A stretch of DNA of 64,000 nt from Eledone cirrhosa (Eukaryota): the NCBI GenBank assembly GCA_964016885.1, contig OZ024743.1, forward strand, positions 5,766,001-5,830,000, given 5' to 3'. Positions within the stretch are counted from its first letter, which is position 1, and every line of letters begins with the position of its first letter. Under the pieces are notes generated by a model. It did not search any database and had not been told where the DNA came from. It worked only from the letters and a program-made list of their open reading frames with translations. Shown here piece by piece: positions 1 through 64,000 of the stretch. The translations under genes and the position numbers were made by a program.

Positions 1-1234
1 CAGAATTACTGCCCACTTAGATGTGTCAGAAGACATCTTGCTTGTACACTCCATTTTTGGCATGGTTTCAATGACTGGATATCCTTAACTCCGGCCACTT
101 TACAGAGTGGCACCAACATTAGATAGGTTTTCAAGTGCCCTGCAAAGTTAAAGAGTCCTTACTATTATATGGTGTCTCCATTTATTCAAGGCAGCATGAC
201 CAAGAGAGTGAATAGAAGAGAAATGACAACAACCAGTATGAGCAAGTGAAGGGAGTGGGAGTATGATGGGGGGGGGGGACATCATATTGGAATGAGGGGG
301 TGTTTTTGTTACTTGTCACACTTGATAAAGACATTGTTTGGGTTCTATATTTTTAGAAGGAGTCAATGTAAGTGTGGTTGTGCATAAACTGTATTAGTGT
401 AGATTGTTCATATTGAAAATGAAATTCAGGCAAATAGATATTCCAGATTTTGGCCACTTTCTGTATATAAACCAACAGGATATAGAGGAAAAGGGTGAGC
501 ACCAGGTACAGAGTATGATTCTAGTCCTGCACTGTGTCTTAAATATAACTTAATAAATCTTATAACTAGCTGTGATAGTTTTAGTTAACTTAAACATGGT
601 AGTTGACAACTGTTTTGAATACTGTATGAATTTCATACAGTAAACCTGGCATTCTTTTTATTTCCTTTTTACATAAAAACATGTCCTTATTTAATATACT
701 AATATAGTTGTATAATCCATGATCATTAATAATTTTTAATTCTTAACGTTTTATATCACATGAAATGACATTAGCAAGGCATTCTTGAAAAATACAAAAC
801 AACACTATAACTGCATAACATTAAAAATTAGTGTTTTGGTTTACTGCAAATTTTCACAACAATCTGTCCACTAGTAAAGATGCTATACACATCTGAATAA
901 CTTAAACCTTTTTAGATATTTTCTACTAAATCATTACATGATGATAAGAATTAATTATATTTTTAATATGTAAAGGACAAATTCCATTTTTTAAATAGCA
1001 TTGACATGTTTTTAATAAAACTTCATGAACTGTCAAAAAGAAAGATTTTTATCACTTTGATTTTTTTCTATCATGAAAAATATCAAAGGGAGGTTTTTTG
1101 CTAATTTTCTTAATTTTCTCTGAGAAGAAAAGCAGGTAATTTGTTTCTTTTCTTTGAAATACATTTGAAGATGCACATAATATATATCTAATGTATGTGC
1201 ATGTTTGTAAGCCTGTGTGTATGTGTGTATGCAC

Positions 1235-1276
<42 letters not shown>

Positions 1277-3694
1277 TGTGTATTATGCTAACATATCTAT
1301 TATAACAATATGCATGTGTTGTCAAAAGGATTCTATTTCTTATTCCTTTCCTAAGTTGCCCATTACTGTGAGAAAATGTTGAAGTTATGGAGAAAAGAAA
1401 AATGGCAATAATTTTTTAAAATATAATATATATTTACTTAAGAGGTTCATTTCAAAAATTGCTTGAAATAATTGCCTCCCTTAGATACACATTGTAACTT
1501 GCTTATAGTTGATTTATTTCTGAAAAATAACACTTATACAATTAGAAACACCCAGCACTTAATATATAAGGATAAGGGGACAAGAAAAAAAAGCATTAGT
1601 TAATATATGTTGACTTATTTCTCATACAGTGCCTTGTATTAGATTTATGAGTGTTGTTAAACATTTGCTGCATTTATCGATAAAGAGAAGCAGCATGATT
1701 TTTTGGGGTTTTCTTTTATTTTTATTTATAATAATCATTTCTTGCCAATATTAAAAAAAATATTACTTTTAATCTCATTTGCTTTTTTTTTTTTTCAACT
1801 TCCCAATATTTTTTTTCCTACAAACTACTGTAATAAAGTATTCCTTCAACACTAATTCATTCTTTATGGATTTTAGATAATTCCTTGCTTATGTACTTTA
1901 AAAAAAAATGATACTGATCTTCACATTTCTTTTGTCACAATTTCAGATATTTTTATGATGATCCATTTAGTTATACATATGCATAAATTAGTACAAATGA
2001 AAGGATACAGTTATCATTTTTCTCTTTTTTGATCATCCTCCTCCTCATCATCATCATTTTACATCTATTTTGTCTATTTCTCTGGGCTTGCTTTGCTTAG
2101 ATGGGTTCTCCTGTTCTGAGGCCAGATATATCAAATAACTACTTCTAGCTCGTGCATTCCATGGTTACTAATGGATGCTCTTCGCAATGCCAATCACTTT
2201 CTGGCATGTACCTGGTGTGTTTTATAGTGGCACTACCACTAGTACCCGCTTGTATATGTTTATGTATAAATGTGTGTGTGCATGTGGACTTACTAACTAA
2301 AAACAAATATTTTCACATAGATCAGTATTTACTTGTTTTTCTTTGCTGCCAGTATAGTTTACTACCTCTCTTTTTGATTCTGTAAAGCTGAATACTCTGA
2401 AAACTCTCATTAATTCTTTTCTTAGAGTCTTCCCTCATATTTTATTATTTTCCTGGTAGCAAACAAGATTTTTTCCCCCCACAGTATGTGTCCTCCATGC
2501 TTGTTGTATGCCTATACCAGTGTAGCTACATATCCTACACAAACTAGCAGATGTCCAATCTCTTTTTGTGTTAAGTTATGTTGGCATATTCAACAGATTA
2601 TACTTAACTGGTTTCTCTTCTGTCTATTCTATATTCAGTTATTCTACATGCAGTAATTCTACATTCAGCATCCCTGTCTCACTTACCATGTACTGTCAAT
2701 ACTGAAGCCAGAGAGAGAAATGTGGGCAACTTGAAAATAAAGAAAGCACTGCTTACACATAGGCTCAACTCACAAATCAACAACAGATTGGAATTCAGCA
2801 CACAATACATGGCATAAAAGGACACCCACACTCATGCTGCCTAAACAACAATTAACACAAGATATTTGTTTCAATTAAATTATACATATGGCTATTGACA
2901 TCATCCTCCTGCTTCATACAGACACTACAGCAGACGTCAAAATATAACGCCTGAATGTGGTTTCTAAATTTCAAATTTAAATCAAATTTCAAAGCGATGA
3001 GACCAGAACATTTTGCTCTGAGAGTTCCCCATACTCCGAGGAAGGGATTTTTAAGTCCTGACTTATAGGATGTAAAAAAAAAAGATAATAATAATAAATA
3101 CTAGGAAATTAACTTTTTTGTTGCCTTTATTTTACCGTCAATTTAATTTTTGTCTTAGCCTTCTTAAACATATCATTTTATACATTATATACTAGACACA
3201 ATGCTTCAAGCAAACTACAACATTCTATTATTGCTTATATAAGAAGAAAATATGTACAATATCTAACAAGCCATATGCTTACTCTTACTGCCACTGATTC
3301 ATGTCCATTGGGTGTATTTTATCTCTCTCCCTCTCTTTGTGCCAATAGAAGTTATTGAAGTCTTCTACAAACTCTCCTGTGAACCAATTCTTATTCATAT
3401 AGACCATCACCAGTTTCTTCAGATTTTGGATTTACCTAATTTAAAAATTTTTTTAATTCATGACCTTTTCATATTTCTTATCTTGCTTTCTTTTTATTAC
3501 TTTGTTGTTGTTTTTTAACCTTCCACCACCATCCTCGCTGTTTGGACATTTCCATTACACTTTATTTACAGATTTCCAACGAACTTCTCATTTTTTCTCT
3601 CTGGAAGGACTCTACCCAAAATGTTAGTCTACAAAGGCAGCAGACTAACATTAGTTTTTTTCAACTTTAATGTTTTACTTAGTTTTACTAATGT

Positions 3695-3990
3695 GGAAAG
3701 CGTGTGGCTTTGTGGTTAGGGAATTCAGCTCACGATTGTAAGGTTGTGAGTTCAATTCCTGGTGGCGTGTTGTGTCCTTGAGCAACACACTTTATTTCAT
3801 GTTGCTCCAGTTCACTCAGCTGGCAAAACTGAGTTGTACCTGTAATTCTGTGTCATTCTGAATCTCCCTGATAACTACGTTATCGGTATGCATGTTTGTG
3901 GAATGCCACTTGCACATTAATTTCACGAGTAGGCTGTTCCACTGATCGGATCAACTGGAACACTCGTAACCAGCGGAGTGCCTTTCATTC
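3695..3990 (+). mobile_element. tRNA-derived SINE
   Basis: A-box-like TGGCTTTGTGG and B-box GAGTTCAATTCC, then a central domain TTGTGTCCTTGAGCAA.ACACTTTATTTCA. A related antisense copy lies at 52275-52432. Confidence 0.75.
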
Positions 3991-4436
3991 CGATCTTTTA
4001 CTTTGTTATATAGTTGAATATGTTATTTTGATGTATTAATTCAGATGAGAGCATAGTATAATATAATGAGTAAACAATATTATTTGTTTATGTTTATTAG
4101 GAAAGTTACTATGGGTAAGTTAGAAATATTATTTGATGTTTGTTGTCTTGTAGGAAAAACAGCTCTCATAGTTAAAACAAATTAGTGAATAATACAATAT
4201 AAAATATAGCAGTGTGTTGACTATGTGTTTTTTAAAACTGATCTTCATAGTTTGATTTGAAAATGGAAGATCATGTTTGTGCTAAATAACACATAAGAAG
4301 CATCAAATTACAATAAATAATGATTGGCATACTAATTATAATTCTCTTTTGTTACAGTACCAATGTCAACAATGATATTTTATAGAATATATTAATACTG
4401 ATTAACAGCTTTTAACTTTCTTATTACAATATTTTT

Positions 4437-6930
4437 CATCATCATCATCATCATCATCAGCATTTTACGTCCGTTCTTCCATGCTAGCATGGGTTAGACG
4501 GGTTGTCCTGTTGTGAGCAGTGTCTGGTCGGCTGACCATGCCTTGCTCATACAGGAACTGGCTTGATTTTTACAGCTGGATGCCCTTCCTAACACCAACC
4601 TCATTTACAGTGAGTGCTGGGTGCGTTTTTCTGTGGCGCCTACACGTCCACTTTACAGTGTGGGCTGGGTTCCCTTTTTTGTGGCACCTCCAAGACCACT
4701 TTGCAGTGGGAGGGTATATTGTCTATATGCTTCAGCTTGTACCCATGGGAGGTCGGGTACTCTGTATTACTGCATGACACCAGAGGTCACGGTCGTGTGT
4801 CATCGCCTTTGAGAGGTGTAATTGGGTAAGGTCGGCTTTTATCACCTCATCCCAGATCTTCTTGGGTCTCCCCACTCCGCGGTTTCCAATAACTTCTAGT
4901 GCTCTGCACCTTTTTATGCAGCTGTCATCCTTCATACGCATCACATGTCCATACCAACGCAACCGTCTCTCCTGCACACAGCATTTGATTCCTCTTATGC
5001 TCAGTCTTTCTCTCAATTCATTTATGCTTTGCCGTTCGCGTATATTACTATTACACATCCATCGGAGCATGCAGGCGCCCAGGTTTCACTACCATGTAAC
5101 ATTGCTGTTCAGATACACGCATCATACAGTCTGCCTTTCATTTTGAGGGAGAAGCCTTTTGCAGCTAGCAGTGGCAGTAGTTCCCTGAACTTCTTCCATC
5201 CCGTTCTTACCCTAGTTATTGTACTTTCTGAACACCCACCTCCGCTGCTAATTCGGTCACCTAGGTAGCAGAAGCTGTCTACTGTTTCTACAGAACCCTC
5301 CCAGAGATTGGTGGTACTTGTTTCCTGTGGCTGTTTGCTGTTTGCTGTCCCAGCACAGCTGCTACATGTGAAGCCTACATTCTTAATTAAGCTTCCTGAG
5401 ATCCCGCTACATCTCTTGTGTACCCATTGTTTGCATTTGGGGCAGAGAATGGAGTTCCTACCTACACCTTTCCTACATACTGAGCAAAACCATTTCCCTG
5501 ACGGGATCTGGGTTCTGTTTTCTAGTCTACTTACAAGGACCTTAGTCTTTGTCGGGTTGACTTTGAGACCCTTTCTTTCTAGTCCCTGCTTCCAAGTTTG
5601 GAATTTCTTCTCTAGTTCTACTATAGATTCAGCTATAAGTGCGAGGTCATCTGCATACAGGAGTTCCCATGGGCATCCGGTCTTAAGCTCCTCCGTTATT
5701 GCCTGCAGGACTATGATGAACAGGAGAGGGCTAAGAACGGAGCCCTGGTGGACCTGTACGCTAAATTCCTCGCTATACTCATTGCTAATCCTAACTTTGC
5801 TGACTGCTCCCCTATACATGTCTTGTACAGCTTTCACAAGCCATTCATCTACTCCTAGTTTTCTAAGAGCCCACCAGATTACGGCACGTGGAACTCTGTC
5901 AAAGGCTTTCTTGAGATCGACGAATGCCAGGTAGAGTGGCTTACTTTTAGCTAGGTACTTTTCCTGTAACTGCCTCACAAGGAAGAGAGCATCAGTGGTG
6001 CCTCTTCCTGGTACAAACCCAAATTGCATCTCATCTAGTTTCACCTGGTCCCTAATCAACTGTGCTATAACTCTTTCTGTTACTTTCATGACCTGGTCCA
6101 CCAGGTTTATACCTCTATAGTTTCCTCTATCTAGTGCATCACTTTTACCTTTGTAGCAGTTGACAATGATGCTACTGCACCAATCTTTTGGTATGACACC
6201 TAGTGTTACCTGGTTAACAATACGTGTGGTTATAGTGTGACCTACAGACCCAGATGCCTTCAGCATCTCGGCAGCTATACCCAATGGACCGGTTGCCTTC
6301 CCCATCTTCATATTTTTGATTGTCTTACTTACTACGCTGCTGCTGACTTGTACTGCTAGCCCCTCTATAGGGTCTACTTGGGGTAGGGTCTCTTCTTCCC
6401 ATGCATTCTCCTCATTTAGTAATCTATCATAATGACTCTTCCATGCATCTTTCTTCTCAGCACTTGTGAGGGCAAGCTGACCTTTATCATTCCGGATACA
6501 CTTCTCTCCAATGACATCACAATTCTCTCTGACACACTGCCTCGCAATCTTGAACACCTGTTTATGGTCCTCACGTTGCAAAACATGCTTGAATTTTCTA
6601 TCCTCTGCTTCCCTCTTAGCTAAGTATACTTGTCGCCTAGCTTCCCTCTTGGTCTCTATGTAATGAACCCTGCTTCCCCTGTTCTTCCATTCTTTCCATG
6701 CCTGTCTCTTGGCCTTAACTGCCTCATCTACCTTATTGTTCCACCACCAAGTCACTCTCCTCCTGCTTGTGGTCTTACTCCAGCCACAGGTCTCATCCGT
6801 TGCCTCTAGTAAGTTATTTTTTAGGAACTCCCAGTGCTCTTCTACATTGAATGTCTCTATCTGTTCTTCTTTACTGTCGTAGGCGTTGAGTAAAATATCT
6901 TTAAATCTGTTACTGGCTGAGAGATCTTTT
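4437..6930 (-). mobile_element. RTE-clade LINE (family A), 5'-truncated and frameshifted
   Basis: ORFs 5109-6755 and 4732-5070 carry RT motifs QFGF, AFVDL.KAFD, HQGSVLSP, YADD and RRLRWYGH. (GAT)n tail. About 40 bp deleted near 5075 relative to the 19.5-21.6 kb copy. Confidence 0.95.
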
Positions 6931-7379
6931 ATATGAAATTATATTCATGACATGAATTGACTATTAGATATATTAAATTGGAGCTATTAATCATTGTAGG
7001 GGAAGGTGGATTAAGATATATGTGAAATTATCAGGAACAACAAAGTTTCTAGGACAAAATAAATATTAACTATTTCTTTTCTGAGCCATGATGGTGAATA
7101 ACATCAATTTATATCTCTAATCTATGTATATCATCAACAATATGTTTAGTTAGGATGTTTATATATACAGTGAAACTTTGGTTCACAAACTTAATTTGTT
7201 TGTGAAGGCCTTTCATCACCTGAAATGTTTGTAAACTGAAACTATTTTTCCCATACAAAATGTTAAGAGAGAAATACAGAAAGAGATATATATCACCATG
7301 GTAACTAACTACACAGCAAGTGATGCTTTCCTGCCAATACTCCAAGCTTGTTGCCAACCATTGTTGCCCACTTGCATGT

Positions 7380-7489
7380 TCATTATTCAACACACCGTTT
7401 GTGAACCAAGATGTTTTATCTTGGAAAAAGTGTTTGTGAACCGATTTGTTCACGATGAGAGACGTTCATGAAGTGAGGTTCCACCGTAT
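7380..7489. mobile_element. Tigger/pogo-like DNA transposon end (relic)
   Basis: Ends in GAGGTTCCACCGTA, resembling a Tigger-type TIR plus TA. No partner end seen. Confidence 0.35.
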
Positions 7490-7717
7490 GAGGTTTTTTT
7501 TTCAACTTTGAATCTTGTTCATCAATATAAACTTGTCAGGTTAACAAATTTCAGGCTGCAACTATCAATGTTAGTTCAATGAAAAATAAGTTTGGTGTAA
7601 TTGTAGCGATACTAGACTAGAGACAAAGAGGTGTCTGCTGCATGCAACAAGTGAGATAGGGCTGAACCAGATTCCTAATGGGTAAAGAAAATTTAGATAT
7701 AAATTCTTCTGAGTAGA

Positions 7718-7932
7718 TAATAATTGTTTCTACTTTAGGCACAAAGCCAGCAATTTGAAGGGAAGGGGAAAGTTGATTAAATCGACCCCAGTACTCACTG
7801 GTGCTTTATTTTATTGACCTCGTAAGGATAAAAGGCAAAACTAACCGTGACAGGATTTGGACTCAGAATGTAAAGGGCCGTAACTTTGCAGTGAAACATG
7901 GTGTCTGACACTCTACCAATGCTGCTAATCTA
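7718..7932 (-). mobile_element. tRNA-derived SINE (family also at 16149, 18444, 40043, 45716)
   Basis: Shared body TTTGCCTTT.ATCCTTACG.GGTC.ATAAAATAAAG.ACCAGT and 3' end GCCTTGTGCC.AAAGTAGAAACAATTA on the minus strand. Confidence 0.75.
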
Positions 7933-8199
7933 TTGCCCTGGTTAGCTAATAATGATGGGATATATAAACTAAGCATACTGCTAGCAGAGAATTGGATAGC
8001 TCATTAATTGAGGTAGACAGAATTACCAAGCTTAGATTAGCGAATGACAACCATTATCTCTTCTTGTGCACAACAATCAGAACAGTGATTTCATTAACAT
8101 GACTGGTGATTTTAAAAGACATGTTAGGTAACACTAGGATGGTTACTCTGCAGTACATGGTGACTATGGATATGGCTTGAGGAATGAAAAAAGATTTAA

Positions 8200-8430
8200 G
8201 AAATACAGTCCACGCTGTAATGTGGCCGTGTAGGCAACACGGTAAAAACCTCCCAGCCCCACACTGTAAATGTGGTTGGTGTTAGGAAGGGCATCCAACT
8301 GTAGAAAACCCGCCAGACAGTCTTATGCGAGCAAGACAACCACTCTTGCCTCAAGTGGGAAAACCCCCGTCCAAACCCATGCAAGCGTGGAACACGGACG
8401 CTAAACCTGATGATGATGATGATGATGATG
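8200..8430 (+). mobile_element. RTE family B 3' UTR/tail fragment
   Basis: Near identical to 28275-28503 and 51500-51726; ends in (GAT)n. Confidence 0.9.
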
Positions 8431-9063
8431 AGTAGCTAGAATAAAAACAGAGTTGAAAAAGTTCAGTTGGAAATGAAGTGATTCTCTCTCCAAGTAGATT
8501 GTATGATTTTCATGTATGAGGTATAATGCTGCATGGTAGTGAGACATGGTCATTGGATACAAAGGATGTGTAAAAGACAGAAAGAAATGAATCAAGCATG
8601 CTCCATTGGATAGGTAATGTTAGTGTGTATAAACAACAAAACAAAGATGAGTTATGAGAAAAACTGAGTATAAGAGGAAATAAATGTAGCATACAATCAC
8701 AGTTCTACACCCACAAAAACAATACTTCATACACATCAGGAATACAGGTGCATGTTGTGATCATCATCATCATTTCATCATTTTACGTTCCTCTTTTCCC
8801 TGCTTGCAATGTAGTAGAAACTCATACAAAACTATTGAAAAATTATAATAATGATTTTCAGGTGCAAGGCCAGCAGTTTGGGGTGGCCCAGAAAATTCCC
8901 CTCTGAGGCACAAGTCTGGGCAAGGTTGTTTGTGGAAGACCAGCAGTTGCCCATGCATACCAGCCCCCCCCCCCCCCAATTTACACTACTGATGTTGTCC
9001 AAAGGAAAGGCAATGACTGACACAGCTTTGTGGAGTCATGTTCTCTTGTTTCTACTGTGCTGG

Positions 9064-9560
9064 TCAGTTCCCCCAACACATCGCTTTGAAAGATATCATC
9101 TGAATGAGCCTTGAGGTGGCCAGTTTCCCGTCACAACTGGGGCCTGCCAGCCTCAACTGTGGTGATGGCCAGAGCTCAGATGGAATAATTCTCTTCATGT
9201 TTGAGGGAGGTAAATCTGGGATGTGTTGTGGCTCGTATTCCACCCTTGTTGTTTCAGCTATAAAGCAGGGCACTGCTGCCCATAACATGGTGGAGAGGGA
9301 AATAGCTAAATAATGGGCCTTGACTGATTGTTTCCTTTTCGTGCCAGTTACTGTCATCAGTCCTCAAACTGCCCCTTTCCTCCAGAAAAGCGTGAGTGCA
9401 TCCTGCCTGTTGAAGGAACCCATGAGGCTGATGCAGTAGGTGTTGCTGGCTGTTCGTTGCAATTCCTTTTCCATTCTGCCCGTGGGGTGCAGCTGAGAGA
9501 TACCGCCTAGGTTGGGGTATAGAGGCTGCCGCTCCTTCCTCACTTTCCTTTTCTTTCGCT
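9064..9560 (+). mobile_element. CRE-like non-LTR retrotransposon 3' fragment (degenerate)
   Basis: GDGQSSDGIILFMFEGGK resembles the GDGKRPDG...PW..GK motif. Downstream sequence is homologous to 12200-12450. Confidence 0.6.
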
Positions 9561-11229
9561 ATATAATTTTTTCCTCTCATTTCCTTTTTTTTTTTTCAAT
9601 ATGCAAACGTTGATGAATTGTAAATTTGTTTCAGTTATCTTAAATTAACCGCAGATGATAACAAGGTTAAGGTCCCAGAATAACAAAACACCCTCGCGGC
9701 CATCATGCTTTATATCAATACCAAAAATTATATTTAAAAAGTGTGTTATCTTCATTTGGTACCCCCGTTTGTCCAGATGCTGAATAATAAAGAATAAATA
9801 TTTTCACTTTCCTAAATGGGGCAAAAGAACATTTATTAAAAGAAAACAAAAAAATCATTTTATTTTACGTTAAATACTTTATTCTATTAAGGGCACTACC
9901 TATAATAAAAAAACAACATTAAAGTAATTATAAAAACAAACAAAACAAGATATTTCCATAGACTTGTTTGAGGAAGGTTTCATTTTTTATTCACCTTGGC
10001 CACACAAATATCCTCAAACCAGCGCCTTCCCATCCCCCCAAAAGTTTGCCGACCCGTCGTAAAGCTAAACAGCTGTAGTAGTAGTAGTCATGTGTGTACT
10101 ATAAAGCAGCTGCCAATTTACAGGAATACTGATTCTAAGCTGTTTACGTTTGTATGTTTGATATTTTTTTTTAATGTGTTCTTATTTTTTAATTTTGCAT
10201 TCAATCAATTATATTCTGGAAAGGATTACAGTTTTGTATCTTCTTTGGCAAATGAAACATAAAACAGCAATGAACATTTGGTGTTACTTTTAAAAACTGA
10301 ATGTTCGGATTATTCATTTCGTTAACATCAGAAATCTGCGCTCGTATGGTCGAACACTATTATTAATCACCAGTTTGGGATACATTTATAAGGTTTGATC
10401 ATACTTTATTATTTACACTTTGTTCTCACGAAGACATTTTAATTCTTAAAAGTATTTTTGCTTGTCTATAAGCAAATATTTTATGTGTGTACGTAATGTT
10501 TATCTAGCAGTTTGCCTTTCCATCCCTGCCGATACAATCATGCCGTATATTAGTCTTGCCGAAGATCCAATTGTTTTTGTATAGAATTGGGTATAAAATT
10601 AATAATATATCATGAGCAATTATTTGTTATACTATTTTATTAAAAGGTAAATGAGTACTTGACGATGAACATTCTCGTTGTTCGATAAACTGATTGAATA
10701 CATTGTGGAGGTTTTAACTTGTACCGCCAAGCAGATTGGCGTGACTGTGTGACAAGTCTGGCTATTTGAATTACAGGTCCAACACATCCGTCGGGATTCC
10801 AGTTTCTGTGAACACAATTTCATTTACATGGTACAAGACACTTACCCGCGGTCCCGTGCATTTGAATAAACCCAGTGACCTTATGATTGCGAAGCGAACA
10901 AATAATGTTTTCTTTATAATGACACTCATATTCAAAATATTTAGAATGAGATTAAAGAGTGATTAAGATATGGTAAAATATTTGAAACAAATAAAGAGTT
11001 GTTAGTTTGAGACATAGATCGGGTACATTTTCAGTTCAGCGGACGAACACTTGTCCCGACAACTGACGTTCAAGAATCATAACTAAGGAAGGATAGAACC
11101 GATATAATCGAGGTAGTAAATTTGAATGAATTCTTGTTTTATCAGTTGTAGGGTCGAACTGTTGGCAACACAATTCACAATATTTCCAAATTAAATTTTT
11201 ATTATTCACAGTTTTATAAATAACATTAC

Positions 11230-11440
11230 TGCCGAGCTCCTCCTCAAGATCGGAACATCAGCACCCCGTCTGAGGAAAGAGACCTACGAGGTGGGGGTAG
11301 CTGTTGCAGCGGGTGTCACTAGCTATTGTCAGCGGGGCGCAGCCCCAACACCGCCTCGCCCTAGGACTAGAGCCCATCACTTTCCCCCTCCCATTCTTCT
11401 GTGACCCTAGAGCCCTTGCGTTTTCCTTCCTTTTACGTTT
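11230..11440 (+). mobile_element. CRE-like 3' end fragment
   Basis: LLQRVSLAIV and a 3' tail homologous to 12290-12530. Confidence 0.6.
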
Positions 11441-11779
11441 TCATAATCACAAAAGACACTTGCATTTTTTCAACCAAAAAATTACGTCATTATGAGGAGC
11501 GAGAACAACAAATTCTTGCTATGAAAAACTCAGGAGACTAATATTCTTTTTCGAACAATCGAATGATTTCCAGCTATTATCTATGGAAAATGGTGTTAAT
11601 GAAAGTAAAACAATTAAACATTACAAATTGTTTATAAATCTTACAGAATGAAAATATAAACGCATAGTCAATACAATTATTGCTAGGAATCTCACAAATA
11701 AAATGCACAAATAAAAAAAATATATACAATCAAATCGAGAAAAAAACAAACAAAAACACACCAATTCACCATCAAATGC

Positions 11780-12060
11780 GACAAACGACCGTCCCTCACA
11801 AGGGTCAACGGAAAATTTCAAGGCAAACCAGCACACAGCATTACCGTGTGTGATGGCGAGGCTAAAGCGCTGAAACAACCAGGTACCCTTACAAGCACCA
11901 CTTGAGAGTCACTGACTGTGGCGTTCCAGATGAGATACCTACCTCTTATCCAAGGACAATGGATAAGACCATCTGGTCTCTTCCCATCAATTCTGGATAA
12001 TCCATCTGGCTCTAGAACTGAGGGGATATTTACCCGAGCTAAAGCCTGCTTAATGATCAG
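11780..12060 (-). mobile_element. CRE-like fragment (restriction-like endonuclease region)
   Basis: Minus strand reads DGKRPDGL..PWIRGRYLIWNATVSD and FQRFSLAITHGNA. Confidence 0.7.
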
Positions 12061-12064
12061 GTTT

Positions 12065-12560
12065 AGTTCAGTGTGGCAGGCAAATCAACCAGCATTCAGG
12101 CGGCAAGACAAACCATACAGGCTTGTGGAGTCGAGGGGCCTACCACATCGACAATTTTGGCCACAAACCCTGGTATTGCAGCCCACAATGCATACAAAAG
12201 GAAGACAAACAAATACTGGGGATTGTCTGGCCACTTCCTCTTTGCACCAGTCACAGTTGAGACTTCAGGCATACCCAGGCCCTGTACTGCCAAGCTCCTC
12301 TGCAACATTGGAATGACAACAGCCTATCTGATGAAGGAGCTGTGTGAGGTGGGGTGGCTGTTGTAGTGGTAGTGGGTGTTGCTGGTCATTGTTCGCGAAA
12401 ATGCTTTTGTGGTCTTGTCCGTGGGGTGCAGCTCCAACACCACCGCGCCCAAAGCCCAGAGCCATCTCCCCTTCCCCCTCCCTTTCTCCTGTGGCCCTAG
12501 AGTCCTTGCTTTTCTCCTCCTTTTTCTCATTTATAGCTTTTATAGTCCTTTCCTCTACTT
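12065..12560 (+). mobile_element. CRE-like 3' fragment
   Basis: KRKTNKYWGL...FAPVTVETSG...EVGWLL, matching the C-terminal F.P.AVET.G block. Confidence 0.7.
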
Positions 12561-12894
12561 TCCCATACAGCCAGATCTGCCCTTCCTTACCCTTTCCCCA
12601 TTTTCTCATTACTTAATTTTGCTTTTACCTTTCTTTCTCGTATATATTTGTCTTTTGAAAATAAATTTTAGTAAACTAGTCAATGATTTCCTTAATCATA
12701 GTGATGCTGTTTCTAAAAAATTCAATACTAAGAACTTTTTTTGGTATCAATGGTTCTACAGTAATGTCTTCAAACTTATTTTGGGTGCATTGCTGAGTTA
12801 ACTCATACAGCCCTTGAACAGATAAAATTCTTCAATGAAACTCTATTATGTCTTCTAAATCTTTCACATTGACATTTTACTTTCGTTTTTCATA

Positions 12895-13140
12895 TGATAG
12901 CCCAACTCTGCAATGCTAGAGAGAGGAAGATAGTCAAATACTGGGGCCTGACCAACTGCTTTCTCTTTGCACCAGTCTCTGTTGAAACCTCTGGTGTCTT
13001 TGGTCCCTGCTCTACTGATTTCCTCTGTAAGGTCAGAAATACAGCAGCCTGCTTGAGGAGGGAGCCTTGTGAGGGGGTATGGCTGTTGTAGCAGGTGTCT
13101 CTGACCATTCTCAGTGGTAATGCTTTTGCCATTTTGTCCA
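12895..13140 (+). mobile_element. CRE-like 3' fragment
   Basis: KIVKYWGL..FLFAPVSVETSGVFGP...EGVWLL*QVSLTILSGNAFAIL. Confidence 0.7.
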
Positions 13141-13379
13141 TCGAACAGAATAGTATTTTATGCAGTGTTTAATAACCTTATATGCAATTCCCAATGTGGA
13201 AAGCAGTTGTTGCATTTTGTATGGCTTTTGCCCTGAAACCTACAAAGAATTTATATGGAAAAGTTACAATAAAATTCTATGTAAATTTATATTAAACACT
13301 ATTAACAATTATATCACTCTTTTGAAACTGCAAGAAGGATTTTTTAAATTATCTATTTGTCTATGTGTGTGTGTATACA

Positions 13380-13748
13380 TATATATAACCACTTTTACAT
13401 TTGTATTTCCATGTCAGCTTAGGCTGGACAGGACCTTTTGAAACAGTTTTTTTTACAACCGGATGTCCTTTCTAATTTCAACCTTCACTTGTAATTTAAG
13501 TAAAGAATAGATCTTTGCATGACTAAACACTAAGTAACAGGCTTCCTGTTTATGCAAAACATAAAGAAATATCATTGCCCGTGATGTCGAATGTAAAGAG
13601 AAAACACACACATACCACAGATTTCCTTACATTTACCAAATTTACTCACTAAGCATTGGTCAGCCTAAAGCTAGAGTAGAAGTCATTTGCCCAAGTTTCC
13701 ATGCAGTGGGACATATTACCATGTAGTTGCAGAATGAACTTCTTAACC
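13380..13748 (-). mobile_element. Degenerate SINE with RTE-like tail
   Basis: Minus strand begins with a tRNA-like head GGTTAAGAAGTTCATTCTGCAACTACATGG...CCCACTGCATGG..CTTGGGCAA. The 3' end resembles the RTE tail. Confidence 0.5.
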
Positions 13749-13939
13749 CTTTAGCATTTAAATGAACCGTATCTGGCCAGAATTCTCTCACCTCTTTCTA
13801 TTCGAACTGGCTGTAACTGGCCACTCATACAGGAAAGAACATCTTGAAACTGCAGTGCTGTATGTAGGCACATGTTAGTCTATAGTTAAGAACTGTACTT
13901 AAATAGTATTCTGATACCGTTTAAGCAAGTGGTGCCATG

Positions 13940-14282
13940 GTAAAGTGTTTGTGTTAGTGACACGATAAAGTGTCCAGTCCACACTGTAAAAGGGTCCTGT
14001 TGGTGACACAATAAAAAGTGTCCAGTCCACACTGTAAAGTGGTCCTGTTGGTATCATAACAAAAAACGTCCATTTTACACTGTAAAGTGGCTGTTTTGGT
14101 GCCACATAAAAAAAGCATCCACTCTACACTGTAAATGTGGTTGGCATTAGGAATGGCATCCAGCTGTAGAGACTAAGCCAGAAACAGTTCTGTATGAGAA
14201 AGACACAATCATCTGATCTGACTTGTCTAACCTATATTAGCGTGGAAAAATAGTCATTAAATGGGGAGAATGATGATGATAT
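13940..14282 (+). mobile_element. RTE 3' UTR fragment with an expanded ~49-bp internal repeat
   Basis: Four CACACTGTAAA-containing units (13980, 14029, 14077, 14126), then GGTTGGCATTAGGAATGGCATCCAGCTGTA and a GAT tail. Confidence 0.7.
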
Positions 14283-14888
14283 ATATGTGGGGTGGGAGGG
14301 GTGACAATATACCTGTTATTTACCAAGGAAGAGGCATATACCGTTATTTGCCAACGGAAATGGTTTTAAAGAGAATGGGCTACGAAGGTATTGATGGGAG
14401 TGGCGAAAATTATATGGGGAGAGGTGAGAGAGAGAGGTATCCTTAAAGACACCTGGAAATACATTTGGAGTGGGTGAGTCCTTCTTTATATATATTTTCA
14501 TATTTGTACCTTCCATGCCAACTATATATACATTCATGTTTGGTAACATTAAAGGTACTTGTTATTGGTTTATACTCTTTAAAATAGCCATAGAATATAC
14601 TGGAAAGAAGGATTGAATTTGTCAGCTGTTTAAAAAGTTAAAAAAGAGACCAGTTGTGTGAACAGGTTATCTGTAATTTTGGTGACACAGAAATAAAGGT
14701 CATAGTAAGAGTGGCATGGTAGGAGTTGTTGATAGAGTGATATGTGTGGATAAAGAGAGTAGTTAAAGACAAGTGTATGAGTGTAAAAGTGTGTGCATGT
14801 CTGCACTAATGACATGAAGGAAGAACAAGTATATATCAATATATTTAATGGTACACAATAAAGTGTATATGTCACTCTCTCTCTCTCT

Positions 14889-14920
<32 letters not shown>

Positions 14921-15104
14921 CATCATCATCATTATCATCACTGTTTAACGTTCATTTATCCATGCTAGCATCAGTTAGACGAGTTGCCCCATTGTGAGAC
15001 AAGCCAGATCAGATAACCGTGTCTTTCTCATGCAGGCTTGTTTTTTGCGGCTTGATGCCCTTCCTAACACCAATATATATATATATTTATGTGTGTGTGT
15101 GTAT

Positions 15105-16030
15105 AAGTTGTTTGGTACTTTTAGGAATTCTGTATGGTCACAACATAGTAAGGTCAGCATAAATTTGGTCTATCAGTACCATCCTCGCTTCTCTATTCAT
15201 TGGAAATATGGACTGTTTACCACCACCACGGCTTGCAACAAATGTCTTTTCTCTGAGTGAACGGCAGATTAAATGATGTTTGTGTTTAACCCTTTAACAT
15301 TTACATTATTCTATATTTACTATTGTATTTTCACAGTAAAAGCTTTACTTCACATAATTATCTCACATAATATCGAATCTATGAGATTTTGATGTCATTT
15401 ATTTTGAGAACAATACCTAAATGTAGGTATGAGCAACCAGTTACAGCTGGTTTGAACAGAAAGAGATGAGAGAACTCTGGGTAGACATGGCCAGTTTAAA
15501 TGCTAAAGGGTTAATATACCATACAAAGATGTTGAATATATAACTCTTGACAGAAATAAAAGGCGAAAAAAAGATGGTCTGGGGTAAAGAATTTTGAAAA
15601 AAACAAACAAAAGTATGCAGGAATGTAAAGCGAACTATGGAAAAATAACACTTTGCTAGACACAGAAGTAGATTCCTCCTTTAACTGCTCAATGTATGGT
15701 AAAACTTACCTTTCTAAGGCTGGTTTAATTTCACATCTCAGAACTCATCTTCATACAGTTCGTCCAAATTATACAAGCTTCATTCCACCAAACATGTTCA
15801 TATGTCATACTTATTGTAAGATATATAAGTCCTGCAACAGTTTAAAAATGCATATAAATGTCCACAAACCAGATAAGACAAACAATACTGTGCTACTTGA
15901 GGTGAGATATATTTGCACTGTTTGTAAGGCAATTTCAAACACCTCTCAAGGCTCAAGAGCCACTTATGTGCTCTTGCATGGGAAAAGAACATCTTACAAG
16001 AAGTTGTCAACCTTTGAATAAGAGTAGACT
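15105..16030 (+). mobile_element. Degenerate RTE/BovB-like LINE 3' end with three decayed C2H2 fingers, interrupted by a MITE
   Basis: EIWTVYHHH near 15200, a DR...G...FE-like block at 15550-15600, then ORF 15653-16021 with CSMYGKTYLSKAGLISHLRTH, CHTYCKIYKSCNSLKMHINVH and CTVCK. Confidence 0.55.
15290..15510 (+). mobile_element. piggyBac-type MITE
   Basis: TTAA|CCCTTTAACATTTA ... TAAATGCTAAAGGG|TTAA: TIRs with a TTAA target duplication. Confidence 0.85.
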
Positions 16031-16039
16031 ACTTCTATG

Positions 16040-16103
<64 letters not shown>

Positions 16104-16148
16104 CATACACACACACACATACATACATCTAATAACATTATTGCACGT

Positions 16149-16336
16149 GGATTGGCAGTATCGGTAGAGGGTCGGGACGCCATGCTTTGAAGCATAGAGT
16201 TTACCTCCCTTTATGATCTGAGTTCAAATCCCGCCGAGGTTAACTTTGCCTTTCATCCTTACGGGGTCGATAAAATAAAGTACCAGTAATACACTGGGAT
16301 GATTGCTGGCCTTGTGCCAAAAGTGGAAACAATTAT
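16149..16336 (+). mobile_element. tRNA-derived SINE
   Basis: TGGCAGTATCGG A-box and GAGTTCAAATCC B-box; same body as 45716-45897. Confidence 0.8.
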
Positions 16337-16649
16337 GTAGGTTACTGTTTGGTTTCATACTTAAACAGATAATTTTATTTGAAATAATACATTTTAAAAT
16401 CTTTTCTGTATTCCTTAGGCCTTCATGTTTTCATATGCCTGTTTGTGAGAAAAGATGAGAGAACATGATAATTACATATAATTAGTGAGTTGACAAAAAT
16501 AGATAACTTAGAGGTGATGATATCTGTTTTATGTTTTTATGCATTGCTAAAATAAGTTATTGCCCCCGATATGTAAATTTTTAAAGTAGGTAGATATGTA
16601 TTATTTTGATTTAATCTCAGATACAACTACACATACACCCCCACACATT

Positions 16650-17210
16650 CATCATCATCATCACCGTTTTATGTCCGTTCTTCCATGCTAGCATGGGTTA
16701 CATGGATTGTCCTGTTGTGGGCAGTGTCCGGTCGGCTGACCTAGTCTTGCTCATACTGGAACTGATTCTGGCTTGATTTCTAACACCAACCTCATTTACA
16801 GTGAGTGCTGGGTGCTTTTTTTCCGTGGTGCCTACACATCGACTTTACAGTGTAAGTTGGGTGCCTTTTTGCCATGGCACCTCCACAACCACTTTGCAGT
16901 ATGTGGGTGGGGGGCATATTGTCTATATGCTTCAGCTTCGGCTTGTACCTGTGGGAAGTCAGGTCTTCTGTATTACTGCGTGATGCCAGAGGTCACAGTC
17001 CTGTGTCATCGCCTTTGAGAGGTGGCTTTTATCACTTCATCCCAGGTCTTCCCACTCCACAGCTTCCATCAACTTCTAGTGCTCTGCACCTTTTTATGCA
17101 GCTGTCATCCTTCATACGCACCACATGTCCATACCAACGCAACTTCCTCTCCTGCACACAGCATTTGATTCCTCTTATGCTCAGTCTCTCTCTCTCAATT
17201 CGTTTATGCT
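16650..17210 (-). mobile_element. RTE family A 3' fragment
   Basis: Homologous to 4440-5020; encodes ERKLRWYGHVVRM; (GAT)n tail. Confidence 0.9.
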
Positions 17211-17240
17211 TGTATATATACACCTCTCCCTCTCTTTCTC

Positions 17241-17281
<41 letters not shown>

Positions 17282-17939
17282 ATTAATTGAAAAGGTTTGA
17301 AGTAATGAGTGTATATGAATTTTCATAAAATTGTAGTATTCTCAGTGCGAAGGGTAGCTGTAAACAGCTGAATACTATTTGTATAGTAAAAAGTCGGGTT
17401 AAGATATAACGTCATATTGAATGGAAAGCAGGAGAGAAAGGAAGAAAGAGAGTCTAAAGCATGAGAGGGGTATATAGAGAGAGAGAGAAAAGAGGAGAAG
17501 AGAAAAGTGGGAATGAGATCGATAGAGCAGAACTTTTGGAGAATTGCGAAAAAGGATGAAAATAATGAAGAAAGGATGGAGAAAGTAAACTAGCAAGAAA
17601 AATAGAACTTTAGCATTATAAAAATCATCAGCTTCCTTCTAGACCAACATAGTTTCTCGCAGGAGAGGAAGGACTATGTATATAAGTCTAGCCCATGCAA
17701 CAAAACCTAAAGTTCTGTTTTTCTGATGCTGAAATAGAAGAAGAGTGCAGTGGGGCACATTTATACCGAACCATGATTGACAGAAAAAGAGGCCGTCTGT
17801 TATGGGAACAGCTGCAGCAGTAGGCAACAAGAGAGCAGAATTATCAGTAGCAGTGGTGGTAATAACAAGGGAAAGGCGATAGCAGGGGAAACAAAAATAG
17901 ATAGGAGAAGAAAAGAGTGTCTGTATCAATTTTTCGATT

Positions 17940-17995
<56 letters not shown>

Positions 17996-18443
17996 CACAA
18001 AAGAAACCAAAGAACGCTTACATACTCAAACAGTCTTTATTCACTAACAATGTTTCATCCTCACCTTTAGGCAGGAATCATCAGAGCTCAACAAATACTG
18101 TGTTGAGTATAAGCTCCACAATAACTTAGTCACATGAACAATATAACGGCTCTGTCTACGTACATTGAGCTAACACAATACTGCAATAATACAGTACGGT
18201 GAGTAAGTGTTTATGCACATACCCCCCGAACTTACGTAAATAAATATATATATATATATAAATTAATAAAAACAATGAATAAAAACAAAGAAACAGTTCC
18301 TTATATTAAAAAATTCATCATTTTACGATCGTTTCTAGGATATATATGTGTGTTGGTATGTATATCATATAGATCTATGTAAACATTTTACAAACTATCA
18401 GAGGGAATATACATACCTACACATATATATGCTGTCTTCAGAA

Positions 18444-18620
18444 ATAATTGTTTCTACTATTGGCACAAGGCCAGCAATTACCCAGTACATTACTGGTACT
18501 TTATTTTATCGACCCCGTAAGGATGAAAGGCAAAGTTAACCTCGGCGGGATTTGAACTCAGAATGGCAAGGGCCGTAACTCTATGCCTTAAAGCACGGCG
18601 TCCGACCCTCTACCGATACT
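18444..18620 (-). mobile_element. tRNA-derived SINE
   Basis: Reverse complement of the 16149 family; B-box GAGTTCAAATCC on the minus strand. Confidence 0.8.
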
Positions 18621-19498
18621 TATAATGATATTTGTTTATTAAAAAAAAACCAACAAAGATTTAATATAATAGGTCTGTTTGGGAACAGGTTTTGAATTGA
18701 CCAATAGAAAAGTAGTAAGTGGTCAAGTTGATAGAATAGTAGTAGTAGAAATTTAATTTAGGGGTAGAGGAATGCAGACTTCAGTTTTGAATGGAAAGAA
18801 TACTTTGAATGAAAATATTACTTTGGGGATGAAAAGAGGTCAAGCCGGTGAAAGGTACACAAAAATTTGATATTATTAAAGAATAATGCTAATATTAAAA
18901 TCGAAGGAGAATAAAATTTTAGGATAAATGTGTTAGTGAGAAATAACAATCTTATTTAAAGCATAAGGAATTTCGATCTATAAAAAGAAATTAAATTAAT
19001 TTAATTGATAGGTATACTTATAGGGATAAATTTATATTAATTCATATAGATGTGATAAATAAGAGTTAGATGTTATTAAAGAATGTTGTTAAAAACGAAG
19101 GAAAAAAAAATTTTGGGGGGATAAATGTATTAGTGAGAAATAACAAACTTATATAGACTACAAGGAATTTAGATTCATAACAGGAAATTAAAATAGTTTA
19201 TATGTATACTTATAGGTATTAATTTTAGGAAAAGATAGCTGTAAAAGGGAAATAAAATTATGAAGTTCTCAGTAGTAAAATACTAATTATAGGTTAACTA
19301 AATTTAAAAAAACTAATTATAATAATTTGTAAAATATAAGTGTAAGGTGTATATTAATTAGGTTTATAATATTTGAAAGTTCTTCTAATTCTATGATTGC
19401 ACGATATAATTAATTCTTGTCGCTTATTTAATAGATCCTTAGATTTCATTATTTCAAAAAGTTCCTGGGAACATAATCTACACTCATATCTGTTATTT

Positions 19499-21640
19499 TG
19501 CTCATACAGGAACTGATCTGGCTTGATTTCTACAGCTGGATGCCCTTCCTAACACCAACCTCATTTACAGTGAGTGCTGGGTGCTTTTTCGTGGCGCTTA
19601 CACGTCCACTTCAGTGTGGGCTGGGTGCTTTTTTGCCGTGGCACCTCCACGACCACCTTACGGTGGGGGGAGTGGGGGCATATTGTTTATATGCTTCAGC
19701 ATGTACCCATGGGAGGTCGGGTACCCTGTATTACTGCGTGACGCCAGAAGTCACGGTCGTGTGTCATTGTCTTTGAGAGGTGTAATTGGGTAAGGTCGGC
19801 TTTTATCACCTCATCCCAGGTCATCTTGGGTCTCCCCACTCCGCGGTTTCCATCAACTTCTAGTGCTCTGCACCTTTTTATGCAGCTGTCATCCTTCATA
19901 CGCATCACATGTCCATACCAGCGCAACCGCCTCTCCTGCACACAGCATTTGATTCCTCTTATGCTCAGTCTCTCTCTCAATTCATTTATGCTTTGTCGTT
20001 CACGTATATTACTGTTACACATCCATCGGAGCATGCAGGCTTCGTTTCTCTCTAATCTACGTAAGTCTTCCACCTTCAGCGCCCAGGTCTCACTACCATG
20101 CAACATCGCTGTTCGGATACACGCATCATACAGTCTGCCTTTCATTCTGAGGGAGAAGCCTTTTGCAGCTAGCAGTGGTAGTAGTTCCCTAAACTTCTTC
20201 CATCCCGTTCTTACCCTATTTATTGTACTTTCTGAACACCCACCTCCGTTGCTAATTCGGTCACCTAGGTAGCAGAAGCTGTCTACTGTTTCTACAGGGC
20301 CCTCCCAGAGATTGGTGGTACTTGTTTCCTGTGGCTGTTTGCTGCCTGCTGTCACAGAACAGCTGCTGCATGTGAATCCTACATTCTTAATTAAGCTTCC
20401 TGAGATCCCGCTACATCTCTTGTGTACCCATTGTTTGCATTTGGGGCAGAGAATGGAGTTCCTACCTACACCTTTCCTATATACTGAGCAAGGCCATTTC
20501 CCTGAGGGGATCTGGGTTCTGTTTTCTCGTCTACTTACAAGGACCTTAGTCTTTGTCATGTTGACTTTGAGACCCTTTCTTTCTAGTCCCTGCTTCCAAA
20601 TTTGGAATTTATTCTCTAGTTCTACCATAGATTCAGCTATGAGTGCGAGGTCATCAGCATACAGGAGTTCCCATGGGCATCCGGTCTTAAACTCCTCCGT
20701 TATTGCCTGCAGGACTATGATGAACAGGAGGGGGCTAAGAACAGAGCCCTGGTGGACCCCAACCTGTATGCTAAATTCCTCGCTATACTCATTGCTAATC
20801 CTAACTTTGCTGACTGCTCCCCTATACATGGCTTGTACTGCTTTTACAAGCCATTCATCTACTCCTAGTTTTCTAAGAGCCCACCAGATTACAGCACGTG
20901 GAACTCTGTCAAAGGTTTTCTCAAGGTCGACAAATGCCAAGTAGAGTGGCTTACTTTTAGCTAGGTACTTTTCCTGTAATTGCCTCACAAGGAAGAGGGC
21001 ATCGGTGGTGCCTCTTCCTGGTACAAACCCAAATTGCATCTCGTCTATTTTCACCCAGTCCCTAATCAGCTGTGCTATAACTCTTTCTGTTACTTTCATG
21101 ACCTGGTCCATCAACTTTCTACCTCTATAGTTTCCTCTATCTAGTGCATCGCCTTTACCTTTGTAGCAGTTGACAATGATGCTACTGCACCAATCTTTTG
21201 GTATGGCACCTTCTAGTATTACCTGGTTAACGATACGTGTGGTTATAGTGTGACCTACAGACCCAGATGCCTTCAGCATCTCGGCAGCTATACCCGATGG
21301 ACCGGTTGCCTTCCCCATCTTCATATCTTTGATTGCCTTACTTACTACGTTGCTGCTGACTTGTACTGCTGGCCCCTCTATAGGGTCTACTTGAGGTAGG
21401 GTCTCTTCTTCCCATGCATTCTCCTCATTTAGTAATCTATCATAATGACTCTTCCATGCATCTTTCTTCTCAGCACTTGTGAGGGCAAGCTCACCTTTAT
21501 CATTCTGGATACACTTCTCTCCAATGACATCACAACTATCTCTGACACACTGCCTCGCAATCTTGAATACCTGTTTATGGTCCTCACGTTGCAAAACATG
21601 CTTGAATTTTCTATCCTCTGCTTCCCCCCTAGCTAAGTAT
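19499..21640 (-). mobile_element. RTE-clade LINE (family A), 5'-truncated with an open RT ORF
   Basis: Uninterrupted ORF 19696 to ~21640 with the RT (YADD), a PHD-like insert and RRLRWYGH. No APE endonuclease present. Confidence 0.97.
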
Positions 21641-22002
21641 ATATATATATTTATATATCTACACACATACACACATTAAGACTCATTCTACTACATGAAG
21701 CATTAAACTAATAGATATCATCATTGTATTGTATTGTTCTCCCATGGTTTTTCCTTTGATGACTTTTCTCATACATACATACATACATTCATTCATATAT
21801 AGATCTATGTGTATGTATACAGACACAAATCACCCCATCCTATGTCCACATACATTCAACAAAAAATATCACCCACACTGACATGAACACTCTTAGAGAA
21901 CACATGCTTGCCTACCTAGACTGACAAACATCCACCCACACTCCTTGTATACATACTACACCTCACACTTACATGCACATTGATTGCACCAATGCATCCA
22001 TC

Positions 22003-22357
22003 TCATACACATGTGGGCATGCCTACAAAGTCGGAAAACAGCACAGCTCCCATGACTTTTGGAAACATTTTTTCACGCTTAGAGTTGCTGAAGCATGGAA
22101 CAAACTACCTGCACCAGTTGTTAGCTGTTGAGACACTGCATCCTTTAAAACCTCCATGCTTCCTGAAATTCACCAACACTCTACCTCATACCCCCCCCCC
22201 CTCTCTATACACATGCACACATGTGTATCATGACTCATACACTGTTCATTTTCCTGACATTTGTACATTATTCTATGTACTATACATGCACCTTTGATGA
22301 GTTGTAGTGCACCTGAGCACTGTACACAATAATTTCATTATTATTATTATTATTATT
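22003..22357 (+). mobile_element. CR1 LINE 3' fragment
   Basis: Homologous to 41835-42180; 3' UTR GAGTTGTAGTGCACCTGAGCAC and (ATT)n tail. Confidence 0.9.
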
Positions 22358-22487
22358 AAATGCTTCTTTCATATAGTAAACCCCTTCCCCAAACACATTA
22401 TACATGCATATGTATGCACCCCCAACACATTAGCACACCTACCACATGAATGTACTCCTCACATCCTGTCCCAGGCTCACAAAATAG

Positions 22488-24095
22488 ACTCTGACACCTA
22501 CATAGAGACACTCACTCACCCACTCTCACTTACCTACACACCTACATAGAGACTCTCACTCACTCTCACTCACCCACCTACATAGACACTCACTCACCCA
22601 CACACCTACATAGAGACTCTCACTCACCCACTCTCACTTACCTACACACCTACATAGAGACTCTCACTCACTCTCACTCACCCACCTACATAGACACTCA
22701 CTCACCCACACACCTACATAGAGACTCTCACTCACTCTCACTCACTTACCTACACACCTACATAGAGACTCTCACTCACTCTCACTCACCCACCTACATA
22801 GACATTCACTCACCCACACACCTACATAGAGACTCTCACTCACTCTCACTCACACACCTACATAGACATTCACTCACCCACACACCTACATAGAGACTCT
22901 CACTCACCCACACACCTACATAGAGACACTCACTCACACTCACTCACCCACACACCTACATAGACTCTCACTCACCCACACACCTACATAGAGACTCTCA
23001 CTCACTCTCACTCACCCACACACCTACATAGACACTCACTCACCCACACACCTACATAGTATCTCACTCATTCTCACTCACCCACACACCTACATAGAGA
23101 CACTCACTCACCCACACACCTACATAGACTCTCACTCACCCACACACCTACATAGAGACACTCACTCACACTCACTCACCCACACACCTACATAGACTCT
23201 CACTCACTCACACACCTACATAGAGACTCTCACTCACTCTCACTCACCCACACACCTACATAGACACTCACTCACCCACACACCTACATAGTATCTCACT
23301 CATTCTCACTCACCCACACACCTACATAGAGACACTCACTCACCCACACACCTACATAGACTCTCACTCACCCACACACCTACATAGAGACACTCACTCA
23401 CACTCACTCACCCACACACCTACATAGACTCTCACTCACTCACACACCTACATAGAGACTCTCACTCACTCTCACTCACCCACACACCTACATAGACACT
23501 CACTCACCCACACACCTACATAGTATCTCACTCATTCTCACTCACCCACACACCTACATAGAGACACTCACTCACCCACACACCTACATAGACTCTCACT
23601 CACCCACACACCTACATAGAGACACTCACTCACACTCACTCACCCACACACCTACATAGACTCTCACTCACTCACACACCTACATAGAGACTCTCACTCA
23701 CTCTCACTCACCCACACACCTACATAGACACTCACTCACCCACACACCTACATAGTATCTCACTCATTCTCACTCACCCACACACCTACATAGAGACACT
23801 CACTCACTCTCACTCACCCACACACCTACATAGACTCTCACTCACTCACACACCTATATAGACTCTCACTCACTCTCACTCACCCATACACCTACATAGA
23901 GACACTCACTCACCCACACACCTACATAGAAACTCTCACTCTCACTCACACACACACCTACATAGAGACACTCACTCACTCTCACTCACCCACACACCTA
24001 CATACTCACTCACACACCTATAGAGACACTCACTCACTCTCACTCACCCACACACCTACATACTCACTCACTCACTCACACTCACCCACCCACAC
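22488..24095. repeat. CA-rich minisatellite with a 232-bp higher-order period
   Basis: Variable ~24-36 bp units CTCACTCACCCACACACCTACATAGA(GA). The variant GTATCTCACTCATTC recurs at 23059, 23291, 23523 and 23755. Confidence 0.95.
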
Positions 24096-24329
24096 AAACA
24101 TGTATTCACTATTACTGCTACACACATCCATATACTTTACACACAAACACATATTTACCTGCACATATCCAGTTACATTCACTCTGAGATACACACATAC
24201 ACATTTGACCTACATCCTTATACATACACACTCACTGTGGCTCACACACACACACATACAGTATCATATTCACACCAACACATACACATTGACACAAAAT
24301 CATGTACACTTACATCAACAACATATATT

Positions 24330-26510
24330 ATCATCATCATCATCATCGTTTAACGTCCATGTTCCACGCTTGCATGGGTTTGGACGGGAGTTTTCCCACT
24401 TGAGGCAAGAATGGTTGTCTTGCTCGTATAGGACTGTCTGGCGGGTTTTCTACAGCTGGATGCCCTTCCTAACACCAACCACATTTACAGTGTAGAACTG
24501 GGAGGTTTTTACCGTGTTACCTACACGCCCACATTACAGCGTGGACTGTGTGTTTTTTGTCGTGACACCTACACGACCTCATTTGTTTCGGCCTGGATGT
24601 TGTAGTACCAACATAACTTTACATCGAAAGAGGTGGTGTGGATGGGGTGGGGGTAGTGGGATGGGGGGTATATTTTGTTAGAGGTGCCTACTGACTGTAG
24701 TAGGTTTCACTTTGTACTTAGGTAAGGCGGGTCTTCTCTATTACTGTGTAGCGCCAAAGGTCTCGGTCCAGTGACATTGTCTTGGAGAGGTGTAAGTGTG
24801 TGAGGTTGGAATTTATCAAGTTGTCCCAGGTTTTTCTGGGTCTGCCTACTCCGTGGCTACCGTCTATTTTTATTGCCCTGCACTTTTTTATACAGCTGTC
24901 GTCTTTCATGCGCATCACGTGACCATACCAACGTAGTCTTCTCTTGAGTAAACAACATCTGATCCCTCTTATTTCTAATTTTTTCCTTAGTTCGTTTATG
25001 CTTTGCCGTTCACGTATATTACTATTACACATCCAGCGGAGCATGCAAGCTTCGTTCCTCTCCAGTCTGCGTATATCCTCTGCACACAATGCCCAGGTCT
25101 CACTGCCATGCAACATTGCTGTTCGTATGCAGGCATCATACAGCCTGTCTTTCATTTTTAGGGAGAACCCTTTAGCGGCTAATAGTGGTATAAGCTCTCT
25201 GAACTTTTTCCATCCAGTTCTGACTCTAGCTACTGTACTTTCAGAGCACCCTCCCCCACTGCTGATTTTGTCACCCAGGTAACGGAAGCTGTCCACTATT
25301 TCTATAGAACCATCTGTGCAATGGAATGAGCTAGTATTTTGTGGGCACTTGCTGCTACTTATTGCACCAGAGCACCGGCCACATATAAAATCTATGTTCT
25401 TAGTTAGCTTACCTGTGATCCCACTACATCTTTTATGCACCCATACTTTGCATTTGGGACATAAAATGGAGTTTCTACCTACTCCTTTCCTACACACTGA
25501 GCATGGCCATTTCCCGGATGGGACCGGTGCCCTATTTTCCTTCCTACAAACTAGAACTTTAGTCTTAGACAGGTTAATTTTAAGGCCCTTTTGATTCTAG
25601 GCCATGCTTCCATGTTTGGAATTTCTTCTCTAGTTCGGCCATTGATTCAGCTATGAGCGTTAGATCATCTGCGTATAGGAGTTCCCATGGGCAGCCGGTC
25701 TTGAACTCCACTGTTATAGCCTGAAGGGCAATAATAAATAGTAGGGGGTTAAGAACGGAGCCCTGATGAACACCAACTTTTACGCCAAACTCTTCACTAT
25801 ATTCGTTGTTAATTCTAACCTTGCTGACTGTTTCTTTATACATGGCTTGTATAGCTCTCACAAGTCATTCATCAACACCTAGTTTTCTAAGAGCCCACCA
25901 GATAGTGGAACGGGGGACTCTGTCGAAGGCTTTCTCCAAGTCGACAAAAGCTAAGTATAGGGTTTACTTTTAGCTAGGTACTTCTCCTGTAGTTGTCGTA
26001 CAATGAAAAGCGCGTCTGTGGTACTTTTACCCGACACAAACCCGAACTTCATTTCATCTAGATCAATTCTCTCTGATTAGTTGCGCTATTACTCTTTCTG
26101 TGACCTTCATGACCTGGTCGATTAATTTAATGCCGCTATAGTTACTCCTATTTAGGGCATCTCCTTTACCCTTGTAGCAGTTAATGAGGATGCTGCTACG
26201 CCAGTCCTTCGGAACGACACCATTCTGTATGACTTGGTTTACTATCCGGGTGACCATGGTGTGTCCCACCGTTCCAGAAGCTTTCAGCATTTCAGCAACT
26301 ATTTCCGAAGGCCCAGCCGCCTTACCAGTCTTCATATCTTTGATTGCCTTGCTTATTATACTACCTTCGACTAACACTGCTGGTCCCTCTATTGGGTCGA
26401 TGTGGGGGAGACTGTCTTTCTCCCATTTATTCTCCTCATTTAGTAGCCTTTCGTAGTGACACTTCCACGCTACCTTCTTATCAGCGTCAGTGATGGCAAG
26501 TACACCATCA
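24330..26510 (-). mobile_element. RTE family B LINE, 5'-truncated and disrupted
   Basis: ORF pieces 26063-26377, 25580-25861 (YADD) and 24718-25497; (GAT)n tail at 24330. Confidence 0.95.
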
Positions 26511-26671
26511 TATATATATATACCAATATATATACCAATAAATATATATATAATATATATATTATATAATATATATAATATATATATATATATTATATAA
26601 TATATATAATATATATATATAATATATATATATAATATATATAATATATATATATATATTATATATATATA

Positions 26672-27631
26672 TCATCATCATCAACGTTTAACGTCCGTGT
26701 TCCACGCTTGCATGGGTTTGGACGGGGGTTTTCCCACTTGAGGCAAGAGTGGTTGTCTTGCTCGCATAGGACTGTCTGGCAGGTTTTTACCGTGTTGCCT
26801 ACACGGCCACATTACAGCGTGGACTGTGTGTTTTTTTGTCGTGACACCTACACGATCTCATTTGTTTCGGCCTGGATGGTGTGGGGGTGGTGGGACGGGG
26901 GTGTATTTTGTTAGAGATGCCTACTGACTGTAGTAGGTTTTACTATGTATTTAGGTAAGGCGGGTCTTCTCTATTACTGAGTACCGCCAAAGGTCTCGGT
27001 CCAGTGACATTGTCTTGGAGAGGTGTAAGTGTGTGAGGTCAGAGTTTATCAGCTCGTCCCAGGTTTTTCTAGGTCTGCCTATTCCGTGGCTACCGTCTAT
27101 CTTTATTGCCCTGCACCTTGTTATACAGCTATCGTCTTTCATGCGCATCACGTGTCCATACCAACGTAGCCTTCTCTCGAGTAAACAACATCTGATCCCT
27201 CTTATTTCTAATTTTTTCCTTAGTTCGTTTATGCTTTGCCGTTCACGTATATTACTATTACACATCCAGCGGAGCATGCCAGCTTCGTTCCTCTCTAGTC
27301 TGCGTATATCCTCTGCACACAATGCCCAGGTCTCACTGCCATGCAACATTGCTGTTCGTATGCAGGCATCATACAGCCTGCCTTTCATTTTTAGGGAGAA
27401 CCCTTTAGCTGCTAATAGTGGTATAAGCTCTCTGAATTTTTTCCATCCAGTTCTGACTCTAGCTACTGTACTTTCAGAGCACCCTCCCCCACTGCTGATT
27501 TTGTCACCCAGGTAACGGAAGCTGTCCACTATTTCTATAGAGCCCTCTGCACAGTTGAAAGAGCTAGTATTTTGTGGGCACTTGCTGCTACTTATTGCAC
27601 CAGAGCACCGGCCACATGTAAAATCTATGTT

Positions 27632-27633
<2 letters not shown>
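26672..27633 (-). mobile_element. RTE family B 3' fragment
   Basis: ORF 26951-27529 is nearly identical to the C-terminus of ORF 49753-51327. Confidence 0.95.
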
Positions 27634-27685
<52 letters not shown>

Positions 27686-27746
27686 GAATATAAATATTAA
27701 TAAAATAGATGTTCTTTTGATCAATTACATTTTATTATACATATTT

Positions 27747-28503
27747 ATACGCAGACTAGAGAGGAACGAAGCTTGCATGCTCCGCTGGATGTGTAACAGT
27801 AATATACGTGAACGGCAAAGCATAAACGAACTAAGGAAAAAATTAGAGATAAGAGGGATCAGATGTTGTTTACTCGAGAGAAGGCTACGTTGGTATGGAC
27901 ACGTGATGCGCATGAAAGTCGATAGCTGTATAACAAAGTGCAGGGCAATAAAGATAGACGGTAGTCACGGAATAGGCAGACCTAGAAAAACCTGGGACGA
28001 GCTGATAAACTCCGACATCACACACTTACACCTCTCCAAGACAATGTCACTGGACCGAGACCTTTGGCGGTACTCAGTAACAGAGAAGACCCGCCTTACC
28101 TAAATATATAGTAAAACCTACTCCAGCCAGTAGGCATCTCTAACAAAATACACCCCGTCCCACCACCCCCACCCCCACCCGATCCACACCACCCCGTTCT
28201 ATGTAAAGTTATGTTGGTGCCGCGCCATCGAGGCCGAAACAAATGAGATCGTGTAGGTGTCACGACAAAAAAACACACAGTCCACGCTGTAATGTGGCCG
28301 TGTAGGCAACACGGTAAAAACCTCCCAGACCCACACTGTAAATGTGGTTGGTGTTAGGAAGGGCATCCAACTGTAGAAAACCTGCCAGACAGTCCTATGC
28401 GAGCAAGACAATCACTCTTGCCTCAAGTGGGACTACCCCCGTCCAAACCCATGCAAGCGTGGAACACGGACGTTAAACGTTGTTGATGATGATGATGATG
28501 ATG
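27747..28503 (+). mobile_element. RTE family B 3' fragment inserted into a hammerhead-bearing palindrome
   Basis: Encodes IRRLERNEACMLRW...KTRLT. The 3' UTR and (GAT)n tail nearly match 50971-51726. Confidence 0.95.
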
Positions 28504-29174
28504 ATTTGAGATGTACAACAGTACGTCCTCATCAGACAAAATATAATGATACATGACATACCTTGAGATGTTAAATGGTTAAGATTTAATCAAGGTAGTA
28601 CATCCGAAATATGTATAATAAAATGTAATTGATCAAAAGGACATCTATTTTATTAATATTTATATTCTAATATTAATAACTCCGGAAAATTGTTTTACCG
28701 TAGAGTGCTTCCAATCTACTGTAAAACTCATTCTTTGATATACTCATTGAATTTTGTTTAACTCTTCAATATATATATATATATGTACTATATACCAAGA
28801 CAGAAAGACATTGACACGCACATACTCATTCATCCTCACAAGCATATATACACACACACATAGACACACACCCACACACATCTATAGACACATTGTGATA
28901 AGATATACACTGACACAACACACATATTGATACAAACTATAAATGACTGTGATTTGATTGTAAAAATGAAAACTGTGGCCTTCATAACCCCAGCTGTTAA
29001 ATTGACCTTATTAGTCAATACCCATAAGCTCACTACAAGGAGCAATTGTATCACACTACACCGCACATTATATAACAAAGCTAGATAGGAAAATACTAGT
29101 AGAGAAAACATCCATATTATACAAAATTCCTCACAAAAATAGTCTGCTAAAATAAATACACAAACAGCATATTC

Positions 29175-30025
29175 ATATCATCATCATCCTCATTTTTGCA
29201 CCTGCTTTTTCATGCTGGCATGGGTTGGATGGATCCTTTTCTGCAAAGTCTTTTTCCACTTGTGTACTTCACACACAGATGTCCTTTCGTTTGTAGAGAG
29301 AAACATTTTGTTGTCAACAGAGAGAGTTGCTCTCTAAACTTCTTTTCTCCTATCCTTATTCTAGCTATTATGCTTTTAGAGCACCTTCTTCCCCTGCTAA
29401 TTAGATCACCTAAGTAGCAGTAGCTATCAACCACTTCTATGGATCCTTCATGTGATTGGAAAAGGTTTATATCACCAATGCTCTTACTTACCCATGTACA
29501 GCTATTACATACAAAGTATTCAGTTCCTGTTTGTCTGCCTGCTATCCTACTACACCTCTTGTGTACCATTGTGTACATAATATAGAGTTTCTGCATATCA
29601 AACAGAGCCTGATGGTATCAGGATCCTGTCTTCTTTCCTGCTTACCAACACTAGTTTTTTCTAAGTTTACTTGCAGCTCTTTTGATTGTAAATTCTGTTT
29701 CCACAGTTGGAACTTATTCTCAAGTTCTTCAGATTCAGTTATAAGGACCAAATCATCTGCATGAAGAAGTTTGCATGGACAACCAATATTAAGCCCTTCT
29801 GTTATGGCCTGGAGAACTATAAAGTAGTGGGCTGAGGGCTGAACCCTGATGAATTCCTACCTGTATCTTGAAATCCTCACTAAACTCACTTCCTACTCTC
29901 ACTTTTCTAACAACTACTCTCTACATGGCTTGCACTGCTCTGACAAGTCAATCTTCTACACCTAATTTCCTGAAGGACTATTAGTTAATAGATCAAGGTA
30001 CTCTGTCAAAGGCCTTTTCTAGATT
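29175..30025 (-). mobile_element. Old, degenerate RTE fragment
   Basis: VHKRCSRI...DSYCYLGDLIS...RIRIGEKKFRE; (GAT)n-like tail. Confidence 0.85.
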
Positions 30026-30566
30026 CCAGGCACAAAACTGAACTCCATCTTGTCTTATTTGGCTTTTTTCGTGGCATTATATATTTTTTAACACTTAATT
30101 ATTAATAACAATATACCGTATTTACTGGCCTATTGGACGCCCTTTCACATAAGATGGTCCCTCTTTTTTTTATTATATTTTACGTTATATTTTATTGTTT
30201 ATAGGCATCTTTATAGACCATGTCCAATATTTATGGTCTTTCACTCTTCACAGGTGCTCTAGGAATGTACCCCCCCCCCCGCGCAAATACTGGGGGAGGG
30301 GGCACAACTGTATTCTGTTTTTGTTTGTTGAAAGAGAAAATTTATTGTTTCAATGTTGATAGAAGTAGTTAATAAAAACAAAACAAAAAAAAAAACAACA
30401 AAGAGAAGAAAATGAGAGAAAGTGCTAGGATTGTTAAACAACAAAAGAAAGGAGGAAATGGTGAAGGTGACACACTCTACACCTACCTATTTCAAATGTA
30501 GATATCTAATGATATCTACATCATTTGTTTATCTATATTCATATTTCTTTTTACTGTTTCTACTAG

Positions 30567-30708
30567 ATGTTCCCCATTTGCAAACAAACAGTTGGCTTTC
30601 AGCGACACTTTTATAAAATAATAATGTCTTCATACAGTAGTTTTGTCCATAACAAAGCTTATGTTAATGGAGAATGGATATCTTCTAAAGATGGGAAAAT
30701 GTTTAAAG
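30567..30708 (+). CDS. ALDH5A1: SSADH first recognisable coding exon (putative mitochondrial presequence plus AYVNGEW)
   Basis: Polypyrimidine tract ending ctag|ATG. Reads MFPICKQTVGFQRHFYKIIMSSYSSFVHNKAYVNGEWISSKDGKMFK, ends G|gtaaat (phase 1) and joins in frame to 32746. Confidence 0.85.
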
Positions 30709-30980
30709 GTAAATTAATCCTACATATTATTTTTAAATTTACAATAGTATTTGTATTTTTTGCATTTTCAATGTTTACATCTGCATCCACATTAACTTGT
30801 TACTGTTTATATGTAGATTGGTATGATTACACTGTTGAACCTGTAGCAGATGAGGGTGATACTTTTTTTCCAAAATTTGACCCTCAAAATCACTGCGTCT
30901 TATAAGGCGAAGGTCAGGTTTGGGGTAATTACTGTATGTAAAATTCTATAATTAAAAAGTAGGAAATATTTAGACTTTTA

Positions 30981-31198
30981 AAATAGAAGTTTTTGCCGTA
31001 TTTCTGACTAAAGAAATTTTAGCCTGATAGTGGGGCTTAGAACCCTCTAAGGAATGGAAAAAGATGAGTATTGATGTACATGGGAGTTGAACCCACATCT
31101 TTAGTTATTCAGACCACTGTGCTACCATTACACTGGTTCTAAACCCCACTATCAGGCTAAAATTTCTTTAGTAAAAAATACAGCAAAAGCTTCTATTT
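30981..31198. repeat. 64-bp inverted repeats enclosing a minus-strand tRNA-like head
   Basis: 30981-31044 is the imperfect reverse complement of 31135-31198. The loop on the minus strand reads AGTGTAATGGTAGCAC...GGGTTCAACTCCC. Confidence 0.8.
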
Positions 31199-31199
31199 C

Positions 31200-31970
31200 T
31201 ATTTTCAAGCTCACTCGCTGTTTCAAAACAAGCTTGCTCATTTAGACTTTTGTTTAAATTTTCGAAAGTATACCTACTTTTTAAGAAAAAATACTTAAGA
31301 AGAACAGAGTCTTATTATTTTTATCATGCATTTTTCTTGTTTGGGACCAATTTTCTGCACATATGGCTGAGAATACAGTAAGGAGGATAAAGAACACTGA
31401 AATAACTGTTATACCTGGTGGACTGACTTCTCTGTTACAACCCCTTGATGGTTCACTAAACAAGCCTTTTAAGGCACACATGAGAGAAGAATGGGATAAT
31501 TGGATGAAGAATCTACAACATGAACTGTCACCAACAGGACAAATGAAGAAGCCTACATTTTCCCAGGTAACCCAGTAGGTGAAAAACTCGTGGGGTGCTC
31601 TTAAAACTGAGACAGTTATAAAAGCTTTCAAAAAATGTGGCATCAGCAACACCCTAGATGACAAAGATAATTTTCTGTATAATGATAGCGACACAAGTGA
31701 TTCTGAAAACAGTGATGACCCCGAAGAATGCAAGGAAGATGATGAATTTCAGGAACTAGATGAGGGTGACAGCCAGGAAATCAATGAGGGTGAAGCCAGG
31801 AAATCAATGAGGATGACAGTACTCGTGATATTATAAGATTTGAAAGTGATTAAAATGTTAATAGCATTGATAGTGTTAATTCCCTTTAATTTTATTTTTC
31901 CTGGATATTCATGTTAAATTTAGAGTGCGTTCTATATTCCGGTGCATCTTATATTCCAAAAAATACGATA
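31200..31970 (+). mobile_element. pogo-family (DDE_1) transposase relic with right TIR
   Basis: VIPGGLTSLLQPLDGSLNKPFKAHMREEW, KAFKKCGIS and an acidic tail. TIR-like GCATCTTATATTCCAAAAAATACGATA. Confidence 0.85.
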
Positions 31971-31974
31971 TTTT

Positions 31975-32615
31975 CAGTGTCTTAGTAACCATACCTGACA
32001 GCCAGTTGCTTTCCTTCCCATCATATCTTTAATTGCTGCTATCAACTTGGCTGCTCTTTCTGTTAGGTTTACTTGGAGTAGGCCATGTCTGTCCCATGCA
32101 GTTTCCTTAGTCAACAATTCCTTAAAATGTCATCTCCATGCCTCATATTTTTCAGCATGAGTGAAGGCAAATATGCTACTATCATGCTGAATGTGCTTCT
32201 CCCTAATGATGTCTTGATTTTCTTCAGCACACTGTCTTGCAATCTTGAACTCCTCACACCTCATAAGACATTTACAAACATTTTACTTTCTGTTTCACCC
32301 TTAGCTAAGTATATCTGATGCCTAGTTTTTCTTCTAACTACTTGGTACTGCTCTCTGCTTCACCCATTCTTCAAGTTTTATGGTTCTATCTACACTACTA
32401 TTTCACTACCTTGTCACTTTTGTCTTGCTGGTTGTTTTCTAGAAGCCCCAATGCCCTCCTATAATAAGCTTTTTTCTCTTTTTTCTGTTATAAGTGTCAA
32501 GTAAGATTTTTCTAAATTTGTCATTGGCTGAGGTCTTTTTCAGTATCTATCTTCTTCTCTAAATTGTCTCTGAGCCTATCTAGCTTTCACTCTGAAATCA
32601 CTAATTACTAATTTG
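31975..32615 (-). mobile_element. Old RTE fragment
   Basis: Diverged homology to 6300-6930 (GCAATCTTGAA, TTAGCTAAGTAT). Confidence 0.7.
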
Positions 32616-32745
32616 TGCATTGAAAAATATGATGTAGTTGAGTAAGCTGGGGAGTTCTCCATTGTTAGGTACCTTAAGTGTAACCCTAATTATATATGTT
32701 TAAATTTCAATTTTTGTTGTCAATAAATATATTTTTTTTATGTAG

Positions 32746-32867
32746 TGACCAATCCTGCAAATGGAAATTGTATTGGAGAAGTCCCTGACATTGGACCTGA
32801 ACAGACTAAAGTAGCCATTGATGCTGCTTATAAAGCATTCTATACATGGAAGAAAACAACTGCTCGT
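32746..32867 (+). CDS. ALDH5A1: SSADH coding exon (VTNPANGNCIGEVPD...AFYTWKKTTAR)
   Basis: tgtag| acceptor and |gtaaga donor. Matches the ALDH N-terminal VxNPAxG motif. Confidence 0.95.
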
Positions 32868-33176
32868 GTAAGACTGTTTTCTCTTTATATAGATAAGGAA
32901 TTTATATCAGTCTATTTACTTTGCAAAATCAGCTTTTAAAAAATGTTAAGGACAAATGAGGCCCTGTGCTAGTTAAGTTATGAGGGCCCTTAACTTGGGC
33001 CCTGAAGGAGGTAAACAATTTTTTTGGCTGGTTTAAATGCTAAAGGGTTAAGACTAAAACCTTTAATGTTTAATGTGATGCAGTCATAGTACTGTTTTGT
33101 ACTTTTCAAGAATTTCATGCTATTGTGGTTTCATGTCAACCTTTCTGTTAGCCACTTTGTTTTTTAAATTGAACAG

Positions 33177-33260
33177 GAAAGAAGCAAAATCTTGAAGAAA
33201 TGGTTTCAGTTGATGGAAGATAATAAATCTGCACTTGCTGAACTTCTGACATTAGAACAG
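33177..33260 (+). CDS. ALDH5A1: SSADH coding exon (ERSKILKKWFQLMEDNKSALAELLTLEQ)
   Basis: aacag| acceptor and |gtgagt donor; 84 bp, phase 0-0. Resembles SSADH ERSxLLRKW...LAxIITxE. Confidence 0.95.
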
Positions 33261-33889
33261 GTGAGTTATCTGCTATCTGTCTACTCCATATTTTGGTATA
33301 TATATATATTTATAATTTTCTATCTATTTGAATTATTTCACTTAGCTCAATTTGTGTAACCCTTTTGATACCAAACTGCCTGAAACTGACTCTGGCACTA
33401 TGGTACAGATTTATATTTTTAAATGTTTTTGTTTATCTAAAATTATTCCATCAGAATTTTTTGTCAGATCCATTAAGTTATGTTTCAAACTCTAGCCTAA
33501 TAATGTGAAAGGTAATTAGTTATATTATTATATCTCTTGATTATTTTTGAAATTATTTGAAACATAGGCAATATCTTTTAGTGCAAATTACTGCTAGCAA
33601 CAAATCTTTATAACCATTTTTCTATATGTAAGAGCTACTAACTATTGATTAAGGAAGTTGGTGCTTATTCTGCTATGGTGATTAGGCTCTAAAACTGAAA
33701 CATGACTGTTGCTAATAACAAAGACCAGATTTTATTTTAAGCACGAGAATTAAATGCATAAAAACTAATTTTTAATTTCATGAAATTACCTCCCCATTGT
33801 GAGTTGCTAACGATTGATGGTAGGTTTTTGTTTCCTTTCCTTTTACTAGAGAGAAACTTTAATTCATTTAGAATTTTAGTATATGTATT

Positions 33890-34522
33890 TAGCTAAAGCT
33901 GTATATAGCTATGTTGTGGCCACACTTAGAATTTGCATCACCAGTCTGGAACCCCTATCTTGCTCAGAACATTGACCGCCTGGAAACTGTTCAGAGACGT
34001 GCAACCAAGCGAATACCTTCCATTAGGCATCTACCATTCTCTGAACACCTTGCTTCTCTGGGCATGGATACATTGAAGCTCTGACGCCTGGCAACTGACT
34101 TGGTAAACACCCACAAAATTATTAACCATCTTGCCAACAACAACCCTGAGTATCTTTTTGATTTCCATGTGTCTAACACATGTGGGCATGCCAACAAAGT
34201 GAGAAAACAGCACAACTCCCATGACTTTCGGAAAGACTTTTTCACGCTCAGAGTTGCTGAAGCATGGAACAGAGTTGCTGAAGCATGGAACAAACTACTT
34301 GCATCAGTTATTAGCTGTCGAGACACTGCATCCTTTAAAACCTCCATGCTTCCTGAAATTCGCCAACACTACACCTAATATTCCCCTCCATACACACGCA
34401 TACCATGACTCATACACTATTCACTTCCCTGACATTTGTATATTGTTCTATGTACTATACATGCACCTTTGATGAGTTGTAGTGTACCTGAGCACTGTAC
34501 ACAATAATTTCATTATTATTAT
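33890..34522 (+). mobile_element. CR1 LINE 3' fragment
   Basis: Homologous to 37070-37640, with an internal duplication of AGAGTTGCTGAAGCATGGAAC; (ATT)n tail. Confidence 0.92.
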
Positions 34523-34918
34523 AGTACCGCAGACCTGCTTATCTTAAGCTATGTAGGAGTTATTTCCCTTAGCTCAAATTTGATTACTATTACGCAAGTT
34601 ACTGTTGGATAAAACATCTTCATAAACCCCTTTCCTATCTGTAAAAACTGCTGTCTTTGCATCTAGCAGATTCATAATGACTGCACTGATGATCCCAATA
34701 AGACCAACATATGTCACTTAGCACCATTCCCGTTAATAAAGATAAGATTTGTTCTTAAGTATGCAAATTAAATTATTTAATTCCATAGAACCAAAGCCAG
34801 TTTTGGGTATCAATTTTGAGGGATTTACTAAAATTATTAATTATTTCATGGCTGAGATTGTAACATGATTCTTAAATAAATTTTTTTTTTTTTTTATTGT
34901 TCTATGATATATATATTA

Positions 34919-35071
34919 TTATATTTGTTTGTAAGCATTGTATTATCATATCTCTTTTTATACAACAGTGAATAAAACATATCATCATCAGACATTAAAC
35001 GATGATGATACGTTTTATTCACTGTTGTATAAAAAGAGATATAATAATACAATGCTTACAAATAAATATAA
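34919..35071. repeat. Near-perfect ~71-bp-arm palindrome (intronic hairpin)
   Basis: 34919-34989 is the reverse complement of 35001-35071, with an 11-nt loop and few mismatches. Confidence 0.9.
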
Positions 35072-35189
35072 TATAAAGGAAAGGGAAAGGAAAAACAGAA
35101 AAAAAAGTTTGTTGGAAGATTTTAATTTAAATAGGAACTTTTTAAAATGGATGCTTTTTTTTTGTAGAATCAGAGCAGGTTTTAGTCTG

Positions 35190-38100
35190 GTTGCTATAAT
35201 ATGGGTTGAACTGGTGCAGGATGGTGTTGTAACACAATGACTGATGCTACAATAGAGAGACACACTAAGGAAAAAGAGAGACACACTAAGCAAAGACATC
35301 AAATTGTTGGATCAGGTTATGAAAATTACAGAAAGAGTGATAGGAAAGTTAATGAAATATAGAATTAATGTTGAAGAGATCTAATTTGGCTTTATGCCAA
35401 GAAGAAGCACTATTGATGCTATATTTTTAGTGATATAAATACAAAAGTACTTAGCCAAGAATAAGCCCCTATAATTAGCATTTGTTGATCTGGAAGTGGC
35501 TATTGATAGAAACCCGTGCTCTATAATCTGATGGGTGCTCAGAAAAGTAGAGATAGATGAATGCTGTGTGAGAACTGTACAAATCATGTACATGGTTGCA
35601 GTCAGCAAGGTGGGGGCTAATAATGAATACAGTGTTGAATTTAGCATGTGGGTAGGTGTTCACCAAAGCACAGTTCTCAGCTCCCTCCTGCTTATTATAA
35701 TCCTTCAGACATTAATAGGAAGAGGCAAAATAGATCGTCCAACCACCTCAAACAGGTGACAAAAAAGGCAGTGCTTCAATTTGAGCAGCGCATAGCAACC
35801 AACCCTGACAGTAAGGTGTTCTGGAAGTATGTTCACTCAAAGCAGAGGCCTCACTCTCCAGTTGGTCCTCTTCGCAATCCCCACACAAGCCAGGTTACTG
35901 ACGACCCCAAGGAATGCGCAGAGCTCATTGCTGAATGCTATGCAGGCATTTTCACTATTGAAGACCAGAGTGTGCCATCTCCACCACCTATGACACCGGA
36001 CTCTATTACAACCATGGAATTTACACCTGCAATGCTGCGACGTCACCTAAAAAATAAACGCAACCATGCCTCTCCTGGTCTTGATGGTGTTACGTACCTG
36101 CTTCTTAAACATGGTGGGTACTTCCTTCTACACCAGCTATCACGCTTCTTCCAATTCTGTCTGAACAACAGTGCTACTCCAGAACAGTGGAAAACTGCTA
36201 GTGTCATTTCTCTGTTCAAAAAGGGTGACCGCACATCACCTGTGAACTATTGTCCAGTCAGTCTTACTAGTTGCATCGCCAAACTGATGGAATCCTGTGT
36301 CAGGGAAACACTTTGGAACTTCTGGAGCTCTCAGTCTTATCCGGCCCTCGCAATTTGGATTTATCCCCAACTCCAGCTGCTGTGATCAACTTATAGAGTT
36401 TCTTGAGGACATCACCCGGATCACTGATGGCGGCTCATGGGTGGATGTTGTTTACCTTACTTTGCGAAGGCCTTCAATTCTGTGCCACACAAAAGGCTTA
36501 TGGCAAAACTCTCTGCAATGGGTGTGAAGGATGATCTTTTTAACTGGTTGAAGTCCTTCATTCTCAGTCGAAGAGAGGTAGTCACGGTTCTGGGACAGCA
36601 TTCCTCACCATATGAGATGTCTGGTGTACCACAGGGATCTGTTCTTGGCCCCCTTTTGTTTGTGGCATATATTAATGACATAGATGCCAACTTAAGGAAT
36701 GCGGCAGTACTAAAGTACGCAGACGACATCAAGCTGTACCTTGAGATAAAAAGGACAGATCCTGAACACTATAGATCTTGCTTGCAGTCTGACCTGGATA
36801 CAATGCAACAATGGATCTCAGACTGGCAACTTAAGCTGGCTGTGGGCAAGTGCACCACCATGCATTTTGGGAGTAAAAACCCAGCGTCCACATACTCCCT
36901 CCACAGCACTAATATCAAGAAGTCTTCCTGTGAACGTGACCTGGGCATTACGGTCAGCAGCGATTTGCGTTGGATGAGGCACGTCTCTAAAATTGTCAAG
37001 AAGGCCGAGGGTGTCTTAGCATCACTCAGCAAGACCTTTGTCAGCCGCTCTCCAGATATCTATTTAAGGCTGTATACAGCTATGGTGCGACCACACTTAG
37101 AATTTGCATCACCAGTCTGGAACCCCTATCTTGCTCAGGACATTGACCGCCTGGAAACTGTTCAGAGACGTGCAACCAAGCGAATACCCTCCATCAGGCA
37201 TCTACCATACTCTGAGCGCCTTGCTTCCCTGGGCATGGATTCATTGAAGCTCCGACGCCTGGCAACTGACTTGGTAAACACCCGCAAAATTGTTAACCAT
37301 GTTGCCAACAACAACCCTGAGTACCTTTTTGATTTCCATGTGTCTAACACACGTGGACATGCCCACAAAGTAAGAAAACAGCACAGTTCCCATGACTTTC
37401 AGAAACATTTTTTCATGCTCAGAGTTGCTGAAGCATGGAACAAACTACCTGCATCAGTTGTTAGCTGTCAAGACACTGCATCCTTTAAAGCCTCCATGCT
37501 TCCCGAGATCCGCCAACACTACAGCTAACACATACACACATGTACTTCCCTGACATTTGTGTATTATTCTATGTACTATATTGACGAGTTGTAGTGCACC
37601 TGAGCATTTTACACAATAATTTCATTATTATATTATTATAAGAGGAATTCAAGACAGGATGTCCATGAGAACTCTTTTTTGCTGATGATCTGTAGAACTA
37701 GAGCAGAAATTGCAGACATGGAAACAAAATCTGGAATCAAAGGGTCTCAAACTAAACTTATGAAAGAGTAAATATTTAATAAGAAGGATAAGTCTCCAAT
37801 ACCATCAGGTAAATGGCCATGCTTAATATGCCAAAAGGGAATGAGTAGAAACCCAACATGATGCATCTAGTGTGGACAGCAGAGGCACAAGAAAGATAGT
37901 AAGATCACAGGTAGACTGATAGAGAAGGTAGACTTTATATATGATAAATGTACAGCAGTAGTCAACAGTAAAGGTACTCAGGAAATTAACTCCTTCATGC
38001 TCAGAAGGCTCACTGGAAATAATAGATATAACTTTTGCTATTTAGGAGACCTCATTAGCAGTGGAGGTGGATGTGCTGAAAGTATTGTAGCCAGAATGAG

Positions 38101-38190
38101 AACAGGGTGGAAGAAATTCAGAGAGTTGTTACCTCAGCTAACAACAAAAGTCTTCTTTCTGAGTGAAGGGCAGATTAAATGATGCTTCTG
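35190..38190 (+). mobile_element. Old RTE relic (35190-35715 and 37641-38190) split by a CR1 insertion
   Basis: VGVHQSTVLSS..IILQT ends at ~35715 and resumes as EEFKTGCP at 37641; FCYLGDLISSGGGCAES follows. Confidence 0.8.
35716..37640 (+). mobile_element. CR1 LINE, 5'-truncated
   Basis: ORFs 35648-36385 and 36437-37528: SPGLDG, NYCPVSLTS, FAKAFNSV, GVPQGSVLGP, YADD, ERDLG, VRPHLEF; (ATT)n tail. Confidence 0.96.
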
Positions 38191-38195
38191 TTTAA

Positions 38196-38413
38196 CGCAT
38201 TAGCATTTACATTATTCTATATTTACTATTGTATTTTCACAGTAAAGGCTTTATCTTACATAATTATTTCACATAATATTGAATCTACGAGATTTTGATA
38301 TTTATTTTGAGAACAATACCTTAATGTAGGTATAAGCGGCCAGTTGCAGCCAGTTTGAGCAGAAAGAGGTGAGAGAGTTTTGGTTGGATATGGCTGGTTT
38401 AAATGCTTAAAGG
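38196..38413 (+). mobile_element. piggyBac-type MITE
   Basis: TTAA-flanked and homologous over its length to 15290-15510. Confidence 0.8.
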
Positions 38414-38480
38414 TTAAACTACTAAAAATTGTAAATAAACTTCCTTATCTTAGATATTTTGATTTATTTTAATTTGCCAG

Positions 38481-38651
38481 GGAAAGGCTTTGTCAGATGC
38501 TGTTAATGAAGTCACATATGGAGCAAGTTTCTTTGAGTGGTTTGCTGAAGAGGCAAAGCGTGTGTATGGAGACATAGCTCCACCCACAGCTAATGATCGA
38601 AGGATCCTTTTAATGAGAGAGCCAATTGGTGTGGCAGGACTCATTACACCA
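38481..38651 (+). CDS. ALDH5A1: SSADH coding exon (GKALSDAVNEV...FEWFAEEAKRVYGD...EPIGVAGLITP)
   Basis: gccag| acceptor and |gtaagt donor; 171 bp, phase 0-0. EWFAEEAKRVYGD is diagnostic of SSADH. Confidence 0.97.
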
Positions 38652-39066
38652 GTAAGTTATTTTTGAGTTGTCTTATTATTTATTTAGACACTACACTTTA
38701 TGTGTATTTTTTATAACTTTGCTGACTCTATAACAATGCAATTGTTTTTGTCCTAACTAATGATTTAAAATTAGATCAATTGCTAAACATTTAAACTTAA
38801 GAATAAAATAGAAATAATTATCTTTATAATCATGAATTGACTATAAAACAGCACATTTAGTGATATACAATGCTGTGTAGTCATCACAAAGACTCTTATG
38901 GTTCTCTGTTGTTGGTGAATTTTAACTGGTCTTATAACATAATTGTTTCATATATAACTTGACCCATTGTTCAAATATCAACAAACTATATGCAGAAAAA
39001 ATGCAAATGAAAGTCTCCTTGTAAGAATCACAATTTTGCTATTCTTTTATTTTTTTATTTTTCTAG

Positions 39067-39183
39067 TGGAATTTTCCAATTGCAATGATTACACGAAAAT
39101 TAGGTGCACTGCTAGCTGTTGGTTGCACTGCAGTAATAAAACCTGCTGAAGATACACCTCTGTCTGCTCTTGCTCTTTGTCAG
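39067..39183 (+). CDS. ALDH5A1: SSADH coding exon ([39 protein letters not shown])
   Basis: tctag| acceptor and |gtaaga donor; 117 bp, phase 0-0. Contains the PWNFP and KPAEDTP motifs. Confidence 0.97.
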
Positions 39184-40042
39184 GTAAGAATAAACATTGA
39201 GAAGTAGCTTGCTTTACCACAAAATATCAATTTCTTTTTACTATCCCTTTTTAATTTTGTGATTATTTTGAAAGGAGGTGATGATATTCAATATAAAATT
39301 ATTTTTATATTGATTTGCGGCATAGCTGTGTTACTACCGTTGTGAGTTAGCATTATTCCATTCAGTATTGCTAAATATTGCAGAAAAGTACTCTATTTAA
39401 GTCAGAGTTATGCAGTATATATCAATGGAGCTGGGGTCCTTGCTGGAAGTGTAAGGGGCAGTGGTGTCATGGGGACAGAGGGCAAAGCCAAAAGCAGAAG
39501 GGTGTAGTAATATCACATAATGGGAAGCAGGAAGTAGGTGGCAGTGTTGTGGGCTCTTCTTGCCCTCTTGTCAATGATTGGCTAGGGAAGCAGGTTGTAG
39601 TTTTTGCTCTGTGCATAGGGGATACGTGATTGTATTTTCTAGTCAGGTGTAAAGTTTGGCTGAGCACTTTCAGACACAAATATACCCCATTCTGGACAAG
39701 ATCAACCAGTGAGACATCCTACAAAGTAGGTGAGCTATGTTTATCCCCTTTTGTAACATCAGCTATTATGGCATTAGGCCTTTTTTCTATTGAATTAACA
39801 AGACACCTGATTTGATAGAGATGTATGTAAAAACAATGTTGACCGTAACATCTACCACTAACAATAATTACACTGTCACTATCTCCTATGATTATTATCA
39901 TGAATATCAATTGCAACTAAATCGATATGCTTCCATTTCATCTGTTAATATCAAGTCTTCAGAATATATTGCCTTGAAAATAGCTTCAAAATATTGAATA
40001 TATTTTGTAGGAAAATAACAAGTCTCACATGACAATAGTCAT

Positions 40043-40175
40043 TGTGGCCAAGTGGTTAAGGTAAAGAACTAGAAATCGATAAAACAAAGCACCAGTAACG
40101 CAATGTGGTCGATTTAATCGACTTTCCCTTCCCCCCTTCAAATTTCTGGCCTTGTGCCTAAAATAGAAACAATTT
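40043..40175 (+). mobile_element. Internally deleted SINE
   Basis: TGGCCAAGTGGTTAAGG A-box fused to the CGATAAAACAAAGCACCAGT...GGCCTTGTGCCTAAAATAGAAACAATT body. Confidence 0.6.
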
Positions 40176-40349
40176 GTAGTGCACCTGAGCAATATACACA
40201 ATAATTTTCATTATTATTTCATTTTTTATGACCACTGAAAAAAGATTTCCATGAAGTTTGTTACTTTCTAGATCATTTAGATTCATTTCTTTTTGTAAGA
40301 CCCGTTTTGTATTAACTACAACTTATATTAAATCTCTGTGAAGGTTTAA

Positions 40350-41774
40350 CCCTTGAGCATTCGAATCGGACATATCCGGCCAGAATTCTCTCACCTCTTT
40401 CTGTTCAAACCGGCCACTTATACCAATGTTAAGGTATTGTTCTCAAAATAAATAATAACATCATCAAAATCTCATAGATTCGATATAATAATAATAATAA
40501 TAATAATAATGAAATTATTGTGTACAGTGCTCAGGTGCACTACAACTCATCAAAGGTGCATGTATAGTACATAGAATAATGTACAAATGTCAGGAAAATG
40601 AACAGTGTATGAGTCATGATACAATAACAATAATGAAATATTGTGTACAGTGCCCAGGTGCACCACAACCCATCAAAAAAGTGCATGTACAGTACATAGG
40701 GCAATGCACAAACATCAGTAAAATGAAAAGTGCACGAGTCATGATACACACATGTGTGCATGTGTATGGAAGGGGTACATCAGGTGTAGTTTTGGCGTAT
40801 TTCGGGAAGCATAAGTGTCTTAAAGGATGCAGTGTCTCGGCAGCTAACAATTGACGCAGGCAGTTTGTTCCATGCTTCAGCAACTCTGAGCGTGAAAAAA
40901 TGTCTACGAAAGTCATGGGAGCTGTGCTGTTTTCTGATCTTGTAGGCATGTCCACGTGTGTTAGACACATGGAGATCAAAGAGGCGCTCAGGGTTGCAAT
41001 TGGCGAGATGGTTAAAAACTTTGTGGGTATTCACCAAGTCCATTGCCAGACGTCGGAGCTTCAATGAATCCATGCCCAGGGAAGCAAGGCGTTCAGAGTA
41101 TGGTAGGTGTCTGATGGAGGGTATGCGCTTGGTTGCACGTCTCTGAACAGTTTCCAGGAGGTCAATGTTCCGAGCAAGATAGGGGTTCCAGACTGATGAT
41201 GCGAATTCCAAGTGTGGTCGCACCATAGCTGTATACAGTTTTAAATAGATGGCTGGAGAGCGGCTAACAAAGGTCTTGCTGAGTGATGCCAAGACACCCT
41301 CGGCCTTCTTGACAATCTTAGAGACATGCTTTGTCCAACGCAAATCGTTGCTGACAGTAATGCCCAGGTCACGTTCACAAGAGGACTTTTTGATATCAGT
41401 GTTGTGGAGGGAGTATGTGGACGCTGGATTTTTCCTTCCAAAATGCATGGTGGTACACTTGTCCACAGCCAGCTTCAGTTGCCAGTCTGTGATCCATTGC
41501 TGCATTGTGTCCAGGTCTGATTGTAGGAAAGAGTTGTAAATTTCAGGATCAGTCCTTTTGATTTCAAGGTACAGCTTGATGTCATCTGCATATTTTAGTA
41601 CCGTGGCATTCTGTAAGTTGGCATCTATGTCATTAATATATGCCACAAACAAAAGAGGACCAAGAACAGATCCCTGTGGTACACCAGATGACATCTCATC
41701 AATGTGAGATTATAATGTGAGATAAAGCCTTTACTACAAAAATACAATAGTAGAGTAATGTGAATGCTAAAGGA
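40350..41774 (-). mobile_element. piggyBac-type MITE split by a CR1
   Basis: TTAACCCTTGAGCATT at 40346 and AATGCTAAAGGATTAA at 41763-41778. The halves are the reverse complement of the 15290 MITE. Confidence 0.75.
40488..41698 (-). mobile_element. CR1 LINE, 5'-truncated, with a doubled 3' tail
   Basis: Open ORF 40780-41694 (GVPQGSVLGP, YADD). Two tandem 3' UTR copies at 40488-40625 and 40625-40780. Confidence 0.96.
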
Positions 41775-41780
41775 TTAAAA

Positions 41781-42183
41781 TAAATCATTAACCATCTTGC
41801 CAACAACCACCCTGAGCACCTTTTTGATTTCCATGTGTCTAACACACGTGGACATGCCTACAAAGTCAGAAAACAGCACAGCTCCCATGACTTTCGGAAA
41901 CATTTTTTCACGCTCAGAGTTGCTGAAACATGGAACAAACTACCTGCATCAGTTGTTAGCTGTCGAGACACTGCATCCTTTAAAACCGCCATGCTTCCTG
42001 AGATTCGCCAACACTACACCTGATGTCCCCTCCTCCATATACACGCACACGTTTATTTCATGTCTTGTATACTGTTCATTTTCCTGACATTTGTACATTA
42101 TTCTATGTACTATACATGCACCTTTGATGAGTTGTAGTGTACCTGAGCACTGTAAACAATAATTTCATTATTATTTTTATTAT
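41781..42183 (+). mobile_element. CR1 LINE 3' fragment
   Basis: SNTRGHAYKVRKQ...FFTLRVAETWNKLP; (ATT)n tail ending ~55 bp before an exon. Confidence 0.93.
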
Positions 42184-42238
42184 TCTGTTTTTGCTTGTAT
42201 TTTATTACTATCAGTTATTTTTTCTCTTCTTTACTTAG

Positions 42239-42382
42239 CTTGCAGAAGAAGCAGGTGTCCCTGCTGGAGTTGTTAATGTTATAACATCTTCAAGAAAGCA
42301 AACACCTGCTGTAGGAAAGCTTCTCTGTGAAAGCCCCCAAATAGCGACAATTTCCTTCACAGGTTCAACAGATGTGGGGAAG
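42239..42382 (+). CDS. ALDH5A1: SSADH coding exon (LAEEAGVPAGVVNV...ISFTGSTDVGK)
   Basis: cttag| acceptor and |gtaaga donor; 144 bp, phase 0-0. Contains the NAD-binding FTGST motif. Confidence 0.97.
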
Positions 42383-43188
42383 GTAAGACATCTTTTCTAT
42401 GTAACATGAAGTGTTGAATGAGAGCCACAGGTTCAGGTGTTTGTTTTAAAGAATATTGTTGAATGCATAGCTGATGAATATGGGTAACAGAGATGAGGGA
42501 GTGATAGATGTCAGCTGGGAACCTCATGCAGGAGAGAGAGAGAGATGGTATTGGTTGAAATAAAGAGATAGTGAGAGTTTTCCCTAGTTGAAGTGCCTGG
42601 AACATATTAACCAAATCTAGTTTCAAAAAAGCTATATTAGGGGTTTTGTTAATAAATGAACTTGATTTAAGTTAAACTATTTCTGATTTTTAGTGCTCAT
42701 GAAAATCAATTTGATGGAAATCTATATATAAATTTGAGTGACTTCCATCCGTCTGTTTTTCACACAATGTGTGTGTGTGTGTTTGTGTGAATGTGTGTGT
42801 ATGTGTAAAAGGAGGGAAGGGATGGTGAAAAGACTATAGCAAAACAGCAACTGGCGTTCCATTTCCTACACTGTATGACTGTATGTGTGTGTTTGTGTAA
42901 ATGTATTTGTGTGTGTGCTTATGTGAATGTATGCATGTTTCTGTAAATGTATGTGTATTTGTGTGAATGAATATCTGTGTGTGTATTTTTGTATGTGTGT
43001 CTGTGTTTGCGCGTTTTTATTTATATCCTCATACATATAAATGTATGCATATGCACATACACACACGCACATAGATATAGACATGTGTGTCAGCTTGTTG
43101 AAAAAATTCCTAGTATATCATAAAGCTGTGTTTTTAGAAATCATGCTTACTGTCTTTAAATTAAACGTTTTTAATATATTTTTCATAG

Positions 43189-43332
43189 ATTTTACTGTCA
43201 AATTCAGCTTCATCTGTGAAAAGGTTATCTCTAGAACTTGGTGGAAATGCTGCATTTATTGTATTTGACAGTGCTGATATTGATAAAGCTGTGAGAGGGG
43301 CTATGGCATGTAAATTCCGTTGCTCTGGTCAG
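43189..43332 (+). CDS. ALDH5A1: SSADH coding exon ([48 protein letters not shown]); last exon in window
   Basis: catag| acceptor and |gtgaga donor; 144 bp, phase 0-0. Contains the catalytic-Glu motif LELGG. The next exon (TCV..) was not found before 64000. Confidence 0.97.
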
Positions 43333-43412
43333 GTGAGAAAATAAAACTTTCTAATGAATTCCTTCATGTTTTGTTTTTCATCCCAAAGTTTAGTCCAAGG
43401 ATTCCTATTTCA

Positions 43413-44599
43413 TAATAATAATAATAATAATGAAATTATTGTGTAAAGTGCTCAGGTGCACTACAACTCGTCAATATAGTATATAGAATAATACACAAAT
43501 GCCAGGGAAGTACATGTTTGTATGTGTTAGCTGTAGTGTTGGCGGATCTCGGGAAGCATGGAGGCCTTAAAGGATGCAGCGTCTCGACAGCTAACAACTG
43601 ATGCAGGTAGTTTGTTCCATGCTTCAGCAACTCTGAGCGTGAAAAAATGTTTCCGAAAGTCATGGGAACTGTGCTGTTTTCTTACTTTGTGGGCATGTCC
43701 ACGTGTGTTAGACACATGGAAATCGAAAAGGCACTCAGGGTTGTTGTTGGCAACATGGTTAACAATTTTGTGGGTGTTTACCAAGTCAGTTGCCAGGCGT
43801 CGGAGCTTCAATGAATCCATGCCCAGGGAAGCAAGGCGATCAGAGTATGGTAGATGCCTGATGGAGGGTATTCGCTTGGTTGCACGTCTCTGAACAGTTT
43901 CCAGGCGGTCAATGTCCTGAGCAAGATAGGGGTTCCAGACTGGTGATGCAAATTCTAAGTGTGGTCGCACCATAGCTGTATACAGCCTTAAATAGATATC
44001 TGGAGAGCGGCTGACAAAGGTCTTGCTGAGTGATGCTAAGACACCCTCGGCCCTCTTGACAATTTTAGAGACGTGCCTCGTCCAACGCAAATCGCTGCTG
44101 ACCGTAATGCCCAGGTCACGTTCACAGGAAGACTTCTTGATATTAGTGCTGTGGAGGGAATATGTGGACGCTGGGTTTTTACTCCCAAAATGCATGGTGG
44201 TGCACTTGTCCACAGCTAGCTTGAGTTGCCAGTCTGAGATCCACTGTTGCATTGTGTCCAGGTCAGACTGCAAGCAAGATCTATAGTGTTCAGGATCTGT
44301 CCTTTTTATCTCAAGGTACAGCTTGATGTCGTCTGCGTACTTTAGTACTGTGGCATTCCTTAAGTTGGCATCTATGTCATTAATATATGCCACAAACAAA
44401 AGGGGGCCAAGAACAGATCCCTGAGGTACACCAGATGACATCTCATATGGTGAGGAATGCTGTCCCAGAACCGTGACTACCTCTCTTCGACTGAGAATGA
44501 AGGACTTCAACCAGTTAAAAAGATCATCCTTCACACCCATTGCAGAGAGTTTTGCCATAAGCCTTTTGTGCGGCACAGAATTGAAGGCCTTCGCAAAGT
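43413..44599 (-). mobile_element. CR1 LINE, 5'-truncated
   Basis: Open ORF 43527-44576, nearly identical to 36460-37640 including the short 3' UTR variant. Confidence 0.96.
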
Positions 44600-44712
44600 C
44601 ATCTTAACATTTACTGCAATTCTTATCTTGTTATTAGAGAACTTGTTGCCATTTCTTTTCTTGTAATTTATTCAGTCACATTTCATCATATATTGGACCG
44701 ATATATCATATA

Positions 44713-44899
44713 TAGGTTGTTCCCCCCAAAATATATACACACTTTGATCACCTGTAGAGGAAATATTTATTAGAACGCACAGGCTTTCCCAAAATTAAAA
44801 TAATCTACAGACATAATTCAAATAATGAATAGAAAACAGAATTTATTTTAATGCATTTTTTTGCTGTTGAAGTGTGTATACATTTTTCGGGACACCCTG
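44713..44899. mobile_element. Tc1/mariner MITE
   Basis: TA|TAGGTTGTTCCCCCCAAAATATATACACACTT ... AAGTGTGTATACATTTTTCGGGACACCCTG|TA: imperfect TIRs with TA flanks. Confidence 0.75.
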
Positions 44900-44946
44900 T
44901 ATATGTAAGAAGTTGACTGCAATATGGACATTTATTTATATTCTAT

Positions 44947-45189
44947 ACTAGACCACCCATGACCCGTTGGGTCACGTTCACTTCAAAATATAAAAAAAAA
45001 ATTGTGTTCACTTAATAATTTTTAAATAATTAAAATATACTCAGACATGTATATAATGTGAAATGAAACTGGTAGGCCCATATATATATATACATGTGTG
45101 TGCATATATATAAATGTATGTGTGTGTGTGTATATATATATATATGTGGGTGTCTGTGATCTATATACACTGGTCATAGGCATACACAC

Positions 45190-45247
<58 letters not shown>

Positions 45248-45582
45248 CCTCACATATATATATATATATACACAACAACACCACCAGCTCTCTCTCCTAT
45301 TCTCCTCTGTCTCCTTTCCCTCTCTCTCTCTTTCAATATACGCTCTCACAACCACTATCTCTTTCTCTATATCCTTCTCTCTCATTGTTTATGAAAGTAC
45401 CCAGAAAACCCCATATCTTAGGACCCCGTGCTTCGAATTACGTGAATCTTGTTTTATTCCATTTATATTCCCATTTCAGGGGCAATTTCTTTTCAAAGTA
45501 TTTTCCCATTATGTGCCCTTATGGCTGTATTACATTACAGACAAGCAAGCAATCACAAACTTTTACTAATATATAGAAGATT
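44947..45582. mobile_element. DINE-1/Helentron-like non-autonomous element
   Basis: Starts TACTAG, then hairpin TGACCCGTTGGGTCA. Has internal microsatellites and ends ACAGACAAGCAAGC...AATATATAGAAGATT. Confidence 0.5.
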
Positions 45583-45715
45583 AAATACAGGAAGAAAAGT
45601 AGTATACAGAGACTTATAGGTATACTTTGCTGCCTGTTACATAACCAATGTTATTGAAGTGTTAGTAGAAGATTCATCATCACAACAACTGTTAGCCAAA
45701 TATTATTCTATAGTT

Positions 45716-45897
45716 GATTGGCAGTATCGGTAGAGGGTCTGGCGCATGCTTTGCAGCAAAGAGTTACGGCCCTTTATGGTATGAGTTCAAATCCTGCTGA
45801 GGTTAACTTTGCCTTTCATCCTTACGGGGTCGATAAAATAAAGTACCAGTAATGCACTGGGTAATTGCTGGCCTTGTGCCAAAAGTAGAAACAATTA
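45716..45897 (+). mobile_element. tRNA-derived SINE
   Basis: Same family as 16149-16336, with A and B boxes. Confidence 0.8.
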
Positions 45898-46055
45898 TTC
45901 TATTGATTTGTTATATTTATGTCCACTTGTCATTATTTTTGTTATTATATTGTTGCAATTCATCATGCCTAGCATGTTTGGATTATATGATTAGTTTTCA
46001 GAATCCATTATCAATATGAGTGAGTATGAAGTGTCCTATGGTTGTCAATCTAAAC

Positions 46056-48676
46056 CATAGGTTCTCAACCCATTTAGGCCAAACGCCCCCTTTTGTCCCT
46101 CGAAATCACGAAACACCCCCCCTACCCTATTTTTCCATTTTTCAATATACTACTGATTTTGATATCTGTAGATTACTAAAAAATTGATTATCAAAATTCC
46201 AAAGATACCATTGCAGGCAGCTGAGAGTATAAATACATTCCTTGAAAGGAAATATATAAATTTCAAAAAAAGGAACATAAATGTTCTTTTTTATGAATAA
46301 GGACCAGTTGAATTTGTTATATTCCCACCAGGCGATACCAACTATTTTGAACATTTATACAAGAGCAACTCTGTCTATCCAAAGAGTGCTCTTATTTGGA
46401 AGAAAGTGGCAATTATATCATTTCAAAGCTTTCCAATTTTCTTTTTAATGAAAGAGACAGAATAAATGTTGATATCTAACTTGATGTCCCCTCTGCTTTG
46501 TGAGCTTAGAGACCACGGAAGAGGGTTTTCATGACCTCGCGGGAGGGTATATTTATTAGTAAATGGTAAAATATATACAACAAATGAGTAAGTGAATTGT
46601 AGTAGATGGTTTCCAGTCCAGTCAGACTGCAACTACAAATAAAAAAAATTGTTAGTTTGCTTTGTGACAATAGCATATCTAAGTTTTCGGATAAATCAGC
46701 TTACTTTAACTTTGACCTCATTTCAATGGGACCCTTGAGCTTCATGGTGTCTAGCTAACTCTTTGATGCCAGGCTGGATTTTCGGAAGATGTAGCCGGAG
46801 ATCTCCACATGTAATTACATTGTAGCAGTTGTGAGCCTTACTGTGTAGTCTGGAAACAGCACCAAACCTCCTCTTGACTAAGTATGAGCTTGGAAAAGGC
46901 AGAGTAAATCTCTTAGTCTCTGCATGTAGGTGTGGAAATCGACGCTGAATTTCCTCTTGCATCCAAAAAAGGGGTTCACCTATTTTCGGAAATCTAATTT
47001 TGATCATGTCATCTGCTTGAAGTTCAATGAATTTTTCCTGAAATTTAACGTCCAAATTGTCGACGTTACCTATGAAGGGATCTGCTACCCACATTGGGAT
47101 GACCATCGGCAATAGGTCGACAAACCGTTCTCTCGTGTTGTCTTGTAGCGCACGGAGGCGATGGGTATAAATTTGGAGTTGGTCATCGCTTACAATGTTT
47201 TGAACATTGGCGACACTAGGAAAATTATAGAATTCCCGTCAACAAAGATTCTTTTCAATGACATTCAATTTGGCCAGGAATGTTTTCACAGCATTCCTTG
47301 CTTTAAGCAAGGTGATCTTCTTCCCCTGCAAAGCCAAAATGACGCTATTGCATTTGTCGACGATGTCGGTGAGGTAGGCGCAGTTTTGCCTCACATCGAG
47401 GGGTTTCTTGTACAGCTCTGTGTTGCGTCCTCGCAGAAACTCAATGATAGAGTCAAACAGTTCAAAGAAATGAGTAAGGCACTTGCCCTTTGAAAGCCAC
47501 CTCACTTCATTATGAAGGAGTAACTTGACGAATTCTTCGTCATTATCTTGGCACAGTTGCTGGAAAATTCGTTCATTGAGGGAATGCCGTTTGATAAAAT
47601 TGATGACATCAAGGGCCACCTGCAAGGACTTGCTCAGTGGCTTGCTGAGTTTCTTCACAGCCAAGTGTTGTCGATGAATGACACAATGAACAACAAATAC
47701 AGATAGATTTTCTCTCTTCAGAAGAGTGACAAAATCCTTATGTTGGCCGACCATTGCTCTAGCGTCGTCCGTAGCACATGATACAATGTGTGTTGTATTT
47801 GATCCTAGATGTATGTATTACCTGCCTGTGTGTTGTAGGTAGTCCTAGATGTATGTATTACCTGCTTATGTATTGCATGTGGTCCTAGATGTATGTATTA
47901 TCTGATTATGTGTTGTATGTGGTCCTAGATGTTTGTATTACCTGATTATGTGTTGCATGTAGTCCTAGATGTATGTATTACCTGCTTATGTATTGCATGT
48001 GGTCCTAGATGTATGTATTATCTGATTATGTGTTGTATGTGGTCCTAAATGTATGTATTACTTGCCTGTGTGTTGTATGTGGTCCTAGATGTGTGTGCTA
48101 CCTCCTTATGTGTTGCATGTAGTCCTAGATGTGTGTATTACCTGCTTATGTGTTGTATGTGGTCCTAGATGTGTATATTACCTGCTTATGTGTTGTATAT
48201 GGTCCTAGATGTGTGTGCTACCCGCTTCTGTGTTTTTTTTATTTATTTTTATTTGTAATATTATTTATACAATAGGAAATAAAATAGATCTACATAGTGT
48301 TAACTCGTTACAGTTGAGTCAATACTTTCAGACATGAAATACATTGTTATCGGTGAAATAAGACAAGATTCTAACTGGATGCAATTGAAGTGTCCTTGAC
48401 CCAGTTGACTGTGGGTTTTTCCATTGTTAGGATCTCAATTGCCGGGTAATGTCTAAACACGCCTGCACTCCTGCTCACAGCTGCGGTCAGACCATAGTTA
48501 TGCTCTCTGCATGCTCATTCAAATGCATTCACACTGGCTGTCTCAAAGACATACAAATATGGCTTATAAAACTTACCAAAGTAAAGAGCCTTCCAGTGCA
48601 CTCCAAAGCTCCCCCCCCCCCCCGGATTTCCGAAACGCCCCCTGGGGGTGCATATGCCCCCCGTTGAGAACCTTTG
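46056..48676 (-). mobile_element. hAT/Buster (Charlie-like) DNA transposon, internally deleted
   Basis: TIRs CATAGGTTCTCAAC / GTTGAGAACCTTTG and a perfect 8-bp TSD ATCTAAAC (46048-46055, 48677-48684). ORFs contain HCVIHRQHL, LLLHNEVRWLSKG, LPFPSSYL and GDLRL..HEAQGSH. Confidence 0.95.
47787..48232. repeat. 40-bp minisatellite, about 11 copies, inside the hAT element
   Basis: Unit TGTGTTGTATGTGGTCCTAGATGTATGTATTACCTGCTTA. Confidence 0.95.
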
Positions 48677-48729
48677 ATCTAAACCAATGCTTGTTTTTTT
48701 TCCCCCTATATATATATTATATATATATA

Positions 48730-49110
48730 ATCATCACCATCCACTTACATCCGTTTTTCCATGCTTGGATGGGTTGAATAGGTCTTTTCCACTGCAATTT
48801 CCCTCTACCTGCTGCAGTCCTTTGTCATTTCCTCTCTGAGGTTCAGTGTTTTAAGGTCTGCTCTCACCACTTCTCAGTGGGAATTCCAAGTACTCCATCA
48901 CCTAATGATCATCATCCATATGCATCACCTGTACATACCAGCACAGTCTTCTCTCTTGCGCACTATATTTCATTCCTCTTATACCCAATTTTTCTCTTCG
49001 CTCTTCCAGGCTTCATCATTCACGTACATTAACATTTAACATCCATTGAAGTATACTTCCCTCCAGCCTTCACATATCCTCTGCATTGCATCATTGCATT
49101 CCACACTCAG
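48730..49110 (-). mobile_element. Old RTE 3' fragment
   Basis: CATCACCTGTACATACCAGCACAGTCTTCTCTCTTG is the RRLxWYxxVM region; RTE-type tail. Confidence 0.75.
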
Positions 49111-49177
49111 GCATTTATTTATTTACATATATTTAAGCACATGTATTTGTGGATTGAGATGTTTGTATGTGTCAATA

Positions 49178-49690
49178 TCATCATCATCATCATCATCATC
49201 GTTTAACGTCCATCTTCCACGCTTGCATGGGTTTGGACGGGAGTTTTCCCACTTGAGGCAAGAGTGGTTGTCCTGCTCGCATAGGACTGTCTGGCGGGTT
49301 TTCTACAGCTGGATGCCCTTCCTAACACCAACCACGTTTACAGTGTGGAACTGGGAGGTTTTTACCGTGTTACCTACACGGCCACATTACAGCGTGGACT
49401 GTGTGTTTTTTTGTCGTGACACCTACACGATCTCATTTGTTTCGGCCTGGATGTTGTGGCACCAACATAACTTGTCATTGAAAGGGGTGGTGTGAATGGG
49501 GTGTGGGTAGTGGGACGGGGGTGTATTTTGTTAGAGATGCCTACTGACTGTAGTAGGTTTTACTTTGTATTTAGGTAAGGCGGGTCTTCTCTATTACTGA
49601 GTGCCGCCAAAGGTCTCGGTCCAGTGACATTGTCTTGGAGAGGTGTAAGTGTGTGAGGTGGGAGTTTATCAGGTCGTCCCAGGTTTTTCT
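49178..49690 (-). mobile_element. RTE family B 3' fragment
   Basis: Homologous to 24330-24840; inverted relative to 51210-51726. Confidence 0.93.
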
Positions 49691-49740
49691 ATTTGTATGT
49701 ATGTATATTTATGTACATGTGTATTTATGTATGTATGTAA

Positions 49741-51726
49741 ATAGTTGCTGAGATGCTGAAGGCATCTGGCACGGTGGGACACACCATGGTCACCCGCATA
49801 GTTAACCAAGTCGTACAGAATGGGGTTGTTCCGAAGGACTGGCATAGCAGCATCATCGTTAACTGTTATAAGGGTAAAGGAGACGCCCTAGATAGGAGTA
49901 ACTATAGAGGCATTAAATTAATCGACCAGGTCATGAAGGTCACGGAAAAAGTAATAGCGCAACTAATCAGAGAGAGAATTGACCTAGATGAAATGCAGTT
50001 CGGGTTTGTGTCAGGCAAAAGTACCACAGACGCTCTTTTCATAGTACGACAACTACAGGAGAAGTACCTAGCTAAAGGTAAACCCCTCTACTTAGCTTTT
50101 GTCGACTTGGAGAAAGCCTTCGACAGAGTCCCCCGCTCCATTATCTGGTGGGCTCTTAGAAAACTAGGCGTTGACGAATGGCTTGTGAGGGCTATACAAG
50201 CCATGTATAAAGAAACAGTCAGCAAGGTTAGAATTAACAACGAATATAGTGAAGAGTTTAGCGTAAAAGTTGGCGTCCATCAGGGCTCTGTTCTCAGCCC
50301 CCTACTATTTATTATTGCCCTCCAGGCTATAACAGAGGAGTTCAAGACAGGCTGCCCATGGGAACTCCTATACGCAGACGACCTGACACTCATAGCGGAA
50401 TCAATGGCCGAGCTAGAGAAGAAATTCCAAACATGGAAGCACGGCCTAGAGTCAAAAGGACTTAAAATTAACCTGGCTAAGACCAAAGTACTAGTTTGTA
50501 GGAAAGAAAACAAGGCGGTGGTCCCTTCTGGGAAATGGTCGTGCTCGGTGTGTAGGAAAGGCGTAGGTAGAAACTCCATTTTATGTCCTAAATGCAAAGT
50601 ATGGGTGCATAAAAGATGTAGTGGGATCACAGGTAAGCTAACTAAGAACATAGATTTTACATGTGGCCGGTGTTCTGGTGCAATAAGTAGCAGCAAGTGC
50701 CCACAAAATACTAGCTCTTTCAACTGTGCAGAGGGCTCTATAGAAATAGTGGACAGCTTCCGTTACCTGGGTGACAAAATCAGCAGTGGGGGAGGGTGCT
50801 CTGAAAGTACAGTAGCTAGAGTCAGAACTGGATGGAAAAAATTCAGAGAGCTTATACCACTATTAGCAGCTAAAGGGTTCTCCCTAAAAATGAAAGGCAG
50901 GCTGTATGATGCCTGCATACGAACAGCAATGTTGCATGGCAGTGAGACCTGGGCATTGTGTGCAGAGGATATACGCAGACTAGAGAGGAACGAAGCTGGC
51001 ATGCTCCGCTGGATGTGTAATAGTAATATACGTGAACGGCAAAGCATAAACGAACTAAGGAAAAAATTAGAAATAAGAGGGATCAGATGTTGTTTACTCG
51101 AGAGAAGGCTACGTTGGTATGGACACGTGATGCGCATGAAAGACGATAGCTGTATAACAAGGTGCAGGGCAATAAAGATAGACGGTAGCCACGGAATAGG
51201 CAGACCTAGAAAAACCTGGGACGAGCTGATAAACTCTGACCTCACACACTTACACCTCTCCAAGACAATGTCACTGGACCGAGACCTTTGGCGGTACTCA
51301 GTAACAGAGAAGACCCGCCTTACCTAAATATATAGTAAAACCTACTCCAGCCAGTAGGCATCTCTAACAAAATACACCCCGTCCCACCACCACCACCCCC
51401 ACCCCATCCACACCACCCCGTTCAATGTAAAGTTATGTTGGTGCCGCGCCATCGAGGCCGAAACAAATGAGATCGTGTAGGTGTCACGACAAAAAAACAC
51501 ACAGTCCACGCTGTAATGTGGCCGTGTAGGCAACACGGTAAAAACCTCCCAGACCCACACTGTAAATGTGGTTGGTGTTAGGAAGGGCATCCAACTGTAG
51601 AAAACCTGCCAGACAGTCCTATGCGAGCAAGACAATCACTCTTGCCTCAAGTGGGACTACCCCCGTCCAAACCCATGCAAGCGTGGAACACGGACGTTAA
51701 ACGTTGATGATGATGATGATGATGAT
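49741..51726 (+). mobile_element. RTE family B LINE, 5'-truncated with an open ORF
   Basis: ORF 49753-51327 (524 aa) with YADD and an intact C4HC3 insert; (GAT)n tail. Confidence 0.97.
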
Positions 51727-52023
51727 GTGTATTTATGTACATGTGTAATTGTATACATATGTATATTCCAGCCACCACTTTATCCTGTCAATTCCACCAA
51801 TCTTTTCACTAACCCATACACTCACCTTCACATTCATCACCTATCTCTCACTGACCAGTTAAAATTCTATGGCTATGCCCACTACCACCCTTTATCACCT
51901 TCCTTGACACATCCCTGTCCCCTTCACTGCCACTGCCACACTGTCCACCTTATTTTAATTACCCCTTCTCAATTAAATCCACTTTTCCCACCTCAAGTCT
52001 TCCTTATTTATTGAAATTTTAGA

Positions 52024-52073
52024 TCTTGTCTGATGACCTTGTGATAAACAGGTGAAACTCCAGAGTAACAAGA
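52024..52073 (+). ncRNA. Candidate type-I hammerhead ribozyme (degenerate stem II)
   Basis: TCTTGT-CTGATGA-ccttgtgataaacaggt-GAAA-CTCcaGAG-TA-ACAAGA: perfect 6-bp stem I, conserved core and a GUA site. Confidence 0.7.
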
Positions 52074-52091
52074 CTCACTATTTAGCCTTAA

Positions 52092-52428
52092 TCATCATCA
52101 TCATCATCATCATCATTTTACGTCTGCTTTTCCCTGCAAGGGGGGGACGGGAACTGATTCTGGCTTGATTTCTACAGCTGGATGCCCTTCCTAACACCAA
52201 CCTCATTTACAGTGAGTGCTGGGTGCTTTTTTGCCGTGGCACCTCCACGACCACTTTGCAGTGGAATGATAGGGACCTCAGTCCCTATCATCTCATTTCT
52301 ACAGCTGAGTAAACTGGAGCAATGTGAAATAAAGTGTCTTGCTCAAGGAAATAACACATCACCCTGTCTGGGAATTGAACTCACAACCTTCCGATTGCAA
52401 GGCCAATGCTCTAACCACTAAGCCATGT

Positions 52429-52432
<4 letters not shown>
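52092..52432 (-). mobile_element. RTE family A tail fragment (52092-52265) next to a tRNA SINE (52275-52432)
   Basis: (CAT)n plus RTE 3' UTR, followed by the reverse complement of the 3695 SINE family. Confidence 0.8.
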
Positions 52433-52485
<53 letters not shown>

Positions 52486-53127
52486 GCAAAAGTTCTATTT
52501 AAATTGTTGGGATACAACAAGCAAATATTTTTATAACTGATATAAAGCACTCGACAAGTATTTGGAGTATATATACGATATTAACAAATGGAAACTATAT
52601 TTACAAAACCATATTTATTTTATTATACATATTTCAAGGATACCATGTTAAATTATGGTATGCCTTCATCAGACAAAATACAATATATACCAGTTTTATA
52701 AATAAACATTGATGTCTTCCAAAAGTAACGGTTGCATTTTGAAAGGGTACGTCAATGTTTATTTATAAAACTGGTATATATTGTATTTTGTTTGATGAAG
52801 GCATACCATAATTTAACATGGTATCCTTGAAATATGTATAATAAAATAAATATGGTTTTATAAATATAGTTTCCATTTGTTAATATCGTATATATATATA
52901 TATATATATACAATATTAAATAAATGGAAACTATATTTATAAAACCATATTTATTTCATTATATATATTTCGGGGATATCTATATATAATGAAATAAATA
53001 TGGTTTTATAAATATAGTTTCCATTTATTTAATATTGTAAATATACTCCAAATATTTGTCGAGTGCTTTTATATCAGTTATAAATATTTACTAGTTGTAA
53101 CCCAACAATTTTAAATATAACTTTCCA
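52486..53127. mobile_element. Compound palindromic non-coding element carrying hammerhead motifs, embedded in (TA)n
   Basis: Arms ~52568-52714 and ~52750-52895 are inverted. Outer arms 52486-52620 and 52990-53127 are inverted, with an extra partial copy at 52909-52980. Confidence 0.85.
52616..52680 (-). ncRNA. Candidate type-I hammerhead ribozyme
   Basis: Minus strand TATTTTGT-CTGATGA-AGGCATACCAT aatttaac ATGGTATCCTT-GAAA-TATGTA-TA-ATAAAATA. The plus-strand mirror at 52784-52848 has TTGATGA. Confidence 0.75.
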
Positions 53128-53170
53128 TATATATATATATATATTTTCTAAGGCGGGTAAAATTCCCGAG

Positions 53171-53204
<34 letters not shown>

Positions 53205-53241
53205 CGGGGTCCTGAATCTTTTCTCATATATATATATATAT

Positions 53242-54721
53242 ATATTGTTATACTTTGGGAGGGTCATGTTGCCAATAAGAAACACACGCACCAGTTGCTT
53301 TCACTTCAATTTATTATAATAAATTTATAATAAATTTATAAATTTCTGGTTGGTTGGTTGGTTCCACAACCAGATAGTTGTTTATATATTGTCATAGTTC
53401 TTTCGTCACACAGTCTGTGACCTCTTCGGTGACTGGGGATTCCTTTCTTTGTTTTTGTGCCTCTCCTTTGTTCTGTCCTACGCCATTTTGTTTCTGTGTG
53501 TGTGTGTTGTGTGCTCAGTCTGCGCATGCGCCACATCCGGGTGTCTGTGTGTGTTTATGTTCATTTATTTATTTGTTTATTTACATGTTACTGGTTGGTT
53601 GTTTGTTCTATGTGTGTGTGTGTTTTCATTTTGTCCTTAATTGTAAGTTGTGATGTTGCTGTTCCACTCATATTTTCTATTTAATTTTGGTTGTAATTCT
53701 TTTATGTTTATTGCCTCTGTGATTTGTCTAAACATTGCGTCTTTTCTGTGTGTAGATTCTATTTTTATTTCTATGTTCTCTAATTTACCCTTGTGTTCTA
53801 TTTTAGCATGTTGGTAGAGTACAGATGATTCTTTACTATCTTGAAGGTCTCGCCAGTGTTCATTTATCCGTTCCCCTACACTACAAGCTGTCTCACCTAT
53901 GTACACTATATTTTTGTCTCTACATTGTCCTTCAGTACATCTTATGCTATACACTACATTTCTAGTTTTACAGTTAATATGGGGGCTTATTTTACAGGTT
54001 ATACATTTCTTATCTATACATGAGGGTCTTTGAAAAGGGTATGTCTTGCTAATAAGTATTTTTACGGAGGTACCTGGTCTTTCTACTATCTTAATATTGA
54101 GTTTATGTTTATCTAGGGCCCTTCTAAATTTGTAAGCTAATTCACCTCTAGGGGTTGTATCGATGAACATTACACTCTGGTATTTATTGCTATCATACCA
54201 TGAGTATATTCTATTAGCCTTGTTCCTAGTTCTTTCTATTCTATTCCAAAATTTGCTCCTATACAAGGGGCAGGTCCCATTTATGTCATTATTTACCATT
54301 TTTTCCCATTTGGTTCTGGCTCCTCTATACACTCTGATTTTATCTCTCTGATTGTAGCCAGAGAACTGCAAACGGTGGATGAAGTGTTGTATGTGTCTCT
54401 CTAGTTCTTCGGGGTTGCACATGCGGGACACGTTTCTCATCACCCGTACCAAATCCGCAATCAGTATGTTGATTTTGGTATGGTCCGAAACGGCCGAGTT
54501 TCGGTGGATCAGATGTTTGGAAGTCATGGGTTTGGCATAATGGGAATGGAGGATTTGTTTTTTGTTATTAATGGTATCTAACCAGAGCTCTGTGTCTAGT
54601 ACAGGTAATCGATGGTTGGGGTGTTTACTTGGGTAGTCTATAGTAACTCTAATGCTCTGGTGGATGGAGTTAGCTATTTGCTGGATGCTTTCCATTGTGT
54701 TTTTCTCTAGTTCCTGACTGT
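53242..54721 (-). mobile_element. Penelope-like element, inverted 5'-truncated arm
   Basis: ORF 53637-54695 with an intact GIY-YIG (NVVY...YIGET..S..ERINEH...EA) plus an inverted pLTR. Confidence 0.95.
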
Positions 54722-55370
54722 ACGGGTGATTAGAAACGTGTCCCGCATGTGCAACCCCGAAGAACTAGAGAGACACATACAACACTTCATCCACCGTATC
54801 CAAATGTATAACCTGTAAAATAAGCCCCCATATTAACTGTAAAACTAGAAATGTAGTGTATAGCATAAGATGTACTGAAGGACAATGTAGAGACAAAAAT
54901 ATAGTGTACATAGGTGAGACAGCTCGTAGTGTAGGGGAACGGATAAATGAACACTGGCAAGACCTTCAAGATAGTAAAGAATCATCTGTACTCTACGAAC
55001 ATGCTAAAATAGAACACAAGGGTAAATTAGAGAACATAGAAATAAAAATAGAATCTACACACAGAAAAGACGCAATGTTTAGACAAATCACAGAGGCAAT
55101 AAACATAAAAGAATTACAACCAAAATTAAATAGAAAATATGAGTGGAACAGCAACATCACAACTTACAATTAAGGACAAAATGAAAACACACACATAGAA
55201 CAAACAACCAACCAGTAACATGTAAATAAACAAATAAATAAATGAACATAAACACACACAGACACCCGGATGTGGCGCATGCGCAGACTGAGCACACAAC
55301 ACACACACAGAAACAAAATGGCGTAGGACAGAACAAAGGAGAGGCACAGAAACAAAGAAAGGAATCCCCA

Positions 55371-55413
55371 GTCACTGAAGAGGTCACAGAGTGTGTGACG
55401 AAAGAACTATGAC
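55371..55413 (+). ncRNA. Minimal type-I hammerhead ribozyme in the Penelope pLTR
   Basis: GTCA-CTGAAGA-gGTCACA gagtg TGTGAC-GAAA-GAAC-TA-TGAC. Confidence 0.75.
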
Positions 55414-58400
55414 AATATATAAACAACTATCTGGTTGTGGAACCAACCAACCAACCAGAAATTTATAAATTTATTATAAATTTATTATAATAAATTGAAG
55501 TGAAAGCAACTGGTGCGTGTGTTTCTTATTGGCAACATGACCCTCCCAAAGTATAACAATATCGGTTTCAACACACGATTTCAGATAAAGAATCTTGCTA
55601 AACAAATTCAGAAACGAAATATCGTAAGCCTTAGCCAGGCTAACAAGATACTGAAAACCATCATGTTCTGTTGTCTACGAAAAACAATAACATCTCGACA
55701 ACTACACTTCATAAAAGAATGTGCCTCGTCCCAAGTTTACACCAACACCATCAACACCGACGTAAGAAGATTACAACTCACCAAAAAACAAGCAGATAGG
55801 CTAAAACGAACACTAATTCTAAACATAAAAAAGAAGATCTATAGAGAATTAAGTCATCAAGAAAAACATAAGCGTAACCTAATACAAGAAATAGCTAGGA
55901 TCACCACACCAAGAGAGAAACTAATATTTATAAGTCCTGAAGAACAGTACATTACTCAAGAATGTGATAAGCACTTTAACAAGAAACTAAAGTGGCTTAA
56001 GCAGATAAAGCTAAATCAGGATACTGTAGAGAATACCAATAGATATCCCGACAAAATTGACGGTATAAATATGGCCGACACCTCATTAACAGATGAGTTC
56101 AACAACAACAACAACAACACAAATATATACGGCAACACAGTAATAGATGACGATGAGATATCTGTATTACGTCTACCCCCGAAATTTGCGACATTCAAGA
56201 AGGTAAATATGATTAGTTGTCTGTCAGAAATAGAAAAATCATTTACAAAACTACGCTGGAGCCTCAAAAACAAAAACAAAAACAAAAGCAACAATATACG
56301 CACACACATATACAACACACATCCCAACAACAACAGACACACAGACACAAACAACAATAACAACAACACACACACCAACAACAACAATAACATACCCAGA
56401 AACAACAACAACAGACACGCAGACACAAACAACAATAACAACACACAACAATAATAACACACACGGAGACAACAACAACACACATCAACAACAGCACACA
56501 TCAACAACAACAACACACACACATTCAATGCCTCTCACCACCACCACAATCTTAACAAACGCACAGACACAGAAAACAAGTAATGACAGTAGCACAGAAA
56601 TCACAGAAATAAGGGAAAGTAATAGGATTAAAAGGAGAAGGGAGACTAAGGACAAAGAAAATAACCAAGACGAACACACAGACACACAAAATAGGGTAGA
56701 TAACAACAATGAACAAGTGGAAAGAGACAGGAGTAATTATGAGAGACATAGAAACAACCATGAGGCTGTTGGTGGAAATAGAAATAGAAACAACACAACT
56801 AACAATAACAATAGCACTAGTACACATAAAGCAGCAGCCTGGAACTCTACTTTTTATAATCCCTCCGATAAATCGTTCGACCTGCGACGAGTCCACGCCA
56901 CGACTTTACCATTTAACAAACGCACGCAATTGCCGTCGCAGGTCGATGAACAAACAGAAGCACAATTTAGTATAGCTAGATCCGAACTTAGAAATATTAT
57001 AGAACAGTATAGCAAAAAGCATAATAGAATGGAGGCGACTGGGAGAAAAATCTGCAAATGGCTTGCGTAAGATCATGCAGCGCTCGCGTAATGGAGAGAT
57101 AGCATGCTTTCCAACAGACAAGTCTGGCAGAATGTCGGTTGACAGCCTGCCAAACTACATCCAGGCAATGCAACCCCACATCACTAACACAAGAGAGGTA
57201 ACACCACAGGAGCATGAGGATAGAGAAAAAGCCCTCAATGACCATATGGTGATGTGGACGAATATAATGCAGCCCAACAAAAGGACTGCCAACAACTTTC
57301 AGGCCTGGAACAATGACGTGCCGGCGTTGTATGGGCTTCGAAAAGACCATAAAACGGGCAGTGACCCTGTCACGGGACCACCAACACGGCCAGTCTGTGG
57401 AGCTAACATTGCTAGTAACTACAGACTGTCCTACTTCCTCTCCCTGATCATACGCCCCATCATTGAGATGTCCCCAGATGTATGTGACAGCACGGAGGAC
57501 CTCCTCAGCAGAATCGGCGAGAGTAACCGATCTAGGGACCTAACAAACTGCATAATAGGTAGTATGGATGTTGTGTCCCTGTATCCATCTATTGATGTGG
57601 ATTTTGCTGTGGAGAAATGCATAGAAATGATCAGTGAGAGCAATGTTGAGTTCCGTGGGATTGATACCAGTGAGCTGGGACTCCTACTTAAACTTACCTA
57701 TAGTAATAATTACCTAGACACATATGACCTTAGCAACCTGTGCCCTACAAGACCAGCAAGAGGCAGACCACCTACCATTACCTCAATGGCCAAGAAAACC
57801 CACACAGATAGATGGAACGGGTGGACCAGAGCCATACGGACACCCGAAAACCACGATGAACTGAAGAAAATGATTGCACATGCGGTGGGGGCCAGCATAA
57901 AACTAAACCTTAAGGAACATATGTTCAAATTTAATGGAAAAACATATGCCCAAGAGGAAGGAGCAGCCATTGGTGTTAGCATTGCAGGCGACATAGCTAA
58001 CTTATTCATGGTATGGTGGGACAGTAGACTTAAACTTAAACTTAAAGAACAATTAGAAGACCCCTTAACCCTGATAATGTACTCCTGCTACGTTGATGAT
58101 ATAAACATCGTAGTTAAGACACCCCCACTAGAGAACAGTCAGGAACTAGAGAAAAACACAATGGAAAGCATCCAGCAAATAGCTAACTCCATCCACCAGA
58201 GCATTAGAGTTACTATAGACTACCCAAGTAAACACCCCAACCATCGATTACCTGTACTAGACACAGAGCTCTGGTTAGATACCATTAATAACAAAAAACA
58301 AATCCTCCATTCCCATTATGCCAAACCCATGACTTACAAACATCTGTTCCACCGAAACTCGGCCGTTTCGGACCATACCAAAATCAACATACTGATTGCG

Positions 58401-59420
58401 GATTTGGTACGGGTGATGAGAAATGTGTTCCGCATGTGCAACCCCGAAGAACTAGAGAGACACATACAACACTTCATCCACCGTATGCAGTTCTCTGGCT
58501 ACAATCAGAGGGATAAAATCAGAGTGTATAGAGGAGCCAGAACCAAATGGGAAAAAATGGTAAATAATGACATAAATGGGACCTGCCCCTTGTATAGGAG
58601 CAAATTTTGGAATAGAATAGAAAGAACTAGGAACAAGGCTAATAGAATATACTCATGGTATGATAGCAATAAATACCAGAGTGTAATGTTCATCGATACA
58701 ACCCCTAGAGGTGAATTAGCTTACAAATTTAGAAGGGCCCTAGATAAACATAAACTCAATATTAAGATAGTAGAAAGACTAGGTACCTCCGTAAAAACAC
58801 TTATTAGCAAGACATACCCTTTTCAAAGACCCTCATGTATAGATAAGAAATGTATAACCTGTAAAATAAGCCCCCATATTAACTGTAAAACTAGAAATGT
58901 AGTGTATAGCATAAGATGTACTGAAGGACAATGTAGAGACAAAAATATAGTGTACATAGGTGAGACAGCTCGTAGTGTAGGGGAACGGATAAATGAACAC
59001 TAGCGAGACCTTCAAGATAGTAAAGAATCATCTGTACTCTACCAACATGCTAAAATAGAACACAAGGGTAAATTAGAGAACATAGAAATAAAAATAGAAT
59101 CTACACACAGAAAAGACGCAATGTTTAGACAAATCACAGAGGCAATAAACATAAAAGAATTACAACCAAAATTAAAAAGAAAATATGAGTGGAACAGCAA
59201 CATCACAACTTACAATTAAGGACAAAATGAAAACACACACGCACATAGAACAAACAACCAACCAGTAACATGTAAATAAACAAATAAATAAATGAACATA
59301 AACACACACAGACACCCGGATGTGGCGCATGCGCAGACTGAGCACACAACACACACACAGAAACAAAATGGCGTAGGATAGAACAAAGGAGAGGCACAAA
59401 AACAAAGAAAGGAATCCCCA

Positions 59421-59463
59421 GTCACTGAAGAGGTCACAGAGTGTGTGACGAAAGAACTATGAC
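59421..59463 (+). ncRNA. Minimal type-I hammerhead ribozyme in the second pLTR
   Basis: Identical to 55371-55413. The inverted-arm copy at 53391-53433 (-) has CCGAAGA in the core. Confidence 0.75.
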
Positions 59464-59702
59464 AATATATAAACAACTATCTGGTTGTGGAACCAACCAA
59501 CCAACCAGAAATTTATAAACTTATAAATTTATTATAAATTTATTATAATAAATTGAAGTGAAAGCAACTGGTGCGTGTGTTTCTTATTGGCAACATGACC
59601 CTCCCAAAGTATAACAATATCGGTTTCAACACACGATTTCAGATAAAGAATCTTGCTAAACAAATTCAGAAACGAAATATATATATATATATATACATAT
59701 GA

Positions 59703-59809
59703 GAAAAGATTCAGGACCCCGACGAGTGAGCTCTGGCCGTTTCGACAGCTAGTTCGGATTTAGCTGTTAAAACGACTGGAGCTCAGCCGTTGGGGTCCTG
59801 AATCTTTTC
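59703..59809. repeat. 107-nt GC-balanced hairpin
   Basis: GAAAAGATTCAGGACCCC...GGGGTCCTGAATCTTTTC closes an ~50-bp stem with a few wobbles and mismatches. Confidence 0.9.
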
Positions 59810-61169
59810 ATATTACCCACTCTCCTACCCCAAGTATCGAGTAATCTGGTGGGTTAGGGTCTATCTGGTTTTTTACAACACCCTATCTGATATATATAGG
59901 TTACTCAGACAGTATGAATAAGGAAAACTTAGAGTGGGGGTGGAGATTTAATTGACATGGGTTAATTAAGATAGGGTGGACAGGGTGGTGGTGGCAGTGG
60001 GGGACAGGGCTTTCCTGATGATTTCTTTTGAATGAAACAGTGTTAGTCCTGTAGAATCCATTTCTATTTTAAATTATATATATATACATATATATATGTG
60101 TGTGTATGTATGTATGTATGTATGTATCATAGCTTTTTAAAAATCAAAATTGATCCGTATAGCCTCATTTTTGTTCATCTAAGATTTGTTCATGTATTTT
60201 ATGTGCAAATGTTTCATATATTATTCATAGATTAGTGGCATATCTATAACTCTGATGGACTCTCACATTTTCAGATATATACATGGAAGTTGTTTAGTCA
60301 GTGAACTAATTAGCTGTTGCTTTTGAATTTCTAATAATAGTACTGAAAAGTTGAAAATGTTTCATACATTTATCAACTTAAGTCATAAGGCACCAGGAAT
60401 TTTCAATTTGTTGCTGGACTGCAGTATTTTGTTGGCATCTACCATTGTTATATAACTTTTTGTGTCACTTTTATATTGTCCTAATATGTTTTTTTTACCA
60501 TTGATATCTACAGGAAAAGGTGTCAATAGAGAAAAACTCTCACGAGTTGCAGCTCTGGGAAGAAATGAGTAGGCAAAGATGGAAGTTGCTGGCGTCTCAA
60601 TGATGAGACACAGTTAGGAGTTACAAAGAGAGACAATTCTAGTGGGCATTGGTATAAAAGGTATGCAAATAGCTAGTTCAGATGGGAAGGACCATTGTAG
60701 TAGTATTAGACGAGACAAACAAATAGACAGCTTTCTTTAGCAATGGAGTTTAGGATGTTTGTGAGTGTGTAAAAACACCACCATCCTACACATGTGAGCA
60801 TTACTTCAATGTAAGTCTCACTTGAACTTTGTAGAGTGCCCGGAATTGATATAAATTATCTTCCTGCTGAAAAGAAGAAACCTGATCTTTAGTATGCAGT
60901 TTACATAATGTTATAGGAAGTTGACAGAGACTCTCAGAGATTGCCACAAAAGTCGTCTTAACTGAGTGTTATTCATATGTAAAGTGATACAAGATTGTTT
61001 CCGTGATATGTGTAATTATTGTTGTTGCTGTTGTGATTATTTGATCGATATGTCAACATTTATATGCCTAAATCAGAGGTGGATTATCAGTGTGGGCAAT
61101 GCCTGGTAGGCCTCTGGGCTGAGAAAAAAAGTCAGCTGCTGCACAAAGATTGAAACAGAAATGGAATGT

Positions 61170-64000
61170 GCTTTATCTGAGCAGTGGAAATATGCTTTTG
61201 GTGTTTAGCAGTCAGTAGTCTCTTAGTCAGTGACACTTTATCTGAGCAGTGAAAACATGTCTTTGTCCCTCATCAGTAAGTAGTCTGTTAGTCAGTGTCA
61301 CCTTAGCTGAGCAGTCAAAACACACCTCTAGCCCCCAGTAGTCTGTTAGTCAGTGTCACCTTAGCTGAGCAGTCAAAACACACCTCTAGCCCCCAGTAGT
61401 CTGTTAGTCAGTGTTGTCTTAGCCAAGCAGTCAAAACACACCTCTAGCCCCCAGTAGTCTGTTAGTCAGTGTTGTCTTAGCCAAGCAGTTAAAACACACC
61501 TCTAGCCCCCAGTAGTCTGTTAGTCAGTGTTGTCTTAGCCAAGCAGTCAAAACACACCTCTAGCCCCCAGTAGTCTGTTAGTCAGTGTTGTCTTAGCCAA
61601 GCAGTTAAAACACATCTCTAGCCCCCAGTAGTCTGTTAGTCAGTGTTGTCTTAGCCAAGCAGTTAAAACACACCTCTAGCTCCCAGTAGTCTGTTAGTCA
61701 GTGTTGTCTTAGCCAAGCAGTTAAAACACACCTCTAGCCCCCAGTAGTCTGTTAGTCAGTGTCACCTTAGCCAAGCAGTTAAAACACACCTCTAGACCCC
61801 AGTAGTCTGTTAGTCAGTGTTGTCTTAGCCAAGCAGTTAAAACACATCTCTAGCTCCCAGTAGTCTGTTAGTCAGTGTCACCTTAGCCAAGCAGTTAAAA
61901 CACACCTCTAGACCCCAGTAGTCTGTTAGTCAGTATCACCTTAGCTGAGCAGTTAAAACACACCTCTAGCCCCCAGTAGTCTGTTAGTCAGTGTTGTCTT
62001 AGCCAAGCAGTCAAAACAGACCTCTAGCCCCCAGTAGTCTGTTAGTCAGTGTTGTCTTAGCCAAGCAGTCAAAACACACCTCTAGCCCCCAGTAGTCTGT
62101 TAGTCAGTGTTGTCTTAGCCAAGCAGTAAAAACACACCTCTAGCCCCCAGTAGTCTGTTAGTCAGTGTCACCTTAGCCAAGCAGTTAAAACACATCTCTA
62201 GCTCCCAGTAGTCTGTTAGTCAGTGTTGTCTTAGCCAAGCAGTCAAAACACACCTCTAGCCCCCAGTAGTCTGTTAGTCAGTGTTGTCTTAGCCAAGCAG
62301 TTAAAACACATCTCTAGACCCCAGTAGTCTGTTAGTCAGTGTTGTCTTAGCCAAGCAGTTAAAACACACCTCTAGCTCCCAGTAGTCTGTTAGTCAGTGT
62401 TGTCTTAGCCAAGCAGTTAAAACACACCTCTAGCCCCCAGTAGTCTGTTAGTCAGTGTCACCTTAGCCAAGCAGTTAAAACACACCTCTAGACCCCAGTA
62501 GTCTGTTAGTCAGTGTTGTCTTAGCCAAGCAGTTATAACACATCTCTAGCTCCCAGTAGTCTGATAGTCAGTGTCACCTTAGCCAAGCAGTTAAAAACAC
62601 ACCTCTAGACCCCAGTAGTCTGTTAGTCAGTATCACCTTAGCTGAGCAGTTAAAACACACCTCTAGCTCCCAATAGTCTGTTAGTCAGTGTTGTCTTAGC
62701 CAAGCAGTCAAAACACACCTCTAGCCCCCAGTAGTCTGTTAGTCAGTGTTGTCTTAGCCAAGCAGTCAAAACACACCTCTAGACCCCAGTAGTCTGTTAG
62801 TCAGTGTTGTCTTAGCCAAGCAGTCAAAACACACCTTTAGACCCCAGTAGTCTGTTAGTCAGTGTCACCTTAGCCAAGCAGTTAAAACACACCTCTAGCC
62901 CCCAGTAGTCTGTTAGTCAGTGTTGTCTTAGCCAAGCAGTTAAAACGCATCTCTAGCCCCCAGTAGTCTGTTAGTCAGTGTTGTCTTATCCAAGCAGTCA
63001 AAACACACCTCTAGACCCCAGTAGTCTGTTAGTCAGTGTTGCCTTAGCCAAGCAGTCACAATACACCTCTAGACCCCAGTAGTCTGTTAGTCAGTGTTGT
63101 CTTAGCCAAGCAGTCACAACACACCTCTAGAGCCCAGTAGTCTGTTAGTCAGTGTCACCTTAGCTGAGCAGTTAAAACACACCTCTAGCTCCCAGTAGTC
63201 TGTTAGTCAGTATCACCTTAGCCAAGCAGTTAAAACACATCTCTAGACCCCAGTAGTCTGTTAGTCAGTGTTGTCTTAGCCAAGCAGTTAAAACACACCT
63301 CTAGACCCCAGTAGTCTGTTAGTCAGTGTTGTCTTAGCCAAGCAGTTAAAACACACCTCTAGACCCCAGTAGTCTGTTAGTCAGTGTTGTCTTAGCCAAG
63401 CGGTTAAAACACACCTCTAGACCCCAGTAGTCTGTTAGTCAGTGTTGTCTTAGCTGAGCAGTCACAACACACCTCTAGACCCCAGTAGTCTGTTAGTCAG
63501 TGTTGTCTTAGCCAAGCAGTTAAAACACACCTCTAGCCCCCAGTAGTCTGTTAGTCAGTGTTGTCTTAGCCAAGCGGTTATAACACACCTCTAGACCCCA
63601 GTAGTCTGTTAGTCAGTGTTTTCTTAGCCAAGCAGTTAAAACACACCTCTAGCCCCCAGTAGTCTGTTAGTCAGTGTTGTCTTAGCCAAGCGGTTAAAAC
63701 ACACCTCTAGACCCCAGTAGTCTGTTAGTCAGTGTTTTCTTAGCCAAGCAGTTAAAACACACCTCTAGCTCCCAGTAGTCTGTTTGTCAGTGTTGTCTTA
63801 GCTGAGCAGTTAAAACACACCTCTAGACCCCAGTAGTCTGTTAGTCAGTGTTGTCTTAGCCAAGCAGTTAAAACACACCTCTAGACCCCAGTAGTCTGTT
63901 AGTCAGCGTTGTCTTAGCCAAGCAGTCACAACACACCTCTAGCCCCCAGTAGTCTGTTAGTCAGTATCACCTTAGCTGAGCAGTTAAAACACACCTCTAG
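61170..64000. repeat. 58-bp tandem satellite, about 47 copies, running off the window
   Basis: Unit AGCAGTTAAAACACACCTCTAGCCCCCAGTAGTCTGTTAGTCAGTGTTGTCTTAGCCA. Two longer, diverged units at 61170-61305. Confidence 0.97.

What the first reader, a model, noticed from the sequence alone, without database searches (positions are those of the whole stretch)
36460..44599. Nested inverted CR1 pairs bracket phase-0 ALDH5A1 exons, predicting stop-free circRNAs
Seen: near-identical ~1.2-kb CR1 copies at 36460-37640 (+) and 43413-44599 (-) flank four exons, the downstream copy only ~80 bp from the donor. The exons total 171+117+144+144 = 576 nt, all phase 0. Inner copies give two more pairings: 36620-37640(+) with 40625-41698(-) around a 288-nt block, and 41781-42183(+) with 43413-43770(-) around another 288-nt block. 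Established: intronic inverted repeats promote back-splicing and ADAR antagonises it. Inference: three competing circles, each a multiple of 3 with no stop in the coding frame and with in-frame ATGs (endless ORFs), plus in-frame skipped mRNAs of a GABA-catabolism enzyme.
Basis: partly seen in the sequence, partly recalled or inferred. Interest (0 to 1): 0.72.

Follow-up and report, generated by a model that had tools for sequence, protein, structure and literature searches.

The report
Young inverted LINEs around ancient exons
Several separate recent insertions of a common jumping gene landed in opposite directions around four exons of an octopus GABA-breakdown gene, so the unspliced RNA is predicted to form long double strands that likely attract RNA editing and at most a trace of accidental circular RNA, while only the normal spliced message was seen.

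Summary
Observation confirmed. The gene is the ALDH5A1/SSADH orthologue of an octopod. Exons 38481-38651, 39067-39183, 42239-42382 and 43189-43332 are phase 0, and CR1-type copies B (35705-37639,+) and E (43411-44599,-) are 97.6% complementary over 1.18 kb. The circle reading is unproven. The four copies are separate insertions of different ages (best other copy in the genome about 99.9, 99.5, 98 and 94%); E resembles copies on other chromosomes more than its partner. Phase 0 is ancestral: exon borders match human, and 22 of 45 exon blocks in this gene would give stop-free circles, so 'endless ORF' carries no information. O. vulgaris has only 296 filtered circRNAs. Best reading: an incidental dsRNA, likely ADAR-edited, with trace circles at most. 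One oddity remains: seven copies in 22.6 kb, denser than all 20 control loci. The scan noted similar geometry at two other genes of this genome.

The parts
30567..30708 (+). SSADH coding exon 1 (142 nt, begins at ATG after an AG acceptor; phase 1 after)
   Evidence: tblastn with P0001/P0002, splice sites and frame
32746..32867 (+). coding exon 2 (122 nt; phase 0 after)
33177..33260 (+). coding exon 3 (84 nt, phase 0-0)
33886..34526 (+). CR1-type copy A, 5'-truncated, about 0.64 kb, intron 3
35705..37639 (+). CR1-type copy B, 5'-truncated, 1.93 kb, intron 3; best other genomic copies 98%
38481..38651 (+). coding exon 4 (171 nt, phase 0-0)
   Evidence: covered by the spliced X4 contig
39067..39183 (+). 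coding exon 5 (117 nt, phase 0-0)
40489..40619 (-). CR1-type 3' fragment C2, set directly at the tail of copy C; 100% identical over 135 bp to the end of copy F
40620..41699 (-). CR1-type copy C, 5'-truncated, second young subfamily (99-100% to other copies, 89% to E), intron 5
41782..42187 (+). CR1-type copy D, 0.4 kb, oldest of the four (best other copies 94-95%), intron 5, 51 nt before the exon 6 acceptor
42239..42382 (+). coding exon 6 (144 nt, phase 0-0; FTGS motif)
43189..43332 (+). coding exon 7 (144 nt, phase 0-0; ELGG motif; ends two codons before the catalytic Cys)
43411..44599 (-). CR1-type copy E, 5'-truncated, (ATT)n tail; 99.7-99.9% to 29 copies elsewhere; start of the 84-kb intron 7
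22007..22358 (+). CR1-type copy F, 0.35 kb, upstream of coding exon 1

Best explanation
Separate insertions of a young, abundant CR1-type LINE have left nested inverted repeats in the introns of a normally spliced octopod SSADH gene; the pre-mRNA is predicted to fold into a 1.2-kb B-E duplex that is likely edited by ADAR and would yield at most trace, non-functional exon 4-7 circles. Shown: the geometry, the separate ages of the copies, the ancestral phase-0 borders, linear splicing. Inferred from established mechanism: B pairs first with C, then preferably with E, while D folds back on C/C2 inside intron 5; ADAR editing weakens the duplexes; any back-splicing is mainly 43332>38481 and rare (my odds: editing clusters about 80%, detectable trace junction about 35-40%, circle above 10% of linear junctions about 5%). 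The stop-free frame is a by-product of exon borders that are hundreds of millions of years older than the repeats.
For: Ages differ: E 99.7-99.9% to 29 copies elsewhere but 97.6% to B; C 99-100% to its own subfamily; B 98%; D 94-95%; 2,516-3,872 first-look candidates per query. Host protein is 88% identical to O. vulgaris, so the insertions are much younger than that split (inference). Human borders c.609/610, 870/871, 1014/1015 and 1402/1403 give spans of 261, 144 and 388 nt, equal to octopod exons 5+6, 7 and 8-10. 22 of 45 internal exon blocks give in-frame stop-free circles. Duplex energies: B-E -2332, B-C -1633, D-(C+C2) -604, D-E -535 kcal/mol; the local fold of 40480-42240 pairs 368 D bases with C/C2. 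X4 holds one 2,083-nt contig spliced linearly through all four exons with no other letters. Controls: inverted same-family partner of at least 300 bp in 2 of 20 loci, of at least 900 bp at 95% or more in 1 of 20; any-family inverted pair of at least 300 bp in 7 of 40 samples. Octopus circRNAs are low, 296 in total (PMC9699675); ubiquitous coleoid editing falls on repeats in introns and 3'UTRs (PMC9068888); mammalian median back-splicing is 0.04-0.2% of spliced reads (PMC8365531).
Against: The B-E pair is far longer and more perfect than the 30-40 nt reported as enough for circularisation (review PMC6965350). E sits 78 nt from the donor and is followed by an 84-kb intron, which would give time for back-splicing, and no same-family competitor for E lies in the 307 kb downstream. 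The cluster of 7 copies in 22.6 kb is denser than all 20 controls (naive Poisson P about 2e-4, post hoc) and plain chance does not explain it. No editing or back-splice data could be examined, so 'edited' and 'trace' are inferences.
Confidence: 0.75

Rival explanations
1. The B-E duplex drives abundant back-splicing of exons 4-7, making a species-specific 576-nt circRNA that is a substantial product of the locus, without any selected function.
For: 1,167 predicted base pairs, perfect runs up to 213 bp, 78 nt to the donor, 84-kb downstream intron and no downstream same-family competitor. LINE-derived complementary pairs are linked to circRNA in maize (review passage).
Against: Only 296 filtered circRNAs in the O. 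vulgaris tissue survey, which the authors relate to ADAR. The X4 contig runs unbranched through both potential back-splice sites, a weak sign only. B can be captured by C before E is transcribed (inference).
Confidence: 0.15
2. One reading: three competing circles and in-frame skipped mRNAs form an ADAR-tuned switch on GABA catabolism, with rolling-circle translation products.
For: All three circles are in frame with ATGs. Rolling-circle translation of endogenous circRNAs is reported in human cells (10.1101/473207). The repeated insertions cluster around these exons.
Against: The frame property is ancestral and shared by 22 of 45 blocks. E and C are very young. The circle ORF lacks the catalytic Cys (residue 310, exon 8) and the N-terminus, and a skipped mRNA would lack the NAD-binding motifs and ELGG. 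Rolling-circle products are reported as low in abundance and degraded. The D-E pair loses to the intra-intron hairpin. No skipping joint among the 4 joints listed.
Confidence: 0.03
3. The duplexes hardly form or matter, because introns 3 and 5 are spliced co-transcriptionally before E is made; the cluster only marks an insertion-prone stretch near the 5' end of a housekeeping gene.
For: Introns 3-6 are short (5.2, 0.4, 3.1 and 0.8 kb) with canonical sites. C2 sits exactly at the tail of C, which suggests insertion next to earlier copies. Other young LINE families also crowd the window.
Against: E begins only 5.8 kb after B, a short transcription delay, and intronic repeat editing is widespread in coleoids.
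Confidence: 0.07

Closest known systems
Exonic circRNAs promoted by reverse-complementary intronic repeats (inverted Alu pairs; LINE1-like LLECRPs in maize; Zhang 2014, Ivanov 2015 and Chen 2018 as cited in review PMC6965350, passages read)
   Same: TE-derived inverted pairs across flanking introns, nested pairs that could compete, and a same-intron pair that favours linear splicing.
   Different: Here the repeats are CR1-type LINE 3' ends, with a 1.2-kb, 97.6% arm that is longer than an Alu, in a coleoid with scarce circRNAs; no back-splice junction has been seen.
Ubiquitous A-to-I editing of repeats in coleoid introns and UTRs (PMC9068888, passages)
   Same: Long intronic dsRNA predicted from repeats in an expressed coleoid gene.
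   Different: Editing at this locus was not observed; contigs of repeat sequence cannot be assigned to these copies.
CR1-group non-LTR retrotransposons (PMC4316615, passages)
   Same: Two ORFs, APE endonuclease plus RT, heavy 5' truncation, microsatellite 3' tail.
   Different: The tail is (ATT)n, not the amniote octamer; the clade within the CR1/L2 group was not resolved by a tree.
Human ALDH5A1 (SSADH; PDB 2W8N, 2W8P)
   Same: Orthologous enzyme (O. vulgaris P0001 vs 2W8N E 8.7e-180) with shared exon borders in the phase-0 run.
   Different: The octopod gene spans about 206 kb with 84-kb and 92-kb introns; no circALDH5A1 paper was found.
Rolling-circle-translated circRNAs (rcORFs; 10.1101/473207, passages)
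   Same: A stop-free in-frame circle with internal AUGs is possible.
   Different: No circle and no translation are shown; the property is automatic for blocks with equal end phases.

Membership tests
ALDH5A1/SSADH orthologue | Best hits are SSADH; intact ORF with catalytic motifs | tested here: met
   Exon 4 is 89% identical to O. vulgaris SSADH; 11 exons give a 505-aa ORF with PWNFP, FTGS, ELGG, GQTC and EEIFGP
ALDH5A1/SSADH orthologue | Expressed as spliced mRNA | tested here: met
   X4 contig of 2,083 nt with three GT..AG joints; the run's kind is not on record, but it lacks unique intron cover and so behaves as RNA
CR1-group LINE | ORF2 with APE endonuclease and RT | tested here: met
   A 4.19-kb full-length relative (99.9% to E) has a 945-aa frame with PF03372/PF14529 and PF00078
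CR1-group LINE | ORF1 with a zinc-finger/PHD-like motif | tested here: inconclusive
   434-aa frame with a Cys cluster that looks PHD-like by eye; no Pfam PHD hit at E 0.05
CR1-group LINE | 5'-truncated copies with a microsatellite 3' tail | tested here: met
   All window copies are 5'-truncated; (ATT)n-type tail in 30 of 30 loci
CR1-group LINE | RT phylogeny places it in CR1 rather than L2, Crack or Daphne | not tested
   The 11 homologues returned carried no clade names; 'CR1' rests on architecture and recalled RT motifs
Repeat-driven exonic circRNA | Reverse-complementary match across the flanking introns | tested here: met
   B-E, B-C, A-E, A-C and D-E pairs
Repeat-driven exonic circRNA | Back-splice junction reads at canonical sites | tested here: inconclusive
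   None among the 4 joints listed for X4 at 100% likeness; contigs drop rare forms and the library type is unknown
Repeat-driven exonic circRNA | RNase R resistance and dependence on the repeats | not testable with these tools
   Needs bench data
Rolling-circle-translated circRNA | Length a multiple of 3, no stop, in-frame AUG | tested here: met
   equally true of 22 of 45 blocks
Rolling-circle-translated circRNA | Junction peptides or ribosome footprints | not testable with these tools
   No proteomics or ribosome profiling available
ADAR hyper-edited intronic dsRNA | A-to-G clusters in RNA that are absent from DNA | tested here: inconclusive

The most novel reading that the evidence does not exclude
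Repeated CR1 insertions around exons 4-7 were retained because they build an ADAR-tuned back-splicing switch that diverts SSADH pre-mRNA into circles and so sets GABA breakdown in the neurons of this octopod: a new regulatory circRNA caught at birth, with datable parts.
Probability: 0.04. Interest if true: 0.75.

Novelty: new member of a known kind. Interest (0 to 1): 0.22.

Why it matters
As it stands it is one more case of a known architecture. Its use is as a test site: a near-perfect 1.2-kb duplex from datable insertions, in a lineage with heavy editing and few circRNAs, allows one to ask whether ADAR stops new circRNAs from arising, using copy-specific bases and, if E segregates, present/absent genotypes. 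If abundant regulated circles were found, it would link transposon insertion, editing and GABA catabolism in a cephalopod brain.

Tried and rejected
1) RNA evidence: no RNA holder was listed by record. X4 behaves as RNA; laid at 95% and 100% likeness it showed linear joints only, no back-splice or skip. Contigs show presence, not absence, so this does not exclude circles. In one search, 71 joints were hidden; the joint table (4 rows) was complete. 2) Editing: not assessable, since repeat contigs come from thousands of copies and only 38400-43410 was laid. 3) Local inverted duplication or gene conversion as the origin of B-E: rejected, E is closer to distant copies. 4) Phase 0 as a sign of design: rejected. 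5) Zygosity of E: in each of three DNA runs of one sample a single contig crosses from exon 7 27-28 letters past 43410 without a break, a weak hint that E is on both chromosomes; depth was only 5-7. 6) The upstream non-coding exon or promoter was not located. 7) Clade naming by homologues failed. 8) Conservation of the insertions in other cephalopods could not be tested: no relative genomes are held. 9) Literature: 'circALDH5A1' and variants gave 0 papers; 'circular RNA+octopus+back-splic' gave 7 papers, 5 listed, none on this gene by listing; 'circRNA+CR1+flanking intron+chicken' gave 4, none on CR1-driven circles by listing or by the one passage read. The list of 296 O. vulgaris circRNAs was not found in the supplements as read (65,650 characters searched of a much larger archive), so whether SSADH is on it is unknown.
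Full report
Observation. A self-comparison of the window finds the inverted pair 36459-37639(+)/43415-44599(-) at 97.55% over 1185 columns. The four exons have canonical ends, lengths 171, 117, 144 and 144, all phase 0; the three proposed circles are stop-free in the coding frame and the long junction reads CSGQ|GKAL. Each exon hits Pfam Aldedh and the three longer repeats tested (B, C, E) hit RVT_1. The inner pairs exist but are weaker: B-C 88.6% over 918 and D-E 79.8% gapped over 406.

The gene. Exon 4 is 89% identical to O. vulgaris SSADH, whose best solved relative is human SSADH. The gene has 11 coding exons (142, 122, 84, 171, 117, 144, 144, 159, 170, 59, 206 nt), an intact 505-aa frame, and introns of 84 kb after exon 7 and 92 kb after exon 10. 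The protein is 88% identical to O. vulgaris and 82% to Argonauta: an octopod, species not determined. Run X4, whose kind is not on record but which covers exons and not unique intron, holds one 2,083-nt contig joined 38651>39067, 39183>42239 and 42382>43189 with no other letters. The gene is expressed and linearly spliced.

Phase 0 is old. Human splice variants c.610-2, c.870+1, c.1015-2 and c.1402+2, with P203 in exon 3 and W204 in exon 4 (PMC10371128, passages), give spans of 261, 144 and 388 nt. These equal octopod exons 5+6, 7 and 8-10, and the P|W border is the same. The human borders at c.438 and c.726 are recalled, not seen. Six consecutive exons (3-8) are phase 0-0, so 22 of 45 internal exon blocks would make in-frame stop-free circles. 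An 'endless ORF' is therefore automatic. The circle would lack the catalytic Cys, which lies in exon 8 (GQTC at 307-310; the position is changed to Ala in 2W8P; its catalytic role is recalled), and a skipped mRNA would lack PWNFP, FTGS and ELGG. Neither could be an active enzyme (inference).

The repeats. A full-length relative is 4.19 kb with a 434-aa and a 945-aa frame, the second with APE endonuclease and RT. The copies are 5'-truncated and end in (ATT)n-type tails in 30 of 30 loci. This fits the CR1 group as described in PMC4316615 (passages); the clade was not fixed by a tree. The copies differ in age: E is 99.7-99.9% identical to 29 copies elsewhere but 97.6% to B; C is 99-100% to a second subfamily; B's best other matches are 98% and D's 94-95%. 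Each search had 2,516-3,872 first-look candidates, of which 40 were scored. The nest was thus built by separate insertions, the last very recent. B really spans 35705-37639; A, C2 and F are further copies.

Background. I took 20 of the 39 other top matches to E (those on large contigs near the top of the list) with 10 kb on each side: 7 of 20 have another copy, 4 of 20 an inverted one, 2 of 20 one of at least 300 bp, and 1 of 20 a 930-bp, 98.9% partner. Of 40 evenly spaced 10-kb samples, 2 hold this family, 7 hold an inverted pair of any family of at least 300 bp at 80%, and 1 a pair of at least 1 kb at 95%. These are lower bounds, since tiles split long-range pairs, and the samples are not known to be genic. 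In a 3-Gb genome that implies thousands of such pairs (inference). The same gene has another pair, 1,645 bp at 95%, around exons 8-9, and a 2.0-kb pair at 92.6% around exons 1-7 if transcription starts upstream of 24311. Against my reading: seven copies of this family lie in 22.0-44.6 kb and none in the next 307 kb, and E has five neighbours of at least 100 bp within 10 kb, more than any control. This hotspot is unexplained; insertion bias is my preferred cause, helped by C2 sitting exactly at C's tail, but retention by selection is not excluded.

Mechanism. Predicted duplex energies are B-E -2332, B-C -1633, A-E -958, D-(C+C2) -604 and D-E -535 kcal/mol, and the local fold of 40480-42240 pairs D with C and C2, 82 nt away in the same intron. 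Same-intron pairs favour linear splicing (review PMC6965350, passages), so the 43332>42239 circle is the least likely. B-E is the strongest pair, with perfect runs up to 213 bp and over 300 A in each arm, an expected ADAR substrate; ubiquitous coleoid editing lies mostly in repeats of introns and 3'UTRs (PMC9068888, passages). E's closeness to the donor and the 84-kb intron favour some 43332>38481 back-splicing. Against abundance: O. vulgaris circRNAs are low, 296 after filtering, 200 of them in one tissue only (PMC9699675, main-text and supplement passages), and mammalian back-splicing has a median of 0.04-0.2% of spliced reads and is argued to be mostly error (PMC8365531, abstract and one section). 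Rolling-circle products are reported but are low in abundance and degraded (10.1101/473207, passages). The complete joint table for X4 at 100% likeness lists three linear joints and one repeat artefact; this is too weak to exclude circles.

Verdict. The geometry is real and stronger than average, but it is a known architecture made by recent independent insertions on top of an ancestral exon-phase pattern. Most likely it is an edited intronic dsRNA with trace circles. Earlier scan notes describe similar geometry at two other genes of this genome (unchecked AI notes, not used as support). Other papers seen: PMC8967140 (passages) and PMC10362595 (one passage); the rest as search listings only.

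Noticed in passing
window 42372: A/G difference in exon 6: G in DNA runs X1 and X2, A in X3, X4 and the assembly, so an allele (Asp/Gly in FTGST-x-VGK; O. vulgaris has Gly), not editing.
   Followed up: partly
window 22007-44599: Seven copies of one CR1-type family in 22.6 kb and none in the following 307 kb; denser than 20 control loci. Cause unexplained.
   Followed up: partly
window 40489-40623 and 22224-22358: Fragment C2 is 100% identical over 135 bp to the 3' end of copy F and sits directly at the tail of copy C: insertion at an earlier copy's tail, or conversion.
   Followed up: partly
window 53242-59680: Inverted pair 53242-54721/58135-59620 at 98.3% with nested repeats, a GIY-YIG frame (54769-55170) and a weak RT frame (57003-59000): looks like a young Penelope-type insertion in intron 7.
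   Followed up: no
window 24311-26304 and 49739-51739: 2.0-kb inverted pair (92.6%) of a different LINE whose RT frame carries a PHD finger; it brackets coding exons 1-7. Copy 50074-51717 also pairs (95%, 1,645 bp) with a copy in intron 9.
   Followed up: partly
window 61171-64000: Tandem array with a period of about 58 bp and about 92% identity, running off the window end inside intron 7.
   Followed up: no
G000:C4 5809333-5893583 and 5910019-6002420: Introns of 84 kb and 92 kb make this gene about 206 kb long.
   Followed up: no
window 10001-12000: CpG-rich stretch (o/e 0.84-0.97), a possible promoter; about 270 nt at the 5' end of the X4 contig are not accounted for by coding exons 1-3.
   Followed up: partly
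window 31080-31134: Weak Rfam tRNA hit (32.8 bits, partial model) in intron 1, probably a tRNA-derived SINE; a DDE_1 transposase fragment lies beside it at 31285-31575.
   Followed up: no
L108 2819-4837: Tandem array of about 109-bp units derived from this CR1 family's 3' region at an unrelated locus.
   Followed up: no
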